A stretch of DNA of 64,000 nucleotides from Polyangiaceae bacterium (GTDB lineage Bacteria; Myxococcota_A; Polyangia; Polyangiales; Polyangiaceae): the NCBI GenBank assembly GCA_050287085.1, contig JBNKBE010000015.1:109030-173029 (forward strand), given 5' to 3'. Position 1 is the first letter of the stretch, and the number at the start of each line of letters is the position of its first letter. The notes beneath the pieces are model-generated. The model ran no database searches. It was given only the letters and a program-made list of their open reading frames with translations, and was not told where the DNA came from. Shown here piece after piece: positions 1-64,000 of this stretch. The position numbers were made by a program, and so were the translations under genes.

Positions 1-63
1 CCACCCCTCGCTCCGTGAGCGAGCTACTCTGTTGGTCACCGGACCCCAATACGTATGCGGCGA

Positions 64-1224
64 TCAGAAGCCGGAGAAGAAACTCCAAATGGCCTCGGGC
101 TCCTCATTCCACGGCGCGTGCCCCCCGGAAAACTCACACCAGAAGGTCGGGGCATCGCAATCCTGGTATTCCACGCATGGCGCCGGACTAACAGGCATGG
201 TCTGCTGACCGCAGTTGTTGCGTTCCAGGTATTGCTCGAGGGCATCGTGACCACTCTGAGTCGTCACAAAGGTGTCCGCGTCTCCATGAAAAGCCATGAT
301 GGGAAGCGGTGAATGATTGTTCTTATCGTGCGGGATAACCGTGAGGTTTCCAGAACAAGGCGCAATGGCGCGAAAGACGTCGAATTGGAACCCCACCGTG
401 TAGGACATCATTCCGCCAAAGCTGAAGCCCGTGGAGAAGATGCGCTCCTGATCGATGCACAGCCCGTCGTTGAAGCGCTCGAGGAGGGTCGTGAAGAACT
501 GCATATCGTCGCCCCCCTCATTCCACCAGCCCTTGCCATTCACCATTTCGTTCGAGCCGCTCAGGCCGTCCGGGGCAACGAAGATTGCACTGCCATTCGA
601 TAGCGGCTTCAGTCCGTTGTAATTGCCTGCGACCTGTTGTGCGTTGCCCCCCAACGGGTGCCACACAAAGACCAGACGGTACGCCTCGTCTGGGTCGTAG
701 TCCGCTGGCACGTCTAGAATATAGGTACGCATCGTTCCGTTGATGTCGACAGTGAAGGTACCGCTCTGGAGCGGCGACGCGGAGCCGCAGCCCGGGCTGC
801 GAACAGTGCTCATCGAGTCATCGTCGTCATCACCCAGGCCAGAGCCCGCCGTACCGGCATCCCCCTCTGGAACCTCCGTCTCAGCAGCCCCGCCCACGCC
901 AGCCGACGCCATGTCCGCGTCGGCTCCGGCCATTCCGGAGTTCGCCATACCAGAACCACCTTGGCCAGCCACGCCAGCACGGCTCGCATCATCCCCCGCG
1001 TCGCCCGCAGCGGCCCCGCCCCCACCGGATACGGTGTCGGCTCCGCCGCTTCCGCCGGAAACCGCACTCGCTCCCCCGGGCAGGCCCCCACCACCGGATT
1101 CGCCTAGCGACGTCATGCCACCATTGTCTCCGACGGGCACGCTCGTGTCCTCCGCGCACCCCGCGGCAAGGATCAAACTCAAGAACACTACGCGGACGTC
1201 TGTTGCAGCATTGCAGGTCATCAT
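64..1224 (-). CDS. Lipoprotein alpha/beta hydrolase (PHB depolymerase/feruloyl esterase-like, LpqC-type)
   Basis: Lipobox LAAGC, Gly/Ala linker, nucleophile elbow GFSFGG, HGxxD (FHGDADT) and C-terminal GGH. Confidence 0.8.
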   Translation of the reverse strand: MMTCNAATDVRVVFLSLILAAGCAEDTSVPVGDNGGMTSLGESGGGGLPGGASAVSGGSGGADTVSGGGGAAAGDAGDDASRAGVAGQGGSGMANSGMAGADADMASAGVGGAAETEVPEGDAGTAGSGLGDDDDDSMSTVRSPGCGSASPLQSGTFTVDINGTMRTYILDVPADYDPDEAYRLVFVWHPLGGNAQQVAGNYNGLKPLSNGSAIFVAPDGLSGSNEMVNGKGWWNEGGDDMQFFTTLLERFNDGLCIDQERIFSTGFSFGGMMSYTVGFQFDVFRAIAPCSGNLTVIPHDKNNHSPLPIMAFHGDADTFVTTQSGHDALEQYLERNNCGQQTMPVSPAPCVEYQDCDAPTFWCEFSGGHAPWNEEPEAIWSFFSGF

Positions 1225-2038
1225 GATCGTTCCCCTCGCTCGTCGATGCGGTCTCTCCTTCGCGTGAGGACTCGCATGATCTCATTACCTGAGTGGTCCA
1301 TATCATGGCGCTTGCGCTGGCGGGAACTTGAGCACAGCGTGACCTTCTCGATGGGCTCTAGACGCAGCCACCCAGACAAGACTCTTTCCGCGCTGCTGGA
1401 TGGCCCCATTCGTCGTGTACCCGTTCTTTTCTGACCGGTTCTGCACGAGTCGTGCGGCGCTCCTGAAATGCGGGTGATTCCGCGCTCTTTGAGCGGCACG
1501 GCTAGACAACGCTGTTGTCGGGAACACCTTCGCCACCCTTGAAGAAGGACAGCTGGCACAGCAACCGCTCACTTTTTCCAGCTACACGAGACCCTCGTAG
1601 GCGACGATATGGACAACTGCTAAGACGTAGAACGCAAACATTCCTAGCCTGATCTGCAAATCACCAGTGCTATACGAACCGCCACATGGGGAACAAGCCT
1701 GTCCACCGAAGCGACCAAGTCCGGGAGTCGCCGGGCTGGAGGAGGAACTAGGTGGTAAGAAGGCAACGCTTGCGCTTCCAGCGTCTTCCCGGTGGCCATC
1801 GTTTACCCGGCGCACCCACCTTCGGAGCGCACGCTTCTTGATCCTGTCTGACTCAACCGTGACGGCCGCGAATCCACTGCGGCCTTGGGCAGAGCGCCAG
1901 GACACGTGGGACAACATTTCGCGCTCCGAGATGCGGCTCGCTGCGGACTCAGCGCACGTCGCGGATTTCAATGAGGAACCCGTGGCATCTTGTCTTGGCC
2001 AGACGTCGTGTCCGGTTGAAACACCCAGGAGAGTACCA

Positions 2039-3400
2039 GTGCCCGATCGTTCCCTCTACCCGTTGACTCGTATCGCCGCCTTTGCGACCACAACTCTCGC
2101 CGCCGCGCTCATCGCGCCGCAGGCATCCGCCAGGGCGCCGGTAACGCTCGACGATGCGTTCCTGGAAGTTGCCCGGCAGGCACCCGAGTTTGCGGGGGCG
2201 TACTATAGCGATGGCGGTAACCTGACCATCAATGTCGCGACTCCTGAAAAGACACCCAACGCGAAACAGCGGACGTCCACGCTGGACGCGTTCATACGCG
2301 TCTTCGGTAAGGCCGCGCTTCAACCGAAGCCCTCTCACCGACGACCGAACCAACGCAGCTATGACGTGAATTTCCGCAGCGTGCGCTACCCCTTCGCCAC
2401 CCTATCGACGTGGTACAATCGCAACGTACGCCCGCTGCTGCGCATCAAGGGAGTCACGTTCAGCGACATAGACGAGCGGCGCAACCAGTTGGTCCTCGGC
2501 GTCAGCGACAAGCAGGTGATGCTCGAAGTGTGGAAGGCTATCGAGTCCGCCGGACTCGCACCAGACTCCGTGGTGTTGGATGACGGTCGAGAGCTGGTCT
2601 ACCAATACTCAGGCTCCATCGTCGGCTCGGAACAGCGCCCTACCATTGCCGGCATCGAGCTCGGTACGGAGAGCGGTGGCCGGTGTACGCTGGGCATGAA
2701 CGCGGAGTTCCCCGAATGGTGGTGGACAAGCCCTGGGTTCGTGACCGCCGGGCACTGCACGGGCGATTGGGACCTCTTTGGCAACTCACTCGCGCAGCCC
2801 GCAGGCGGAGACATCATTGCCTGGGAGTTCTTCAAGCCGGCCTTCGTACCCTCCGCGGACTGCAACTTCGACGGCTGTCGTTACAGCGACACGGTGGCGG
2901 CCAAGTACAACAGCGATGTGGCGTTCGAGGATGACCCAAGCATCATCCGCACCCGAGACCGCGAAGGTGACGTCAACGTAGATGTAGACGCCCAAACGTT
3001 TGACGTCACCAGCGCCAGCACATGGCTCCTCAGCGGTGATGAGGTGCAGAAGGTAGGCGTCGCAGCGGGCTGGCGGGACGCCGCCATCAATCAGACGTGC
3101 GTCGACTTCGAAGCGCCAGACTCCACCGGCGGCGAGCGGGGCTTCTTATGTCAGTTCACCGCGGCGACCATGACCGATCTGGACGTCTCCTGCCCGGGTG
3201 ACAGTGGGGCCCCGGTGTTCTTCTGGCACGAAACGCTGGCGCCCAACGCGCTGCTTGCTGGGTTCCTTTGGGGAGGATTTCTGGAAAGTGGTACATCGTC
3301 GCCGTGCGCACCGGAGTACGTGTTCAGCCCCATGTCAGGCGTCGCGGCCGACCTGGGACCGATGTCCATCGGTCACCTACCGATGGCTAGCTGGTACTGA
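2039..3400 (+). CDS. Secreted S1-family (alpha-lytic protease-like) serine protease with propeptide
   Basis: TAGHC and GDSGAP catalytic motifs; GTG at 2039 after AGGAGA RBS, in frame with ORF 1667..3400; signal-peptide-like N-terminus. Confidence 0.8.
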   Translation: MPDRSLYPLTRIAAFATTTLAAALIAPQASARAPVTLDDAFLEVARQAPEFAGAYYSDGGNLTINVATPEKTPNAKQRTSTLDAFIRVFGKAALQPKPSHRRPNQRSYDVNFRSVRYPFATLSTWYNRNVRPLLRIKGVTFSDIDERRNQLVLGVSDKQVMLEVWKAIESAGLAPDSVVLDDGRELVYQYSGSIVGSEQRPTIAGIELGTESGGRCTLGMNAEFPEWWWTSPGFVTAGHCTGDWDLFGNSLAQPAGGDIIAWEFFKPAFVPSADCNFDGCRYSDTVAAKYNSDVAFEDDPSIIRTRDREGDVNVDVDAQTFDVTSASTWLLSGDEVQKVGVAAGWRDAAINQTCVDFEAPDSTGGERGFLCQFTAATMTDLDVSCPGDSGAPVFFWHETLAPNALLAGFLWGGFLESGTSSPCAPEYVFSPMSGVAADLGPMSIGHLPMASWY

Positions 3401-3552
3401 CTCAGAAGCCGCGCTGGCCCGCCCGTCGTGGGTCCTGAACGCATCCGGACGCCACCCAACCGGCTGAGCGGTGCGACAGTAAAGAGCCTGCCCGGCAATT
3501 CTACACTCGGAAGTGTAACCAATCCTCCACTGCCGCTCACTAAGGCAGCCGT

Positions 3553-5160
3553 ATGCGCTCACGATACCTCGTGCATGTCGGACTGGTTTGCTGCCTGGCG
3601 GGGTGCGGTGATTCGTCATCCGACGACCCAAGCGGCCATGTGGGGGGGAGCGGTGGCGACGCTTCGGCGCTTGCTGGAGCCACGAGCGCCGGGGAGACGG
3701 GGGCCTCCGGTGCACACGCAGGTGGCGCAGGCGGTGCTGTTGAAACCGCCGGCGCGAGCAACGGCGGAGCGTCGGGAGGGTTGAATTCGGCTGGCGCGGG
3801 AGGCACCGTGGGGGATCCTGGGGGTGCGAGCGGTTGCGGTGGAGGAAGCACTAGCGCCGAGTGTGGCGGCGCTGGCGCTGGCGGTGCTGGCGCTGGCGGC
3901 GACGGCACCGCAGGAACGGGAGTTGGTGGCGCCGGGGTGGACGAGCCCACGCCGGCGTTTGCCGCTGACCTGGACAAGTTTAGGTATGAGTGTCCGTGCT
4001 TACCGGGCGCGGCAAATCACACGGGTGACGGCAATTGCAATATGGCTCCTGAGGTCGACCGGCAAACGACGGTCAAGACCATGGATGGGGACCCGGATAC
4101 GCTCTACGACGTGACGTTTCGGGTACGCGGCATCGCCGAGCCAAACACCTACACCGGCGGAACGCTAGAGGGGGAGCGCTTCTACACCGGCGGAACGACA
4201 ACCACCGCTGGTTATACTTCCTACATGCTGACGGTTGCGGAGCCGGCACAACACTACTTCTTCAACTACAGTCCAACCACCGGTCACTTCAACTTCCTGC
4301 TGGACTACGAGGTCACCATCAGGATTCGCGGCGGAAGTGAAGTGACCTTCGACGTCAATGGCGACGGCTCGGTTCCTGATGGGCACGGCGTGTCCAACGA
4401 CGGCCAGACCATTGTGCCCGATGTCCCGCCCGCCCCGGATTGGTACGACGGTCAGTTCGTTCAACTGGACGTGGTGTCGGTAGAGCCGGTGGCTACTCAG
4501 AGCGGACTCCTCGCCGTTGCGGCAGAGCTCAACTCGTCCGCGGGCTTCAAGCTGGAAGCGCCTTGTGGCGCGCTCGATCCCCGGCAAAGAAGCTGTGATC
4601 ACAACCCCAGAGACAATTGCGGGAGCGGCTCTACGACATTCCTGCGAACGGACGGCACTGTGGCCGGGGAAGCCGGGACGTTCTACAACGTCACCTTGCA
4701 CTTTCGGGGTATCGTTGAGGCCAACCAATACGATGGCGGCACCTCCGAGCACAACGGGTTCTATGTTGGCGGACGAGCGAGCAATGCCAACGGCCTAGAC
4801 GGTGGAGAGCAGTACAACCAATACGTGCTTGAGGTAGCCTCGCCCCCAGGCGTCTACCATCTCAACAACATCGATCAGGAGCAGCGCGACACGTACCGTC
4901 AGGGCCTCGCGGGCTCCTCCGGGGTTCATCACTTTGGCTTCGTCTTGGACTATAGCGCCACCATTCGGGTTGAAGGCGGCACCACCGTAAGCCTGTATCT
5001 GTTGGACAACGATTGCTTGTTTGGCCGCAACTGTGAGCCGCCCGCTGACGACTTTGGTAGCTGTCAGGCGCTCTCACTCCCCGACGTCTCTGAAATCCAA
5101 CAGCCGTTCGACGGCAACTTCATTTGGGTGGATGTGGAGGACGTCGCGCTAGCTCCTTGA
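3553..5160 (+). CDS. Lipoprotein with Gly-rich linker and two tandem homologous domains of unknown function
   Basis: LAGC lipobox; internal duplication (YDVTFRVRGIAEPNTY vs YNVTLHFRGIVEANQY). Confidence 0.75.
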   Translation: MRSRYLVHVGLVCCLAGCGDSSSDDPSGHVGGSGGDASALAGATSAGETGASGAHAGGAGGAVETAGASNGGASGGLNSAGAGGTVGDPGGASGCGGGSTSAECGGAGAGGAGAGGDGTAGTGVGGAGVDEPTPAFAADLDKFRYECPCLPGAANHTGDGNCNMAPEVDRQTTVKTMDGDPDTLYDVTFRVRGIAEPNTYTGGTLEGERFYTGGTTTTAGYTSYMLTVAEPAQHYFFNYSPTTGHFNFLLDYEVTIRIRGGSEVTFDVNGDGSVPDGHGVSNDGQTIVPDVPPAPDWYDGQFVQLDVVSVEPVATQSGLLAVAAELNSSAGFKLEAPCGALDPRQRSCDHNPRDNCGSGSTTFLRTDGTVAGEAGTFYNVTLHFRGIVEANQYDGGTSEHNGFYVGGRASNANGLDGGEQYNQYVLEVASPPGVYHLNNIDQEQRDTYRQGLAGSSGVHHFGFVLDYSATIRVEGGTTVSLYLLDNDCLFGRNCEPPADDFGSCQALSLPDVSEIQQPFDGNFIWVDVEDVALAP

Positions 5161-5324
5161 CCGGCACGCCGCTGGGCCCTCATGAGCGACCGTTGCTCGT
5201 CCTATGTCGCAAATGGCGGGCTGCACTGCTTCCTCCCGATCGTGGCGATTTCAACCCACTGGGCGGTGGCGAGCGGCCAGTGCAGGACTTGTTCCCACAG
5301 ATTTTCGCGATACGGTATGAGCTG

Positions 5325-6161
5325 ATGCCGCTGCGATGGACCGTCCACGAACCGTCTGTTCCCCCGCAACTGCAACGAGACGTGCACCACGTCAGGCTCT
5401 TCGACAACCGAAGCCCGAAGCCCTATTGCGTCAAAGTTGCTCCGGTCGCGTTGCCCGGCATTGTCCTGCACCACCGCGGACGCTCAGGGGCGATTCGAAA
5501 TATCGAAACCCCGCTCGGACTCACAAGCCGCTTGCCGTTGATATTCGTATACGGGGCAGGAACGACGCCCAGCACCATGCGTTTTCATGGCGGACCGCAC
5601 ACCACCATTCAGATCATTCTCAAACCTCATGGTCTTCGCTCCCTTCTGGGCTTGAACGCGGCTTCGCTACGCAACAATTTCTTGCCACTCTCCCAGCTTC
5701 CAAGAGCTCCGCTACAGCGAGACGTGCTCGCCTTGTCGCCCTCGGAAGCTAAGCTGAGCGCTCTGCTTCAATATTTGGAAGCCGAGTCCACGCTGCACAA
5801 CACCCACGACCCCTTGGTGGTCCTAGCGCTCGAGTGGATGGACGAACAGATTTGCGACCTACGGCTACCCCGCCTCTTGAAGGATCTCGGTGTCACTGAA
5901 CGTCAACTCCAACGCAGATTCTTGGCCTCCGTAGGCGTTACCCCAAAGACCTATATTAGGATTCGACGCTTCAATGAAGCCCTCCGAATGATGAAGGGTC
6001 GCCGGCACGCTACTTTGGCTAGTATCGCCTACGAGCTCAACTTCGCTGACCAATCTCATTTCATCCGTGATCTGAAGGCATTTTCCCTAGTCACCCCACG
6101 CGGTCTCTCTGAGCGTGCCGACCACTTCCACGAATTGGCGGGGTTTTCCTACGCGGACTGA
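5325..6161 (+). CDS. AraC-family transcriptional regulator
   Basis: C-terminal AraC HTH (ERQLQRRF...GVTPK...FADQSHFIRDLKAF); start at ATG 5325 inferred. Confidence 0.85.
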   Translation: MPLRWTVHEPSVPPQLQRDVHHVRLFDNRSPKPYCVKVAPVALPGIVLHHRGRSGAIRNIETPLGLTSRLPLIFVYGAGTTPSTMRFHGGPHTTIQIILKPHGLRSLLGLNAASLRNNFLPLSQLPRAPLQRDVLALSPSEAKLSALLQYLEAESTLHNTHDPLVVLALEWMDEQICDLRLPRLLKDLGVTERQLQRRFLASVGVTPKTYIRIRRFNEALRMMKGRRHATLASIAYELNFADQSHFIRDLKAFSLVTPRGLSERADHFHELAGFSYAD

Positions 6162-6213
6162 GTTTGTCGGAAATGTCCAATTCACCACGATGCCGCGTTG
6201 CTAAACGCAACCC

Positions 6214-6801
6214 ATGAAGAAAATTGTCGTCTTTAACAATCTGAGCGTGGACGGGATGTTTTGCGATGCGATGGGTGGCGTGAACTGGTCCAAACGCGAC
6301 GACGGCGAACTCACGGAGTATGTCAGACAGACCGGCAGCGAAATCGGAGCGTATGTTTTTGGCAGAGTGACATACGAGATGTTCGCGGGCTTCTGGCCGA
6401 CACCAGCGGGCAAGTCTGCAAACCCCTACTTCGCCAAGCTCCTCACCGAAGGTAAGAAGGTGGTGTTTTCCAGTAAGCTGAAGAAAGCATCATGGGAACG
6501 CACCGTCATCGAAACCCAGGCAGACGCCGCCTCCATCGCCCGACTGAAGGCATCAACGGATGGTGATTGCTTGGTTTTCGGCAGCGGGACTCTGGTGCGT
6601 GACTTGACCAACAAGGGCTTGATTGACGAGTACCAGGTTGTTCTCAATCCCGTGCTCCTCGGCGGCGGACGACCCTTGTTCGGCCCAATGCCGTCACAGG
6701 TCGAGCTAGAATTCCTCGAGTCCAAACCCTTCAGCAACGGCACCGTGCTTCTGCGCTTCGCACGCAAGTATTTCGGCCCGCAAAGCGATTCCAAGCTTTG
6801 A
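6214..6801 (+). CDS. Dihydrofolate reductase-like (RibD C-terminal domain) protein
   Basis: LSVDG, FGRVTYE, GSGTL, LIDEY..PVLLGGG motifs. Confidence 0.9.
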   Translation: MKKIVVFNNLSVDGMFCDAMGGVNWSKRDDGELTEYVRQTGSEIGAYVFGRVTYEMFAGFWPTPAGKSANPYFAKLLTEGKKVVFSSKLKKASWERTVIETQADAASIARLKASTDGDCLVFGSGTLVRDLTNKGLIDEYQVVLNPVLLGGGRPLFGPMPSQVELEFLESKPFSNGTVLLRFARKYFGPQSDSKL

Positions 6802-7083
6802 TGTTTAGCGGAGGCCATCCACAAAACACCCCTACCCTGGTAGTCTGGCACGAGCACGAGCTCGTACATGAGGCACGGACTTGTTTGACTCTCGTCACGA
6901 CTTGGCGAACGTTCGACGAACCCGCTTGCTCGATCCGCACCGCCGTCAGCAACGGGACGTAGGCTTGAAGGATGAGCTAGAGCCCTTTGCCAACGCGGCT
7001 CTCCGGATCCAAGTCCCACTCGCGGTTCAGCTGCGGATAGAGCTCTCCAAGAGATAACCCCTTCACGGCGCAAGGGGTCCCAC

Positions 7084-8193
7084 CTACTGGATCTCAGCGA
7101 GAAAGGCTGCGGCTGCCTGCGCCGCCGCAGCGTTGCCCTGGGCGGTTAAGTGAGGACCGCCCCCCCGCATATCATCACACGACCGAGCCTCCCAGCCGGG
7201 CGCCAAGAACACTAGCCCTGGGTATTCGGCCGCTACCTCCATCATGGCGGCCTGAAGCTCAGGCGAAACCACGATCGTCTCTCCTGGCGTCGGTTGCGTC
7301 GGGCAGAGCCCGTTGTTGGGACCCCGAATCTGAGTCATGAAGTCGAGTCTTCGAAGACCCGGGTACTTGGATTTGAAACTCTCTACGGCCTGCATGATGT
7401 TGCTACGCCACTCGTCCTGTTCATGGATGCTCCAACTGAAGATCATGAATACGACCCGATCGGGCGACGCGGTGCCGCTGGCACAAGGAGACTCGATAGC
7501 CGCGTCCCAGAAGGCACTCTCCGGCTCGGCCCAAGCGTCCACGAAGCCGCCATCTTGCCACTTGAGCTGCCAGCGACTGTCGTCAAGCATGCTCTCCAAC
7601 CCGGCGCTGAAGAACTCCTTTGTCAAAGTACCCCCAGTTACCTGATTGCAGGTGAACGGACCCGAGTCCCCGCCACCGGCACCACCGCGATCCTCAAGTC
7701 CGCCTGAGCCGCCGAGCAGATCGCCCGCTCCCCCCGTATCGTCGAGTCCGCCAGAGCCACCGGGCATGCCATCGGTGCCCCACCCGCCGACCTGTCCACC
7801 CGCACCGCCCTCGTCAGCCCCCGCTCCGCCGCTGTCAGCCAGGCCGCCGGGTGCAGCCTCAATTCCGGCGCCGCCAGACGCTCCGGCGCCGGTACCCGTA
7901 TTCCCCCCGAGGGAACCTCCCGAAGCCGAGCTGCCGCCGGTGCCAGCTACGATTTGGGATGCTCCGGAGCCGCCGGAGTCGACCGCACCTGCGCCCCCAG
8001 GCATCGGCGTTCCTCCCTGCCCCGGAGCTCCAGCCTCTTCCGCCGAACAAGACCAGAGCCCAGCCGCGCCCAGCCAGATGAAGCCACCGATAGCCCAGCG
8101 CGCGACCGCTGCGTTGAAAGCTGGGTCAACCCTTGAACAGTTCGTCTTGGATGTGCGCCCTACGCACGCGGGATGCCTTGTCGCTGAGTTCAC
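7084..8193 (-). CDS. Hypothetical exported/lipoprotein with Gly-rich linker, possibly SGNH-like C-terminal domain
   Basis: Hydrophobic segment ending WSC, long Gly/Ala linker, globular C-terminus ending GPHLT; start uncertain. Confidence 0.6.
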   Translation of the reverse strand: MNSATRHPACVGRTSKTNCSRVDPAFNAAVARWAIGGFIWLGAAGLWSCSAEEAGAPGQGGTPMPGGAGAVDSGGSGASQIVAGTGGSSASGGSLGGNTGTGAGASGGAGIEAAPGGLADSGGAGADEGGAGGQVGGWGTDGMPGGSGGLDDTGGAGDLLGGSGGLEDRGGAGGGDSGPFTCNQVTGGTLTKEFFSAGLESMLDDSRWQLKWQDGGFVDAWAEPESAFWDAAIESPCASGTASPDRVVFMIFSWSIHEQDEWRSNIMQAVESFKSKYPGLRRLDFMTQIRGPNNGLCPTQPTPGETIVVSPELQAAMMEVAAEYPGLVFLAPGWEARSCDDMRGGGPHLTAQGNAAAAQAAAAFLAEIQ

Positions 8194-8285
8194 TACTGGG
8201 TTCCTTCCGTTGGTAGACTATGCCACGTGTTCGACGCCGCATGGCCGGCAAGCGTCGGTGGTTTGGCTGCAAGTTACTGCCTGAG

Positions 8286-8794
8286 CTAAGCCCCGTAGAG
8301 CTCTCGCAGGTGCCCCTGGATGTCGCGGGTGGTCATGCCGCGGGCGTAGAGGGCCAGGACCTTCTCGTCGAAGCCCTCTAGCCGTCGCTGGTGCTTCTTC
8401 ACCAGCTGGGACTCAAAGGTGCCATCCCGGTCCCGCGGCACGGCGATGGAGACGGGGCCTGAATCCGTCGTGACGGTCTTGCGTGAGTGACCGTTGCGGG
8501 CGTTGCCTCCCTTGCTCCGCTCGTGGGGCTCTCGGCCCAGATGCGTGCTCATCTCCGCCTCCAGCAGGCGCTCCATCACCTGCCCCTTCAGCTGCGTGAA
8601 AACGCCCTCTGGCCCGAACAGGTCGCCCTCTGTGGCGCATTCCGACAGCAGCGCCTCCAGCAGCTCCTGCTTGCGCTCAGACCGCTCCCGGTTGCTGAGC
8701 TTCTGCCCCATCTTCTTGATACCTTGCTCTTCCATAAGTGACTCCTTTCAAGTCACCCGGATTGGTCAAGTTACACAAGTTTGCTGACACCCTC
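8286..8794 (-). mobile_element. IS256-family element, truncated (left end plus 149-aa N-terminal transposase fragment)
   Basis: RNGHSRK, VPRDRDGTFE, LYARGMTTRDI motifs, then early stop; end sequence GAGGGTGTCAGCAAACTTGTGTAA on minus strand at ~8771-8794. Confidence 0.85.
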
Positions 8795-9496
8795 GCTTGG
8801 TACGTACAAGGGTACCGCCGTCGTCGATGGGTTTGCCTCCTACCCGCCTGTTGCGCTAGCGAATCCGGATATCAAGTTTGCGCACTGCTGGGGGCATGCG
8901 CGCAGGGAACTGCTTCCGTATGAACACCTCAGGATCCCGGCGCGAGCGCTGCGAGTGATCCAGCGCATGTATCGGCTCGAGGCCCTCGCGAAGGAGCGAG
9001 GGTTGGCCGCAGACGAACTGCTTCGTCTGCGGCAGCGCAAGACCAAGCCGCTACTGAAAGCGCTCTTGAAGTGGGCCAAGACGCTCTACATCCCTGAGCC
9101 CGAGTCGCTCGTGAAGGCGTTTCGCTCCATCATCGAGCGGGAAGACGGACTTCTGCGCTTCGTGGATGATCCGTTGTTGTCGCCAGACAACAACGACACT
9201 GAGCGTGCCGTCCGCGGCGTCGCCGTGGGGCGCAAGAATCATTACGGCTCACGGTCGGTGGAGGGAACCAAAACCGCCGCGCTCATGTACAACCTGGTGG
9301 AGTCCGCTCAGCTTGCCGGGGTCGACCCGGGACGCTACCAGCGCGTCACGCTCGCAGCCGCGCTGGACGGTCAAGAGATCCCGCTCCCTCACGAGCTCGT
9401 CCCGGCCCCTCAGCTCGCTGACGATTGAGCCCCGCTTTCGGCAGCTCCCTCACCAGAAAGCCCAGAAAAGGGGCGCGGCGAGTGGGTACCCCTTAC
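8795..9496 (+). mobile_element. IS66-family element remnant (3' part of TnpC transposase, stop at 9428, plus right end)
   Basis: DGFASY, HCWGHARR, DNNDTERAVR..AVGRKN..GS motifs; ends ...CCCCTTAC at 9496 (IS66 ends read GTAA). Confidence 0.85.
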
Positions 9497-9558
9497 GTGC
9501 CCCACGCGGTGATGCTAAGTTCTGCAGGCTGGCCCGAGCTTGCTGAACGAGGTTACCA

Positions 9559-10170
9559 ATGAAGTCCTTTTCAACAGCGCAGGTCGATCTGTTGCTTGTC
9601 CTCATATCGCTGCCGGTTGTGTCCTGCAGTGGCGAGGCTCGCCAGCTCGGCACTACGACTACATCCAATTCCATGCCCACTGCTAGCGTCCTCAACCCGC
9701 TAGACGCGGGAGAGCCACGAGATTTCTCGGTGGCCGATGGGTCCGTCACACGCCCGCGTGTCGACCCCCCTGAGGTCCCGCTCAGTCTCGGGCCTGGCTG
9801 CGTCTGGGTCGGCTACGGCATCGGCGCTCCCCCAAACCAGCAGCTCGACTCTCAGCACCTCTCCTCACACGCATATGGGGCCTGCGCAGACCTAGGCGGT
9901 GTTCCGGGAGAGCAGCTGCTGGTCGCAGAAGACGACGAAGCCCGAATAGAATGCTGCACGGACGGCGCTCCACTCGCCTCGCCCGAGCAAGACTCGGTCT
10001 CTGACGTCGACTCCGTGGTCAACACGTCCAGCGACGGCAACACGCGACAGGCGCTCGTTGCGGAGGCGTCCGCCATGTGTTCTGAGACGGGACAGCAGCT
10101 CGGGGACTGGGTTGCCGTGTACACTGAGGACGGCGTCACCGTCGAACGACTCCACTTCGAGTGTGGATAG
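9559..10170 (+). CDS. Hypothetical Cys-containing lipoprotein
   Basis: GAGG RBS, signal peptide ending VVSC, 203-aa ORF. Confidence 0.55.
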   Translation: MKSFSTAQVDLLLVLISLPVVSCSGEARQLGTTTTSNSMPTASVLNPLDAGEPRDFSVADGSVTRPRVDPPEVPLSLGPGCVWVGYGIGAPPNQQLDSQHLSSHAYGACADLGGVPGEQLLVAEDDEARIECCTDGAPLASPEQDSVSDVDSVVNTSSDGNTRQALVAEASAMCSETGQQLGDWVAVYTEDGVTVERLHFECG

Positions 10171-10183
10171 GAGCCGACAGCGG

Positions 10184-11038
10184 CTACGGTTCCTGAGCAA
10201 CGGTCCAGCCCGCGGCGGTCCAGCGCAGCACGGTTGCAGACGTCCCTCTTGGGGACTTCGTGAACACCTCATGCGCCCGAGCAGAAAGTGCTCTCACCAC
10301 TGAAGGTGACAGCTCCTGCGCGTAGAGCAATACGTCCGGTGCCGGCACCGCAACCAGCAGCTTGTCATCAAAGGATCGTGCAACATCCTTCCACACCGAG
10401 TGAGGCAGCAGCAGGCTCGAAGTGTAGTAGTTGTCGAGCCTGACCTCGCCGATAGCTTGACCGTCGCCCGGGCGGATCAAGGTGGACAGCTTGGGCAGTT
10501 GCTCTCCAAGGTTTCGGAAAGCCCGAGTCTTGACTTGTTCCGGGCTCAGACCAAGCTCCGCCACCGTCTTGCCATCCACGACACGCGCCGACTTCGGGGA
10601 GTCCACCATGTACACGACGAACAGTTCGCCGGCGATTGGCTCCTCGAGTATACCTTCCGCCCGCTCCCGGTAGGACTCGACGTCCGCTCGATTCCGCACC
10701 GCTGGAACCAGCTGGCTTGGCTCGGGCTTCGTGGCGCCGCTTTCAGCTGCTGCCTGAACAACCCCAGCGAGGTACTCGCCGGCCATTCGCTCGCAATCGC
10801 CAGCATTGTTTCTGCAATACTCGTAAGGACGCCCCAACCACACTTCGAGATGCTGGTCACCTCGGTTCAGCGTCAGCACCAACGGGTCCGCGCCGCCTTC
10901 GATGGTCCATTGTGGCAGTTGCTCCTGCAGCGCGCTCTGCGCCCAGGCGCGCATCTCGTCTGGTGAGCTCGAAAAGGATGGTGCCCCGGTCCGCGAACAT
11001 GCGACGAGCATCAGCGCAGCGAGTATCTGAAAGCGCAT
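10184..11038 (-). CDS. DUF1444/YtpQ-like lipoprotein
   Basis: MRFQILAALMLVAC lipobox; VYMVDSP, AFRNL, YYTSSLLL, LVAVPAPDVL motifs. Confidence 0.65.
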   Translation of the reverse strand: MRFQILAALMLVACSRTGAPSFSSSPDEMRAWAQSALQEQLPQWTIEGGADPLVLTLNRGDQHLEVWLGRPYEYCRNNAGDCERMAGEYLAGVVQAAAESGATKPEPSQLVPAVRNRADVESYRERAEGILEEPIAGELFVVYMVDSPKSARVVDGKTVAELGLSPEQVKTRAFRNLGEQLPKLSTLIRPGDGQAIGEVRLDNYYTSSLLLPHSVWKDVARSFDDKLLVAVPAPDVLLYAQELSPSVVRALSARAHEVFTKSPRGTSATVLRWTAAGWTVAQEP

Positions 11039-11234
11039 GACGATCAGCGTAACAGGCACCCCTTGGTCTGGCCACGCCATTGAGGTTGCGGTCTTTCTCC
11101 GCAGCTCTCGTGTGGGGAATGATGTTCCTTCGAAGTCAACGGTCCAGAGCTCCGCATCACGCGTCCACAAGAACAGCCTCTGGTTAGAGGAGTCCACGCG
11201 GGCTAGACTCCACTAGGCCCGCATCCCGAAAGTC

Positions 11235-11815
11235 TCAGCGCAGGTGATAGCCGAGGTGAATCGCAGGGAACACGGAGACCGATTGTGCTTCGAAGCGCTG
11301 GCCGTCCAGCACGATGTCTTCGGCGCTGAAGGCGTAGCCAAGTCCCAACCAGGCCGTGGCGTAGAAGTCCGCGGGTAAGTCGAAGCGCCAGCCGAAGTTC
11401 ACCCCAGCCGTGTATTGGCGGTGTTTGCCAGCTCTGTCCCCTTCAACGCGACGCGCGCACGAATCACACCGCCATCGACTCCGACGAAGCCCCCCGTCTG
11501 AGGTTTGAACAAGAAGCACTGGAGCGTCGCGCCATACCCGTCGAAGGAAAGGTCGAACCCATCCTGCCCGTGGACGGCTTCGGGCACTGTCATGCCAAAC
11601 ACGCCGAGGTCGACTCGCCAATGCCCGGTACCGAGTCCTGAGTGCAGCGAGAAGCCGTCGAGCACGAACGCGGTCGGGTCGATCTCGACGTCAGCGCGAA
11701 GGAGAGCCAAGGCCAATCGAAGTGGCAAGAGCGACGTGCTGCGAACATGGAACCCCGCGCCGGGAGTGCCATTGGAGATGTCGTGACGCGAATTTCTGGC
11801 GCCAGCGTGCCCCAT
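11235..11815 (-). pseudogene. Frameshifted outer-membrane beta-barrel-like protein
   Basis: Two overlapping frames join near 11424-11430 into one amphipathic beta-strand protein ending ...IHLGYHLR; no clear signal peptide. Confidence 0.6.
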
Positions 11816-12416
11816 CGCTCGTCGACAGCGCCTTCAAGCAGGCAGAAGCCCTCGAGAAGACGGACCAGTCCACCCCCGCGAACATCTCGAAGGACAGGTC
11901 AGCCTCGGCGAGAGCGCCGTTCAGTTCCCGAACTGCAGACTCCGCTGACCGAGCGGAGTCGCTGGTGTGGCGGGCCCTCGACGAATCCTCTTCCGAAGGC
12001 AAGGATACGAGTGCGGGGCGAGATAGCTCAGCGGTTCGGTAGAACTCGCGGGGGACAAGGCGACCTTGGAGGAGCAAGTGAAAACCACCAAGGACAGCGT
12101 CTGCGACGGCGTCTGGCTGAGCGTGCCGGTCAACGTTCGCTTCGCCACGGGGGATGGGGCGTTCGATGAGGCTCTTGGGGGGGGCAGCTCGTCTACGATA
12201 CGAGGACCGAGGGCACGACGTGGCTTCCCGATACGTTGCCTTTGAGGGCATTTCCACGGAGACCTGGACGCCAGCCCATGGGGGGCAGCGCTCGGCTCCG
12301 GGTCAGGGTCGAGACGCGGAGCGGCGCGGCGTCCGCGTCTCGACCCAGCCAGCCGGGAGTCTGACATATGGGCGTTACGGGAGAACGAATACCGAAAGGC
12401 GCAGCCGCACCCGCCT

Positions 12417-12509
12417 CGTCACGGCACCGCTTCGTCACGGCACCGCTTCGTCACCGCACCGCTTCGTCACCGCACCGCCTCGTCACGGCACCGCTTCGTC
12501 ACGGCACCG
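12417..12509. repeat. 16-bp tandem repeat CGTCAC(G/C)GCACCGC(T/C)T, five full copies plus one partial
   Basis: Read directly; intergenic, downstream of the TPR-methyltransferase gene. Confidence 0.9.
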
Positions 12510-12565
12510 ACACGTCGCGGCCGCCGGACGGAGCGGACAATCGCTGGACCCGCTGGTCGCTGGCG

Positions 12566-13969
12566 CTACCACAGTCTCACTACCACTTGGCCAGTGAAGG
12601 GATTGGCAGCCAGGTATTCGTACCGCCACCCCTCGCGCGCTACCGCCTCTCGAAACGCGCGGTATTCGTCCTGGCGCCAGCTCTTGTGACCGAAGTATTC
12701 GTCGAATACGATGACGGCGCCGGGGAGGAGCCGCGGAGCGAGGTGCGTCAGGCCGCACTTGGCGCTCTCGTATAGGTCGCTGTCGACATGCAGTAGCGCG
12801 AGGGGCTGCTCGTGCGCCTGCAGGTAACGGGGCAGCTGCTCCGCGAATGGTCCCACCCAGTACCTGCAATCGATGCCTTCCGGCGTCCTGCCGGCCGTAG
12901 TGAACGTCCCCTCGGGTACCGGATGCCAAGCGCTCGGCAGCCCTTCGAAGCTGTCGAAGCCGTGCACCCGCCCTGGCTTCAGCTCTACCAGCCAGCGCAA
13001 GGAAACTCCGTGGAACACACCGAGCTCGACCACGTCGCCCGTTCGCGGCGCGCGAGCTGCCGCGAAGCGCAGCGTCTCCCGCGCGCTCGCGAACAGGCGC
13101 GCTGCCGTCATGTGCTCGCGGACGTAGTGCGCTGCATCCGCAAGGGCTTCGAGCGCGGGCGTGGCTGGTGCAGACGCGGCCGGCGACGAACGTCGCTCAC
13201 GGCCCCCGAGCAGCCAGTGAAACACAGGGGCTTCCGCATGCCCCAATTGGGTCGCCCGGGCGAGTGACTCCAGGGCTGGGTCGCGCCGCGCATCGTCGAA
13301 GACGGCGCGCGCCAGCGAGAAGTGAACGGAGGCGTTGTCCGGCCGGAGCTCCACGGCACGGCGCGCCGCGTCGGCCGCCAGCTCGCCAAGCTCGAGGCGC
13401 AGCTGCGCCAGATGAAGCCAAGCTCCGACCAGCGCAGGCTCACGCGCCACCGCACCCTCGAGCGCCGCGCTGGCCTCGGCGAGTCTCCCGACGCCCTTGA
13501 GCCCGATGCCGATATCGCGCAGGACGCGGCCGTTGCCCGGCGCGAGCGTCGCGGCGCGCTCGAAGGCGAGAGCCGCTTCAGCGGCGCGTCCCGCGCGCGC
13601 CTCCAGGGCGCCTAGATTCATCCAGGCGTCGACGCGTTCGGGCTCTATCTCGATGCACCGCGTGTACAGCGCGATGGCAGCCTCGGCGCGTCCAGCGCGC
13701 TGGGCACGCAGCGCGTCGTCCAGCAGCGCACACTGACCGGGCGAGCTCGTGTAGCGAACAGGAACCTTCCGGGAACCCCCGGCACGAGACAAGCGCGACA
13801 ACGCCGGAGCAGGACCACGTTTGGCGCCGTGAGGCAAGTCCGATTTGGCATGACTCCGGAAGTCCGATATGGCCGTTGGCGATCGCGAGCTCCTCGCGTG
13901 TGTCCCTATCGAGGTCAAGGAGGCGCGTGCGCCACTAGCAAGACGACTCGAAACCCCAAGCGCGCTCAA
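12566..13969 (-). CDS. TPR-repeat protein fused to class I SAM methyltransferase (TylF/MycF-like)
   Basis: TPR repeats (AWMNLG, AWLHLA); ELGVFHG, GFDSFEGLP, LHVDSDLYES, IVFDEY; true start probably ~13770. Confidence 0.8.
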   Translation of the reverse strand: MSALGVSSRLASGARASLTSIGTHARSSRSPTAISDFRSHAKSDLPHGAKRGPAPALSRLSRAGGSRKVPVRYTSSPGQCALLDDALRAQRAGRAEAAIALYTRCIEIEPERVDAWMNLGALEARAGRAAEAALAFERAATLAPGNGRVLRDIGIGLKGVGRLAEASAALEGAVAREPALVGAWLHLAQLRLELGELAADAARRAVELRPDNASVHFSLARAVFDDARRDPALESLARATQLGHAEAPVFHWLLGGRERRSSPAASAPATPALEALADAAHYVREHMTAARLFASARETLRFAAARAPRTGDVVELGVFHGVSLRWLVELKPGRVHGFDSFEGLPSAWHPVPEGTFTTAGRTPEGIDCRYWVGPFAEQLPRYLQAHEQPLALLHVDSDLYESAKCGLTHLAPRLLPGAVIVFDEYFGHKSWRQDEYRAFREAVAREGWRYEYLAANPFTGQVVVRLW

Positions 13970-14029
13970 CTCGAGCCGGCTATGCGCATCGAGACACCTC
14001 GCGCTCCAACGCGCAGCTCACCTTCCCCC
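13922..14029. repeat. Dispersed ~108-bp repeat, copy 1 (copy 2 at 56745-56853)
   Basis: Near-identical sequence, same orientation; differs by one indel and two substitutions. Confidence 0.9.
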
Positions 14030-14108
14030 AAGCCCCGCGACAACCCACGCGCCCACGCGAGCGAGAGCACGTGTGCCTGTGTACCGTCATGAACACGGCT
14101 CGTGCGGC

Positions 14109-15122
14109 TCAGGGCAGTCGCAGCAACCAGCGGGCGCATACGGTAGGGCTACAACCATGCCCAAAAATGCTCTTGCCGTCTCCCGACGAGTGATTCGCTG
14201 AGAACAGCGTCCAGCCTCCTGCCAGGCCTAGGTCACCCAACAGCTCCTGAACCTCTTCTAGCCTGGGAAACTTGCCGTAGGCTGAACGCACATCGTCTTC
14301 GCCGCGTGTATCGAGCACCCCGTCACGCCAAACCACCTCATACGGCTGTGAGCCGTCCGCCGGCTCCACATCGCCGAAGATAAGGGTCCCGTCCTTATTG
14401 ACCCCGCTGGCTTTGGTTGGCCCGGCGGGATCTTGCGGAAGGATCTCCAACCCCCCATCCAGCGTCCATTTGACGGGTACCGGTATCGTCGATTCCGGTG
14501 CGTAACGGGGAACGTGGGTCCCCACAATGGTGCTACCGTCATAGCTCATCGTCGTCAGAAGCAGCTCGCTGTTGCTTCTCGCCGGGCCGATCTCACGGAA
14601 CAATGGGAGCTCGCACTTGGGCAAGGACTCAACGGCACAATCGCAAAGCGTGCCGTACGTGACGTCAATACACGCGCCGTGGTCGACGCAAGCTTCCACC
14701 GAGCAGGGCGAACCCGCATCGCCACCCGCCCGGCCTGCGTCGCCCGTGGAGTTGCCGTCCGGCTTGTCCGCGCCCGCGTCTGGCGTGACCCCGACCGCAG
14801 TCGGAGCGTCGTCAGAATCGGTAGCGCCGGCGTCAAGAGGAACGTCAGGCTTGGGTGCTGGGTCCTCTGGCGAGGTGTCCTTGACCTCCGACGGCTTCTC
14901 GGAGCCAGCTTCTATGACATCGCCGACGGGCGTCTGGGGGTCGGTATCGTCGGCGGACCCCTGCGCCCCGGAGCGGCCGCTCTGAGAGGCCTCGGTTGCG
15001 CGGATGTCGTGCACCGGGCCTTGGTTGCACGCCACAAGGGCAAGGCAGACGATGCCGACAGGAGTCGGACCAACACTCGAAAGCACGCGGCTAGGCCGGA
15101 GGAGACGCTGGGGCTTCAACAT
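14109..15122 (-). CDS. Lipoprotein with EGF-like Cys motif and HAF-like repeats
   Basis: LVAC lipobox, C..C..HGAC..CDC, repeats SYDGSTIVG/NKDGTLIFG/SGDGKSIFG; start inferred. Confidence 0.6.
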   Translation of the reverse strand: MLKPQRLLRPSRVLSSVGPTPVGIVCLALVACNQGPVHDIRATEASQSGRSGAQGSADDTDPQTPVGDVIEAGSEKPSEVKDTSPEDPAPKPDVPLDAGATDSDDAPTAVGVTPDAGADKPDGNSTGDAGRAGGDAGSPCSVEACVDHGACIDVTYGTLCDCAVESLPKCELPLFREIGPARSNSELLLTTMSYDGSTIVGTHVPRYAPESTIPVPVKWTLDGGLEILPQDPAGPTKASGVNKDGTLIFGDVEPADGSQPYEVVWRDGVLDTRGEDDVRSAYGKFPRLEEVQELLGDLGLAGGWTLFSANHSSGDGKSIFGHGCSPTVCARWLLRLP

Positions 15123-15632
15123 GACGGAAGCTTGGCATAAGAGGCGAGCGTAGTCTCCAGTCATGCGCACGAGCCACGATGACTGGGCCTGCGCGTGCAG
15201 CCACACGCAGATTGTTCTTCCGCGACGATTTCGTCGGGGAGACAGCAGGATTCTGTGATCGTTCGCCGGCTGCCAGTTCTGGCTGCGCGCCCCGCCGCGA
15301 GCTGAACGCGGTGACACGCCGCCCGTACCACCGCCGAACACCCAGCCGCACCACGGCCCAGCCGTACCGCCGACACCTGACCTCAGCGGGACGGCTCGTC
15401 GTGTCGCGACGGACCCGTGTTTCACTTTCCATCTTCCGGCCCGATCAAGAGCGCCTGAAGCATCCGGGCGGCGCCCGCTCGTCCGTATTCGCCGCACTGC
15501 CTTCGCGAGAGGCCGCAGCGCCGGGACGGCGTCCGCACTCCGGCCCAACCGGCGGAGACAGATCGTACGTAGGCTGCGACACCCAGCGCTGGGCGCTCGA
15601 TCGCTAGAATATCGACAACTGGCAGTTGAGCC

Positions 15633-16529
15633 CTAGCAGACCTGGGAGGACAACGGCCTGCCTCCTAGGTAGGTCAAGGCACGGTCCAACCACCGCCCCC
15701 AGGGGTAGGCCAGGAGCGTTAGAATGTAGATGTTCTGGCCGAAGTAGATGCTCAGACATAACTCTACTCCCAAATGCATGCCGATGAGAGCGGTCATCAC
15801 GTATGGACGAGGCTTCTCATACCAAATGGCAACGCCCGCAAGCTCCGCCAGAAGTCCAAAAGTCAGAGCCAAGGTACCCACCCACGGTTTGCTCAGGACT
15901 AGCCGCTGGAGAAAATTGGGCTCAAACGCTCCGAACGACGACGTGACGTCGACTGAACGCTCCCCCACCCACAGAGCCATATGTTCACCCATAGGCCACG
16001 ACAGGCCGCTGGCCACCAACTTACACACCCCAGCGCTGGCGTAGCCCACGCCGTATAGGAAGAAGAGCAGGCCGAAGACGAATCGATACATCGAAGCAGA
16101 CGTCCTGAACCGCCAGGCCCCCAGCGCCAGCGCCACGAGCGCGAGGCCGACGAAGTTCGATCCGTGCGAGATTTCACCCAGCGAGTAGCGTGAAGCGTAG
16201 AGCAGATGAAGGGCCACGAGGGCCCCTGCGTAGCCGAAGCGCCAGACGCGGGTGAAGCCGAGTACGACAAAGAGGGTAAGCGCTGCGACGAGCCCGTAGG
16301 CAGGAACTGGCGCAAAGAACACCGTCAGGTCGAAGTAGTTCGCCAGCCCCAGTGGCAAGACCACGACCCGATGGCGAAGCATGGTCTCGGCCCAAGTCCA
16401 CCCAGCCTGGAGCGCCCACCCCCCAATGAGGAACTCAAAGAAGCGAAAGAACAGCAACTCTCCGCGAGTTGGCGTGCGCTCGTAGGGAAATAGGTTGGCC
16501 GCAAGCCCCTGGATCCAGCGCTCAAGCAT
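15633..16529 (-). CDS. HTTM-like polytopic membrane protein
   Basis: Several TM segments; YSLGEISH, YASAGVCKL..SGLSW, MHLGV motifs. Confidence 0.7.
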   Translation of the reverse strand: MLERWIQGLAANLFPYERTPTRGELLFFRFFEFLIGGWALQAGWTWAETMLRHRVVVLPLGLANYFDLTVFFAPVPAYGLVAALTLFVVLGFTRVWRFGYAGALVALHLLYASRYSLGEISHGSNFVGLALVALALGAWRFRTSASMYRFVFGLLFFLYGVGYASAGVCKLVASGLSWPMGEHMALWVGERSVDVTSSFGAFEPNFLQRLVLSKPWVGTLALTFGLLAELAGVAIWYEKPRPYVMTALIGMHLGVELCLSIYFGQNIYILTLLAYPWGRWLDRALTYLGGRPLSSQVC

Positions 16530-17043
16530 CAGAATGGGCCTTCTTCAAAGCGGGATTGATTCGAGAGCTCTCCTGGCTCATGCGAACGAGGCCGGTGAGA
16601 CCTATTTCTACGCCGCCGTTGTCCGATGATCGGCCATCTGCCGACAACAACATGAGCCGACGACCGCTCGCCAGCGGAGCCTCATACAATGCTCGCAGGG
16701 CGGACAAGCGCTCCTCGTTCCAAACACGGGTCAGCTGCACGAACTTCGACAGATCGTTCGTGTTGACTCCGACCTCCCGCGTAGGAAGCGGTTTGCCGGG
16801 CAATGCCTGCAGCGACCACGGCCCCCAATCGAGGGGCGTCGCTGACGACGCGGAATCCTCATCGGGAGAAAGCTCCACCATCAGAGCTCGCCGCCACGGG
16901 CGCCCTGCACGGGAAAACATCGGGAAGATACTGAAGGGCCAGAACTCCCCCTGATGCGTGGCAACACTCACGGTGTAAACAGCCAACACCCCCCCCAAGG
17001 TCAGCATCGAACGCCGGCGTAGATGGCCCCATTGCTCAGACAT
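16522..17043 (-). CDS. Membrane-anchored partner of the HTTM-like protein
   Basis: One TM segment, GEFWPFSIFPMFS motif; stop overlaps start of downstream gene. Confidence 0.65.
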   Translation of the reverse strand: MSEQWGHLRRRSMLTLGGVLAVYTVSVATHQGEFWPFSIFPMFSRAGRPWRRALMVELSPDEDSASSATPLDWGPWSLQALPGKPLPTREVGVNTNDLSKFVQLTRVWNEERLSALRALYEAPLASGRRLMLLSADGRSSDNGGVEIGLTGLVRMSQESSRINPALKKAHSDA

Positions 17044-17237
17044 CCGCCGCCGTATAGTCCCGGTCTGGGCATGCGCAAGTGCGCGCGCCGTAGGCCGCAA
17101 CCAAGTGGGCCTCCCACGCAGAAACTTCGCGGATATTGACCCGCTGCTCTGAACACTGAAGAGCGAAGCTGCATTATCGTTCCAGCCATGGCAGATTCGG
17201 CCCTGTGACATCACATGCCCACCCTGGATATCGTCGA

Positions 17238-18815
17238 ATGGCCTTGAAGCTCAGCCGGGTGTTTGGTGCGTGCGCGGCAGGCGATGGGCGGCATGTTTGG
17301 TCAGCCACGGCGCTCCTATGCGGCTTCGCTTGGCTTAGCACCGCCTGCTCGAGGGACGCGACGAGCTGCACCACCGGCGAAGAGCGGTGCGCCTGCTTTG
17401 GGAATCAAACGTGCAACGTCGGGCTCGTATGCCTTTCTAATCGCTGCGTGTCCCGCTCTGACGCATCCGCCGACGCCAGCGCAGATCAAAGGCCAGACGC
17501 CAGGCGTCGTACCCAGCCGACCAAGATGGACGCCTCCGCTCCCACAGCCGACTCCTCCCCCGCGGACGACTCCGCTCCCACAGCCGACTCCTCCCCCGCG
17601 GACGACAACTCGCCACCCGACGACAACTCGCCACCCGACGACAACTCGCCACCCGACGACAACTCGCCGCCCGACGACGACGGTTGGACACATTTGCCCC
17701 CGCGAGCGCCCGACGCGCTCGCCGCGAGCACGGAATCCGTTCCCCCCTCAGAGGTCTGTGACCCCGTGATCGACACCGGTGCGTTATGCCGCGTTGAAGC
17801 ATCGTGTGAAGCCCCTCCTTGCCTCGCACGCTTCGAATGGATGTGGGCTGAGGCGGCAGCCGACGGCGCAACCAATACCCTCGTGCCCAACGATCTGAGC
17901 GGCGATGGGAGCACCCTGCTCGGCAATTTTCGCTCCGAAGGCAACACCACGGCTCGGCGCGGATTCGTCTGGCGCTGGGGCACCCAAGCGCTGACGGAAC
18001 TGCCAGGGGTTACGGACAGCGCCGCCAACGCCATCAACCGCGACGGAACGGTCGCCGTCGGATATTCACTCGACTGTAGCGCGGCTGGCTGCGATAGCTC
18101 CCCGGTGCGCTGGAGCGGAGAGAGCGGAACCACCGTTGAGAACGCACCCAGCGACGCCTCTCCTTACGACATCAGCGACGAACGAGCGGTCATTGGCTAC
18201 CTGCGCTCTGGCGGGACCTTGCAGAGCGCGTTGTGGGGGATCGGAGCCGGCCTCCGCTTGATACCTGGCGTCGCCTGCAACGCACTCAGCGGTGATGGAA
18301 CAGCGGCTGGATGCGGCGCAGATGACGGAGTCATGAAACACTGGAGCATGGCATCCGGCGTGCGTTCAATGCCAGCGCAAGGCGGATTTACCTCGAGCAA
18401 TGCCAGCGCTATCAGCCACAACGGGCAGCTGGTTGGCGGCTGGGGCTGGAACGCACAGCAGCTCCAAGAACAAGGCCTACTGTGGAACGCAAGCGGCAGT
18501 CAGGTGCGGGTGCTAGTAGGCGAGCCTGGCTATGGCTTTGCTCCGACTTGCGCGGGGGATGCTGGGGATGTCGTGCTAGGAGTCTCACGACCCCAGTCGG
18601 CATCTCCGGGACCCGATGAAAAAGCCCACGCCGTGTATTGGGATGTCGCCTTTGGCCGTCGAACTCTAGTCGAAGAACTCTTGGCTCGCGGGATCCGAGT
18701 CCCCGCGGACATCACCCTCGAAATCCCCCGATGTTCAGCAGACCTCCATACGCTGGTCGGCTCTGGGACAAAAGGTACTACGCCTATTATCTGGCGAGCG
18801 CAACTGAAGCCATAG
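17238..18815 (+). CDS. Lipoprotein with Cys-rich motif, Asp/Pro repeats and HAF-like beta-propeller
   Basis: STAC lipobox-like; repeats LSGDGSTLLG, INRDGTVAVG, LSGDGTAAG, ISHNGQLVGG. Confidence 0.7.
   Translation: MALKLSRVFGACAAGDGRHVWSATALLCGFAWLSTACSRDATSCTTGEERCACFGNQTCNVGLVCLSNRCVSRSDASADASADQRPDARRRTQPTKMDASAPTADSSPADDSAPTADSSPADDNSPPDDNSPPDDNSPPDDNSPPDDDGWTHLPPRAPDALAASTESVPPSEVCDPVIDTGALCRVEASCEAPPCLARFEWMWAEAAADGATNTLVPNDLSGDGSTLLGNFRSEGNTTARRGFVWRWGTQALTELPGVTDSAANAINRDGTVAVGYSLDCSAAGCDSSPVRWSGESGTTVENAPSDASPYDISDERAVIGYLRSGGTLQSALWGIGAGLRLIPGVACNALSGDGTAAGCGADDGVMKHWSMASGVRSMPAQGGFTSSNASAISHNGQLVGGWGWNAQQLQEQGLLWNASGSQVRVLVGEPGYGFAPTCAGDAGDVVLGVSRPQSASPGPDEKAHAVYWDVAFGRRTLVEELLARGIRVPADITLEIPRCSADLHTLVGSGTKGTTPIIWRAQLKP
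17533..17680. repeat. Intragenic tandem repeats: 36-bp x2 (SAPTADSSPADD) and 18-bp x4 (NSPPDD)
   Basis: Read directly in DNA and protein. Confidence 0.85.
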
Positions 18816-18884
18816 CCAGCGCCAGGCGAGGCTCGCATCTGAGGATCGCCCAACCCCAATGGGAGCGGTGACCGTACGCCCCAT

Positions 18885-19991
18885 TCATTCATGCCGATGT
18901 TCCAGTAGCCAGGCGAATACGTCGTTTCCGGCGCTGAGGTCATAGGTCTTAGTCCACGCGTCGTGCTCGGTAGCCCCCGGATAGATCGTCAATTTCACGT
19001 CGGCCGCGGGTTCACATTGCATCAGAGCCTCAATGGGGGCGATCGTCCCCTGGGACGAAACGCTGCGATCGTTCTCATTGTGGAGTCCCCAAATCGGGAC
19101 GCGACCGAGCTCACAGCCCGCTTGTTCAAACGCATCTCGCCCGTCCCCCGAAATCAACACGGCGGCGGCTACGAATTCGTCCCCGTGGGCCGCTAGATAG
19201 TTCCACGCGCCGATGGCGCCACAGCTCTGCCCGGTGTGGTAGATCCGCGACGGATCAACCTCGTAGCGCTCAAGGGCGTAGCGGTAGAACGCGTCGATGT
19301 CTCCAGGGTCGAAGCACCCGGCCCTCGGATTCTGGGGAGACAAGACGATGAAGGGACGTTCATTCGGCCAGGCATCAGCCGCAATGAGCGCCGGGGGACC
19401 CACTTCAAGCAGTCGTGGCAGCGTCACGTCGCTCCCTTCGCCCTGCCACGAGGCGCCATGGGTGAACACCAGCAAGGGCTTCGGCTCGGCGTCGTAGTCC
19501 GACGGCAGATACTCCCAGTAGCCGAGACCGGCCTCGGTTGTTCCGACGGGCCTCATCGTCATGCGCGCCGAAGAGGGTTCGTCGCCTTCGGTCACGGCCG
19601 TCGTATTGCCCCCGGCATCTGCGCCGCCAGCATCTGCGCCGCCAGCATCTGCGCCCCCAGCACCTGCGCCCCCAGCATCTGCGCCCCCAGCATCTGTCCC
19701 CGCGCCCGAGGGGCCCCCTGTGGCGCCGTCACCCAGAGCCCCACCGGTCCCAGCCGTGTCATTGGCCGTGGTCATGCCCGCAGCTCCGAAGCTCCCCGCC
19801 TGGCCATCGTCGTGGGGGTTCGACGTAGTCCCCGCCACATAGGCGGGCCCATCAGCCCCCGAACCTCCGCTGGTCTCTGCCCCGGACGCGGCACACTCGC
19901 CATCGCAAGGGTCCTCGAGCTGACTCGGTGAACACGCTGACAGAAGAAGTACGCTCGCAATCACTCCCCGTGCGCTTTGGCTCTCCATCAT
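18885..19991 (-). CDS. Lipoprotein alpha/beta hydrolase (predicted peptidase/esterase)
   Basis: LLSAC lipobox, GGADA 15-bp repeats, PLLVFTHG, TGQSCGA elbow, HDAW. Confidence 0.8.
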   Translation of the reverse strand: MMESQSARGVIASVLLLSACSPSQLEDPCDGECAASGAETSGGSGADGPAYVAGTTSNPHDDGQAGSFGAAGMTTANDTAGTGGALGDGATGGPSGAGTDAGGADAGGAGAGGADAGGADAGGADAGGNTTAVTEGDEPSSARMTMRPVGTTEAGLGYWEYLPSDYDAEPKPLLVFTHGASWQGEGSDVTLPRLLEVGPPALIAADAWPNERPFIVLSPQNPRAGCFDPGDIDAFYRYALERYEVDPSRIYHTGQSCGAIGAWNYLAAHGDEFVAAAVLISGDGRDAFEQAGCELGRVPIWGLHNENDRSVSSQGTIAPIEALMQCEPAADVKLTIYPGATEHDAWTKTYDLSAGNDVFAWLLEHRHE

Positions 19992-20282
19992 AGGCACCAT
20001 TGTATGCATCGAGACACAGTTGGGGGCCGCCGCTGCGCCCCGCGCGCAAAACGCCAAGCCCCGTGCACAATTCGACTGAGGCAAGAGCCGTAGCGGGAGG
20101 GAAATCAGTGTCGGCACAAACGTCACTCACCGATCGTCTCGCTGAATGCTCTCAGATGACCCGATTTCAGGGCCGGTGGCTGACACTGAGCCGCAAGCTC
20201 GCTCCCCAAGCTCTGCTCAGAATTGTTGCTGCCGCGGCTTTCTGCTCAAGCCTAGTGCGTTGCGGTCGTTCAAGGGTGTACC

Positions 20283-20465
20283 ATGAATGTATCCTCGGCA
20301 GGCCTTCCCGTCGGTGTCCAGCTCGAAGCAGCGATGGCACAAAAGCAACTCCAATCCACCCAAGTAGAAGGGCAACAGAAGCTGCAGCTCATCCAAGCAA
20401 GCGAAGAGCCAGCGGCCCGCGCTCCCGAGGGTGCACCTGGCCACCACCTTGATGTCCGAGCTTGA
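20283..20465 (+). CDS. Small YjfB-like (putative motility) protein
   Basis: 60 aa, helical KQLQ...QLIQ then C-terminal GHHLDVRA pattern. Confidence 0.5.
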   Translation: MNVSSAGLPVGVQLEAAMAQKQLQSTQVEGQQKLQLIQASEEPAARAPEGAPGHHLDVRA

Positions 20466-20520
20466 AAGTCCTGCGGGCAGCCCCCGTCGATAGGAGCAAA
20501 AGGGATTGTGCGTCCCCACT

Positions 20521-23151
20521 TCAGGCCGAGTCCGCTAGGGGCTCTGGCTCGACAAGTTCTTTCAAGCGGTTGAGGTTGGCGCCCGACTGAACCGATCTGA
20601 GAACAAGCGCCAAGAAGGGCGCCATGTTCAGCAGCAACAGTAAGCCAGAGTCCGCATCTCCGAGGGGCGGACGGATGACGCCTCGGACGCACTCAACGTT
20701 GTCGTTGACCGCCACCCGAGCCTCGAGCTCTATGCTACTGAGAGGAACGTCGGCTACGTCGCCGAGTTCGTCCACGACCAGGCCTACGTATCCAGCGCCG
20801 TGCTTGACAACGACAACTTGAGAAGGAGTGGCGGTTGAAGTGCGGTCAAAGCCTAGCTCCAGAGCGGCGTCGAGAACAACCGCCGTGGTATTGCGATAAC
20901 GCATCACGCCTCGCACCGTCTTGGGACAAGTAGGAAGCAGCGTGATATGCGGGGTGGCTATCGCCTCCACCACGTCCTCCGCCGGCAAGCTAAGCCAAAG
21001 ATGTCCGATGGCAAATGAGGCGACCGCGAGGGTCGGCTCCCCGTCAACGGGTAGCCTCAGCCGCCCTTTGCTGCGTCGCTCAGCGACCGAAACACTCGTG
21101 ACGTCCTCGGCGAGATCAAAAAACGTGATCGCAATGATGTCGTTCTTGTAGCTGTCGCTGCTCGACTTGTACTCCCGATAGCCTGCAGAGCACGTTGCAG
21201 CGACCGAATACAATCTGCCCTGGAAAGGGATAATGTCATCGCAAGTGGCTCCTGGCGCCACTCCGAAGAATGACCGATCCAGCTCCAGCTCGCTCCCCAC
21301 CGCAATACGTTCATTCGAACAGGCTAAGACTCTTCGGTCACGCCCAACAAACACCGCAAAGTTCCGGCTTGCCCCGCGCGCTGCCTTCGGCAGGGCATCC
21401 CGGAGCATCTGCTTGAACTGGGGACCGCTGTCGAAAACCAGCCCGATTCCGCCCACGACCTGGCCCGATTGCGACAGAACTGCAGCTCCGTAGACGTAGG
21501 TGGACTCCCCGCCGTAGAGAGGCGTCGGCTGAAACGCCGAGACCGCGTAGCACTGCGGATCTCGAAGCCGCAGCACCTGCGCGACGTCGCGCCCCTCTAG
21601 TACCGTACCGACGAACGCCTGGAGCTCGGGCGTGGACACAGAAACCACCGTGCCGTGGGCGTCGTAGAGCACAAGCGCCGTGTAGACGGTGTACAAGCCG
21701 TTTATGTAGGCCAACGTCTTGTCGAGAAGCGCCACGTCGGCGCGACTCAGCGAGCCTGCCGCCAGAAGCTCTCGAAACGACGTCGTTAAGGCCCACCAAC
21801 GGCAGTCGTTGGCTCGCTCGTAGAGGTTGCGATCCATGATGTCGATCGCGAGGGCAGAAGTCGCCCTGGCGTCCTCGATGACGCCGCCAAGCACGGTCTG
21901 ATAGAGGTCCCCTATCGCGTTTTCGAATACACCCTTGGTTCGACCGCCCGTCGCCGAGATCTCCCGAAGCAATACCCTCGTCGCGGTATCGGTGCTCGTC
22001 CCCACGGCGGCCCCAGGCCTCACGAGATGCCCGTTCCACACGGTGCGATCGAGCTCCTTCTGAACCCCTTCGGCCTTGCCGGCAATCTCGCGCAAAGTCA
22101 CCGAGAAAAGCTCGTCACTATGAGAGATGAGCTCCATGGTTCGCTCGTCCACAGAGCGGGCGCCCCGCGCATGCTCGAGGAAAGCGTGCTCGATGGGAAC
22201 CAGTGCGCACCCCATCCATCCGGGACCCTCGTATCCCTGGTAGCCCGTCGTCCGGCGCGCCCCGACCAGGTACAGGCGCCCGCCGAGTCGGACGGTATGG
22301 TCAGCGCCATCGACGTCCAGACGAGTCCCAGTCGGGAGCTGCAGCGGATCACTGGTAGCCACCACATGTCCCTCTCGCGAAACCAAACACAAGAGCGTCC
22401 AGTCTCGGGGCGCTCTTAGATTTCTGAAAACGCCTGCCAGCTCGTCTTGAAATCGAAATACCAAGCACAATACCCCAACGCGCCCCTCCGGACCGACCAC
22501 TCGATAGGCGTAGATGAGCGACTCGATTTCGTCGGGGGCAAGCACGCTCGGGCCAAAGTACTCCACATAAGGCTCGCTCGTGCATCGTGCCTCGTGCACG
22601 TAGGGATCCTGGCACGTGTCCAAGGGTCGGTCGCTACGTGATCTGCAAAGCACCTCCCCCTCCGTGCCCAGCAATACCACATCGCTATAGACCGAATACT
22701 TGGCTCGATAGGCGCGAAATCGCTCGGCCAACGCTTCCCGTTCCGGTGCTGCCTGCTGGACATCTCGATGCCGCAGGAAGGAGCATGTCTCCACGTCTGT
22801 CGCCAAGAACCCGATGTCTGCCGTGCGTTCGAAGAGATTCCGAATGACGATATCGATCGCCACCTGGGCCTTGAATTGGAGCAGCCGCTCGTACTTGCGG
22901 AGGCTTTCGAGTGCCAGGTTGGAAATCAGCTGATGCGAGAGCGTCGCAAACTCCTCCCGCGTCGCGGTCATGTCAGCGCCACTTCCGCAAACCTGGCCCA
23001 GAATGGTGAGCAAGTCCCACTGCTGACCAAGAACGGCGAGGCGCTCTCGCACCAGTTCAACGTCCAGCATGTAGGGAATGACCGCCCGCAGTTGCTCGGG
23101 GATCTGGATACCTTTGTAGTCGACGTTCATGTCCAGCCTGCCGCGGTTCAT
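20521..23151 (-). CDS. Soluble protein with two Cache-like repeats and a C-terminal CheW domain
   Basis: Internal duplication (RNLFERTAD / RNLYERAND); CheW motifs VVEAI, VRGVMRYR, GLVVDELGDV. Confidence 0.8.
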   Translation of the reverse strand: MNRGRLDMNVDYKGIQIPEQLRAVIPYMLDVELVRERLAVLGQQWDLLTILGQVCGSGADMTATREEFATLSHQLISNLALESLRKYERLLQFKAQVAIDIVIRNLFERTADIGFLATDVETCSFLRHRDVQQAAPEREALAERFRAYRAKYSVYSDVVLLGTEGEVLCRSRSDRPLDTCQDPYVHEARCTSEPYVEYFGPSVLAPDEIESLIYAYRVVGPEGRVGVLCLVFRFQDELAGVFRNLRAPRDWTLLCLVSREGHVVATSDPLQLPTGTRLDVDGADHTVRLGGRLYLVGARRTTGYQGYEGPGWMGCALVPIEHAFLEHARGARSVDERTMELISHSDELFSVTLREIAGKAEGVQKELDRTVWNGHLVRPGAAVGTSTDTATRVLLREISATGGRTKGVFENAIGDLYQTVLGGVIEDARATSALAIDIMDRNLYERANDCRWWALTTSFRELLAAGSLSRADVALLDKTLAYINGLYTVYTALVLYDAHGTVVSVSTPELQAFVGTVLEGRDVAQVLRLRDPQCYAVSAFQPTPLYGGESTYVYGAAVLSQSGQVVGGIGLVFDSGPQFKQMLRDALPKAARGASRNFAVFVGRDRRVLACSNERIAVGSELELDRSFFGVAPGATCDDIIPFQGRLYSVAATCSAGYREYKSSSDSYKNDIIAITFFDLAEDVTSVSVAERRSKGRLRLPVDGEPTLAVASFAIGHLWLSLPAEDVVEAIATPHITLLPTCPKTVRGVMRYRNTTAVVLDAALELGFDRTSTATPSQVVVVKHGAGYVGLVVDELGDVADVPLSSIELEARVAVNDNVECVRGVIRPPLGDADSGLLLLLNMAPFLALVLRSVQSGANLNRLKELVEPEPLADSA

Positions 23152-23321
23152 CCCTGACGCGTGAACACGATAACGGTCGCTTGCGGAGGCAAGATTAGAT
23201 GGCTAGAAGCGACATCACCCCGGCTCGCCAACAGCCAGCGCCCAGCGGAGCCCGCCCTTGGGCCGCCGATCTGGCGGCCCCGACTTACCTTGCCCGACAG
23301 GTCCCCTCCTGAATAGGCTCG

Positions 23322-24848
23322 TTAATACATATAGCCGAAACCCGCATTCAGCTGGAGTTCGTCAAGTCCACGCTTGCGATCGCGCAACTGGATATCCGTC
23401 TTGAATGCAACCTGTCGCGCGGGGCGATAGGTGAGCCCGGTCGTCAATTCATTGACGCGCAGCGCCAGATTGCGGCGATAGCCCCGCGGAACCGCCGCCT
23501 GATTGTCAACGCGCTCAAGCCGGGCAAAAGGCACCAGTTGGTGCTGCGTCTTGAGCGGGTGCAGGACGTCGTAGCCCAGCTCTAGGTAGCCACCTTGCAT
23601 CCGCATAGGCACCGCCCCGGTCCGCCCAACGTTGGGAAAGAGCGCTATGCCATCCGCCCGCCGGGCGTTGAGCAGCGCGCCGGCTTCGGGCATCCAGAAC
23701 GCTACCGCCAGCGCCTTTGCCTCCCATCCTCGCCGGAGCACGCGCGCATGGAACGACGCCCCGTAGATGGGAAAGAATAGGTCGACGGGCTTTCCCCGAC
23801 TCGTGAAGAAGTCACCGTTGCCCCCCGCATCTCCGGCATAACCCGAGGCCCCCACAATGACCCCAAGAGTCGGTTCGTAGTCCAAGCGCCCTGTCAGGGC
23901 TCCCGCATTGGCCGGGGCGAAGGAACCCATGCTCCTCCCGCCGACAAAGCCGTCCGGTCCGAGTGCCTGAGGTGAGACCGTCGTGACCCAATAAGCCGTG
24001 TACTCCAACTGATCGCCGATGTGCCCGGTGAACCCGACTCCGAGCTCGCGCCACGTGGTCGGAATCAGATTCCGATCCAGATTGGGTCGCTCAACACCGT
24101 GAAATACCGGCGGCTCGTGCCACTGATTGATGAGCCCAATCGGCATCAGCACCAACCCAGCGCGCAGCGTAAGATACTGCTCCACAAGCGACCAGTCCAG
24201 ATAGGCCTGCTCCACCTCAACCGAGCCTCGACAGGAAGCGCACGCGATTGCATTTTCCCATTCCAGCTCAGCGGAAGTCAGAATGTCCTTGGTTAGCTGG
24301 TGGGTGACCAGCAAGACCAATCTCCGAACGGTAGCGGTCGTATCAAAGTCCCCGTCAGCCCCCCGCCGCAAAGAGGTGAGGTTCAGCTGCGCGTAGCCGC
24401 CCAAGACGGTGTTCTCACCTTCCACCCGCCGCGTCATGCGCAAGATGCGAGCGCGTTCCTGCTCCCGCGTCTCGACAGCTGCAACTTCGTCGGGTAGCTC
24501 GATGCTCGGCCCCGCTCCGCCCGATTCGGCGACTTCAACCGACAGCCCGTCGCCCTCGGACTCAGCCAACTCGATGATCGGACCGTCTGCAGGTGGCTCG
24601 TCCGCAACAGCCGCCTCGGCGGAGACGGCCTCGGCGGAGGTGGCATCCGCAGAGGCGGCATCGACAGCGTTGTCGTCCGCACCGGATGATCCATCGCTAG
24701 CGGCGTTGATGGCCGCTGCATCCCCAGTGTTCTCCTCGGAAGGGGCGGGTTGCTGCTCGTTGGACCCAAGGGTCTCCGCCATCAGAGCCGCCGGCGCTAC
24801 CAGCTCCCAAACGAACGCAACCAGGATAACGCGAATCAATGACAACAT
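23322..24848 (-). CDS. Outer-membrane porin-like protein (OprO/OprP-like)
   Basis: Signal peptide, ELEWE..VEVEQAYLD, HEPPVFHGVERP, IPTTWRELG, C-terminal aromatic GFGYMY. Confidence 0.8.
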   Translation of the reverse strand: MLSLIRVILVAFVWELVAPAALMAETLGSNEQQPAPSEENTGDAAAINAASDGSSGADDNAVDAASADATSAEAVSAEAAVADEPPADGPIIELAESEGDGLSVEVAESGGAGPSIELPDEVAAVETREQERARILRMTRRVEGENTVLGGYAQLNLTSLRRGADGDFDTTATVRRLVLLVTHQLTKDILTSAELEWENAIACASCRGSVEVEQAYLDWSLVEQYLTLRAGLVLMPIGLINQWHEPPVFHGVERPNLDRNLIPTTWRELGVGFTGHIGDQLEYTAYWVTTVSPQALGPDGFVGGRSMGSFAPANAGALTGRLDYEPTLGVIVGASGYAGDAGGNGDFFTSRGKPVDLFFPIYGASFHARVLRRGWEAKALAVAFWMPEAGALLNARRADGIALFPNVGRTGAVPMRMQGGYLELGYDVLHPLKTQHQLVPFARLERVDNQAAVPRGYRRNLALRVNELTTGLTYRPARQVAFKTDIQLRDRKRGLDELQLNAGFGYMY

Positions 24849-25525
24849 CAGAATGAATCCAAATTCAGCACCTTAGACAAGACCGCGTCGTTGGCGGCGC
24901 TGCGGTGGCAATCGTTGCAATCCTGTTCCAGGATTTCCTCGCTACCATCGGCGGCAACAATAGCTGTGCGATAGCTTTCGCCGTCGGGCGCGTGTTCGCC
25001 CCCCCACAGCAGCGTCACATCCCCGCTCTTATCCAGCGCCAATTCGAAAAACTGCCATTCGAAAGCGCCACTTGCATTGAACCCCGCACCGCGCTTGGCC
25101 ATCGCGTGCACCTGCCACGAGGTCATATTTGTATTTGGCGCAACGGTCTTTACGATGATGGTTCCTACTGGGAACGTATCCTGCCCCGGCTTTGGCAGAG
25201 CATTGATGTAGATGCGCTTCTCGCCGGCACTCTCAGGATGAAGATGATCCCCCTTGCCCAGGGACGCGCTCGGCCAGGAGCGAAAGTCGAGAAAGTTGCT
25301 CTGCAAGGCGATGAAGGCCGAGAGCTCCCCGAGCTCCACGCTCTCGCCCTTGCTAAACGCCGCCCGACCTGTTTTGCCGACTCCCGCATCGGAGGACGAG
25401 GAATCCGGCCTCGCGGTGACTTGCTCTGAGAGGACGAAGCTTCCTTCAGTATCGAGCTGATCGTCCAAACACCCGCTAGCAAGGCCCATTATTAGGAGCG
25501 ACGAAACAAGTCGTGAATGGGTCAT
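24848..25525 (-). CDS. Cytochrome P460-like monohaem lipoprotein
   Basis: ASGC lipobox; FPVGTIIVK, AMAKR..EWQFF, C-terminal CNDCH. Confidence 0.7.
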   Translation of the reverse strand: MTHSRLVSSLLIMGLASGCLDDQLDTEGSFVLSEQVTARPDSSSSDAGVGKTGRAAFSKGESVELGELSAFIALQSNFLDFRSWPSASLGKGDHLHPESAGEKRIYINALPKPGQDTFPVGTIIVKTVAPNTNMTSWQVHAMAKRGAGFNASGAFEWQFFELALDKSGDVTLLWGGEHAPDGESYRTAIVAADGSEEILEQDCNDCHRSAANDAVLSKVLNLDSF

Positions 25526-25537
25526 AATCGAGCGTCC

Positions 25538-26656
25538 TTACTCCGGCAGACTCGCAATACCGAGTAGTTCTGCCGCGGCCAACATACTGGCCGCCAGCGA
25601 GCCCTTGCTCGCGCCGTCCGCCTCGTACGACAGTCGTGAAAACAACTTTCCATACGGAGTGTCGAGATCGTCGGGGCTGGGGTCTTCCGGGTCCCAGCCT
25701 TCGGGCACGGAAGGGATCGCATCGCCTTCAAATCCGTCATAGAAAGCGCTCACGCTATCAAAGCCGTCCAATATGTCCTCCGCCAACGATTTGCCAGCTT
25801 TCTTCGCCTCCAGCCACGGGACGAATGCCTCGAAGACCTGGCGCCCCCCCACCAGATTCGATCGCATGTCGCCGAGCGTATGCCCCGCGTAGCGGGATTC
25901 ATCTTCCCCTGTCGCGGCCAACGCAACCTTCTCCACTTGCTCTTCGACCGAACCGATCACGCCACGAAATGCCGCCGGAGCATCCAACGCCAGTGGCTCG
26001 AATTGGTCCACCATCGCAGCTGCATCGTCGACCAGGCGTTGGACGAGCTCGTCGCGAAAGCGCTGGGCCTCTTCCTTGTCCTGAGGAAATGCCGCCGCCA
26101 CGTAGTTCGGTAGCACACTCTCAAACGCGACCACCTGCTCCGGGTGAGCATCCGCCCACAGAATTCGCTCGATCGCGTGTATTCCGATCACGCCCTTGCC
26201 GTCGAAGAGATCATCATCCGCCTTCTCTTCGATGAAGCCATCGTAGCGTTCGTCGGTCGAGGCGTCGTAGTTGGGAAAGAGCACGGCGATCGCCCCCTCC
26301 GACTTTTCGTACGCCGCACGCGCGTCCCGCCACGCGTCCCGCATAGCCGCGACAGCTTTCTTATCGTCGCTGGCGTTCCAACCATCATCGTCGGGCTCCG
26401 GAGCTGCGTCCTGCAGCGCCACTGCGGCGGCGTGCAGGGCTGCAAGCTGGTCTGCGATGTAAGTCTTGACGTCAACGATGGCCGCCTCTTTGAGCTCGCT
26501 CTCGCCCCCCGTCGGGCCAGCTTTCGGCTCGTCCTGGCTCCCACCGGCGTCTGCGGTATCGATACCCAAATCCTCGTTAGAATTGCCGCAGCCCGTCAGC
26601 AGCAGGCCTAAGGCAAACGTGGGAACCGTGAACTTGATTATTACTTTCATTTTCAA
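25538..26656 (-). CDS. Imelysin/EfeO-like (peptidase M75) iron-binding lipoprotein
   Basis: LTGC lipobox; GIHAIERILW (HxxE), GEDESRYA. Confidence 0.85.
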   Translation of the reverse strand: MKMKVIIKFTVPTFALGLLLTGCGNSNEDLGIDTADAGGSQDEPKAGPTGGESELKEAAIVDVKTYIADQLAALHAAAVALQDAAPEPDDDGWNASDDKKAVAAMRDAWRDARAAYEKSEGAIAVLFPNYDASTDERYDGFIEEKADDDLFDGKGVIGIHAIERILWADAHPEQVVAFESVLPNYVAAAFPQDKEEAQRFRDELVQRLVDDAAAMVDQFEPLALDAPAAFRGVIGSVEEQVEKVALAATGEDESRYAGHTLGDMRSNLVGGRQVFEAFVPWLEAKKAGKSLAEDILDGFDSVSAFYDGFEGDAIPSVPEGWDPEDPSPDDLDTPYGKLFSRLSYEADGASKGSLAASMLAAAELLGIASLPE

Positions 26657-26699
26657 TTCCTAGCTGGATAGTGCGTCTTGTCTTGAACGAAAGCCCTGC

Positions 26700-27992
26700 T
26701 CAGAGAGTCTCGACGAAACGGATGAGCGTTTGCTGCTCTGCGTCAGACAATGCTTCGAAGGCCCGCACGGACCCGTTGGCTTCTGAGCCTTCTGACGCAT
26801 GGGCAGCGATGGCCTGACGTACGGTCTCTGCGCGCCCGTCGTGCATGAAGCTCTTGAGCAAACGGATCCCCATCAAAGGCGCGGTTCGCCACTCATCACC
26901 GCGGGCACTTCCGTCTTCCATCCCGTCGGCGAGGTCAACGCCCATCGAATGAAGCAACATGTCGGTGTAGATGGCAACTGGACCGGCAGCCCAGGCCGCG
27001 ATCGGGTAGTCGGGATCGGTGGCCAACTCGGGCACGTGGCACACCGCGCACTTGGTCTCCGCAAAGAGCTTCGCGCCGTCGTCGCTTGCTGGACCGCGAC
27101 TGGGGATCCGGAGCAGCCTGGTGTAGTCCCCAATGTCATTGACGAGCTTCAAGTCGACGTCGACGCCAGTCCGCTCGTCGTCCTCTGCGCCCGCTGGATT
27201 GGGCAGCTCTTCCGGCCGGAGCGGCGAGGTCATCCCCATGTCCCCCTGCAGAGCGTCTGCCGCAAACTCGTCCAGAGTCGCAATGCGCGCTTTGAGACCG
27301 AATCGCCCGATCAGTCCCTCTTGCCCTGGCTTGAAGTGCTGAAACTCCGAGTCCGTATTGGCTTCCGAGGCGTAGCGGACGCGATTGATACGTCCGGAAA
27401 TCCCGTCGCTGCGCTTCGCCTGCTCTGCTTCGAGCCGTTCTATCTCCTCGGCGGCCACCGCCTCCATCGCGCCGCGGCCGAATACGGCGGGCCCTAGCCT
27501 TGACGTCACCAGCAAGCCGGGAACATCGTCCTCCGGTAGATCGATACCCGCGTAGACCTCGGGTGCAATCGACTGCGGGCGTACGGTATGGCCAAATGGA
27601 AACGCGCTTTGATCCGCCGCGGGCGTCCATCCGTCGTCGTCAACTCGAATCATCTTGCGGACGGCGCCGGGCCCGCGGGCGTCGTCTGCGTGACAGGACG
27701 CACACGAATGACGAATGTAGACCGGACCGAGCCCCTGCGCCGGCCGAAATACCGTCTCGAACCCAACGTCACCCGCGTCAAAACGCTTCATCCACTCGCC
27801 GCTCAACGCCGGAAGCGGATTGTCCGACGGATCCTCCGATACCAAGGTGATCCCGTCGAGAGCGCTCGACCCGGCATCCGGGCCAGCGTCCGCGTTTCCG
27901 GTGCCGGTGGGGGCCCCGAGCGGGCCAGACGCGTTGCAGGCCGCGAGCAAGTGACAGGCGGATAGAGAGAGCGTTAGCCCCAATCGGGTCAT
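26700..27992 (-). CDS. Di-haem oxidoreductase (DHOR-type) lipoprotein
   Basis: LAAC lipobox; CASCH and CAVCH; GLGP, GRFGLKA, EWRTAPLMG, MHDGRA. Confidence 0.9.
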   Translation of the reverse strand: MTRLGLTLSLSACHLLAACNASGPLGAPTGTGNADAGPDAGSSALDGITLVSEDPSDNPLPALSGEWMKRFDAGDVGFETVFRPAQGLGPVYIRHSCASCHADDARGPGAVRKMIRVDDDGWTPAADQSAFPFGHTVRPQSIAPEVYAGIDLPEDDVPGLLVTSRLGPAVFGRGAMEAVAAEEIERLEAEQAKRSDGISGRINRVRYASEANTDSEFQHFKPGQEGLIGRFGLKARIATLDEFAADALQGDMGMTSPLRPEELPNPAGAEDDERTGVDVDLKLVNDIGDYTRLLRIPSRGPASDDGAKLFAETKCAVCHVPELATDPDYPIAAWAAGPVAIYTDMLLHSMGVDLADGMEDGSARGDEWRTAPLMGIRLLKSFMHDGRAETVRQAIAAHASEGSEANGSVRAFEALSDAEQQTLIRFVETL

Positions 27993-28068
27993 AGCGGTTT
28001 CTTTGCGGGGACGGAGCAGTATTGCAGAAGTTGGGTTGGCCATGGATCTCACTCAGAGCTTATTGTTC

Positions 28069-28085
28069 TTGCGAAGCACTTTCAA
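28069..28085. promoter_or_regulatory. Putative Fur box upstream of the DHOR operon
   Basis: Minus strand TTGAAAGTGCTTCGCAA resembles TTGAnAATnATTnTCAA; flanked by TTATTG/CAATAA. Confidence 0.45.
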
Positions 28086-28216
28086 TAACGCCATACGAGT
28101 GGTGTGGCTGTCAAGGACGAGAAAGAACTCGGCAGATTCTGCGCATGTCAGGCGTACTGTTACCGTGTAAGCTCCAATTCGAGCTTCTCGGCGCCGAGCT
28201 GATTCGGCCCCTTGAG

Positions 28217-28235
28217 GAAAATGCAAATCATGAGA
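28217..28235. promoter_or_regulatory. Putative Fur box overlapping start of the FMN-binding gene
   Basis: GAAAATGCAAATCATGAGA matches 13/19 of GATAATGATAATCATTATC. Confidence 0.45.
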
Positions 28236-28778
28236 CGGAACCTTCTTGTTGTCCTATTGCTCACCTGCGTTGGACTTAGCTCGCCCGCTTTCGGCAAGGT
28301 GTACTTCACGGTCAAGCAGCTGTTAGGGCAGCACTTTCACGATGCCAGTCGCGTCACATTCCGGCGCATTCCGGTGACTGGAGCCCTCAAAGCCACCCTG
28401 GAGCGACGCTTGGCTCGGACGGGATTGAAGAACGAGTACGTCGTCTATGTGGCCCTGCGCGGTGATGATGCTCTCGGATACGCCGTATTCGATCAGGAAC
28501 TGGGTTTGCACGAGAAGATCGACTTCGCGACTTTCTTCGATGAGCGTGGCGTGATCACGCGAGCCGAGGTTGTCGCCTATCGCGAGGGACACGGTGCTGA
28601 GATTCGTCGCGACAGCTTCCGGCGCCAATTCGTAGGACGAAGCGCGAAATCGGGCTTTCGGGTGGGAACCGACATCGACTCCATCAGTGGCGCCACCATC
28701 TCCTCCGAGTCGATGAGTCGCGCCGTCGAGCGCGCGGCCGTGCTGCTCGAAGTGGGGGTGCTAGCCGAGCAACCATGA
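28230..28778 (+). CDS. Exported FMN-binding (FMN_bind, RnfG/NosR-like) protein
   Basis: Signal peptide; YREGHG; flavinylation motif IDSISGATISS. Confidence 0.85.
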   Translation: MRRNLLVVLLLTCVGLSSPAFGKVYFTVKQLLGQHFHDASRVTFRRIPVTGALKATLERRLARTGLKNEYVVYVALRGDDALGYAVFDQELGLHEKIDFATFFDERGVITRAEVVAYREGHGAEIRRDSFRRQFVGRSAKSGFRVGTDIDSISGATISSESMSRAVERAAVLLEVGVLAEQP

Positions 28779-29353
28779 GAGACTTCGAACGGTCGAGTCG
28801 ACTGAGCCGGCTCCCCACCACCGCCCGGCTCGTCTATTCTGGTTTTCTTGTCTACACGCTCGCGGCGTTGGCCGTCACGGTGTGGTTGACGGATAGCGTC
28901 GTCGGTTTGCGTCTCGAGCGCGTCTCCGAATACTACGCGGGCGCGGCGCCCGCCTCCGGACCGACGCCAAGGGATACAACGGAGGAGGCCGGCCCCACCC
29001 TAGACCTCCCGGAAGACGTCGCCTCGACAGCAACGCCAGCGGTAGAGCCCAAGCCATTGCGCTCCGTTCTAGAGGTAACGCATTTTCACCTGTTTACTAT
29101 GCCGCTCTATTGGATGGTCTTAGCCCATCTCTACGCGCTTGCGCGTGCTCACCGTGGCCAGGCGTGGGTCATCACGATAGCGGGCCTATCCGTTGGCGCG
29201 CATCTGCTTGCGCCGTGGTTCGCGCGTAGCGCCCTGCCAGGCGCCAAGCTCTACTACGCCGCAAGCGGGCTATGCCTGGGGGTGAGCTTCTTGTGGATGG
29301 CGGTGGTCGCGCTGGCTGACCTCTGGCGTCCTACTAGCAAAGCGCGCACTTGA
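28775..29353 (+). CDS. Four-helix membrane protein with His residues in TM segments
   Basis: ATGA overlap with upstream gene; EVTHFHLF, LAHL, GAHL. Confidence 0.7.
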   Translation: MRDFERSSRLSRLPTTARLVYSGFLVYTLAALAVTVWLTDSVVGLRLERVSEYYAGAAPASGPTPRDTTEEAGPTLDLPEDVASTATPAVEPKPLRSVLEVTHFHLFTMPLYWMVLAHLYALARAHRGQAWVITIAGLSVGAHLLAPWFARSALPGAKLYYAASGLCLGVSFLWMAVVALADLWRPTSKART

Positions 29354-29383
29354 TGCCCTGGGTGCCGCGCTAGCACTTCGGCG

Positions 29384-30799
29384 CTAACCCCAAAGCCGAC
29401 GTAGCCCCTGTGACAATTGCTCGCGACTCGCCCCGGCGACGCTCAGGCGCACAAAAGCTCCGGGGGCCTCGGCTGGAAACCAAAGCCGACCGGGCGTCAA
29501 CGCCACCCCGGAAGCCAGCGCCGCCTGTACAAAAGTCGCTTCATCCATTTCCGGCGCAAGCTCGAGCCACAAGCTGAAACCTCCGCTTGGACGACTTTGT
29601 AGATGGACCGGCGTTTCGTGCGTTCGCAAATATCGAACGACAAGGTCCGTGCGAGCAGCGAGCTCCTGTTGCACTCGCTGCAGGTGGCGAAGGTATGACC
29701 CCCGCGAAACGAACTCAAGCGCAGCCCATTGCATCGGTCCGGCAACGAAAAAGTCCTCGAGCAAGCGGGCTCGCTTCAGGCGCGTCATGATGGGACCACG
29801 CGCCACGATCGCCGCCACCCGCAGGCTGGGAGCCGCTGCCTTGGTCAGCGAGCGTACGTAGATCACGTGTCCGTCGTCAGCGTGGCAGAGCGGGGGCGGC
29901 GGCTGCCCCTCATGCGACAGTTCACGCGCGTAGTCGTCCTCGATGATGAACGCACCAAACTCGCGCGCGATACTGAGCAGCTCCTCGCGCCGCTGCAGTG
30001 CCATACTCACACCGGTAGGATTGCTGTAGGTCGGCTGGCAATAGATGACGCGCGCGCCTGAATCGAGCAATAGAGCCCGCAGAAGATCGGTGCGCATTCC
30101 TTTGCGATCACACGGCAACGGAAATAGCTGCAGGCCCAGCGCTTCCCCCAGGGATAGCGCTCCGACATAGGTCGGGGACTCCACGATCAGACCGTCTCCG
30201 GGCTGCAGGAGCCCACGAAATATCGCACTGAGTGCCGATTGCCCCCCGGGAACGATCAATACGTCCGACTCCGAATAACTCGGGCCGAGAGCACGCGCAA
30301 ACCACTGCCGCAGTGCCGGAATGCCTTCCGTTGGCACGCGCTCCCAAACGTCGCGCCGGGAGAGCGCCCGACGCATCGCCAGGGCCAGTTCAGCATGAGC
30401 TTGCAGCGCTGAATCTGGATAACCACTACCCAATGGTAGAACCCCCGCGTGCGGCTCGCTCACCAGTTGCGCCAGATCGCGCGCCGGACTGCGCGGCCCC
30501 AGAAGCAGCGCTTGCCAGTCCAGATCGGCCGCGGAAACCGCCCTGGGAGGCGCAGCCACAAAGGTACCCCGCCCGGGTTGGGTCACGATATGCCCTTCCC
30601 CCTTGAGCTTCAGCAGCACCCGGGAAACGGTAACGGGACTTGCTCCGTAGCGGCCCACCAACTCGCGCACCGAAGGCAGGCGCTCGCCCTCCTGCGAACC
30701 GTCAATCAGTTCGCGCAGCGCCTTCTCCACTCGTTGCGCATTCGACCCTTCGGAAACGGACTCAGAACGGGCGCGTGAAGAACGTGTGGGTGGCGTCAT
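29384..30799 (-). CDS. MocR/GntR-family regulator with PLP-dependent aminotransferase domain
   Basis: ERLPSVRELV..SPVTV HTH; ESPTY, NPTG, IEDDY, RSLTK. Confidence 0.92.
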   Translation of the reverse strand: MTPPTRSSRARSESVSEGSNAQRVEKALRELIDGSQEGERLPSVRELVGRYGASPVTVSRVLLKLKGEGHIVTQPGRGTFVAAPPRAVSAADLDWQALLLGPRSPARDLAQLVSEPHAGVLPLGSGYPDSALQAHAELALAMRRALSRRDVWERVPTEGIPALRQWFARALGPSYSESDVLIVPGGQSALSAIFRGLLQPGDGLIVESPTYVGALSLGEALGLQLFPLPCDRKGMRTDLLRALLLDSGARVIYCQPTYSNPTGVSMALQRREELLSIAREFGAFIIEDDYARELSHEGQPPPPLCHADDGHVIYVRSLTKAAAPSLRVAAIVARGPIMTRLKRARLLEDFFVAGPMQWAALEFVSRGSYLRHLQRVQQELAARTDLVVRYLRTHETPVHLQSRPSGGFSLWLELAPEMDEATFVQAALASGVALTPGRLWFPAEAPGAFVRLSVAGASREQLSQGLRRLWG

Positions 30800-30824
30800 C
30801 GGTCAACCTGTGTTATCTGTATTT

Positions 30825-31781
30825 GTGAAAGAACATGATAACGTTATCGCAGCGCGCCGCAAAGCGTTTTCCTTGGCTGCTCTCGGAGTACTTGGCTTCA
30901 GCGGTACCATTGTCGCAACCAAGTTTGCTCTCGATAGCTACAGTCCCTGGCAGCTGACCTTCTACCGGGCTGCGCTGGCGGGGCTGCTGGCGACGATATA
31001 CCTCCTGGTGCGGCCTCCAAAGGTGTGGCCTGTACGCCGCGAATGGGTGTCGCTGGCGTTCACCGCAGCGGCGATCGTGTTGGGGTTTCCGGCTCTTTCC
31101 AGCTGGGCGCTGCTCAGCGCACCGGCATCTCACGCGGCAGTCATTTTTGCGCTCATCCCCCCTTTCACCGCTGCCTTCGGAGCGCTCCGTGCCCGCGAAC
31201 GCCCGACGACGCGCTTTTGGGTGGCCTCTCTCTTGGGGGCTGCTTGCGTGGCCGCCTTTTCGGTGACCCGTCACGCAGACGTTCCTAGCGCCGTGGAGCT
31301 GCAAGCTCGCCCGGGGCCGCTCGCAGCCGACCTGGTCCTCATAGCGGCGGTCTGCGTGGCCGCCTTCGGCTACGCGGAAGGCGCTCGGGTCGCCCGCCGA
31401 TTGAGCGGCGCGACAGTCATCAGCTTGTGCTTGGTACTCAGTGCTCCAATAGCCTTGGTGATCAGCGCCATGACCCCGGAACCCCTGTTCCACCCCGACC
31501 ACGTCGAGGCAATGCTCGGTCTGCTGTACGTCGGTGCTGTCAGCATGTTCGTCGCTTTCATCGCCTGGTACAGCGGGCTCTCCGGCGCGGGTATTGCACG
31601 AGCCAGTCAGCTTCAGCTTGCACAACCTCTCCTCAGCCTGCTCTGGGCCGCGCTGCTCTTGGACGAAGCGGTTCCGCCTACGGCGTGGCTGACAACGGGC
31701 GCCGTCGTTGCCTGCATCGCAGTTTGCCTGCGGAGCACAGCTGCGTCGCCGGCCGCAGCAAGAGTGCCAGACCCCCGCTAG
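30825..31781 (+). CDS. EamA/DMT-family transporter
   Basis: About ten TM segments, GYAEGARVAR, ARASQLQLAQP; divergent from MocR; GTG start inferred. Confidence 0.88.
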   Translation: MKEHDNVIAARRKAFSLAALGVLGFSGTIVATKFALDSYSPWQLTFYRAALAGLLATIYLLVRPPKVWPVRREWVSLAFTAAAIVLGFPALSSWALLSAPASHAAVIFALIPPFTAAFGALRARERPTTRFWVASLLGAACVAAFSVTRHADVPSAVELQARPGPLAADLVLIAAVCVAAFGYAEGARVARRLSGATVISLCLVLSAPIALVISAMTPEPLFHPDHVEAMLGLLYVGAVSMFVAFIAWYSGLSGAGIARASQLQLAQPLLSLLWAALLLDEAVPPTAWLTTGAVVACIAVCLRSTAASPAAARVPDPR

Positions 31782-31831
31782 CTCGCAGGCGGGGACCCTG
31801 GGCGGCCGAAACGCTGACTGCTCAGGGCCGC

Positions 31832-32809
31832 TCAGTCATGGGCACCATCGATCCGGTAGCGCGCCAGATCTAGATGAAAGTGGTCCAGATGTCGGTTGTC
31901 GAAGTAGGGCGTCAGGACGCTTGAAAAGACGTTTTCTTCGTACGCGCGTCTAGCCAGCTCTCGCAGAAACCGGCTCTCGCGGCTGCGAGGGATCACCCGG
32001 GGAGAAAGGAAGTGTCGCCCGACACTGACGATCCGGCGGTCCTTCAGCTTGAGCGTCGCAATATCGATGGCGTTGGCATAACTATGCTCGCTGATGACCG
32101 TGCCGCCTCGTGCACGGCGGCAGCTGTAGGTTCCCAACTGCCGAATCGTCGCAACCTGGGTACCAAAGTACTTGCTGGCAAGTTCCTGCGCCAATGCCTC
32201 AAAGCGGGCCAGCGCGAAGGCCATCCGACAGGTCACGACTGGCCGCTCGTCGTAACTTATGCCAGCGGAACTTCCCTCGTACACGACGACCTGAGGCGCG
32301 CCGCAAAGGAAATCGTCCCCCTGTTTGCGCGTGAGCGGGAGCAACATGCGCTGAAATCGGATATTCGCAGCCTCTAGCTTCTGAAGACAGTGCTCAACCG
32401 CCGTCGGAGGCGCCACTTCCAGATCATTTCGAGGATCCAGATCTGCGAGCGTCACGCCCGGCTCCCGGACTGCCCCACTTCTAGAGTCGTCAAAGCTTCG
32501 TGGCTTGCTCGCTGCAATCGAGGCACTCGTCCCCGAAGGCCCGAGCGGTGCCCATGCAGGCGCGTGCGGAGCCTCGAAAGCCCCGCGCGAGGCGACCGCA
32601 ACCACAGCGGCGGGGCCCGCTTCGCGTACTCCCAACATGCATCCAGCGAGCGGCAAGACGACCAGAAGCATTCCGGAAAGCCGCCAGCACCACCGCTCTT
32701 GGAGCTGCCCGAGGGCGCCCTGCCGGGGACCGAAGATCGACATCATCAAACCCCTAGACCCTATCGGCCCGAACGGGGCACGTAAATGCGTGGAGGACCG
32801 TTCCACCAC
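31832..32809 (-). CDS. Extensin-like C-terminal domain protein
   Basis: GTYSCR, SEHSYANAIDI, LTPYFDNRHLDHFHLD; start probably downstream. Confidence 0.85.
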   Translation of the reverse strand: MVERSSTHLRAPFGPIGSRGLMMSIFGPRQGALGQLQERWCWRLSGMLLVVLPLAGCMLGVREAGPAAVVAVASRGAFEAPHAPAWAPLGPSGTSASIAASKPRSFDDSRSGAVREPGVTLADLDPRNDLEVAPPTAVEHCLQKLEAANIRFQRMLLPLTRKQGDDFLCGAPQVVVYEGSSAGISYDERPVVTCRMAFALARFEALAQELASKYFGTQVATIRQLGTYSCRRARGGTVISEHSYANAIDIATLKLKDRRIVSVGRHFLSPRVIPRSRESRFLRELARRAYEENVFSSVLTPYFDNRHLDHFHLDLARYRIDGAHD

Positions 32810-32875
32810 GTTTCACCGCGGGGTGGCCAACACTCAAACCGCCAGGCATTGCGGGCGCCACTCGCCCTGACCCAA

Positions 32876-33376
32876 TTAGGGCCGGCGCTGACAACGAATG
32901 AGCTGCTTCGAATCGTCGCGGCAGTCGTACGTCGCGCTCCTGGCGCAGCCAGAGACCCGTACGGCGCCTGCTTTCTCCACCGCCTCGATACCCTCGCGCT
33001 TGCAGCCCACGTCGTTACTGAACTGACGAATCGCTAGCAGGCGACGGGAGCGGCACTTGGCGCCGATGCAACGAAACGTCTCCGTGGCCCCGCAACCCTC
33101 GGTCTGCACGTAATCCACCCCCTCGATTGTGACGGGACTGGAGGTGACGTCCTCGGACGCACAGCCGTGAAACGAAGCGTGTTTCTCCCGCGCCACGCTC
33201 TGCAGCGCGCAGCCTGACGCGCCCAACAAGAGACCCAAGACAACCCAGCGCGACTTAGCGTTGAGCCCTAGCCGCAGAAGACCGCCCCGGGCGCGAAGGC
33301 TTTGACCACGCCGCGACAACAGGTAGCGCGACGACCCATGCGCCGAATCCATACCTTGCGAAACAAGTTGCGTCAT
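32876..33376 (-). CDS. Small Cys-rich lipoprotein
   Basis: ASGC lipobox; two similar modules (GC..EGCG..C / GC..SGCA..C). Confidence 0.55.
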   Translation of the reverse strand: MTQLVSQGMDSAHGSSRYLLSRRGQSLRARGGLLRLGLNAKSRWVVLGLLLGASGCALQSVAREKHASFHGCASEDVTSSPVTIEGVDYVQTEGCGATETFRCIGAKCRSRRLLAIRQFSNDVGCKREGIEAVEKAGAVRVSGCARSATYDCRDDSKQLIRCQRRP

Positions 33377-33788
33377 GCCTCGAGCCTAGCCCAGCGGCGC
33401 GAGATCTCGAACTCCTATTCCCAGGGGTTCACAAGGGCGCCCGAGGGCCCGCGGATGGGAAAGTCGTACTACGCCGGTCGAGACTGACGTTCCCATCCGC
33501 GAGCCTCTACGCGGAGGTCGGCGAGGGCGCCGCAACAAGCTTCGCGAGCGAGAGCAACAAACGTCGCACCCTGGCGGACCGTCTCCCCGCAAGAACACAC
33601 GTTGTCGCGGACGTTTCATGCGGGCAACGACGAAGGCCCGCGCGACGTAGCGTCGCTGCACCGGACCAACGGCGTTTCCAACAACAGCGAAGCGCCCTCG
33701 AGAAACTTTGCCCACCGCGACCACCGCGTTCAAGGTCCCGTCAACGATTTTTCGCCGTTTTCCGTATTCGTTCCCAATAGGAGTCATC

Positions 33789-34487
33789 ATGAACGCTCAC
33801 TCACTGCGCCTAGTTTCAAAAGGCATTCCACTCTCTGCTCCTCAGGTGGCCTCACCCCAGTCGAATAGTGACAACAAGAAGGCCGTACCCCGACGCGATG
33901 AGTCAGACGACAAGCTCGACTCGAGAAAAGGCGGAACTGCCAAACGAAATCCGACCTCAGACAGCGAAGCGCCAAAGAAGCCGCGCGGCCGCGCCGCAAG
34001 CGTCCACTCGAAGCGAAGCGCCGTAGTAGCAGACCTCATGACGCAGAAAGTGGTCACGTGCCGAGTTGATGACTCGCTAAACACGGCGGCACAGCTGATG
34101 TGGGAGCACAATCTGGGTGCGCTTGTCGTGGTCGACAACGCCGGAGTCCCCGTTAGCATGCTGACCGATCGGGATATCTGTTTTGCAGCCTACACTCAAG
34201 GCGTACCGCTATGGCAAAGCGGCGTGGTCAGCGCGATGGCTCGACGGCTCACAACCTGCCGCAGCCACGACACAATCGAAGAGATTCGCAAGCGGATGTG
34301 TGACGCGCGGCTCCGACGTATACCCGTGGTGGACGACGACGGAGCCCTGGTCGGCATCATCTCCGTCGGTGATCTAGCGCGAGAACTGACTGCGCCCGTC
34401 AGTCGAAGCTTCAAGCGAGCAAGCAGCGCCCAGGAGCTGGCCACGGTGGTAAGAGCCATCCATACCGCCGAAGCGAAGACGCCCTAG
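33789..34487 (+). CDS. CBS-domain pair protein
   Basis: VADLMT, MLTDRDI, LRRIPVVD..LVGIISVGDL. Confidence 0.85.
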   Translation: MNAHSLRLVSKGIPLSAPQVASPQSNSDNKKAVPRRDESDDKLDSRKGGTAKRNPTSDSEAPKKPRGRAASVHSKRSAVVADLMTQKVVTCRVDDSLNTAAQLMWEHNLGALVVVDNAGVPVSMLTDRDICFAAYTQGVPLWQSGVVSAMARRLTTCRSHDTIEEIRKRMCDARLRRIPVVDDDGALVGIISVGDLARELTAPVSRSFKRASSAQELATVVRAIHTAEAKTP

Positions 34488-34619
34488 CCAACGCTGCTTT
34501 CGAACGCCTCGCTTCCGGGGTCCGCATGCCGGACTGGAGCGCGCCCGTGCCGGCGCTCGGCTCCCCCATGAGAGTCTGCTCACTTTCTTTCCCCGTTCCG
34601 ATCGGGCAGACTGCGCTGC

Positions 34620-35249
34620 ATGCAGCTCCGACTCTATGGTTCACTCACGTCGCCCTATGTCCGCCGCATACGCATCTATCTGCACGAGCGGAGTCTCGCC
34701 TATGACTGGGTCGATGCGACAACCGACGACGGGCAGGCGCAACTCCGAGCGCTGACCCCCCTCTGGAAGATCCCAGCGCTCGAACTCGATGGTACTCCGG
34801 TCTGGGATTCGGGCGTCATTCTACAAACGCTTGAAGACGCGCTGGGACCAGGACCCCTCGGCAAGCTACCAACCGCGCCTTCAGAGCGCAACCTGTTGAC
34901 TGCCATCGACGGCGCGACGGACGCGCTCATCAACACGATGTACCTGGAGCGCGATGGAGTCAGCAGCACGGATATCCCCTATCTGATGAAGCAGAAGGCG
35001 CGCGCCAAAGCCGCACTCGAGTGGCTGAGCGCAGGTCTAGCGACCCGCTCCAACGCCGCTTTCGGTTGGCCGGAGCTGCACGCCTGCACGGCGCTGGAAT
35101 GGATGCTCTTCCGAGGCGCGTTTCCGGTAGAAAACCATGTCGACCTCCTGCGCTGTGTTCAGCGTCACGCCGCTCGGGCGAGCCTGATCGACACACGGCC
35201 TCCTGGACTGGAGCTGCAAAGCCTCGGGCTCACTGCCGTAGACTCTTGA
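34620..35249 (+). CDS. Glutathione S-transferase family protein
   Basis: SLTSPYVRRIR, PLWKIPAL, WDSGVI. Confidence 0.85.
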   Translation: MQLRLYGSLTSPYVRRIRIYLHERSLAYDWVDATTDDGQAQLRALTPLWKIPALELDGTPVWDSGVILQTLEDALGPGPLGKLPTAPSERNLLTAIDGATDALINTMYLERDGVSSTDIPYLMKQKARAKAALEWLSAGLATRSNAAFGWPELHACTALEWMLFRGAFPVENHVDLLRCVQRHAARASLIDTRPPGLELQSLGLTAVDS

Positions 35250-36280
35250 TGCGTCGAATCACCATCACACGCCCAGGTGGGCACGAGCAGCTCCAGCTCG
35301 AACATACGAGCGACCCAACCCCCGGGCCCGAGGACGTGGTCATCGACACCCGGGCCATAGGTGTCAACTACGCAGATTGCGCCGTGCGTATGGGCCTCTA
35401 CGCTTCCGCGGAAAAGTACGTGGGGTGGCCTATCACCCCCGGCTTCGAGTTTGCCGGCCGCGTTCGGGAAACGGGGACCCACGTAAGCGACCTAGAGCCG
35501 GGGCAGGCCGTCTTCGGTCTGAGCCGCTTTGGTGCCTATGCGAGCTGCGTCTGTGTGCCGAGGCGGCAAGTATTCCCCCTGCCCCCCTCCTTGAACCAGC
35601 TCGAAGGAGGTACGTTCCTTGTCGCCTTCTTGACAGCCTGGTACGCGCTCTTCGAGTGCGGAGCGCTCGCGCCAGGCAAGAAGGTGTTGGTTCATTCCGC
35701 AGCCGGCGGCGTGGGCGGCGCGGCGCTCCAACTGGCAAGGGCTGCCGGGGCCTACGTGATCGGCGTAGTCGGGGCGCCCCACAAGCTGGAGACAGCGCGC
35801 GCGCTGGGCGCGGACGTCGTCATAGACAAGAGCCGCTCCAAGTTGTGGCAGCAGGTCGCCCTAGCAGCGCCGGAAGGACTCGACATAGTCCTGGATCCAA
35901 ACGGCATCGAAACGCTGCAGGCAAGCTACAACCACCTACGCCCCACGGGTCGCCTGATTGTATATGGCTTTCACACCATGCTCCGCCGGGGGGCTGCGCG
36001 AGCCAATTGGCCACAACTTGCTCTAAACTACCTGCGCACGCCCCGCTTCAACCCGCTGAGAATGACCAACGACAACAAGAGCGTTTTGGCGTTCAATCTC
36101 TCGTACTTATTCGACGAACAATCTGCGCTCGAACGCGGGGTTGCATACTTGTCGGAGCAGCTCGAGGAAGGCTGCATTCGGCCTCTGCCCGTTGCTTCCC
36201 TGCCTCTGGCTGACGTCGCGAGCGCTCATCGGACCCTCGAATCTGGAGCGTCGACGGGCAAGCTTGCGCTTATACCCTAG
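35249..36280 (+). CDS. Medium-chain dehydrogenase/quinone oxidoreductase (VAT-1-like)
   Basis: GVNYAD, PGFEFAG, VLVHSAAGGVG, TGKL; overlaps GST stop. Confidence 0.9.
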   Translation: MRRITITRPGGHEQLQLEHTSDPTPGPEDVVIDTRAIGVNYADCAVRMGLYASAEKYVGWPITPGFEFAGRVRETGTHVSDLEPGQAVFGLSRFGAYASCVCVPRRQVFPLPPSLNQLEGGTFLVAFLTAWYALFECGALAPGKKVLVHSAAGGVGGAALQLARAAGAYVIGVVGAPHKLETARALGADVVIDKSRSKLWQQVALAAPEGLDIVLDPNGIETLQASYNHLRPTGRLIVYGFHTMLRRGAARANWPQLALNYLRTPRFNPLRMTNDNKSVLAFNLSYLFDEQSALERGVAYLSEQLEEGCIRPLPVASLPLADVASAHRTLESGASTGKLALIP

Positions 36281-36337
36281 CCCCCACCCCATCCCATCGC
36301 ACGCTTTCGCTGGGCCCCACCCAAGACAGTTCACCCC

Positions 36338-37474
36338 ATGTACCTACTCCTCACCGGTGCAAAGAAGAATTCCGGCGATTTTCTCATCACCGAGCGCGCC
36401 ACAGAATTGATTCGCCACTTTCATCCAGGCGAAGAACTCATCACCGCCCCGTCGTGGCAGCCCCTAGATATCGATCTAGCCAATGAAGCACGCGCCGTGA
36501 TCATCCTCGGTGGCCCCGGATACCAGCCCGATCTGTACCCGAAGGTCTACCCGCTCTGCTCGCCATTGAAACGCCTGCGCACGCCACTCGTCATGCTGGG
36601 CATGGGCTGGAAAGGGATCCCTGGGGATTCCGCAACGGTCGAGAGCTACCGCTTCTCCGACTCGGCGCGGCAAGCGCTCGACTTTGCGAGCCATACCTCC
36701 AGTTGGCTAGGGTGCCGTGACCCGCAAAGCGTGAAGGTGTTGGAGCGTCACGGCTACCACAACTCGCTTCTTACCGGATGCCCCGTCTGGTATCACCTAC
36801 CGTCTCTGGGTCAGTCGATGCGCCTCCCCGAACGAGTGTCGCGCCTGGTGGTAACTCCTGCCCAGCACCCAACGTATCGCGAACAATCGGTCGGGTTGCT
36901 CAAGCTGCTGGTCGACTTGTTTCCGGACGCTCTGCGCCTGTGCTCGTTTCACCGCGGTATTGATGAAGCCAGCGTCTGGACAACCGCCAACGAACGCCAG
37001 CATCATCGCTCAATCGCCGACGCCGCCACGGAATTGGGATACGAGGTGCGCAATGTCAGCGGGGACGCCAGCAGAACCAGCATCTACGAGCAGTATGAGC
37101 TGCATGTTGGCTACCGAGTCCATGCGCACCTGCAGTTCCTGAGCGAACGACGGTTGAGTCTGTTGTTGCATGAAGACGGCCGCGGCCGCGGAGCTTCGGA
37201 CGCTCTTGAGCTACGCGGCGTGGACGCCTTCCAGCGCTCGCGACCGGGCACGGTGCGGCAGTGGCTTCCGAGCCACGGGGCGCTCAGTCCCGCGCGAGGG
37301 TGGATGGCGCGTCTCGGTCCCGACTACGTTGCGTGCCCCGCGGCTCTCTCACACGTACGCGACCTGCTACAGCTCGATCGCAAGACAGGCTTCGCACGCT
37401 ACGCTGGCGTTGCAGCGCGCATCGACCGCCATTTTGGCGTCATGAAGCAGTTCATGAACGCTATCCCCTCCTGA
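36338..37474 (+). CDS. Polysaccharide pyruvyl transferase family protein
   Basis: NSGDFLI, GGPG, GCRD, TGCP, HVGYRVHAH, EDGRG. Confidence 0.8.
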   Translation: MYLLLTGAKKNSGDFLITERATELIRHFHPGEELITAPSWQPLDIDLANEARAVIILGGPGYQPDLYPKVYPLCSPLKRLRTPLVMLGMGWKGIPGDSATVESYRFSDSARQALDFASHTSSWLGCRDPQSVKVLERHGYHNSLLTGCPVWYHLPSLGQSMRLPERVSRLVVTPAQHPTYREQSVGLLKLLVDLFPDALRLCSFHRGIDEASVWTTANERQHHRSIADAATELGYEVRNVSGDASRTSIYEQYELHVGYRVHAHLQFLSERRLSLLLHEDGRGRGASDALELRGVDAFQRSRPGTVRQWLPSHGALSPARGWMARLGPDYVACPAALSHVRDLLQLDRKTGFARYAGVAARIDRHFGVMKQFMNAIPS

Positions 37475-37524
37475 GTTCATGGCGCTGGGCTCGTCTGGTT
37501 GCGCATTTCTGCTAGCGTTCATGG

Positions 37525-38058
37525 GTGGCTACGGTCGATGAAATCCACACGCGCTGGCTCGCGCTTCCCGCAAGTCCCACACGCTGCGGGAGCGTCGTCG
37601 GAATCACGCGGCGGCTGGGCGCGGAGCGCCACGAGGCATTGCAACGCGCCGAGGTGTCCGCGCAGCTCGGCCTGGAAGGTGACCGTTGGTTGCAGGGCCC
37701 AAGACAGCGCAGTCGGCAAGTCTCGCTGGTATCGGTGCGAACCCTGGCAGCACTAACCCCGATTTCCCCCGCTTGGATACGCTGTGGCGACAACTTGCTC
37801 GTCGACTACTCACTGCTTGAAGAAGGTCTTCCAACTGGTGCGGAGCTGCTCATTGGCGGACTGCATCTCCGGGTCAGCGAAACGCCCCATCTAGGATGCA
37901 ACCGCTTTGCACATCGCTTTGGCGAGGCTGCACGCACATGGGTCAATGCGGCAGCCTACCGCCACCTACGATTGCGGGGTATCTACTGCGAAGTCCTACA
38001 AGGAGGCCTTGTCCAAACGGGAATGCCCGTGCGACGACTGGGTGCCCTCGGGCCCTAG
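37525..38058 (+). CDS. MOSC-domain protein
   Basis: GLEGDRW, GDNL, PHLGC..F..RFG, RLRGIY. Confidence 0.8.
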   Translation: MATVDEIHTRWLALPASPTRCGSVVGITRRLGAERHEALQRAEVSAQLGLEGDRWLQGPRQRSRQVSLVSVRTLAALTPISPAWIRCGDNLLVDYSLLEEGLPTGAELLIGGLHLRVSETPHLGCNRFAHRFGEAARTWVNAAAYRHLRLRGIYCEVLQGGLVQTGMPVRRLGALGP

Positions 38059-38330
38059 GATCGGTGAGCTAGCAACTACAGAAAGAGCCGATCACCGGTA
38101 CGCAAGCGCAGGGGCCCCGGGCGGCCTCATCCCTTGGCGTCGATACGACGCTGCTGCGTTTCCAGGATCGGTCCTCAGCGTCGGTTTTTTTCGCCCTAAT
38201 GCTTCAAGAGCGACCGTCACATGCCGCATTGAATGCTGAGCGGGGGCGTCGGATACGATTCGCGGCTCCAAGCTCGCCGTTCGCCGGCGCGCCGCGCGCC
38301 AGTTGCGCGGCGCGCAGGCACGAGGTTGGG

Positions 38331-39584
38331 ATGAAGCCAGAAGAACTCTCACTCGACAGCCCTTTCGCCATCAGCGACCTGCTCTTCGGCCTGTCGTCCC
38401 TACGTGATAGCGAAGGGCGCCCGGTAGGCGAAAGGCGCGCTCCGAGCGACGCCAAGGCGGGTGTGGAGATGGTGCTCAAGCCCTGCCCCTATCACGACTC
38501 CCGCAAGGGTGAAGCGATGAACGTCTCGGCGCTGGCGCAGATCACACGTCACCTTGGCTCGGTCCTCGATGACATTGCGGCCTTTCGCCAAGCTCAGCCA
38601 GCCCCGGCATCCAACTGGCGCGCAGCATTCGGCGCCGTCATCGACCAACTCTTCGCCCCGGGACGAGACGCCCTCGACAGTCTGCGGGTGGAGGGCCACG
38701 TCCGGCCGACGCCGGCCCCGCTTGCAGTCGGTCACAAGCTCGCGGCTGGCTACTTCGGCGTGGTATCCGCCCTCCTGAAGGACGAGCTGAGCGGCCAATC
38801 TCACCCATTTTCCGTCGACCACTTCCTGGAATATGTGACTGCGACACGCGCTTTGCATGGTGCCAGCGAGGTATGTGGCGGCCCCCCCAACATGATTGAA
38901 CGCGCAACGGTAACGTTGCTCACACCAGACTCGTCGAACCACTGCGCCGCGGACTATGCCGACCGCATCGCGGTTGCGGACTTGCTCGCGGAACAGATCA
39001 TCTGCGGTTTGGAATACCAGCTACTCGACCACACTCTCGAATACCGCCTTTTCGAGTTGCTGGGCAGCGAAGTGCACTGTCGCAATCACTTCATCGCTGA
39101 ACAATACCAATGCCGTCAGCGAGAACTTGAACACGCTCGTAGTCTCGGTCAGCGCCCCGCGCTTCCCGCTGCGGGGCGTCGGAAAGACGCGCTGGAATCA
39201 CCGTCTCTGGAGCATCTCCCCAATATGCTCGAACCGCTGCTATCGGATGGTCGAGGCGTGTTGCTCGTCAGCAGCGAGCGTGCACCTGGTGTTGTTCATA
39301 TTGCACGCACACTATTAATCGGCTACCAGCGAGCTGTTCTCGCTCAAGAGGCCTTGGAAGCGGACCTGAGAGCCAGGCTGGGGCTGCCGACCACTACTGG
39401 CCGTCCATGCAATAGCTTGCTCTTACCCCATGGCCGAACTCAGCGCTGGCTAGAAGCATTGGCGGGAGCATCCCTGCGGACCGGGCCTGCGCTCGAGTTG
39501 ACGCTCAATCGCATCCAGCAGCCAAGCGTTGTGCTCACCCCGGACCTCTGCGATGACGTCCCCGAGCCAGCCGTCGCGAGCTGA
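38331..39584 (+). CDS. Hypothetical protein
   Basis: Long ORF with globular composition; ATG after GAGG; no family recognised. Confidence 0.6.
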   Translation: MKPEELSLDSPFAISDLLFGLSSLRDSEGRPVGERRAPSDAKAGVEMVLKPCPYHDSRKGEAMNVSALAQITRHLGSVLDDIAAFRQAQPAPASNWRAAFGAVIDQLFAPGRDALDSLRVEGHVRPTPAPLAVGHKLAAGYFGVVSALLKDELSGQSHPFSVDHFLEYVTATRALHGASEVCGGPPNMIERATVTLLTPDSSNHCAADYADRIAVADLLAEQIICGLEYQLLDHTLEYRLFELLGSEVHCRNHFIAEQYQCRQRELEHARSLGQRPALPAAGRRKDALESPSLEHLPNMLEPLLSDGRGVLLVSSERAPGVVHIARTLLIGYQRAVLAQEALEADLRARLGLPTTTGRPCNSLLLPHGRTQRWLEALAGASLRTGPALELTLNRIQQPSVVLTPDLCDDVPEPAVAS

Positions 39585-39645
39585 CGCGACCCCTTCGCCG
39601 CGTCCAAGTGACCACCTCAGTATGGGCAGGTCCCCCGCGGCCGGC

Positions 39646-40068
39646 TCACGCCTCCATCAGCCACGACTGCATCATGGCCGCTGATGCCAGGCCAGCTTGT
39701 TGCCGCACGATCTGCCCCTGGTTGATGACGAGAAAGTTGGGGATACCGCGCACGCCAAACTCCGCGGCGAGCCCCGGGTATTTCTCCGTATCAACCTTGA
39801 GCACCAAGGCCCGACCGCTCATGTTGGCGGCGACCTTCTCGAGCTCGGGGGCCGCCCGCTGGCAGGGCCCACACCAGGCCGCCCAGAAGTCGACCAGCAC
39901 CGGAACTCGAGCGCTCGCGCGAATCGCTTGAAATGTAGCTGGATCGACAGCAAGCGGTCGGTCCACGGGGGCGAGCTCGTGTTTGCAGCGACCACATTTG
40001 CCACGGTCGGCAAGGTGTTCAGGCGCCACTCGATTCTTTTGCTGACAACTTGGACACGTACGGATCAT
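39646..40068 (-). CDS. trxC: Thioredoxin 2 (zinc-finger thioredoxin)
   Basis: CPSC..NRV..CGRC N-terminus plus DFWAAWCGPC. Confidence 0.9.
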   Translation of the reverse strand: MIRTCPSCQQKNRVAPEHLADRGKCGRCKHELAPVDRPLAVDPATFQAIRASARVPVLVDFWAAWCGPCQRAAPELEKVAANMSGRALVLKVDTEKYPGLAAEFGVRGIPNFLVINQGQIVRQQAGLASAAMMQSWLMEA

Positions 40069-40199
40069 GACAGCTCCTGGCGAACAAGGCGCAGACCAGA
40101 CCTGACCGGGGGCTAGTGGCCTTGCCCACAGCAACCTGCGAATGCCAACGCGACCTGGCAAGGCCCAACACTGAAATGAGGAAACGCGGCCCCAAAGCG

Positions 40200-40655
40200 C
40201 TACGCGACGCGGGGCCCCCGCCCGAGTCGCAGCAGACGCACAACAGCCTTTCGCTTGCCGCGCAGCAGATCTTCCAGCGTGTGCTCGTCCAACGCGGCGA
40301 TGAAGCGTCCTGTGGCGTCGTCTAGCACGTCTTTCAGTGTACAAATCGGCTCAACAGCACACCCCTCGTGGTGTGGCTTGAGGCAGGCGACAACACCGAG
40401 CTCGGGCTCGACTTGCCGGACGATCTGACCGATGCGGATCTGCGCCGGCTCCGCGCGCAGCCGAACCCCGCCGCTCTTACCGCGCACCGTTTCGACCAGC
40501 TCGAGCGCCGCAAGGGTCTGAACCACTTTGAGCAAATGGTTGGAAGAGATCCCATACGCCTCACTGATCTCAGCCACTGTGAGCTTCTCGGGAGCGACAG
40601 AGCCGAGCGCCAACAAGGTGCGCAACGCGTAGTCCGTATGTTGAGTGAGCTGCAT
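40200..40655 (-). CDS. Rrf2-family regulator (NsrR-like)
   Basis: MQLTQHTDYALR, SNHLLKVV, RGKSGG, three Cys in C-terminal half. Confidence 0.88.
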   Translation of the reverse strand: MQLTQHTDYALRTLLALGSVAPEKLTVAEISEAYGISSNHLLKVVQTLAALELVETVRGKSGGVRLRAEPAQIRIGQIVRQVEPELGVVACLKPHHEGCAVEPICTLKDVLDDATGRFIAALDEHTLEDLLRGKRKAVVRLLRLGRGPRVA

Positions 40656-41053
40656 GAGGGCTCGGCGCCCAAACGCCTGTACCAAGCTGTAGCGACTGCA
40701 ACGGCTCTCCGCAACCACCACGCTCAGGAGCGAGCGTATGGGCGGGCACGGCGATCGCCCTTGCGCCCGCAATTGCGGACAAAATATGTCATTGATACGA
40801 ATACTTAAGCGTATCGCCCCAGGTCGCAAGGGTCCGACCGGAGGACAGATACGTCTGGGGCCAGAGCTCGGCCGAACGGCGCCCAACTCGACGACAACAC
40901 CCGTCGCTGCGGCTGCAAGTGCCCCCACGGCAACGCAGAGCCACGGCCCCGAACCGCGAAGGACCACGAGCACGACACGTCTCCCGCCAACGCGCCGCTC
41001 GTCAGCGGGCAGACCCCTGGTCCGGTCTTGCCCCGGAAGCGGCGGAATGCTTG

Positions 41054-41138
41054 CGGAGAGGGCGGGATTCGAACCCGCGGTAGGTTGCCCTACGCCCGCT
41101 TAGCAAGCGGGTACCATCGGCCACTCGGTCACCTCTCC
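41054..41138 (-). tRNA. tRNA-Ser(GCU)
   Basis: GGAGAGG acceptor stem, anticodon loop TTGCTAA, long variable arm, GGTTCGAATCC; CCA not encoded. Confidence 0.95.
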
Positions 41139-41187
41139 AGGTTTTGGGAACGTGGAAACTACTTAGCCCACGACAATCGTCAAGGGG

Positions 41188-43038
41188 TTACTTCGACTCC
41201 AAAACAAAAGGCAGTGATGTGACAACCGTTTCCGGGCCTGCCAGCGGGGAGAAGCTCGCGAGAAAGGCCCGTTGCGCAGGAGAAAGCAGCTGGAGGAGGC
41301 TTGGTCGAACTGCCAGGCGGCGCAGCAACGCCCCCTCGGCTTGTCCGTCTGCCCCCTCATCGTCGCGCAATCCGAAGAGCTCGAGCAGAGACGGCACCGT
41401 GCTAAACACCCTTGCCGGCACGTCCGGGGGCAAACTCGCCAGGCTGCGTGCGCGCTCGATGGCCAGCTCAAGGCCCCCGAGGTGATCGACCAGACCGTTC
41501 TCACGGCCTTGGGCTCCAGACCAGACACGCCCTTCGGCCACCACTCGGACGTCGTCTGGGGTCATCTTGCGCCCCATCGCAACGCGCTCAAGAAAGAGCT
41601 CGTAGGTCGTTGCCATATGCTGCCGCACCCGCTCACGGGTGCCTTCGTCCCAGGGCGTCAGCAGGCTGCCGTAGGTTGCACGCTCGGCGGCCCCGGGTGC
41701 CTCGCTGGCCGCAAAGGTATGGACGCTGATCCCGAGATCAGCCAGGGCTTCGCTAAAAGTGAACTTTCCGCCGACCACCCCGATGGAACCGATCAGACTC
41801 GTGGCCTCGGACACTACTTCGGAGCCGGCGCAGGCGAGATAATACCCCCCGCTGGCCGCCACGCTACCAAGCGACGCCACCACCGGCTTCTCACCGCGCA
41901 AGCGCAAGATCTCATGCCACAGCAGATCGCTAGCAAGCGCCGAGCCGCCAGGTGATTCGATGCGCAATACTACGGCCCGCACCGAGTCGTCCTCGCGCAA
42001 ACGGGTCAGGGTGCGTCGCAGCTCACCGAGAAAGATCCCGCCGTCGCCCAAGGGGCTGGACTCGCCCATGGCGATCGCGCCCTGCACGGGGAGCACGGCG
42101 ATATGCGGCTCGGTCGTTTCCTCATCGTCACCGAGCAGCAGATGAACGAGCATGGAAAGATCACCCGCCGACTCCTGCTGGCCAAGCGCTTGACTCGGCG
42201 AGACAAAGCGATCGAGTGATAGGCGCTCAGTGAGCGCGGCTCGCGCCTCCGATTCGTAGCCCACCTGCTCAACGAGCCCAAGGGAGCGAGCCGCCTGGGC
42301 GTCATAGGGGCCGAGCTCGATAGTCTGAGCCAGTTCTGGCTTGTTCTTGGCTGTGACAATGCCATCGCGCCAATGAGCGCGCTGCGACGCAAGCAATGCG
42401 CGCATACTCTCGATGGCGGGCTCACTAGGACCGCTTCGGGTGAACATCTCGCCTGCGCTCTTGTATTCGCCGACGTGAAGGAACTCTGCTGAAACATCGA
42501 TCCGTTCCAGCAGTCCGGCGAGATAGACAGCCTGGCCTGCTATGCCGATAGCGTCTACCCCTCCTGCGGGGCTGAGCCACGTCTCGTCGCAAGCCCTTGC
42601 CGCGAGCCAGAGCGTGCCGTTATCGAGGCCATCAGCATGGCAATACACCGGGATACCTGCACCCCGCGCCTGCTGAAAGAGGCGCCCCAACTCCTCGATC
42701 TGCGCAAATGCCAAGTGCGTCGAGCCAAAGCGCAGAAAGATCCCCCGGGTGCTGTCCTGCGCCATCACGGCTTGAGCCGCAAGCACCGTTCCCGAAAAAC
42801 TCGGCGCGTGCTCAGACAACGTGATGCCAGCGCCTCCGGGTTGCTCAGGAGCCGCCCGCGCTAGGTCAAAGACCACAACCTGCGCGTTGCTGCCAAAGGG
42901 AAAGGGCTTCTTCTTCTCGCTGCGGAGCGAATCGCAGCTACAACGGCAAGACGCGAGGGCCATCAAGACGCAAACAAAGTGCAAGCCCGAAGGGGCCATG
43001 CGGCGCACAATGGCCGCGAGAGATGGCAAGGTCTTCAT
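41188..43038 (-). CDS. sppA: Signal peptide peptidase SppA (67-kDa type)
   Basis: GEYKSAGE, LRIESPGGSALAS, AASGGYY, GSIGV, AEGRVWSG. Confidence 0.92.
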   Translation of the reverse strand: MKTLPSLAAIVRRMAPSGLHFVCVLMALASCRCSCDSLRSEKKKPFPFGSNAQVVVFDLARAAPEQPGGAGITLSEHAPSFSGTVLAAQAVMAQDSTRGIFLRFGSTHLAFAQIEELGRLFQQARGAGIPVYCHADGLDNGTLWLAARACDETWLSPAGGVDAIGIAGQAVYLAGLLERIDVSAEFLHVGEYKSAGEMFTRSGPSEPAIESMRALLASQRAHWRDGIVTAKNKPELAQTIELGPYDAQAARSLGLVEQVGYESEARAALTERLSLDRFVSPSQALGQQESAGDLSMLVHLLLGDDEETTEPHIAVLPVQGAIAMGESSPLGDGGIFLGELRRTLTRLREDDSVRAVVLRIESPGGSALASDLLWHEILRLRGEKPVVASLGSVAASGGYYLACAGSEVVSEATSLIGSIGVVGGKFTFSEALADLGISVHTFAASEAPGAAERATYGSLLTPWDEGTRERVRQHMATTYELFLERVAMGRKMTPDDVRVVAEGRVWSGAQGRENGLVDHLGGLELAIERARSLASLPPDVPARVFSTVPSLLELFGLRDDEGADGQAEGALLRRLAVRPSLLQLLSPAQRAFLASFSPLAGPETVVTSLPFVLESK

Positions 43039-43084
43039 CAGCGGTCTTCAGCCCCAGCAGACAGTGTATTGAACTGGACCGACC

Positions 43085-45622
43085 TCATGGCAAGTCCGAA
43101 TCGTCCGGCGAAGGCGGGGGTCCGGGACGGGGTCCCGGCGGCGCCGCGCGCGGTGGTTCGAGGGATGGTTGGGACTCGACCTCAGGGGCTGGCGGGGCCT
43201 GAGCGGAAGGGTTCGCTTCGCCCTCTTCGACCGGCTCGGGCTCGTCAGCTCCAGGCTCCTGCTCTCCCGTTGAGCTCGCCGTGGAGTCATCCTTTCCGAC
43301 GCTGCCGGGCGACTCTTCCGCGCCAGCTCCACGCTCGGTAGCCGGCCTATCCCCCGCCGCTGGCGACGCGGCTCCCTCGAATTCCGCGACTCGCTCCTTT
43401 TCCTGCGCGGTCGCGGCGCCCTCGGCGATCAGCTGCCGGTAGAGCTTGACTGCCTCTGAGCGGTGACCCTGACTCCATGCAATATCGGCATACCCATGCT
43501 GTGCTGGGGCATAGTTGCCCTGCATCCGCAACACGGCCCCAAAGTGGCTCCGCGCCTCTGCCATGGAGCCGAGCGCGCGCGCTGCCTGACCGAGGCCCGT
43601 GAGCGCTTCTAGATCTCTCGGATTGCTCTGCACCGCCGCCTGAAAATAGCGGCGCGCCGTCGGCCAATCGCCGGCCTGCCGCGCTTCGCGCGCCAGCTCC
43701 AGCGCCGAACGCGTTGCCGCCGCACCTCGCGCTGGCGAAGGTGCCTCTTTTGCGCTTGGACTGGACTCGATCGCATCCGCTGGGCCTTGCGAAGCTTCAC
43801 CCGGGAGCTGCTTCAGCCAAAGCGACAGCTCGGACGCCATCGGATGCGCGGGAGGCGTCGCAAGTTGGGCCGCCAGCAGATTGGCCTCGGACATCTCCCC
43901 CAGACGCTGCAGCGCCACCACCAGCGCGGGAGCGGCGCGCCCCAACTTACCTTCCGCCGCCATCGCTGCGCGCAGGCGCCGAACAACGAGCTGGAAGTCA
44001 GGAGCCCCGTCGGCCATGTCCAGCGCAGCCAGGGAGTAGTCGTGCTCCGACTCGGCAACGGCCCCGACGTTGGCGAGTGCGGCGCGGGCCTCCGGAATCT
44101 TGCCCGCCATGCGCAGGCTATCCACCTCCACGGCGGCGCGCTTGCCGCGGGGTACCTCGGCGCCACTCGCCGCGCCCATCACCTCTGCCAACGCGCCAAG
44201 TCGGCGCTCGAGTTCTGTCTGAGCCCGTTTCCAAAGCGGTCCGTCCTGCTCCGGCAGCAGCTGAGTCCGCAGCCACTCGCGCTCCGCTAGCAGCAGGGCT
44301 ACGTCGAGCTGCGCCTCAGCCACCAGCGGATGACCTTCCGCGAGGCCGCTCGCCCGATCGAATTGCGCCTTGGCCGCCTCCAACTCCCCCTCATGAAGCT
44401 GCTCCCGCCCCTGCCGGAGATACTCGGCGAGGCGCCGGTCCGTCACCGACTCTGTTTCGCGCGAAGCGAATTGGGTCAAGTAACTGCGCCCCAGCGTGAC
44501 GCCCACGAGCACAAGTGCTCCCAACAATAACAGCCCCACGACCCACCGGAACCCACCGCTTCTGGGCGGAGGAATCGACGACGGGATCATCCGGCTGCTG
44601 AGCGCCTCGTAAGAACTGTCCTGGGACGCTACCTCCTCGCTGCCCCACAACCTCCCTTCCGCTGCACTCAAGGACGGCGCCGGCACCACCGGCGTCGGGC
44701 GGATCTCGAGGGGCGGAGATGAGAGCGGACCAAAGGCTGAAGACGAGGCTCCCGATGCCGCGCGCTCCTCTGGCACGTGCATCAGAGGCGGGGGCGCAGG
44801 CGCGGGAAGCAATGGCGCAGGCGCCGCAGGCGCAGAGCCGCGGCGCCTACCACGACGCTGAAGCCCCCCGCTCTCCGCGGCCGCAGCCGTGGCACCGCCC
44901 GAGGCCGCTTGCGCCGCGCCGGTCCGCGCTAAGCCACCCTCCGAACCAGAGCCACTCCGCTCCGAACCGGACGCACTCCAGTGCGAACCCGATGCACTCC
45001 GCTCTTTCGGCAAAGGTGGCGGCGCCAGGTCCGGCGTAATGCGATCCAGCAGGTCGGCGCTGAACAACTCCGCCCGATGGTCTGGACGCGGACGCGCGCT
45101 AATACGTGCTGGCGTCCGAGGCCCAGCCCCTGAAGTCGGCGCCGAAACCGTTCGCTCGGCGCGTGTGCTCCGGGGCGGTGGCGGCTCAGCGTGCCGCTCC
45201 GGCGACGAAAGCGGAACCACGTCCGATGCCGGGCGCGGCATCCTACCAGCACTGTCGCCCGCAACCGCGGTCAGCACTTCCCCTCGCCCGGGCTGTAACG
45301 AAGCCCGTCCGAAGAATGAACTCAACTCCTCAACGTCACCCAAGCGGCGAAACCGCCGCCCATCGCGCGAAAAGTGATCAGCGGGCTGAACGTGCCCACC
45401 CCCTATTGCCAACTGCAAGTCCCGCAAGCTCGAGAACGTTAGCTTGGTGCCATCCGCCTTGTGGACATACCAGCGATCGTCCTGGGCTGGCCCCAAGGGC
45501 CCGAGCGCCCGCACTCGGAACTGATGACCGCAGTGAGTGCATTTCACCGTCGTGCCACGCCGAGACACGAGTGCGTCGTCAAACTCGTACTGGGCCGAGC
45601 ATCGATTGCAGACTACGTTCAC
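43085..45622 (-). CDS. Zinc-ribbon (MJ0042-type) single-pass membrane protein with C-terminal TPRs
   Basis: CNRC...VKCTHC, Pro/Ser-rich linker, one TM segment, TPR repeats; GTG start inferred. Confidence 0.8.
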   Translation of the reverse strand: MNVVCNRCSAQYEFDDALVSRRGTTVKCTHCGHQFRVRALGPLGPAQDDRWYVHKADGTKLTFSSLRDLQLAIGGGHVQPADHFSRDGRRFRRLGDVEELSSFFGRASLQPGRGEVLTAVAGDSAGRMPRPASDVVPLSSPERHAEPPPPRSTRAERTVSAPTSGAGPRTPARISARPRPDHRAELFSADLLDRITPDLAPPPLPKERSASGSHWSASGSERSGSGSEGGLARTGAAQAASGGATAAAAESGGLQRRGRRRGSAPAAPAPLLPAPAPPPLMHVPEERAASGASSSAFGPLSSPPLEIRPTPVVPAPSLSAAEGRLWGSEEVASQDSSYEALSSRMIPSSIPPPRSGGFRWVVGLLLLGALVLVGVTLGRSYLTQFASRETESVTDRRLAEYLRQGREQLHEGELEAAKAQFDRASGLAEGHPLVAEAQLDVALLLAEREWLRTQLLPEQDGPLWKRAQTELERRLGALAEVMGAASGAEVPRGKRAAVEVDSLRMAGKIPEARAALANVGAVAESEHDYSLAALDMADGAPDFQLVVRRLRAAMAAEGKLGRAAPALVVALQRLGEMSEANLLAAQLATPPAHPMASELSLWLKQLPGEASQGPADAIESSPSAKEAPSPARGAAATRSALELAREARQAGDWPTARRYFQAAVQSNPRDLEALTGLGQAARALGSMAEARSHFGAVLRMQGNYAPAQHGYADIAWSQGHRSEAVKLYRQLIAEGAATAQEKERVAEFEGAASPAAGDRPATERGAGAEESPGSVGKDDSTASSTGEQEPGADEPEPVEEGEANPSAQAPPAPEVESQPSLEPPRAAPPGPRPGPPPSPDDSDLP

Positions 45623-45895
45623 TTGGCAACCATACTGCGTTTCGGACTGCTCAAAGTACAGGCAGCACAACGCGACCACGACAATAAACGACCAGCTCGC
45701 GAGAAATCACGCGGGGCAACGGAACGCCAGCATACACGACCCGCCGAACGCATAGGACTTTCACTGCAGGTTAGACGCCACCCCGCGCCCCCAAACAACG
45801 CCCGCCGCCACACCGCTTGCGATACGACTGACCGGTTCAAGGCTCTGCAACACACCGAGGGCCGCTGGCGCCCCCACACAGGCGCCTCCAGGACC

Positions 45896-46513
45896 TCACT
45901 TGACCAGGCGCAGGTGCGGGCGCGCAGCGGGGCGGTTCCCCCCGGAGGTACTGCCACCGGCGCGGGTCTTGTCTCCCGGCAGGGCCACCAAACGCGGCGG
46001 CTGAGAGGCCGGAGTCGAACGCTGGGCGCCGGGGCTCGGCGCCTCGACGCTCTCCTGCTCCTGTTGGCGTTGCGCCAGGGTCAGCGCCTGCTCTCGCGCT
46101 CGACGCTGGGCCTGGCGAGCGCGCTTAGCGTCGACAGCGTCGAGCGAGCGGATGGCCGGAGGCTGTTGCGACTGGGCAGCCACTTCCGAAGGGATGTCAT
46201 CGGGCCAGATCATCCCACGACCGTCTTCACCCACGAGAGCGTAGATAGCGCCCCACGGGACGTGGCAGTAGTGGGGTCTGCGACTGAAACTCAGCGTGCA
46301 GCTGATCCCTTCCTCACCTACGTCGAGGTCCGGAATGTTGACGGCCATATTCAGTCCCACCTGGAGCACCAGCTGCGATTGATTCTTCAGCCAGTTGGGC
46401 ACCATCACGCCCTCCGAGCGCGGGTCCATATGAATGAAGACCGAAGCCCGTTCGAGCAGGGCTAGAGCCACGTCTCTCTTCGGTGGGAGAACGACTGACA
46501 TGGGCCTTTTCAT
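45896..46513 (-). CDS. SspB-like ClpXP adaptor family protein
   Basis: GVMVP, LVLQVG, CTLSFS..VPWGAIYAL, C-terminal RPHLRLVK. Confidence 0.8.
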   Translation of the reverse strand: MKRPMSVVLPPKRDVALALLERASVFIHMDPRSEGVMVPNWLKNQSQLVLQVGLNMAVNIPDLDVGEEGISCTLSFSRRPHYCHVPWGAIYALVGEDGRGMIWPDDIPSEVAAQSQQPPAIRSLDAVDAKRARQAQRRAREQALTLAQRQQEQESVEAPSPGAQRSTPASQPPRLVALPGDKTRAGGSTSGGNRPAARPHLRLVK

Positions 46514-46730
46514 AACTCCATAGCGGGTGATGTGGCCAGGTGATGTGTGGACGGTGCATCTTTCGCGAAGCCCCGCGGCCCAAAAGAGCCCGTTTCTGCT
46601 CGCGGGCGGAAACCCCTATTGACACATTCACCGATTAATCGTTGCGATTCGGCACAGATCTGGCCCTAGCTCCGCCAAGTCCCACCGCTCCCAATGGGAA
46701 CCCAGCGCGCCGAGCTCAAGCATCATCGAC

Positions 46731-47441
46731 ATGTCGGACTCTGCACCCCCTGAAGCACAACCCGCTTTGCCTGAACCGGCTGATACGATCCTAATTGTCG
46801 AAGACGAGCCGGCGTTGGCCGAGTCGGTGGCGTATGCCCTGCGGCGCGCGGGATTTCGAGCGGAGGTCGCCTGCAATCTCCGCTCGGCCCACGACCATCT
46901 CGATTCCGCAGCGCTGGTGTTGCTCGACCTGATGCTTCCCGATGGCAGCGGCATATCGCTGCTTCAAGCGCTGCGACACACGGGTCGAACGCTCCCCGTC
47001 ATCGTCGTCTCCAGTCGGGACGCCGAAGAGGATCGTATCACCGCACTCGAGCTGGGCGCCGACGACTACGTGACCAAGCCGTTTTCTCCGCGAGAGGTCT
47101 TGGCCCGTGTTCGCGCCGTGCTGCGACGGGTCCGAGGCGGCCTCGGCGGCGTTGGACTCTCGCTCAACAGCGAACAACGGCGCGCCCACTACGGCGAGCA
47201 ACTGCTCGCACTGACCCGCGTGGAGTTTGATCTCATCGTGGAGCTCTCCTCCGCCCCCGGGAAGGTCTTCGCTCGCCCCGAGTTGATCGCCAGGATCTGG
47301 GGCGAGAACTTCGCCATCACCGACCGCACCATCGACAGTCATATTAAGTCGCTGCGCCGCAAGTTGGTCGAGGCAGGGGGCTCCGCCGACGCCATCGAGA
47401 CCGTGCGTGGCGTCGGATACCGTCTTAACGTGGGGATTTGA
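46731..47441 (+). CDS. OmpR-family response regulator (CreB-like)
   Basis: VEDE, LDLMLPDG, GADDYVTKPF, RTIDSHIKSLR, TVRGVGY. Confidence 0.92.
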   Translation: MSDSAPPEAQPALPEPADTILIVEDEPALAESVAYALRRAGFRAEVACNLRSAHDHLDSAALVLLDLMLPDGSGISLLQALRHTGRTLPVIVVSSRDAEEDRITALELGADDYVTKPFSPREVLARVRAVLRRVRGGLGGVGLSLNSEQRRAHYGEQLLALTRVEFDLIVELSSAPGKVFARPELIARIWGENFAITDRTIDSHIKSLRRKLVEAGGSADAIETVRGVGYRLNVGI

Positions 47442-47444
47442 GCG

Positions 47445-48833
47445 ATGCTCCGCCTCATCGTTGTTGCAGCTGCGTCCATCGGTTTGATCCTATTGGTCGC
47501 TTTCATTGCGGCACGCGTCGTTCAAAGCCGCCGTCGCGGCCTATCGATCCGCATGCAGGTGTTCATCGCCCTGGGCACCATCATTTTCGCTTTCGCCCTC
47601 GGCCTCGGCCTGATGGTCATCGACCGCATCCAAGCACGCGCAACCCGCTTCGCCGTCGCCGCCACGCAAGAAAAGGCACAGGTGGTCGCAAAGCTGCTTG
47701 GGGGTGAAATCGAACGACACGGGGTATCACTCGTGTCCGTCTCTCGTGCGCTGCCCAAGCGGGCCGCCGAGGACGAGCTGGTCGGCGTCGAACTATTCGG
47801 TCCGGGCCAAGAATTGCTGTTCGCCTCCCCCAACACCACTCCGCGCAAGCCGGGGGACGGATGGGTGACCGCGGAGGCGGCGATCTTCGCCCACGAGCGT
47901 CTGCAGGGACGAGTCCGCGTTGGCAAGGCAACCATCGCAATGGAACAGCTGCTTGCAGACTTCGCTCCGACGGTGCTTGTCATAAGCCTGGTGCTCGGCG
48001 CGGCCGCCGCGCTGGCCGCCGCATGGATCGGACGCACCATCGCCGGACCGATAGAAGCGCTCAGCGCGTTCGCCCAGAATGTGAGCAGCGGCGATGAACG
48101 TCGCGTGCTTCCTCCCGTTCCGTGGGGGAGAGAGGTCACGCGCTTGACCGAGGCCATCGACTCGATGCGCCGCCAGCTGGAGGGGCGTCCTTTTGTCGAA
48201 ACCTTCGCCGCTGACCTATCCCACGAGCTCAAGAACCCTGTCGCCGCCATTCGCGCAAGCTCAGAGATCCTTGCGGAAGGCGCGCTCGACGAGCCGGCGG
48301 AGGCGCGCCGCTTCGTGGCTCGCATCCGGGAGTCCACTGAGCGCATCGAGCGCTTGCTCGCGGAGCTGCTGGGCCTGGCGCGGATCGAAACCCACGGGCT
48401 CGCCGCCACCGAGCGCATTGCGATGGCACCCCTGCTGCAGCGCGTAGCTGAACAGTCCACAACCCCAACTCGCGTCGGCGTGCACATCACCCACGAAGCA
48501 AGTGTGCGCGGCGACCCCCTGTGGATCACGCGCGCGATTGCCAACCTGCTAGACAACGCCTTGCTGCATTCTCCCGCGACCAGCCAGGTCCGCATCTCGA
48601 TGCGGACCGACGGCCCGTTGGTGAAGATCGCCGTCGCGAACGCCGGACGTGTCCCCTCCCACGCCCGCGCCCAGTTGTTTCGCCGCTTCTTCACGACGCG
48701 AGCCGACAAAGGCGGGACCGGCCTCGGCCTACCGATCGTCCGCGCGATAGCGGAAGCGCATCGAGGGAGAATTGAGCTGGCCAAAGCCGGTCCGCCTGAG
48801 GTGTTGTTTGAGCTGACTCTTCCTCGCTACTAG
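47445..48833 (+). CDS. Sensor histidine kinase (CreC-like)
   Basis: TM segments, HAMP, SHELKNP, NLLDNA, GGTGLGL. Confidence 0.92.
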   Translation: MLRLIVVAAASIGLILLVAFIAARVVQSRRRGLSIRMQVFIALGTIIFAFALGLGLMVIDRIQARATRFAVAATQEKAQVVAKLLGGEIERHGVSLVSVSRALPKRAAEDELVGVELFGPGQELLFASPNTTPRKPGDGWVTAEAAIFAHERLQGRVRVGKATIAMEQLLADFAPTVLVISLVLGAAAALAAAWIGRTIAGPIEALSAFAQNVSSGDERRVLPPVPWGREVTRLTEAIDSMRRQLEGRPFVETFAADLSHELKNPVAAIRASSEILAEGALDEPAEARRFVARIRESTERIERLLAELLGLARIETHGLAATERIAMAPLLQRVAEQSTTPTRVGVHITHEASVRGDPLWITRAIANLLDNALLHSPATSQVRISMRTDGPLVKIAVANAGRVPSHARAQLFRRFFTTRADKGGTGLGLPIVRAIAEAHRGRIELAKAGPPEVLFELTLPRY

Positions 48834-48975
48834 CCTCTGGGCCCTACTCTGGGCCCCCTGTGTCAAAGTGATGCACTCTGGTCATCAGGCCGGGAGACCG
48901 CGTTGAGATGGCGATCGCGGCGGATTCCTTGAAACCTCCACAGACACGAGCCCGCTCTGGAGGGAAGGTCGTCTG

Positions 48976-49791
48976 GTGAAGTCAAGTCTCGGAAATCCGC
49001 CTCGTCACGTCGCTATCATCATGGATGGCAACGGACGTTGGGCAGAGCAACGTGGCCTAGCGCGCACCGCCGGACATCGGGCAGGCGCTGATTCGGTGCG
49101 CGAGGTGGTACGAACCTGCCGCGCCGAGGGAGTCCGCTATCTGACGCTCTACGCCTTCAGTGTGGCCAACTGGCATCGTCCGCCGCAGGAGGTCGGTGCG
49201 CTGATGGTGCTGCTGGCTCACTTCGCGCAGCAAGAACGGGACGAGCTAATCGAAAAGGGGATCCGACTCGAAGTCGTCGGAGACGTGTCAGCCCTGCCAG
49301 CCAGCGCGCGACAACCGCTCGAAGACACGATGCGCAGCACCGCACACGGACAAGACATGGTGCTTAGCTTGGCCCTGTCCTACGGCGGGCGTCGTGACAT
49401 GGTCCTCGCCGCAAGAACACTGGCCGAACGCGTGCGTCTGGGGTTGATGAGCGCAGACCAAATCGACGAGACAGCGTTCGCGGAAGCGATGAGCACCCAC
49501 CGACTCCCTCCAGTCGATCTCCTGATTCGCACGGGGGGTGAGTCCCGGATCAGCGACTTTCTCTTGTACGAGTCGGCTTATGCGGAGCTGCTATTCCTGC
49601 CGGTGATGTGGCCTGACTTCGGCGCCTCCGAAATGCGAGCGGCCATCACACACTTCCAAGGACGCGAACGGCGTTTCGGACTGACTTCCGCACAGGTGGC
49701 GCCATGCCCCGTACGTAAGCCGATAACCCCAAGCGACGAGGTCCCCAAAGCTCGAGAGCTGAGCCAACCTAGCTCCGAACGAGCCCCCTAG
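48976..49791 (+). CDS. uppS: Undecaprenyl/isoprenyl diphosphate synthase
   Basis: HVAIIMDGNGRWA, YAFS..NW.RP, DLLIRTGGESRISDFLL. Confidence 0.95.
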   Translation: MKSSLGNPPRHVAIIMDGNGRWAEQRGLARTAGHRAGADSVREVVRTCRAEGVRYLTLYAFSVANWHRPPQEVGALMVLLAHFAQQERDELIEKGIRLEVVGDVSALPASARQPLEDTMRSTAHGQDMVLSLALSYGGRRDMVLAARTLAERVRLGLMSADQIDETAFAEAMSTHRLPPVDLLIRTGGESRISDFLLYESAYAELLFLPVMWPDFGASEMRAAITHFQGRERRFGLTSAQVAPCPVRKPITPSDEVPKARELSQPSSERAP

Positions 49792-49836
49792 GGCTCGCGC
49801 GGGCCTCCGAAGCCAACGTCCGAGGGAGCCACTAAT

Positions 49837-50457
49837 CTAGAAGGAGTATTCCACGGTGTTGATGGATTGCACCTTCTCCTTGTACTCAAGCCCCCTGACA
49901 ACGCCGTCAACGCAGCGTTCGACCTGCTTGTTCGGCGACTGGACATCGGCGCCGACCACGCGCCCGTCCCACACCGCAATCCTCACCTGGAAGTGGTGGT
50001 AGGAGGTCACGTTGCACGCCTTGTAAGTGGCAAGATCTTGAAGCGGCTTGGCCAACACTTCGGCGTCAATCCCGACGAAGTCATAGTCGGAGGGCACGGC
50101 GGCAATAGCCTCGTTGACACTCATTCCTGGCTTGAACTCGGGCGCTCTAGGCGTCTTGATGGGATTGGCTTCGGCGACCTTTTCCGGCGCGACGTCTCGG
50201 TCCCTTCCCGTATCCCAAGACTGATCCGGCGCCTCTTCGGTCGCAGGCGGCTCATCCGGGGGAAAATCGGACGCTGGAGGGCCGCCGCAGCCCGCCAACA
50301 AGAGGCACCCCACAACCCCCGCACTGCCTAGCGCAAGGCGTCCTTCCCCCACACGCCGACGGCGCCCGTCGCTGAGAGCACAGCGGCCCGCGGCAACGGC
50401 CCGTCCGAAATTCCAAGAGCGGTACGTCCGCCTCGCGATATCCATAGCCGCCAGCAT
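49837..50457 (-). CDS. Hypothetical lipoprotein
   Basis: LLAGC lipobox; start probably downstream of 50457. Confidence 0.6.
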   Translation of the reverse strand: MLAAMDIARRTYRSWNFGRAVAAGRCALSDGRRRRVGEGRLALGSAGVVGCLLLAGCGGPPASDFPPDEPPATEEAPDQSWDTGRDRDVAPEKVAEANPIKTPRAPEFKPGMSVNEAIAAVPSDYDFVGIDAEVLAKPLQDLATYKACNVTSYHHFQVRIAVWDGRVVGADVQSPNKQVERCVDGVVRGLEYKEKVQSINTVEYSF

Positions 50458-50589
50458 ACGCCCATCGCCGCAGCTTCGTCCACCCTGGGCAATAGAGTCG
50501 AGCAGCGACGTTTGAGCGCACCTCTGGGCGATGTTGATGGGGCTATTGCCAAGCAGCGCTGGGCTGGTGATTCATCTCGGAGCCGCCGT

Positions 50590-52359
50590 TCACGACGCCA
50601 CGGCGCCCGACTTGCCCGCGATGGGAAGGCCCGCCGAAGCCACGGCGCTGGGAGCCGAAGGGGTCTCCGCCGTCTGCGGGCTCGCCTCCGTACCTGAACG
50701 CGGACCGCCCAAGGTCACCACGGCCCGTTCGATATCCCAGAAGAAGCGCTCGGGTCCAACCAACTCCCACAAGCCCGAGCGTTGCATCACTCGCCGAACC
50801 GGTCCTTTCACGTTAGCAAAGGCCATATCCCGTCCTTCGCCGCGCAGTCGCCTTACGGTGTGCCGGAGTGCGTCTTCGGCAGACGAATCCAGGTCGTTGA
50901 TGCTACTTGCATCGATCAACACCGTGTGAACCCCAGCCGGAGCGTCTCGCAAAAAGGCCTCTAGGCGATCTTTGAAGAACGCCACGTTGGCGAAGTAGAA
51001 CGAAGCGTCCATACGCAATATCAACAAACCTGCAATCGGCTCCGCTTCCGGGTAATTAAGGACGTTCCGATACACATTGGTCCCCGGTAGTCGTCCCAAT
51101 TCAGCTGTATGCGGCTGCGTGCTGCGTTTGATGAATGCCGCAAGGGAGGCCACTACTCCAACGAGGATCCCCTGCCCGATACCGACGCTAAGGGTGATAC
51201 AAAACGTCAAGAGCAGCAGCACGGCGTCGGCTCGACGAACGCGCCAGAGCCGGACGGGCTCGTGCAGGTCTATCAGTCCACTCACCGCCACCAGCACGAT
51301 ACTGGCGAGAATCGCCTTGGGCAGGTGATAGAACCACGAGGTCATGAACAACAAGGCAAGCGCCATCAATCCGGCCGCAATGACACCGGCCAGCGGCGAA
51401 CGGGCGCCCGCTTGGTCGTTGACCGCGCTGCGGGAAAACCCACCCGTCACCGGGTAGCCGCCGGTAACGTAGGCGGCTAGATTGGCCGCGCCCAAACCAA
51501 CCAACTCCCGATTCGAATCGACCTCATAGCCGTGACGCGCAGCGATCGCCTTGGCTACGCTGATCGCCTCCATGAAGCCGATCAGAGCAATCATGAAGGC
51601 CGTTGGAAGCAAGACCTGCAGCGTCTGAACGTCCAGAATCTGCAACGAGAAGGAAGGCAGCCCCGCCGGAACCTCTCCAACGATGGGTAGCCCCTGGGCT
51701 CCGAGCCCAAGACCGGCGGAAACAAGCGTGGAGACGAGCACAACGACCAGCGCCGCCGGCACCTTGGGCAGATAGCGCTTGAGCAGAACCAATCCGAGAA
51801 CGCCAAACACACCCAATGTCAGCGGGAGCGCACGCGCTTCAAGCAAACGTGGAGCGGCTTCAAGAAGAAACGCCTGGATCGTGGGAGTTCTTGGCAGGCC
51901 AACCCCCACGATATGCTTGAGCTGACTTGCACCGATCACGATGGCCGCAGCGGACGTGAAACCGCTGATAACGGGGCGCGATAGGAAGTTAACGAGGAAG
52001 CCGAGCCGCAGCAGGCCCATCAGGACTTGCAACAAGCCTGTCAGTCCCGCCAACACGATCGCCGCTACCCCAAACTCCGGAGAGCCGACGGGGGCCACGA
52101 GCGCAGCCCCGGTGGCAACGAGCAGCGAGTCCATAGCCACAGGGCCGACCGCGAGCTGCCGGGCCGTGCCCACCAAGGCGTAGGCCACGAGGGGCAAAAT
52201 CGATGCGTAGAGCCCCACCACGGGCGGAAGCCCAGCAAGCATGGCGTAAGCCATGCCCTGCGGAACCAGCATGACAAACACGGTGAGCCCCGCAACAATG
52301 TCACCGCGCAGGTCGCGCCTCACATCGTAGTCGGCTCTCCACGGAAGCAGACCAAGCAT
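50590..52359 (-). CDS. SulP-family anion permease with STAS domain
   Basis: PQGMAYA, GPVA, GFTSAAA, TGGFSRSAVN, YFAN, DSSA. Confidence 0.93.
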   Translation of the reverse strand: MLGLLPWRADYDVRRDLRGDIVAGLTVFVMLVPQGMAYAMLAGLPPVVGLYASILPLVAYALVGTARQLAVGPVAMDSLLVATGAALVAPVGSPEFGVAAIVLAGLTGLLQVLMGLLRLGFLVNFLSRPVISGFTSAAAIVIGASQLKHIVGVGLPRTPTIQAFLLEAAPRLLEARALPLTLGVFGVLGLVLLKRYLPKVPAALVVVLVSTLVSAGLGLGAQGLPIVGEVPAGLPSFSLQILDVQTLQVLLPTAFMIALIGFMEAISVAKAIAARHGYEVDSNRELVGLGAANLAAYVTGGYPVTGGFSRSAVNDQAGARSPLAGVIAAGLMALALLFMTSWFYHLPKAILASIVLVAVSGLIDLHEPVRLWRVRRADAVLLLLTFCITLSVGIGQGILVGVVASLAAFIKRSTQPHTAELGRLPGTNVYRNVLNYPEAEPIAGLLILRMDASFYFANVAFFKDRLEAFLRDAPAGVHTVLIDASSINDLDSSAEDALRHTVRRLRGEGRDMAFANVKGPVRRVMQRSGLWELVGPERFFWDIERAVVTLGGPRSGTEASPQTAETPSAPSAVASAGLPIAGKSGAVAS

Positions 52360-52374
52360 CGTGACGTCTCCTTT

Positions 52375-53448
52375 TCAAAGCGCCGAAGGGCGCGCGGGCT
52401 TGTTCGCCGCACGCCACTGGACCATTCCGCCACGCATCGACGCCACGCGACGAAAGCCAGCGCGCTCAAGCGCCAGCGCCGCAGTAGCAGAGCGTCGTCC
52501 AGAGCGACACACAACCACCAGCGGCGCCTCACGATTCCAGACTTCGCTAGAATGGTGAAGAGTCGCGAGCGGAACGAGCTCGCTGCCGGCGATGTGGCCC
52601 AGCTCGCCCGCGTACTCATCGGCTTCGCGAACATCGATGATGCGGGCTTCTGCGGGATGCTCGGCGACCCAATCGACCGTCACCTCTGGCACACCGTCCG
52701 CCACTCGCTCGATCGGCGCCCACGCCCTTTCACCCACCGGGCCCGCTGCCATAGGCACGTCCGCAACGCCACACGCCAGATTGGCCGGAACGGCTTCGTT
52801 TATCTTTTTCGGCTCTTTGAGCTTCAAGGCGCGCATGATTTCGACAAACTCGGCTTCGCTCCTGCTGGCGAGCCGAGGGTTGAAACGCTTCTCTTCCGCA
52901 ATGGTGCTCTCGAGCTGACCGCGATAGTCGTGCCCCGGAAAGACCCGCACGGCGTCGGGCAAGACAAAGAGCTTTTCGGTGATAGACCGGTATAGCTTCG
53001 CAGGATCCCCCTGCTGGAAGTCTGTACGCCCACAACCGCGAATCAAGAGTGCATCCCCCGTGAACACACGCCCCTCCGTCGGCTCATAGTAGGAAACACA
53101 ACCGTCGGTATGACCCGGCGTCTCCAGCACGCGGAGCGAGTAGCGGCCCAGCTGGAGCACGTCGCCATCGCGCACGGAGCGGCTTGCGCACCCCGTCCCC
53201 GCCGCGTGAGACAAGACGCTTTCGCTGCCAAGCCGCGTTCGAAGCACTCCCGAAGCCGTGATGTGGTCGGCGTGAACATGCGTCTCGAGGGTGAGCACCA
53301 GCCTCAAGTCCAGCTCTTCAAGCAGCTGAGCATCGCGCTCGACTTGATCTCGAACGGGATCGATGAGAAGCGCCTCCCGGGTTTCCTCGTCGGCCAGGAG
53401 ATAGGTGTAGGTGGAGGACTCCGGGTCGAACAACTGGCGAAAAATCAT
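52375..53448 (-). CDS. Persulfide dioxygenase (ETHE1-like MBL) fused to rhodanese
   Basis: ETHVHADH, TPGHT, GCGRTDFQ, PGHDY, NPRL; C-terminal DVRE..GHI..CRSGRRS. Confidence 0.92.
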   Translation of the reverse strand: MIFRQLFDPESSTYTYLLADEETREALLIDPVRDQVERDAQLLEELDLRLVLTLETHVHADHITASGVLRTRLGSESVLSHAAGTGCASRSVRDGDVLQLGRYSLRVLETPGHTDGCVSYYEPTEGRVFTGDALLIRGCGRTDFQQGDPAKLYRSITEKLFVLPDAVRVFPGHDYRGQLESTIAEEKRFNPRLASRSEAEFVEIMRALKLKEPKKINEAVPANLACGVADVPMAAGPVGERAWAPIERVADGVPEVTVDWVAEHPAEARIIDVREADEYAGELGHIAGSELVPLATLHHSSEVWNREAPLVVVCRSGRRSATAALALERAGFRRVASMRGGMVQWRAANKPARPSAL

Positions 53449-53475
53449 GCAGACACTCCTTTGTCGAAAGGCGCT

Positions 53476-53614
53476 ATACAACATTCATACCAGGCGCCAT
53501 TTCCCCCTGAGGGCCGCACGATCACTCAGCGATCTTGCCGGAACGCGTGGCTTCCCTCTTTGACTACGGCGCTAGACGCCCTGACTTGAAACAGCCTGCA
53601 ACGGAGCTTGCAAC
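53476..53614 (-). promoter_or_regulatory. Putative sigma54 promoter and enhancer for the dioxygenase-SulP operon
   Basis: Minus strand CTGGTATGAATGTTGTAT (53476-53493); TG(A/C)AAC at 53587, 53597, 53609. Confidence 0.6.
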
Positions 53615-53618
53615 AGCA

Positions 53619-54980
53619 TCAGCCGTCGTCCATCGCAGGTTCACTGGGCGGCGTCTCGCCGTCATGCGCCTTGTCGAGTCCAAGTCGCCGTAGCTTCCGC
53701 CACAACGTAACCCGGCTCAGGCCCAGCGCTTGGGCAGCTCGGCCGTGATGCCCCCCAGCGCGCTCGATGGCGCGCAGCAGGGTACGACCTTCTTCGCTGA
53801 GGTTGGAGGGCAGTTCGGTGCCGAGATTGGCGACGGGCGGCCTTGTCTCGCCATCACTCACCTCAGCGGGCAGATCGTGATCGAGCAGGACGGGCCCGTC
53901 CCCCATGACAAGTGCGTATTCGATCACGTTGCGCAGCTCGCGAACGTTGCCGGGCCAACCATACCCCTCGAGGATCGCCACAGCGGCTGGCGCGATGTGC
54001 TGCACTTGGCGCGCGCCGTCGGAGGCGAGTTGCTCGACAAAGCGGTGAGCCAAGAGCTCAATGTCCCGCGGCCGGTCACGAAGCGGAGGAAGAAAGAGCG
54101 GAACGACTCGCAGTCGATACATCAAGTCCGCTCGGAACTCGCCGGCCGCAACGGCCGCGCGCAGCGATCGGTGCGTGGCCGCCACAATACGCGTGTCGAC
54201 CGATAGCGGCTCCGTACCACCGACGGGGATCACGGTCTTCTCTTGCAGGACACGGAGCAGCTTGGCTTGCACCTCGAGTGGAAGCTCCGCCACTTCATCG
54301 AGGAATAGTGTTCCGCCGTCGGCCGCACGAAAATGTCCCGAGGAATTCCGAACCGCACCGGTGAAGGCACCGCGCACGTGCCCGAAGAGCTCGCTCTCTA
54401 GCAAATTCGGGGGCAGAGCCGCGCAATTGAGGGCCAGAAACGGTCCATCACGCCGCGATGAAGCCTGATGAATGGCCCGCGCCACCAGCTCCTTGCCAGT
54501 ACCGGTTTCTCCGCGGATCAGCACGCTCGCGTTGGTGCGCGCCACGCGTGCGATCTGCCGCAGCAGCTGCTTCATGCCCGCATCACGCGTTAAAATGCCC
54601 CAACTATCAGCGACCGCGTCGGGCCCCACGACCGCAAACTCATCGATGTCCAGGAGCAGAAGCCAGCCGGCGCGTTCCTCCCCCTCCGATTGGAGCGGGG
54701 TTGCACGAATCTGCACCATCCGTGTTTCACCCTCAGCCCATGGGCGCAGCACCTCCGCGCTCACCGACTCCCCTCGAGCCAGCGCTTCGGCCACCGGACG
54801 CTCCGGCCCCGAGCCACATAACAAGCGAGGAGCGGAGTCGCCGAGTTGGATCGGAGTACCCACCAGCTCTTCCGCCCGCGGGGTGAAGCCCACGACTCGA
54901 AGCTTCTGATCGAGTACGATCGCGGGTCCAGCCACCTCTTCTAGTGCCTGTAGAGTCACGGCAGACGGTGCTTCCATCAC
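53619..54980 (-). CDS. Sigma54-dependent activator (PAS-like + AAA+ + Fis HTH)
   Basis: [44 protein letters not shown]. Confidence 0.95.
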
Positions 54981-55050
54981 GGCAGAGCCTAGCTCATGCC
55001 ATTCTCAATGAGCGAGCACGATTCTTAAGATGGGTTAGCCCCGGCGCCCC

Positions 55051-55524
55051 TTATGTGCTGCGCGGCGCGCCCGGAGCCACGACCGATGTTCGCAGCTCAA
55101 GTTGGCGCCCCTCCCACAGCTCGTAGCGACGAAACAACCACATCCCGAAAAGCATAGAAGCGGCGAAGATCCAGGTGCCCGAGGAGGGGCGGCTAAGCCC
55201 CACGACCAGTGGCCCCGGGCAATATCCTCCCATGCCCCAGCCCACGCCGAAGATCGCCGAGCCAAGCAGCAGCTTGCGGTCGACCTGCTTGTTGGTCGGC
55301 AGATAAAAGCGTGGCGCAAAGACCGGGCGCGAGCGGCGGAATACCCAGCGAGACAGCCCAAAGTTGACACCCACGCCGGAGACCATCACGAATGCCAGCG
55401 AGGGGTCCCACTCGCCTGCAAGGTCGAGAAAGCCCACGACCTTGGAGGGCAATGTCATGCCCGCCACCGACAACCCCAGGGAGAACAGGACGCCCGCGAA
55501 AAGCCCAACAAGTGCTTGTTTCAC
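55051..55524 (-). CDS. YeeE/YedE-family sulfur-compound transporter subunit
   Basis: GM..PSKVVGFLD..WDPSLAFVM, FGVGWG..GYCPGP. Confidence 0.88.
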   Translation of the reverse strand: MKQALVGLFAGVLFSLGLSVAGMTLPSKVVGFLDLAGEWDPSLAFVMVSGVGVNFGLSRWVFRRSRPVFAPRFYLPTNKQVDRKLLLGSAIFGVGWGMGGYCPGPLVVGLSRPSSGTWIFAASMLFGMWLFRRYELWEGRQLELRTSVVAPGAPRST

Positions 55525-55958
55525 GACACACCTCCGGTGAGCAAACGCATCGCCAGAACGGTCAAGACGCCGCTAGCGATGAAAGTGAGCACGGAAGCCA
55601 AAGAGCGCTCGGACAGACGAGCGAGCCCGCACACGCCATGTCCGCTGGTGCAACCGCTCCCCAAACGGGCTCCAAACCCCACCAGCACACCAGCTACCAC
55701 CCAGGTAAGCGGGGCACGGGTGACGTCCAACTCGATCCAACTCGGGCGAATCTGAGCGACCGCGACGCCCCCCCCGACGAGTCCAAGCACAAACGCCGCT
55801 CGCCAGCCAAAGCCTTCGTTGCGAGGAGTCAGAAGGCCCCCAAGAATGCCGCTGATGCCCGCGATGCGGCCATTGAGCCACATCAAGAGGGCTGCTGAGA
55901 GCCCTATCATGGCGCCGCCCAACAAGGCAGACCACGGAGTAAAGTCATGAATCGTCAT
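55521..55958 (-). CDS. YeeE/YedE-family sulfur-compound transporter subunit
   Basis: GRIAGISGI, GSGCTSGHGVCG. Confidence 0.9.
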   Translation of the reverse strand: MTIHDFTPWSALLGGAMIGLSAALLMWLNGRIAGISGILGGLLTPRNEGFGWRAAFVLGLVGGGVAVAQIRPSWIELDVTRAPLTWVVAGVLVGFGARLGSGCTSGHGVCGLARLSERSLASVLTFIASGVLTVLAMRLLTGGVS

Positions 55959-56031
55959 TGTCTCATTCCTGTTTTGGACGGGTTTGCTCCCAAGCCGCGG
56001 GTGCGACCGTCCACATTTGTTGAGGAGCTGT

Positions 56032-56151
56032 TTACACATTCCATGCCAACACCAAAGAAGCGGCGAGCATCAGCCTCTTCCGCGGGCACCGGCAGGCGCC
56101 GCCCCTACGCCCCGGACCACCGGTGCAACGAGCTGCAACCGCCCTTGAAAC
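56032..56151 (-). promoter_or_regulatory. Putative sigma54 promoter and enhancer for the YeeE/YedE pair
   Basis: Minus strand TTGGCATGGAATGTGTAA (56032-56049); TG(C/A)AAC at 56124, 56134, 56146. Confidence 0.6.
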
Positions 56152-56265
56152 GAGAGCCGTCGAGCTCCGGGGCGCGCTCAAGCGAGTTGACCCTTCGGAC
56201 GGCCATCGCGAGACTAGCTTTTTTGCGGACACCTTTGAAGGCCATACGCTACAAAGGCCGCGTCA

Positions 56266-56339
56266 GCGCCCGTAGCTCAGCTGGATAGAGCGATGGCCTT
56301 CTAAGCCATTGGTCGCAGGTTCGAATCCTGCCGGGCGTG
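56266..56339 (+). tRNA. tRNA-Arg(UCU)
   Basis: GCGCCCG TAGCTCAG, anticodon loop CTTCTAA, GCAGG TTCGAAT CCTGC; CCA not encoded. Confidence 0.95.
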
Positions 56340-56481
56340 CTCACCTTTGGAGGCGGAGGGCCTTGTTGTTCGCACGCCCTCCGTGTTTCTGGGAGCCGGG
56401 GCCCCGGAGCCCCAGCTCCTGCCTGACGCTGACGAGCGCTCTGGGCGTGCGGTAAGGGACGGCGGGGCGTGCGTTGACGCG

Positions 56482-56677
56482 TCGCTCGCCCTGCGGGCCT
56501 CGCGCACTGCGCTGGCCGCCCGTGACGGGTCGCTCGCCCTGCGGGCCTCGCGCACTGCGCTGACGGCTGCGCGCGGGAAAAACGCGCCGGGGGCGCTCGC
56601 TCGCCCTGCGGGCCTCGCGCACTGCGCTGGCCGCCCGTGACGGGTCGCTCGCCCTGCGGGCCTCGCGCACTGCGCTG
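56482..56677. repeat. Four exact 33-bp direct repeats TCGCTCGCCCTGCGGGCCTCGCGCACTGCGCTG (REP/BIME-like)
   Basis: Copies at 56482, 56530, 56597, 56645; linkers 15, 34 and 15 bp, first and third identical. Confidence 0.9.
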
Positions 56678-56744
56678 AGCGGCGCAGGCGCCGTGACGCG
56701 CCACAACTGCAGTGACGAACAAGCTCAGAACGCGAGCGCGGCGC

Positions 56745-56853
56745 GGCGCGTGCGCCACTAGCAAGACGAACTCGAAACCCCAAGCGCGCTCAACTCGAGC
56801 CGGCTATGCGCATCGAGACACCTCGCGCTCCGACGTGCAGCTCACCTTCCCCC
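56745..56853. repeat. Dispersed ~108-bp repeat, copy 2 (copy 1 at 13922-14029)
   Basis: Direct sequence match. Confidence 0.9.
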
Positions 56854-56928
56854 GGCGCCCGCAGCCCAGGGCGAGGACGGCTTGGGGGAAGCAGCAGACC
56901 GAAGGGCTGCTGGATGGGGGCAACCCCA

Positions 56929-57058
56929 TTCGAATCCGCAGGTCGGGGGTTCGAGCCTTCGTTGACGAAGTACAGCGCGCTGGACGTAGTCAACGAAGGC
57001 CTACGGCCCTCGCGACAGCGAGGGAGCGGCGCAGCCGCAGTGAATCCCTCGGGGCGCG
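56929..57058 (+). pseudogene. 3' half of a tRNA-Arg(UCG)-like gene with an 89-nt palindromic insertion in the T-loop
   Basis: TTCGAA TCCGCA GGTC GGGGG TTCGA [insert] AT CCCTC GGGGCGC G. Confidence 0.55.
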
Positions 57059-57360
57059 CTGCTGTGGTCGTGGGGCCTTTCGGCCCCAGCTCACCTCTGT
57101 CCCTTCTGCGTTTCATGGCGCCGCCTCCGGCGACGCGGTCCTCGCCCGCGAGCGGGCGCCGCGCCCCAGCACGCCACTGCGGTTCAGAGCCACTGCGGTT
57201 CAGCCCACCCCTCCCATCGCCAACCCTCAACCCGCCGTGTATCCCGGCCGTTGTATCCCGGAGCGACTGCATCCCCCCCTGGCGCCTCAATTGAGCGCGC
57301 GGCGAGGCACTGCCCGCAGGGCGGACGACAAGTATAGCACAAGTCCAAGCAAAACACCCT

Positions 57361-57430
57361 GGTGGAGTCGCCCTGGTGGGCAAGCACTGTTGTGACCCGT
57401 GCGGTATGGTTCGATTCCTCGCTTCACCCC
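57361..57430 (+). ncRNA. Degenerate tRNA-His(GUG)-like element
   Basis: GGTGGAG/CTTCACC stem, GCCC-TGGT-GGGC D arm, GCAC..TTGTGAC..GTGC anticodon arm, GGTTCGATTCC; T stem weak. Confidence 0.55.
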
Positions 57431-57616
57431 TAGCTGGAGCCGCAGCAAATTGCGTCTCTCGCCACTACTCCGCGGCGCCCGGTGCTAGTGCTAATCAAGG
57501 AAGTTCCACCGGGCGCCGTGGATCCTTTCCCGATTGGCACAATCAAGCCCAGCCCCGTGGACTACTGTGGAGCGACCGCTTCGCAGGTTTCAGCGCCACG
57601 GCAGAGGAGCCAACCC

Positions 57617-58144
57617 ATGCACGACCGAACCCTGTTGCTTACCCCTTGGTACTTCCCCCACCGCATCGTGCGCTGGCAAGACGCGGTGACCATGGTCTTC
57701 CTCGGCAAGGCGGAAGTGGTGGTCAGCTATGACGCGGTGTTACGCTCACCGTCGATGGCCATGCCCTCACCCGCCGTAATCCGCGTGCGCAAGCTGCGGC
57801 GTAGCAACAAGCCAGGTGTACGCTTCTCTCGCGTGAACGTCTACACGCGGGATGACTTCCGGTGTCAATACTGCGGGGAACGCTTCGACCACCGCATGCT
57901 CAGCTACGACCACGTGACGCCCCGTTCCGCGGGTGGCCGCACTGAGTGGACAAACATCGTCACCGCGTGCAAGCCCTGCAACAACAGCAAAGGACACCTG
58001 ACCTGTGACGAAGCCGGCATGTGGCCCTTGCAGCGCCCCGTGCAACCCACGTCGCTGCCGCCGATCGGGCCGCTGGTCATTCCAGCGCGAGCGCCGCGCG
58101 AGTGGCGCGCCTTCATTCCCGCTGCCTGGGCGTCCCGCATTTAG
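57617..58144 (+). CDS. HNH endonuclease (McrA/COG1403-like)
   Basis: GAGGAG RBS; FSRVNVYTRD..CQYCG..DHVTPRS.GG..W.NIVTACKPCNNSKG. Confidence 0.92.
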   Translation: MHDRTLLLTPWYFPHRIVRWQDAVTMVFLGKAEVVVSYDAVLRSPSMAMPSPAVIRVRKLRRSNKPGVRFSRVNVYTRDDFRCQYCGERFDHRMLSYDHVTPRSAGGRTEWTNIVTACKPCNNSKGHLTCDEAGMWPLQRPVQPTSLPPIGPLVIPARAPREWRAFIPAAWASRI

Positions 58145-58352
58145 GAGCAGTCTCCGAAAGCGGGGCGCCACGGGCGCGCCGCAAGGGCCGGCCACGCTGA
58201 GCGACGCTCTACACAAACGTCGGGCCGAGCATCCGCAGCGCCGCCGGTGTAGGGCATCCGCAGCGCCGCGGTCAGGTCTGCTGGGGCGTCGCTGGGACCG
58301 ACCGGCAGTTTTCACCGAGTCCGTCCCCCTCTTGCCGTGTTAGAAAGAAAAC

Positions 58353-59717
58353 ATGGCAAAGGGAGACATCAGGGCGGGCCGCAGCGCGAACACTACGCGG
58401 CGCGCGCGGCGGCAGTCAGGTTCGTCGCAGTGTGGGCGCGGAAGTCGTTTGGCCGCGTGGTGCTTGGCAGCGCTAGGCCTGTTGACGTACGAGCGAGGTG
58501 CATCCGCGTGTTCCGGCCACCAATTCGAGCGAGCTGAGGTCCTTTACCCGGAGCGGGGGCTAGCTGGAGTTCCGACCAACGTGGTGCCCCTGTTCTCAGC
58601 GAGCACCTTGGCAGCCGTAGGTCTCTTCGATGCGTCCGGTGCAGCGGTCCAAGGCGACATCTTGGAGCTTGGCCTAACGCCGTACGAGATGAACGAGGGG
58701 GAAGATGAAGATGGCACCCCTCTGCTGTTCAGCACAAGCTTCACTGACACCCTGTTTCAGTTCGTACCAAAGGAAGAGCTCACCCCGCTGGAGCAGTACG
58801 ACCTCGTCGTCGTCGCGGCGAACGTTCCTGAGGCCCGCGTGCTGAGCGACTATCCAGCGGCACTACAAGAAGCGGATGCTGGTGCGCTCGCCAGCGCTGT
58901 CATCAGAACGACCTGGCCAGGCGCAGCCGGCGACGGCAAGGCGATGCTCTACCGCGTGCCGTTCGAAGCTGGTGATGGCGACCTGACGAGCATGCCGCCG
59001 GCCCCCAAAGCCACCTGGCTGAGTCACGGCTACTTCGAGGACGGCGGCAGCGCCGCGTGTCAAGGTCAGCACCGCGTGTGTTTGCGAGACCTACCAGCCG
59101 GTGAGCTGCTACTTGCGGAGCTCGTGTTCGAGAGCGAGGAGGGCAACGTGCGTCGCACCGTCGGCGTGGCACGGAGCACGGAGTATCAAACGAACAGCTT
59201 GCCCCAAGACGCCCGCCTGCGGGCTGCAACGCTCACGACCGTGAACGCAGTCGGCCGCCGCTCACCCCCTGTGGAGTTGGGCGAGCGGGACCTGGCCAAC
59301 TACTTCGTGCCAGAGACGGCCGACGTCCCGATCGGACTGCTCTGCGAGCAACAATGGGCCGAGAGCAAGTGGCCCTTCCCCGCGCAGGGGGGAACGGATC
59401 GTCCTCTTCCCGACGCGGGCGCGCGCCCAGCAGAACCGATGAACGATGGCGGCGCGCGTCCAGCTGAGTTTGATGCAAGCGCGCCGCGCGCAGACGGCCC
59501 CCCGGACGCGGGCGCCCTCGACTCCGTCACCTTCGTGCGAGTGGGCGGCTGTACCCTGAGCGCAGCTCGCGACACGTCTCTACCGTGGACAGGCACCTGG
59601 TTGGCGGCCGCGGTGCTACTCGCGTCCGCGCGGTGCAAAGGGCATGGCACAGGATTCACGAGTACGCTTCGACGTTCGCGGCTGCGCGACACGCTTCTTC
59701 GAAGCTGGCCGCGATGA
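58353..59717 (+). CDS. Exported hypothetical protein with possible MYXO-CTERM-like tail
   Basis: Signal-like segment ending ASAC; DAG-rich linker; GGC + hydrophobic stretch + basic residues near the C-terminus. Confidence 0.6.
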   Translation: MAKGDIRAGRSANTTRRARRQSGSSQCGRGSRLAAWCLAALGLLTYERGASACSGHQFERAEVLYPERGLAGVPTNVVPLFSASTLAAVGLFDASGAAVQGDILELGLTPYEMNEGEDEDGTPLLFSTSFTDTLFQFVPKEELTPLEQYDLVVVAANVPEARVLSDYPAALQEADAGALASAVIRTTWPGAAGDGKAMLYRVPFEAGDGDLTSMPPAPKATWLSHGYFEDGGSAACQGQHRVCLRDLPAGELLLAELVFESEEGNVRRTVGVARSTEYQTNSLPQDARLRAATLTTVNAVGRRSPPVELGERDLANYFVPETADVPIGLLCEQQWAESKWPFPAQGGTDRPLPDAGARPAEPMNDGGARPAEFDASAPRADGPPDAGALDSVTFVRVGGCTLSAARDTSLPWTGTWLAAAVLLASARCKGHGTGFTSTLRRSRLRDTLLRSWPR

Positions 59718-59958
59718 AACCCGGCTCATGGCTTGCGCGCCATGAACCTTGCTTGCGAGCTGCCCCAGCACATGCCGGGGGCGCTTGCCTTTGCGCTCAA
59801 TGGTGGCGGAGCGGCGAGCGGCGGCATGACCACCAGCGATCACGGGACGGCAAGCGGCGGAGTGGCCAAGAGCGATGACGGGACCGCAGAGCAAGACGCA
59901 AGTGGAGCTAGCCAGCGCCTGCGGCACGTGCACTCGCTTCCCCGTGTGTCAGGAGCGT

Positions 59959-61530
59959 TCACTCCCAATCATCAAGGGGCTCGGGCTCGAGGTGGCCGAG
60001 CCGATCGAGCGGGCTCTTTACGCCAAGGGGTCCACGCTCCACTACGTGGGCGTAGATCATGGTCGTGCGAACATCGGCATGGCCCAGCAGCTTCTGGATG
60101 GTGCGGATGTCGTAACCGGACTCCAGCAAGTGAGTGGCAAAAGAGTGGCGCAGGGTATGGCAAGAGACCGGCTTGGTGAGCCGGGCGCGCAGGCCCGCTT
60201 CGCGCACGGCCCGCTGCAGCGCGGTCTCGTGCAAGTGGTGGCGGCGACGCTGACCGGTAGCCTCGTCGACATGGGTGCGCGTCGCCGGAAACACCCACTG
60301 CCAGCGAAGCTCCGTGGGCGCAGACGGATACTTGCGAGCGAGGGCCTCAGGGAGGGTCACCGCGCCCCCGCCTCGAAGCAAGTCTCTTTCGTGCTGCAAA
60401 CGAACGCGCTCGAGTTGCGCCCTCAGCGGGGCGCGCAGCGTTTGTGGCAGCAGCGCAGTACGGTCCTTCTTCCCTTTGCCGCGGCGCACGGTAAGTTGTG
60501 AACGGGCAAGATCTACGTCCTTGACGCGCAGCGTGATGCACTCCATCAGCCGCAGCCCAGAGCCGTAGAGCAAGCTTGCCATCAGGCGCTGGTTGCCCCG
60601 CAGCTCCGCCAAGAGCTGGCCTACCTCTGCCGCGGAGAGCACGACGGGCAACCGCTTGGGTCCGCGAGCGCGCACCACCGCGTCAACGAGCCCAAGGGGT
60701 TTACCCAGCACCTCCTTGTAGAGAAATATCAGGGCCGCTAGCGCCTGATTCTGCGTCGACGCGCTCACCCGCTCTTTCGTCGCCAAAAGCGAGAGAAACG
60801 CCGCGACTGCAGGCTCCCCGAGCGACGCCGGGTGAACGCGCCCGGAGTGCGCGATGTAACGCCGGATCCAACGCTCGTAGGCCTCCGCCGTTCGCGGACT
60901 AGCGTGCCGCACCTCGAGCCGGCGCCGCGCCTCCTCGATGATGGCCCGTGGCGAAGCCAAAGCGTGGGAGGGCGCTGGCGCAATCACCGGCGAGGCGGAG
61001 GCGGGCGCCGGAACGTCGGGACCACGCGGCAGAACGCGAGGGGCAGCGGCGAGATGCGGCGGAGACCGCTGCGCGGGCGCCAGCGGCGAAGGCGACGGCA
61101 CGACGGGCGGCGACAAAAGGGACGCCGCAGCGGATCTGGCGCGATGCGGCTCGGGCTGACCCGCGGGCGGCGGCGGTGAAGTAGGCGGAGGGGACGACGG
61201 CGAGAGAGGCGGCGAGGGCGGCGGCACGGACGGAAGGCGGTCGCAGTGCGAATGGGGTTTCGGCGGCGCTCGCCGCGCCAGCGCGGACGTCAGCGAAGGA
61301 GCCGCGGGGGGAGCGGGAGCGGCTGGCGGGCGCCGCGCGGCTGGCGGCGAGGGCGCTGGCGGTGGCGGGGAAGCCGCTGGCGGGCGCGCCGCAGGGGATG
61401 GCGACCGCCTCGGGGACCGACCGGCGGATGACGGCGGGGGCGCCACCGGCGGCGAGTCCAGCGTGGCTGTGGGCGCCTCAGGCGACGGCGCAGACGGGAG
61501 TGGCTCACTTGGGGGCGTTGAGGGGCACAT
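59959..61530 (-). CDS. intI: Integron integrase (tyrosine recombinase), possibly with Pro-rich N-terminal extension
   Basis: SASTQNQAL, LYGSGLR, KGKKDR, IntI-specific ALARKYP..WQWVFPA..RRHH, HTLRHSFATH, LLGH, TTMIY; start uncertain (61530 or ~60940). Confidence 0.95.
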   Translation of the reverse strand: MCPSTPPSEPLPSAPSPEAPTATLDSPPVAPPPSSAGRSPRRSPSPAARPPAASPPPPAPSPPAARRPPAAPAPPAAPSLTSALARRAPPKPHSHCDRLPSVPPPSPPLSPSSPPPTSPPPPAGQPEPHRARSAAASLLSPPVVPSPSPLAPAQRSPPHLAAAPRVLPRGPDVPAPASASPVIAPAPSHALASPRAIIEEARRRLEVRHASPRTAEAYERWIRRYIAHSGRVHPASLGEPAVAAFLSLLATKERVSASTQNQALAALIFLYKEVLGKPLGLVDAVVRARGPKRLPVVLSAAEVGQLLAELRGNQRLMASLLYGSGLRLMECITLRVKDVDLARSQLTVRRGKGKKDRTALLPQTLRAPLRAQLERVRLQHERDLLRGGGAVTLPEALARKYPSAPTELRWQWVFPATRTHVDEATGQRRRHHLHETALQRAVREAGLRARLTKPVSCHTLRHSFATHLLESGYDIRTIQKLLGHADVRTTMIYAHVVERGPLGVKSPLDRLGHLEPEPLDDWE

Positions 61531-61884
61531 AGGTTCTCTGGAGGCAGTGCCTGCCTCCGGTTGCAGCAGCGATGCCACCGCCCCGAAGCCGCATTGCCCG
61601 CGAGCACAACACAGCAACACGGTGACCGCCACCGGCCGCCACTCCCCTCGCAGCCACCCCCAAGCCCCGCTGCAATCCGCCAACACAAACCACAGCAGCC
61701 CCCCGGCGCCGTTCGAGTCGCGCACCCTCCCCCTCGCAGCCTAACCAGCCGCCACCGCGCAAGAAGCAGCCTAGTCCAATACGCGGCCTTAACCGGGTGC
61801 TCCTCAACAAGCTCACCCGCGCAAGAACTCGCGATTGGAGTTTCACATCGCCGCGACCCGCGGTACCCTCATCGAATCCCGCAG

Positions 61885-61925
61885 GTTAGATGGAGAGGCC
61901 CGCGGGTGAATTAGTAGTTAGCCAG
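61885..61925 (+). other. attI site (crossover in GTTAGCC at 61917-61923)
   Basis: Lies between intI and first cassette; GTTAGCCAG is the exact reverse complement of CTGGCTAAC at the attC start; extra GTTAGAT at 61885. Confidence 0.8.
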
Positions 61926-61942
61926 ACCAGAGCGGAGCACAC

Positions 61943-62584
61943 GTGAAGACACCACCCATCGAAACGCTTGATGCCGAAGACTTCACGAGCAAACTTGCAA
62001 AGGAGACAGACCGAGCGTGTGCGGTCCTTGGGGCTGCGTGGCTTGATGCAAGACTGGAGGAACTCCTTCGGCGTCGCCTAAAACACGATGTCGATGAGCT
62101 TCTCAGGCCCGGTCGTGCGCTGCAGAGCTTTAGTGCCCGGATCCGCCTCGCACGTAGCTTGTGCTGGATAGACGAGGCCACCGGCTACGACCTTGATACC
62201 ATCAGAACAATCCGCAACGACTTCGCGCATAGCTTTGATCATTCTCTCGGATTTGAAAGTCAATCGATCGCCGCTCGCTGTCGAACTCTACGTTCAGCGA
62301 ACGCCTACCTGGACGGCACCACTGAAGCCGCTAAACACCAGCCCAACTTCTCGACCCACGTCTTCGAACGCGTACGAAGCAAACTCGGTGAGCCGAGATG
62401 GCGGTTCCAGATCGCGGTGGAGTTCATCGAGCAGATTCTGCAAGAGCTTCCGGAGCTCGAGTCGCGCTACTCGGGCCCAGACCTCTGCGCCGAGGTCTTC
62501 AAGGTAAGCGCGGCTCAGCGATTTCACGTCCGAGCTACCCTGACCGTTGGCGATCCAGTCGACACTAAGGCGGCGGGGCACTAG
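61943..62584 (+). CDS. MltR-like protein with HEPN-type RxxxxH motif (cassette gene 1)
   Basis: DRACAVLGAAWLD..LEELL, FSARI.LA, IRTIRNDFAH; GGAG RBS before GTG. Confidence 0.75.
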   Translation: MKTPPIETLDAEDFTSKLAKETDRACAVLGAAWLDARLEELLRRRLKHDVDELLRPGRALQSFSARIRLARSLCWIDEATGYDLDTIRTIRNDFAHSFDHSLGFESQSIAARCRTLRSANAYLDGTTEAAKHQPNFSTHVFERVRSKLGEPRWRFQIAVEFIEQILQELPELESRYSGPDLCAEVFKVSAAQRFHVRATLTVGDPVDTKAAGH

Positions 62585-62591
62585 ACAGACC

Positions 62592-63620
62592 ATGCTCGTC
62601 GTCATCGATGCGAATATTTGGATCGCTGAACTCGCCCTCAACTCAGGGTTAGGGGCGGCGGTGAGATTCTATCTGAGGCAGCGCGCCGCGACGCTAGTGC
62701 TCCCGGAGGTTGTTCGTCGCGAAGTCGAGCACCATCTCCGTGATAAGCTGCAGACCCACATTGATCGTATCGGAGCGGAATACCGTCAGCTCTTGGGCGT
62801 GTTTGGGCAACTTAAGGAGCTAGTGCTCCCTGGCGAGGCGGACATCACCACACGAATCGATGGGCTTTTTGGCTCCGTTGGTGTGCCTGTCCGAGAGGTC
62901 CCCTTCGACATCGATGCCGCGAGAAGCTCGCTGGACAAGGTGCTTGAGAAGAAGCCCCCGTCCCACAAGTCACAACAGTTCAAGGATGGGGTAATCTGGG
63001 CGCACTGTGCTCAGCTTGTTCGCGAAGACGAGGTCTACCTTGTCACAAACGACAAGGCCTTTTACAAGAACGGCGCTTACGAGGCGGGCCTTGCCCCCAA
63101 TCTGCTCGCCGAAGTCTCCGGCCACCACGCGTTTCATCTAGTTCCAGAGCTCAGGTCTCTTCTCGGCGCGCTCCAAGAGCCGATCGCTTGGTCCTCAGGG
63201 CTGCTCGCCGAAGCTCACTCGCAAGCGCACGGAAGGGCTTGGCAAAACCTCCTGGACCGGTCGGGGTTCTCGCGCGCAGATCTTCTCGACGCAGCGGCCG
63301 ACTTCTATGCGACAGAAAGCCCCGACTTCCTCTTCGTGGAGTTCTCGCTGACCTTCCGATGTCCGGACACAGCCAACCGAGGCCGCGCAGACGCCCTCCT
63401 TAGGGTACGTGGAGATGGCGCATTCGAGCCCTCCGCGGGTCGTTTCTTTTCTTTGGGCCGCTTGGGTGAGTCGCTTCAGTACCGAGAGGATGAGCAGGAC
63501 AGGACCTTCACCAATCACGTTGCGCGGGTTGGACCCATCGTCATCGGTCACAAGACCGTGCAGCATCATATCCGACACCCGCTCAGCCTGAAGAATGACA
63601 CAGGCAATCCCCCAGACTGA
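62592..63620 (+). CDS. PIN-domain protein (DUF4935-like; cassette gene 2)
   Basis: VVIDANIW, PEVVRRE, KDGVIW, LVTNDKAF acidic motifs. Confidence 0.8.
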   Translation: MLVVIDANIWIAELALNSGLGAAVRFYLRQRAATLVLPEVVRREVEHHLRDKLQTHIDRIGAEYRQLLGVFGQLKELVLPGEADITTRIDGLFGSVGVPVREVPFDIDAARSSLDKVLEKKPPSHKSQQFKDGVIWAHCAQLVREDEVYLVTNDKAFYKNGAYEAGLAPNLLAEVSGHHAFHLVPELRSLLGALQEPIAWSSGLLAEAHSQAHGRAWQNLLDRSGFSRADLLDAAADFYATESPDFLFVEFSLTFRCPDTANRGRADALLRVRGDGAFEPSAGRFFSLGRLGESLQYREDEQDRTFTNHVARVGPIVIGHKTVQHHIRHPLSLKNDTGNPPD

Positions 63621-63660
63621 AGCGACGGGGGTGAACATTTGCAATGGACGGCGTTAAGCT

Positions 63661-63814
63661 GGCTAACAAGGGTTTGAACCAGACCGGGCCCCTGAGGCGC
63701 CTCGCCTTGCTGGAAGGTCATCGTCGGAGGGCGGCGAAGCGCCGCCTCTTCTTTGAGCTGATGCCACCTGCTAGGTTGTCTTGGAAGGGCCCGGCAGGTT
63801 AAACCCGAGCCGTT
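63661..63814 (+). other. attC site
   Basis: R'' GGCTAAC; L'' TTT(G)AACC pairs with L' GGTTAAA leaving one extrahelical base; CCGGGCCC/GGGCCCGG inner stem; R' GTT at 63812. Confidence 0.88.
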
Positions 63815-64000
63815 GAGGCCGTAGAAAAACCTACGAGACCCCTTGGATTGTAGCCTCGGGATGGATAGAAATCACCGCGGCACGGGTTATTGGAGGGCCC
63901 GCCGATGGCGAAGTACATCCCCTACGATCTCAACCAGACCAAGATGATCCCTTTGGCCTATGCCGACCAGATCGTCGAGGGCTCCTTCGAGCACGCCCTC
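63815..64000 (+). mobile_element. IS1182-like element, left end and transposase start (ATG 63905, runs off window)
   Basis: End GAGGCCGTAGAAAAA; GGAGG RBS; MAKYIPYDLNQTKMIPLAYADQIVEGSFEHAL resembles IS1182 N-termini. Confidence 0.65.

What the first reader, a model, noticed from the sequence alone, without database searches (positions are those of the whole stretch)
57361..58144. HNH nuclease preceded by a tRNA-His mimic and a structured RNA leader
Seen: a cloverleaf-like element with GUG anticodon, His-like acceptor end, shrunken D-loop and mismatched T and anticodon stems. It is followed by a perfect 12-bp hairpin (CGGCGCCCGGTG/CACCGGGCGCCG, 57473-57518) and a nested stem (57555-57601) ending just before the RBS of an intact zinc-finger HNH gene. 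Established: HNH genes of this type occur beside tRNA arrays, and tRNA-like RNAs occur in RNA-repair loci. The protein lacks IscB/Cas9 RuvC motifs. Inference: a compact ncRNA + nuclease unit in which the tRNA mimic serves as a processing signal, decoy, regulator or RNP partner. This is the best candidate here for an undescribed system.
Basis: partly seen in the sequence, partly recalled or inferred. Interest (0 to 1): 0.72.

Follow-up and report, generated by a model that had tools for sequence, protein, structure and literature searches.

The report
Eroded tRNA array with IshB-like nuclease
This is the leftover of a bacterial spare-tRNA gene cluster: one damaged copy of an unusually compact histidine tRNA and an intact small nuclease built like a relative of the Cas9 ancestor IscB remain, while the neighbouring hairpins are not conserved.

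Summary
The sequence features are real, but they do not form a dedicated RNA-nuclease unit. The gene (57617-58144, 175 aa) belongs to a Polyangiaceae HNH clade that sits inside tRNA arrays (24 of the 27 closest loci). The tRNA element (57361-57430) is not a one-off mimic. It belongs to a conserved class of 69-71-nt array and phage tRNA-His: 3-4-nt D-loop, 7-bp anticodon stem, 4-bp T-stem, usually G-1:C73. The class has strong covariation, and I did not find it described. The window copy is the most damaged one examined (4 broken pairs against 0-2). The hairpins have no homologue in 382 family genomes, and long hairpins are ordinary spacers in these arrays. Relatives share a different leader (short ORF plus terminator) that is missing here. 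The protein's N-terminal domain folds like the RNA-contacting PLMP domain of IscB/IsrB, so it fits the published definition of IshB (PLMP plus HNH, no RuvC). Best reading: an eroded stress-type tRNA array that kept its IshB-like nuclease gene. An RNA partner for this nuclease family remains an open and testable question.

The parts
56266..56340 (+). Canonical tRNA-Arg(TCT); housekeeping gene and start of an insertion hotspot
   Evidence: ARAGORN; Rfam 72.3 bits
56929..57132 (+). Copy of the 3' half and trailer of tRNA-Arg(TCG), interrupted by a repeat hairpin; att-like left boundary of the inserted segment (inferred)
   Evidence: 26 of 26 nt identical and 87% over 92 nt to contig C27
57173..57203 (.). 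Two exact 15-nt direct repeats; role unknown
57238..57261 (.). Two exact 10-nt direct repeats; possible operator (inference only)
57333..57338 (+). Candidate -10 hexamer TATAGC about 23 nt before the tRNA (read by eye; not called by the promoter scan)
   Evidence: sequence; scan found 0 sites
57361..57430 (+). Damaged member of the compact array-type tRNA-His(GUG) class: G-1:C73, 7-bp acceptor and 4-bp D-stem intact; 2 of 7 anticodon-stem pairs and 2 of 4 T-stem pairs broken; CC but no encoded CCA
57469..57522 (+). 16-bp GC-rich hairpin (12 bp perfect, 57473-57518), 22-nt loop; not conserved; of the type common in array spacers
57555..57601 (+). Nested two-stem element, weakly supported and not conserved
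57603..57609 (+). Ribosome-binding site AGAGGAG
   Evidence: sequence
57617..58144 (+). 175-aa nuclease: N-terminal PLMP-fold domain (residues 3-60) plus zinc-finger HNH (about 61-145), no RuvC; IshB-like

Best explanation
The locus is the eroded remnant of a horizontally moving, translation-stress tRNA array (L-array) of the Polyangiaceae type, lodged behind a tRNA-Arg insertion hotspot. Shown by comparison: intact relatives run leader (short ORF plus terminator hairpin), tRNA genes separated by GC-rich hairpins, the HNH gene, then more tRNAs. Here the leader, the boxA-like motif and all tRNAs but one are gone. The surviving tRNA-His is the compact array type and has begun to decay; the hairpins are leftover spacer DNA; the nuclease gene is intact. 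Inferred working of the parent unit: ribosome stalling in the leader ORF opens the terminator, and the polycistronic transcript yields spare tRNAs (including the compact, probably chargeable tRNA-His) and the nuclease. Inferred role of the nuclease: its PLMP-fold domain binds structured RNA of the array or translation apparatus and the HNH domain cuts one strand. I put about 45% on an RNA-engaged processing or turnover role, 35% on a DNA nickase that spreads the array, 20% on other roles. At this locus the His copy is probably not used in translation (the host has a canonical tRNA-His) and the hairpins are probably not a specific partner.
For: 24 of 27 closest loci hold 3 or more same-strand tRNAs. 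The protein lies in a 16-row clade (support 100/97); 13 of the other 15 rows are in arrays of 3 to about 22 tRNAs and 2 have none, so erosion recurs. Compact His class: 26 sequences, 95.5% of cells paired, 17 of 23 pairs with changes on both sides, 0 of 500 shuffles; 32 of 35 distinct members have 2 or more other tRNAs nearby and only 1 has a second His. Window copy: 4 broken anticodon- and T-stem pairs against 0 (16 sequences), 1 (9) or 2 (1); 64.3 bits against 68.6-78.9 for nine held-out compact hits. Spacer 57432-57616: no credible match in 382 family genomes (2 short hits of 24-32 nt at E 7e-4 to 9e-4). Strong hairpins occur in 12 of 46 array spacers at z <= -3 and 2 at z <= -5. Shared leader found for 11 of the 15 other clade members but not in the window or own genome. 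Canonical tRNA-His on contig C4. Anabaena L-array is stress-induced with a co-induced HNH gene, and such arrays suffer frequent deletions and hold pseudogenes (PMC8421152, sections 21 and 22 read).
Against: All four broken pairs lie in the anticodon and T stems, while the acceptor (with G-1:C73), D-stem and GUG are perfect; by my arithmetic random placement gives this about 4% of the time. The closest copy (L158) also has an irregular T-stem yet sits in a live array. No close strain was available to test conservation of the hairpins: the nearest homologous proteins are only 62-69% identical. The 180 nt before the gene are more structured than shuffles (z -4.2) whereas array-free homologues are not. 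No expression data. The role of the nuclease is not tested at all.
Confidence: 0.75

Rival explanations
1. Streamlined functional unit: the array was trimmed to the RNA parts that the IshB-like nuclease needs, with the His-like element as processing signal or decoy and the long hairpin as binding site for the PLMP domain.
For: PLMP-fold domain, which in IscB touches the last stem-loop of the omega RNA (PMC10734217, passages). His identity elements intact and damage confined to two arms. Leader more structured than shuffles.
Against: No conservation of the hairpins. His is not the usual neighbour of the gene. Two clade members have the gene with no tRNA at all. 51 array-free homologues share no upstream sequence across lineages and have median folding z near 0.
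Confidence: 0.12
2. A working one-tRNA operon: the compact tRNA-His is still processed, charged and used, and is co-expressed with the nuclease.
For: Scores 64.3 bits, close to held-out members. G-1, C73 and GUG present. L158 tolerates a bulged T-stem. Mini-arrays of 3-6 tRNAs exist in the clade.
Against: U51.U63 breaks a pair kept in 35 of 35 members and U30.C40 breaks a pair invariant in 26 of 26. Host has a canonical tRNA-His. Regulatory leader lost.
Confidence: 0.1
3. Chance juxtaposition: a random tRNA-like sequence beside an unrelated HNH gene.
For: ARAGORN at the relaxed threshold makes 401 calls in this genome against 48 genes at default.
Against: Model score E 1.9e-13; same tRNA class occurs in the arrays of the gene's closest relatives.
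Confidence: 0.03

Closest known systems
Long tRNA arrays (L-arrays), e.g. the Anabaena PCC 7120 trn operon with HNH gene all8564 (PMC8421152; PMC10272220); Mycobacterium tRNA array units (PMC5966550)
   Same: HNH gene linked to a supernumerary tRNA array; RtcB, TROVE, SPFH and nucleotidyltransferase genes near relatives' arrays (one search read by eye for RtcB); frequent deletions and pseudo-tRNAs.
   Different: Only one tRNA is left here. Relatives carry a short-ORF/terminator leader, whereas Anabaena uses the repressor TrcR. I did not test directly whether All8564 is the same protein family; cyanobacterial and mycobacterial plasmid HNH genes match at 36-38%, and the one I opened had no tRNA within 4 kb.
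[quoted passage not shown] The defining Science paper is not held.
   Same: About 180 aa, PLMP-fold domain plus HNH, no RuvC.
   Different: No omega RNA, IS200/605 transposase or IS ends seen here; context is tRNA arrays. The PLMP match is structural only.
(8/4) tRNA-His of phages and an alpha-proteobacterium (Mukai et al., PMC5389517; passages and supplementary table rows 4-33 of 46)
   Same: tRNA-His(GUG) with a 4-bp T-stem, found in tRNA gene clusters.
   Different: Those lack G-1, have A73 or U73, a normal D-loop and 72-77 nt. The class here has C73, G-1 in 25 of 35, a 7-bp acceptor, 3-4-nt D-loop, 7-bp anticodon stem and 2-nt variable region; its anticodon signature is not among their His rows.
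tRNA-Pyl and mitochondrial tRNA-Ser(UCN) folds (PMC7609411, passages)
   Same: One-base acceptor/D linker, small D-loop, lengthened anticodon stem, tiny variable loop.
   Different: Those have a 6-bp anticodon stem and 7/5 acceptor branch; this class has 7 bp and a 4-bp T-stem, with His identity.
IscB with omega (HEARO) RNA
   Same: PLMP-fold and a closely similar HNH domain.
   Different: No RuvC or bridge helix; NCBIfam score 50 against 175; no HEARO match in 44000-64000 or 57100-58400.

Membership tests
L-array (long tRNA array) | Many co-oriented tRNA genes in one unit | tested here: not met
   One damaged tRNA at the locus; met by relatives
L-array (long tRNA array) | Supernumerary to the housekeeping tRNA set | tested here: met
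   Canonical tRNA-His on C4
L-array (long tRNA array) | Linked HNH gene of the array clade | tested here: met
L-array (long tRNA array) | Induction by translation stress | not testable with these tools
   No raw RNA reads for this organism
IshB | About 180 aa | tested here: met
   175 aa; most of 150 listed homologues 160-220 aa
IshB | N-terminal PLMP domain | tested here: met
   By fold only: the five best of 48,161 chains are IscB/IsrB N-termini, Z 5.0-7.1, rmsd 2.2-3.2 A, 48 residues; next 3.2. Foldseek E 0.3; no sequence match
IshB | HNH domain, no RuvC | tested here: met
IshB | Match to the authors' IshB profile or clusters | not testable with these tools
   Defining paper and its supplements not held
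IscB / OMEGA RNA-guided nuclease | Split RuvC plus HNH, about 400 aa | tested here: not met
IscB / OMEGA RNA-guided nuclease | Conserved omega (HEARO) RNA next to the gene | tested here: not met
   No Rfam match; no conserved upstream RNA
Compact array tRNA-His class (defined here) | Length, arm geometry and His identity elements | tested here: met
   64.3 bits, full-length match
Compact array tRNA-His class (defined here) | Fully paired T-stem and G30:C40 | tested here: not met
Mukai (8/4) tRNA-His | 8-bp acceptor without G-1, A73 or U73 | tested here: not met
   G-1:C73 present; compare
Ro60/Y RNA-RtcB RNA-repair locus | Linked TROVE (Ro60), RtcB and Y RNA | tested here: not met
   TROVE not found in the 96.8%-complete genome; RtcB on another contig; no Y RNA match over the element

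The most novel reading that the evidence does not exclude
IshB-type PLMP-HNH proteins are RNA-bound nucleases whose partner is not an omega RNA but the structured RNA of tRNA arrays, and this locus is a minimal natural version that kept only a His-like acceptor/D half and a long hairpin for the protein to bind. That would give the smallest member of the Cas9 ancestry a tRNA-derived partner.
Probability: 0.12. Interest if true: 0.85.

Novelty: new variant of a known kind. Interest (0 to 1): 0.45.

Why it matters
The locus itself is an ordinary decayed array. Two by-products matter more. First, a conserved non-canonical bacterial and phage tRNA-His fold (4-bp T-stem, 7-bp anticodon stem, 3-4-nt D-loop) that fills the His slot of arrays and that I did not find described; it tests the structural limits of tRNAs on bacterial ribosomes and may be a useful scaffold. 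Second, the HNH gene of these arrays has the IshB architecture, which links a poorly studied branch of the IscB/Cas9 ancestry to stress tRNA operons and gives concrete RNA candidates to test.

Tried and rejected
Hairpins as decayed tRNAs: best local alignments of five segments to 635 tRNAs from fetched loci did not beat shuffles (11-29 of 30 shuffles as high). Hairpins as a genome repeat: no copy in the own genome. Nested stem as homologue of the pre-Pro spacer of L167/L168: similar outline, but the motif occurs in 0 of 173 spacers. Leader in phages: no match; compact His in plasmids: no match. Rfam: nothing near a gathering score over 57100-58400. Thg1 as partner for members lacking G-1: not found in own genome; not tested in others. 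Sigma-70 promoter scan: 0 sites. Sequencing runs (contigs only): one RNA-library contig covers 57872-58057 with 2 differences, none covers the tRNA or hairpins; a second DNA run covers parts of the gene at low depth but not the leader; neither shows anything about expression or conservation. Search for IscB loci for a profile comparison: none in 121 and 251 genomes, and controls did not ring, so no profile-profile test of the PLMP match was made. RRXRR was not among the 25 of 64 Pfam families shown for 88 homologues. PADLOC hits are HNH-domain only. No protein complex prediction was run, as no protein partner is claimed.

Full report
1. Observation. All features are in the sequence. The gene runs 57617-58144 (175 aa; homologues align from this ATG) and matches Pfam HNH_5 and HNH with intact zinc and catalytic residues. 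The cloverleaf at 57361-57430 is missed by ARAGORN at default and called tRNA-His at 90% threshold; that threshold alone is weak, since it gives 401 calls in this genome. The 12-bp hairpin is strong (z -5.9) but 162 such hairpins exist in the genome and 6 in the window. The nested stem is marginal (z -1.7).

2. The gene belongs to tRNA arrays. A scan of genome contigs returned the best 80 of 289 relatives. Of the 27 closest loci, 24 hold three or more same-strand tRNAs within 3 kb and 23 have a tRNA within 400 nt upstream: Leu in 19, and Gly, Asp, Pro, Ile once each. Of the other 53 loci, 1 has three or more. At relaxed threshold one locus (L018) has a canonical His directly before the gene. 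A tree of 70 rows (window, L001-L058, L158, L159 and nine loci from related genomes; L059-L080 left out) puts the protein in a 16-row clade with support 100/97. Thirteen of the other 15 rows lie in arrays, from 3 tRNAs (L002) to about 22 (L001), and two (L007, L011) have none. Erosion is therefore common in this clade. Neighbours of relatives include SPFH, TROVE and HD/nucleotidyltransferase genes (24 ORFs scanned) and an RtcB-like gene read by eye. The window has none of these beside the gene; its RtcB lies on another contig and TROVE was not found.

3. The tRNA is a member of a conserved compact class. The element is 72-76% identical to tRNA-His genes in relatives' arrays. Pattern scans found 27 metagenome and 11 viral stretches. 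I aligned 26 sequences (21 of the 27 metagenome hits, leaving out five near-duplicates and one non-tRNA, plus five genome copies). The fold is G-1:C73, 7-bp acceptor ending in U7.G66, one linker base, 4-bp D-stem with 3-4-nt loop, 7-bp anticodon stem, two variable bases and a 4-bp T-stem. Of 596 cells 95.5% pair, 17 of 23 pairs change on both sides, 0 of 500 shuffles reach this, and slid registers give 41-49%. Caveat: the pattern fixed the loops, two closing pairs, G66 and the CCC end, and kin inflate covariation. Among 35 distinct members, 25 have G-1, 28 encode CCA, 32 have two or more other tRNAs nearby and 1 has a second His in the fetched DNA, so it normally fills the His slot of an array. 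The model matched 6 of 150 family genomes (two of them weaker, longer hits), 3 of 17 genus genomes and 0 of 150 genomes drawn across the phylum: patchy, as for mobile arrays. The window copy scores 64.3 bits, under nine held-out compact hits at 68.6-78.9 and above longer, intermediate forms at 46-57. It has four broken anticodon- and T-stem pairs against 0-2 in the 26. The closest copy is L158, where His opens a small His-Glu-Pro-Leu-Leu-HNH-Leu-Ser array; the window looks like that layout with the other tRNAs deleted (inference). The host has a canonical tRNA-His.

4. The hairpins are not a conserved RNA. The 185-nt spacer has no credible match in 382 family genomes, in 165 fetched loci or in the phage collection. 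Array spacers are routinely long GC-rich or nested hairpins of unrelated sequence: 12 of 46 reach z <= -3 and 2 reach z <= -5, against -5.3 for the window (examples). What relatives do share is a different leader: a short ORF ending mostly 25-50 nt before a terminator-like hairpin followed by a U-rich tract, and often a boxA-like motif (name recalled). I found it for 11 of the 15 other clade members, including both tRNA-less ones; for the other four it was not within the fetched DNA. A profile of 14 leaders recovered held-out metagenome arrays but nothing near this locus or in the own genome. Its stem is mostly invariant (4 of 11 pairs change on both sides), and its role as an attenuator is inference. 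Upstream of the His element lies instead a copy of the 3' half of tRNA-Arg(TCG) with its trailer, which reads as an insertion boundary.

5. The protein is IshB-like. The AlphaFold model (pLDDT 93) matches Cas9/IscB HNH domains over 61-145 and, separately, the first 46 residues of an IscB over residues 3-60 (Z 6.1, rmsd 1.2 A). Folded alone (pLDDT 92.5), the N-terminal domain's five best matches among 48,161 chains are all IscB or IsrB N-termini (Z 5.0-7.1, 48 residues aligned; next 3.2). Foldseek ranks the same chains first without a significant E-value, and there is no sequence match. Reviews define IshB as about 180 aa with PLMP and HNH and no RuvC, and state that PLMP contacts the last stem-loop of the omega RNA (PMC10734217, PMC11610941, PMC13284715; passages). 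One of them says omega RNAs occur with IshB; I saw none here. Fifty-one array-free homologues share no upstream sequence between lineages and are not unusually structured, which argues against a fixed cis RNA for the family.

6. Mechanism. Shown: common descent of the tRNA and the gene from an array; loss of leader and other tRNAs; damage to the tRNA; intact gene; PLMP-like fold. From literature: L-arrays spread horizontally; the Anabaena array and its HNH gene are induced by translation stress, 23 of 26 tRNAs are charged, and the authors suggest a homing role for the HNH (PMC8421152, sections 21-22 and passages; TrcR in PMC10272220, passages; HNH as the commonest gene in mycobacterial arrays, PMC5966550, passages). 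Inferred: attenuator control in relatives, function of the compact tRNA, and the nuclease's substrate. I lean to an RNA-engaged role because the gene lies under the array's leader, has an RNA-contacting fold, persists as a stand-alone gene in most genus members and is invaded by inteins, which is more usual for conserved genes than for selfish ones (own knowledge). Homing remains a close rival.

7. Against my reading. Damage spares the acceptor, D-stem and anticodon (about 4% by chance, my arithmetic), the nearest copy also has an irregular T-stem, and no close strain or raw RNA data exist to test the hairpins.

8. Novelty. tRNA arrays with HNH genes are known. The compact tRNA-His was not found in searches, in passages of PMC7609411 or in the text of the PMC5389517 supplement (its figures are pictures and were not seen). 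A link between IshB and tRNA arrays was not found, but the defining Science paper and its supplements were not available and may mention it. The leader was not found. Unchecked notes of this scan report the same leader, remnant state and IshB identity in other genomes; I reached the leader and the fold result before seeing them or independently of them, and they are not evidence. Verdict: real features, decayed array, two useful by-products; interest 0.45.

Noticed in passing
L004:1471-1580, L162, L163, L167, L168, L135, L138 and others: Conserved array leader: short ORF whose stop is followed by a G-rich stretch able to pair with the 5' strand of a terminator hairpin; looks like a translation-coupled attenuator; no Rfam match in L158 at gathering threshold.
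   Followed up: partly
L158 about 1055-1280 (minus strand): tRNA-Leu(GAG)-like gene with an insertion of roughly 150 nt of nested hairpins in the variable arm (read by eye).
   Followed up: no
P0031, P0049, P0088, P0095: Homologues interrupted inside the first zinc-finger motif by intein-like inserts, one with a LAGLIDADG domain over the Pfam cut-off.
   Followed up: partly
Gln-Asn spacers of L004, L012, L132, L133, L136, L138, L162, L166: Recurrent hairpin, boxA-like motif, then a long stem: a conserved non-tRNA element inside arrays.
   Followed up: no
window 56440-57170: Stack of genome-wide repeats behind tRNA-Arg(TCT), including a split copy of the tRNA-Arg(TCG) 3' half.
   Followed up: partly
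window 59959-63620: Integron-type integrase gene on the minus strand with divergent cassette-like genes of lower GC, one a PIN domain protein; the window ends at the contig end.
   Followed up: no
L132, L133, L138, L143, L131, L159, L173, L177, L179, L181: Ten of 35 compact tRNA-His genes lack an encoded G-1 but keep C73; they may need a Thg1-like enzyme.
   Followed up: no
window 58229-58269: Two exact 16-nt direct repeats downstream of the gene.
   Followed up: no
P0123, P0073, P0105: Longer homologues; P0123 has an N-terminal extension that reads like a eukaryotic targeting peptide (by eye).
   Followed up: no
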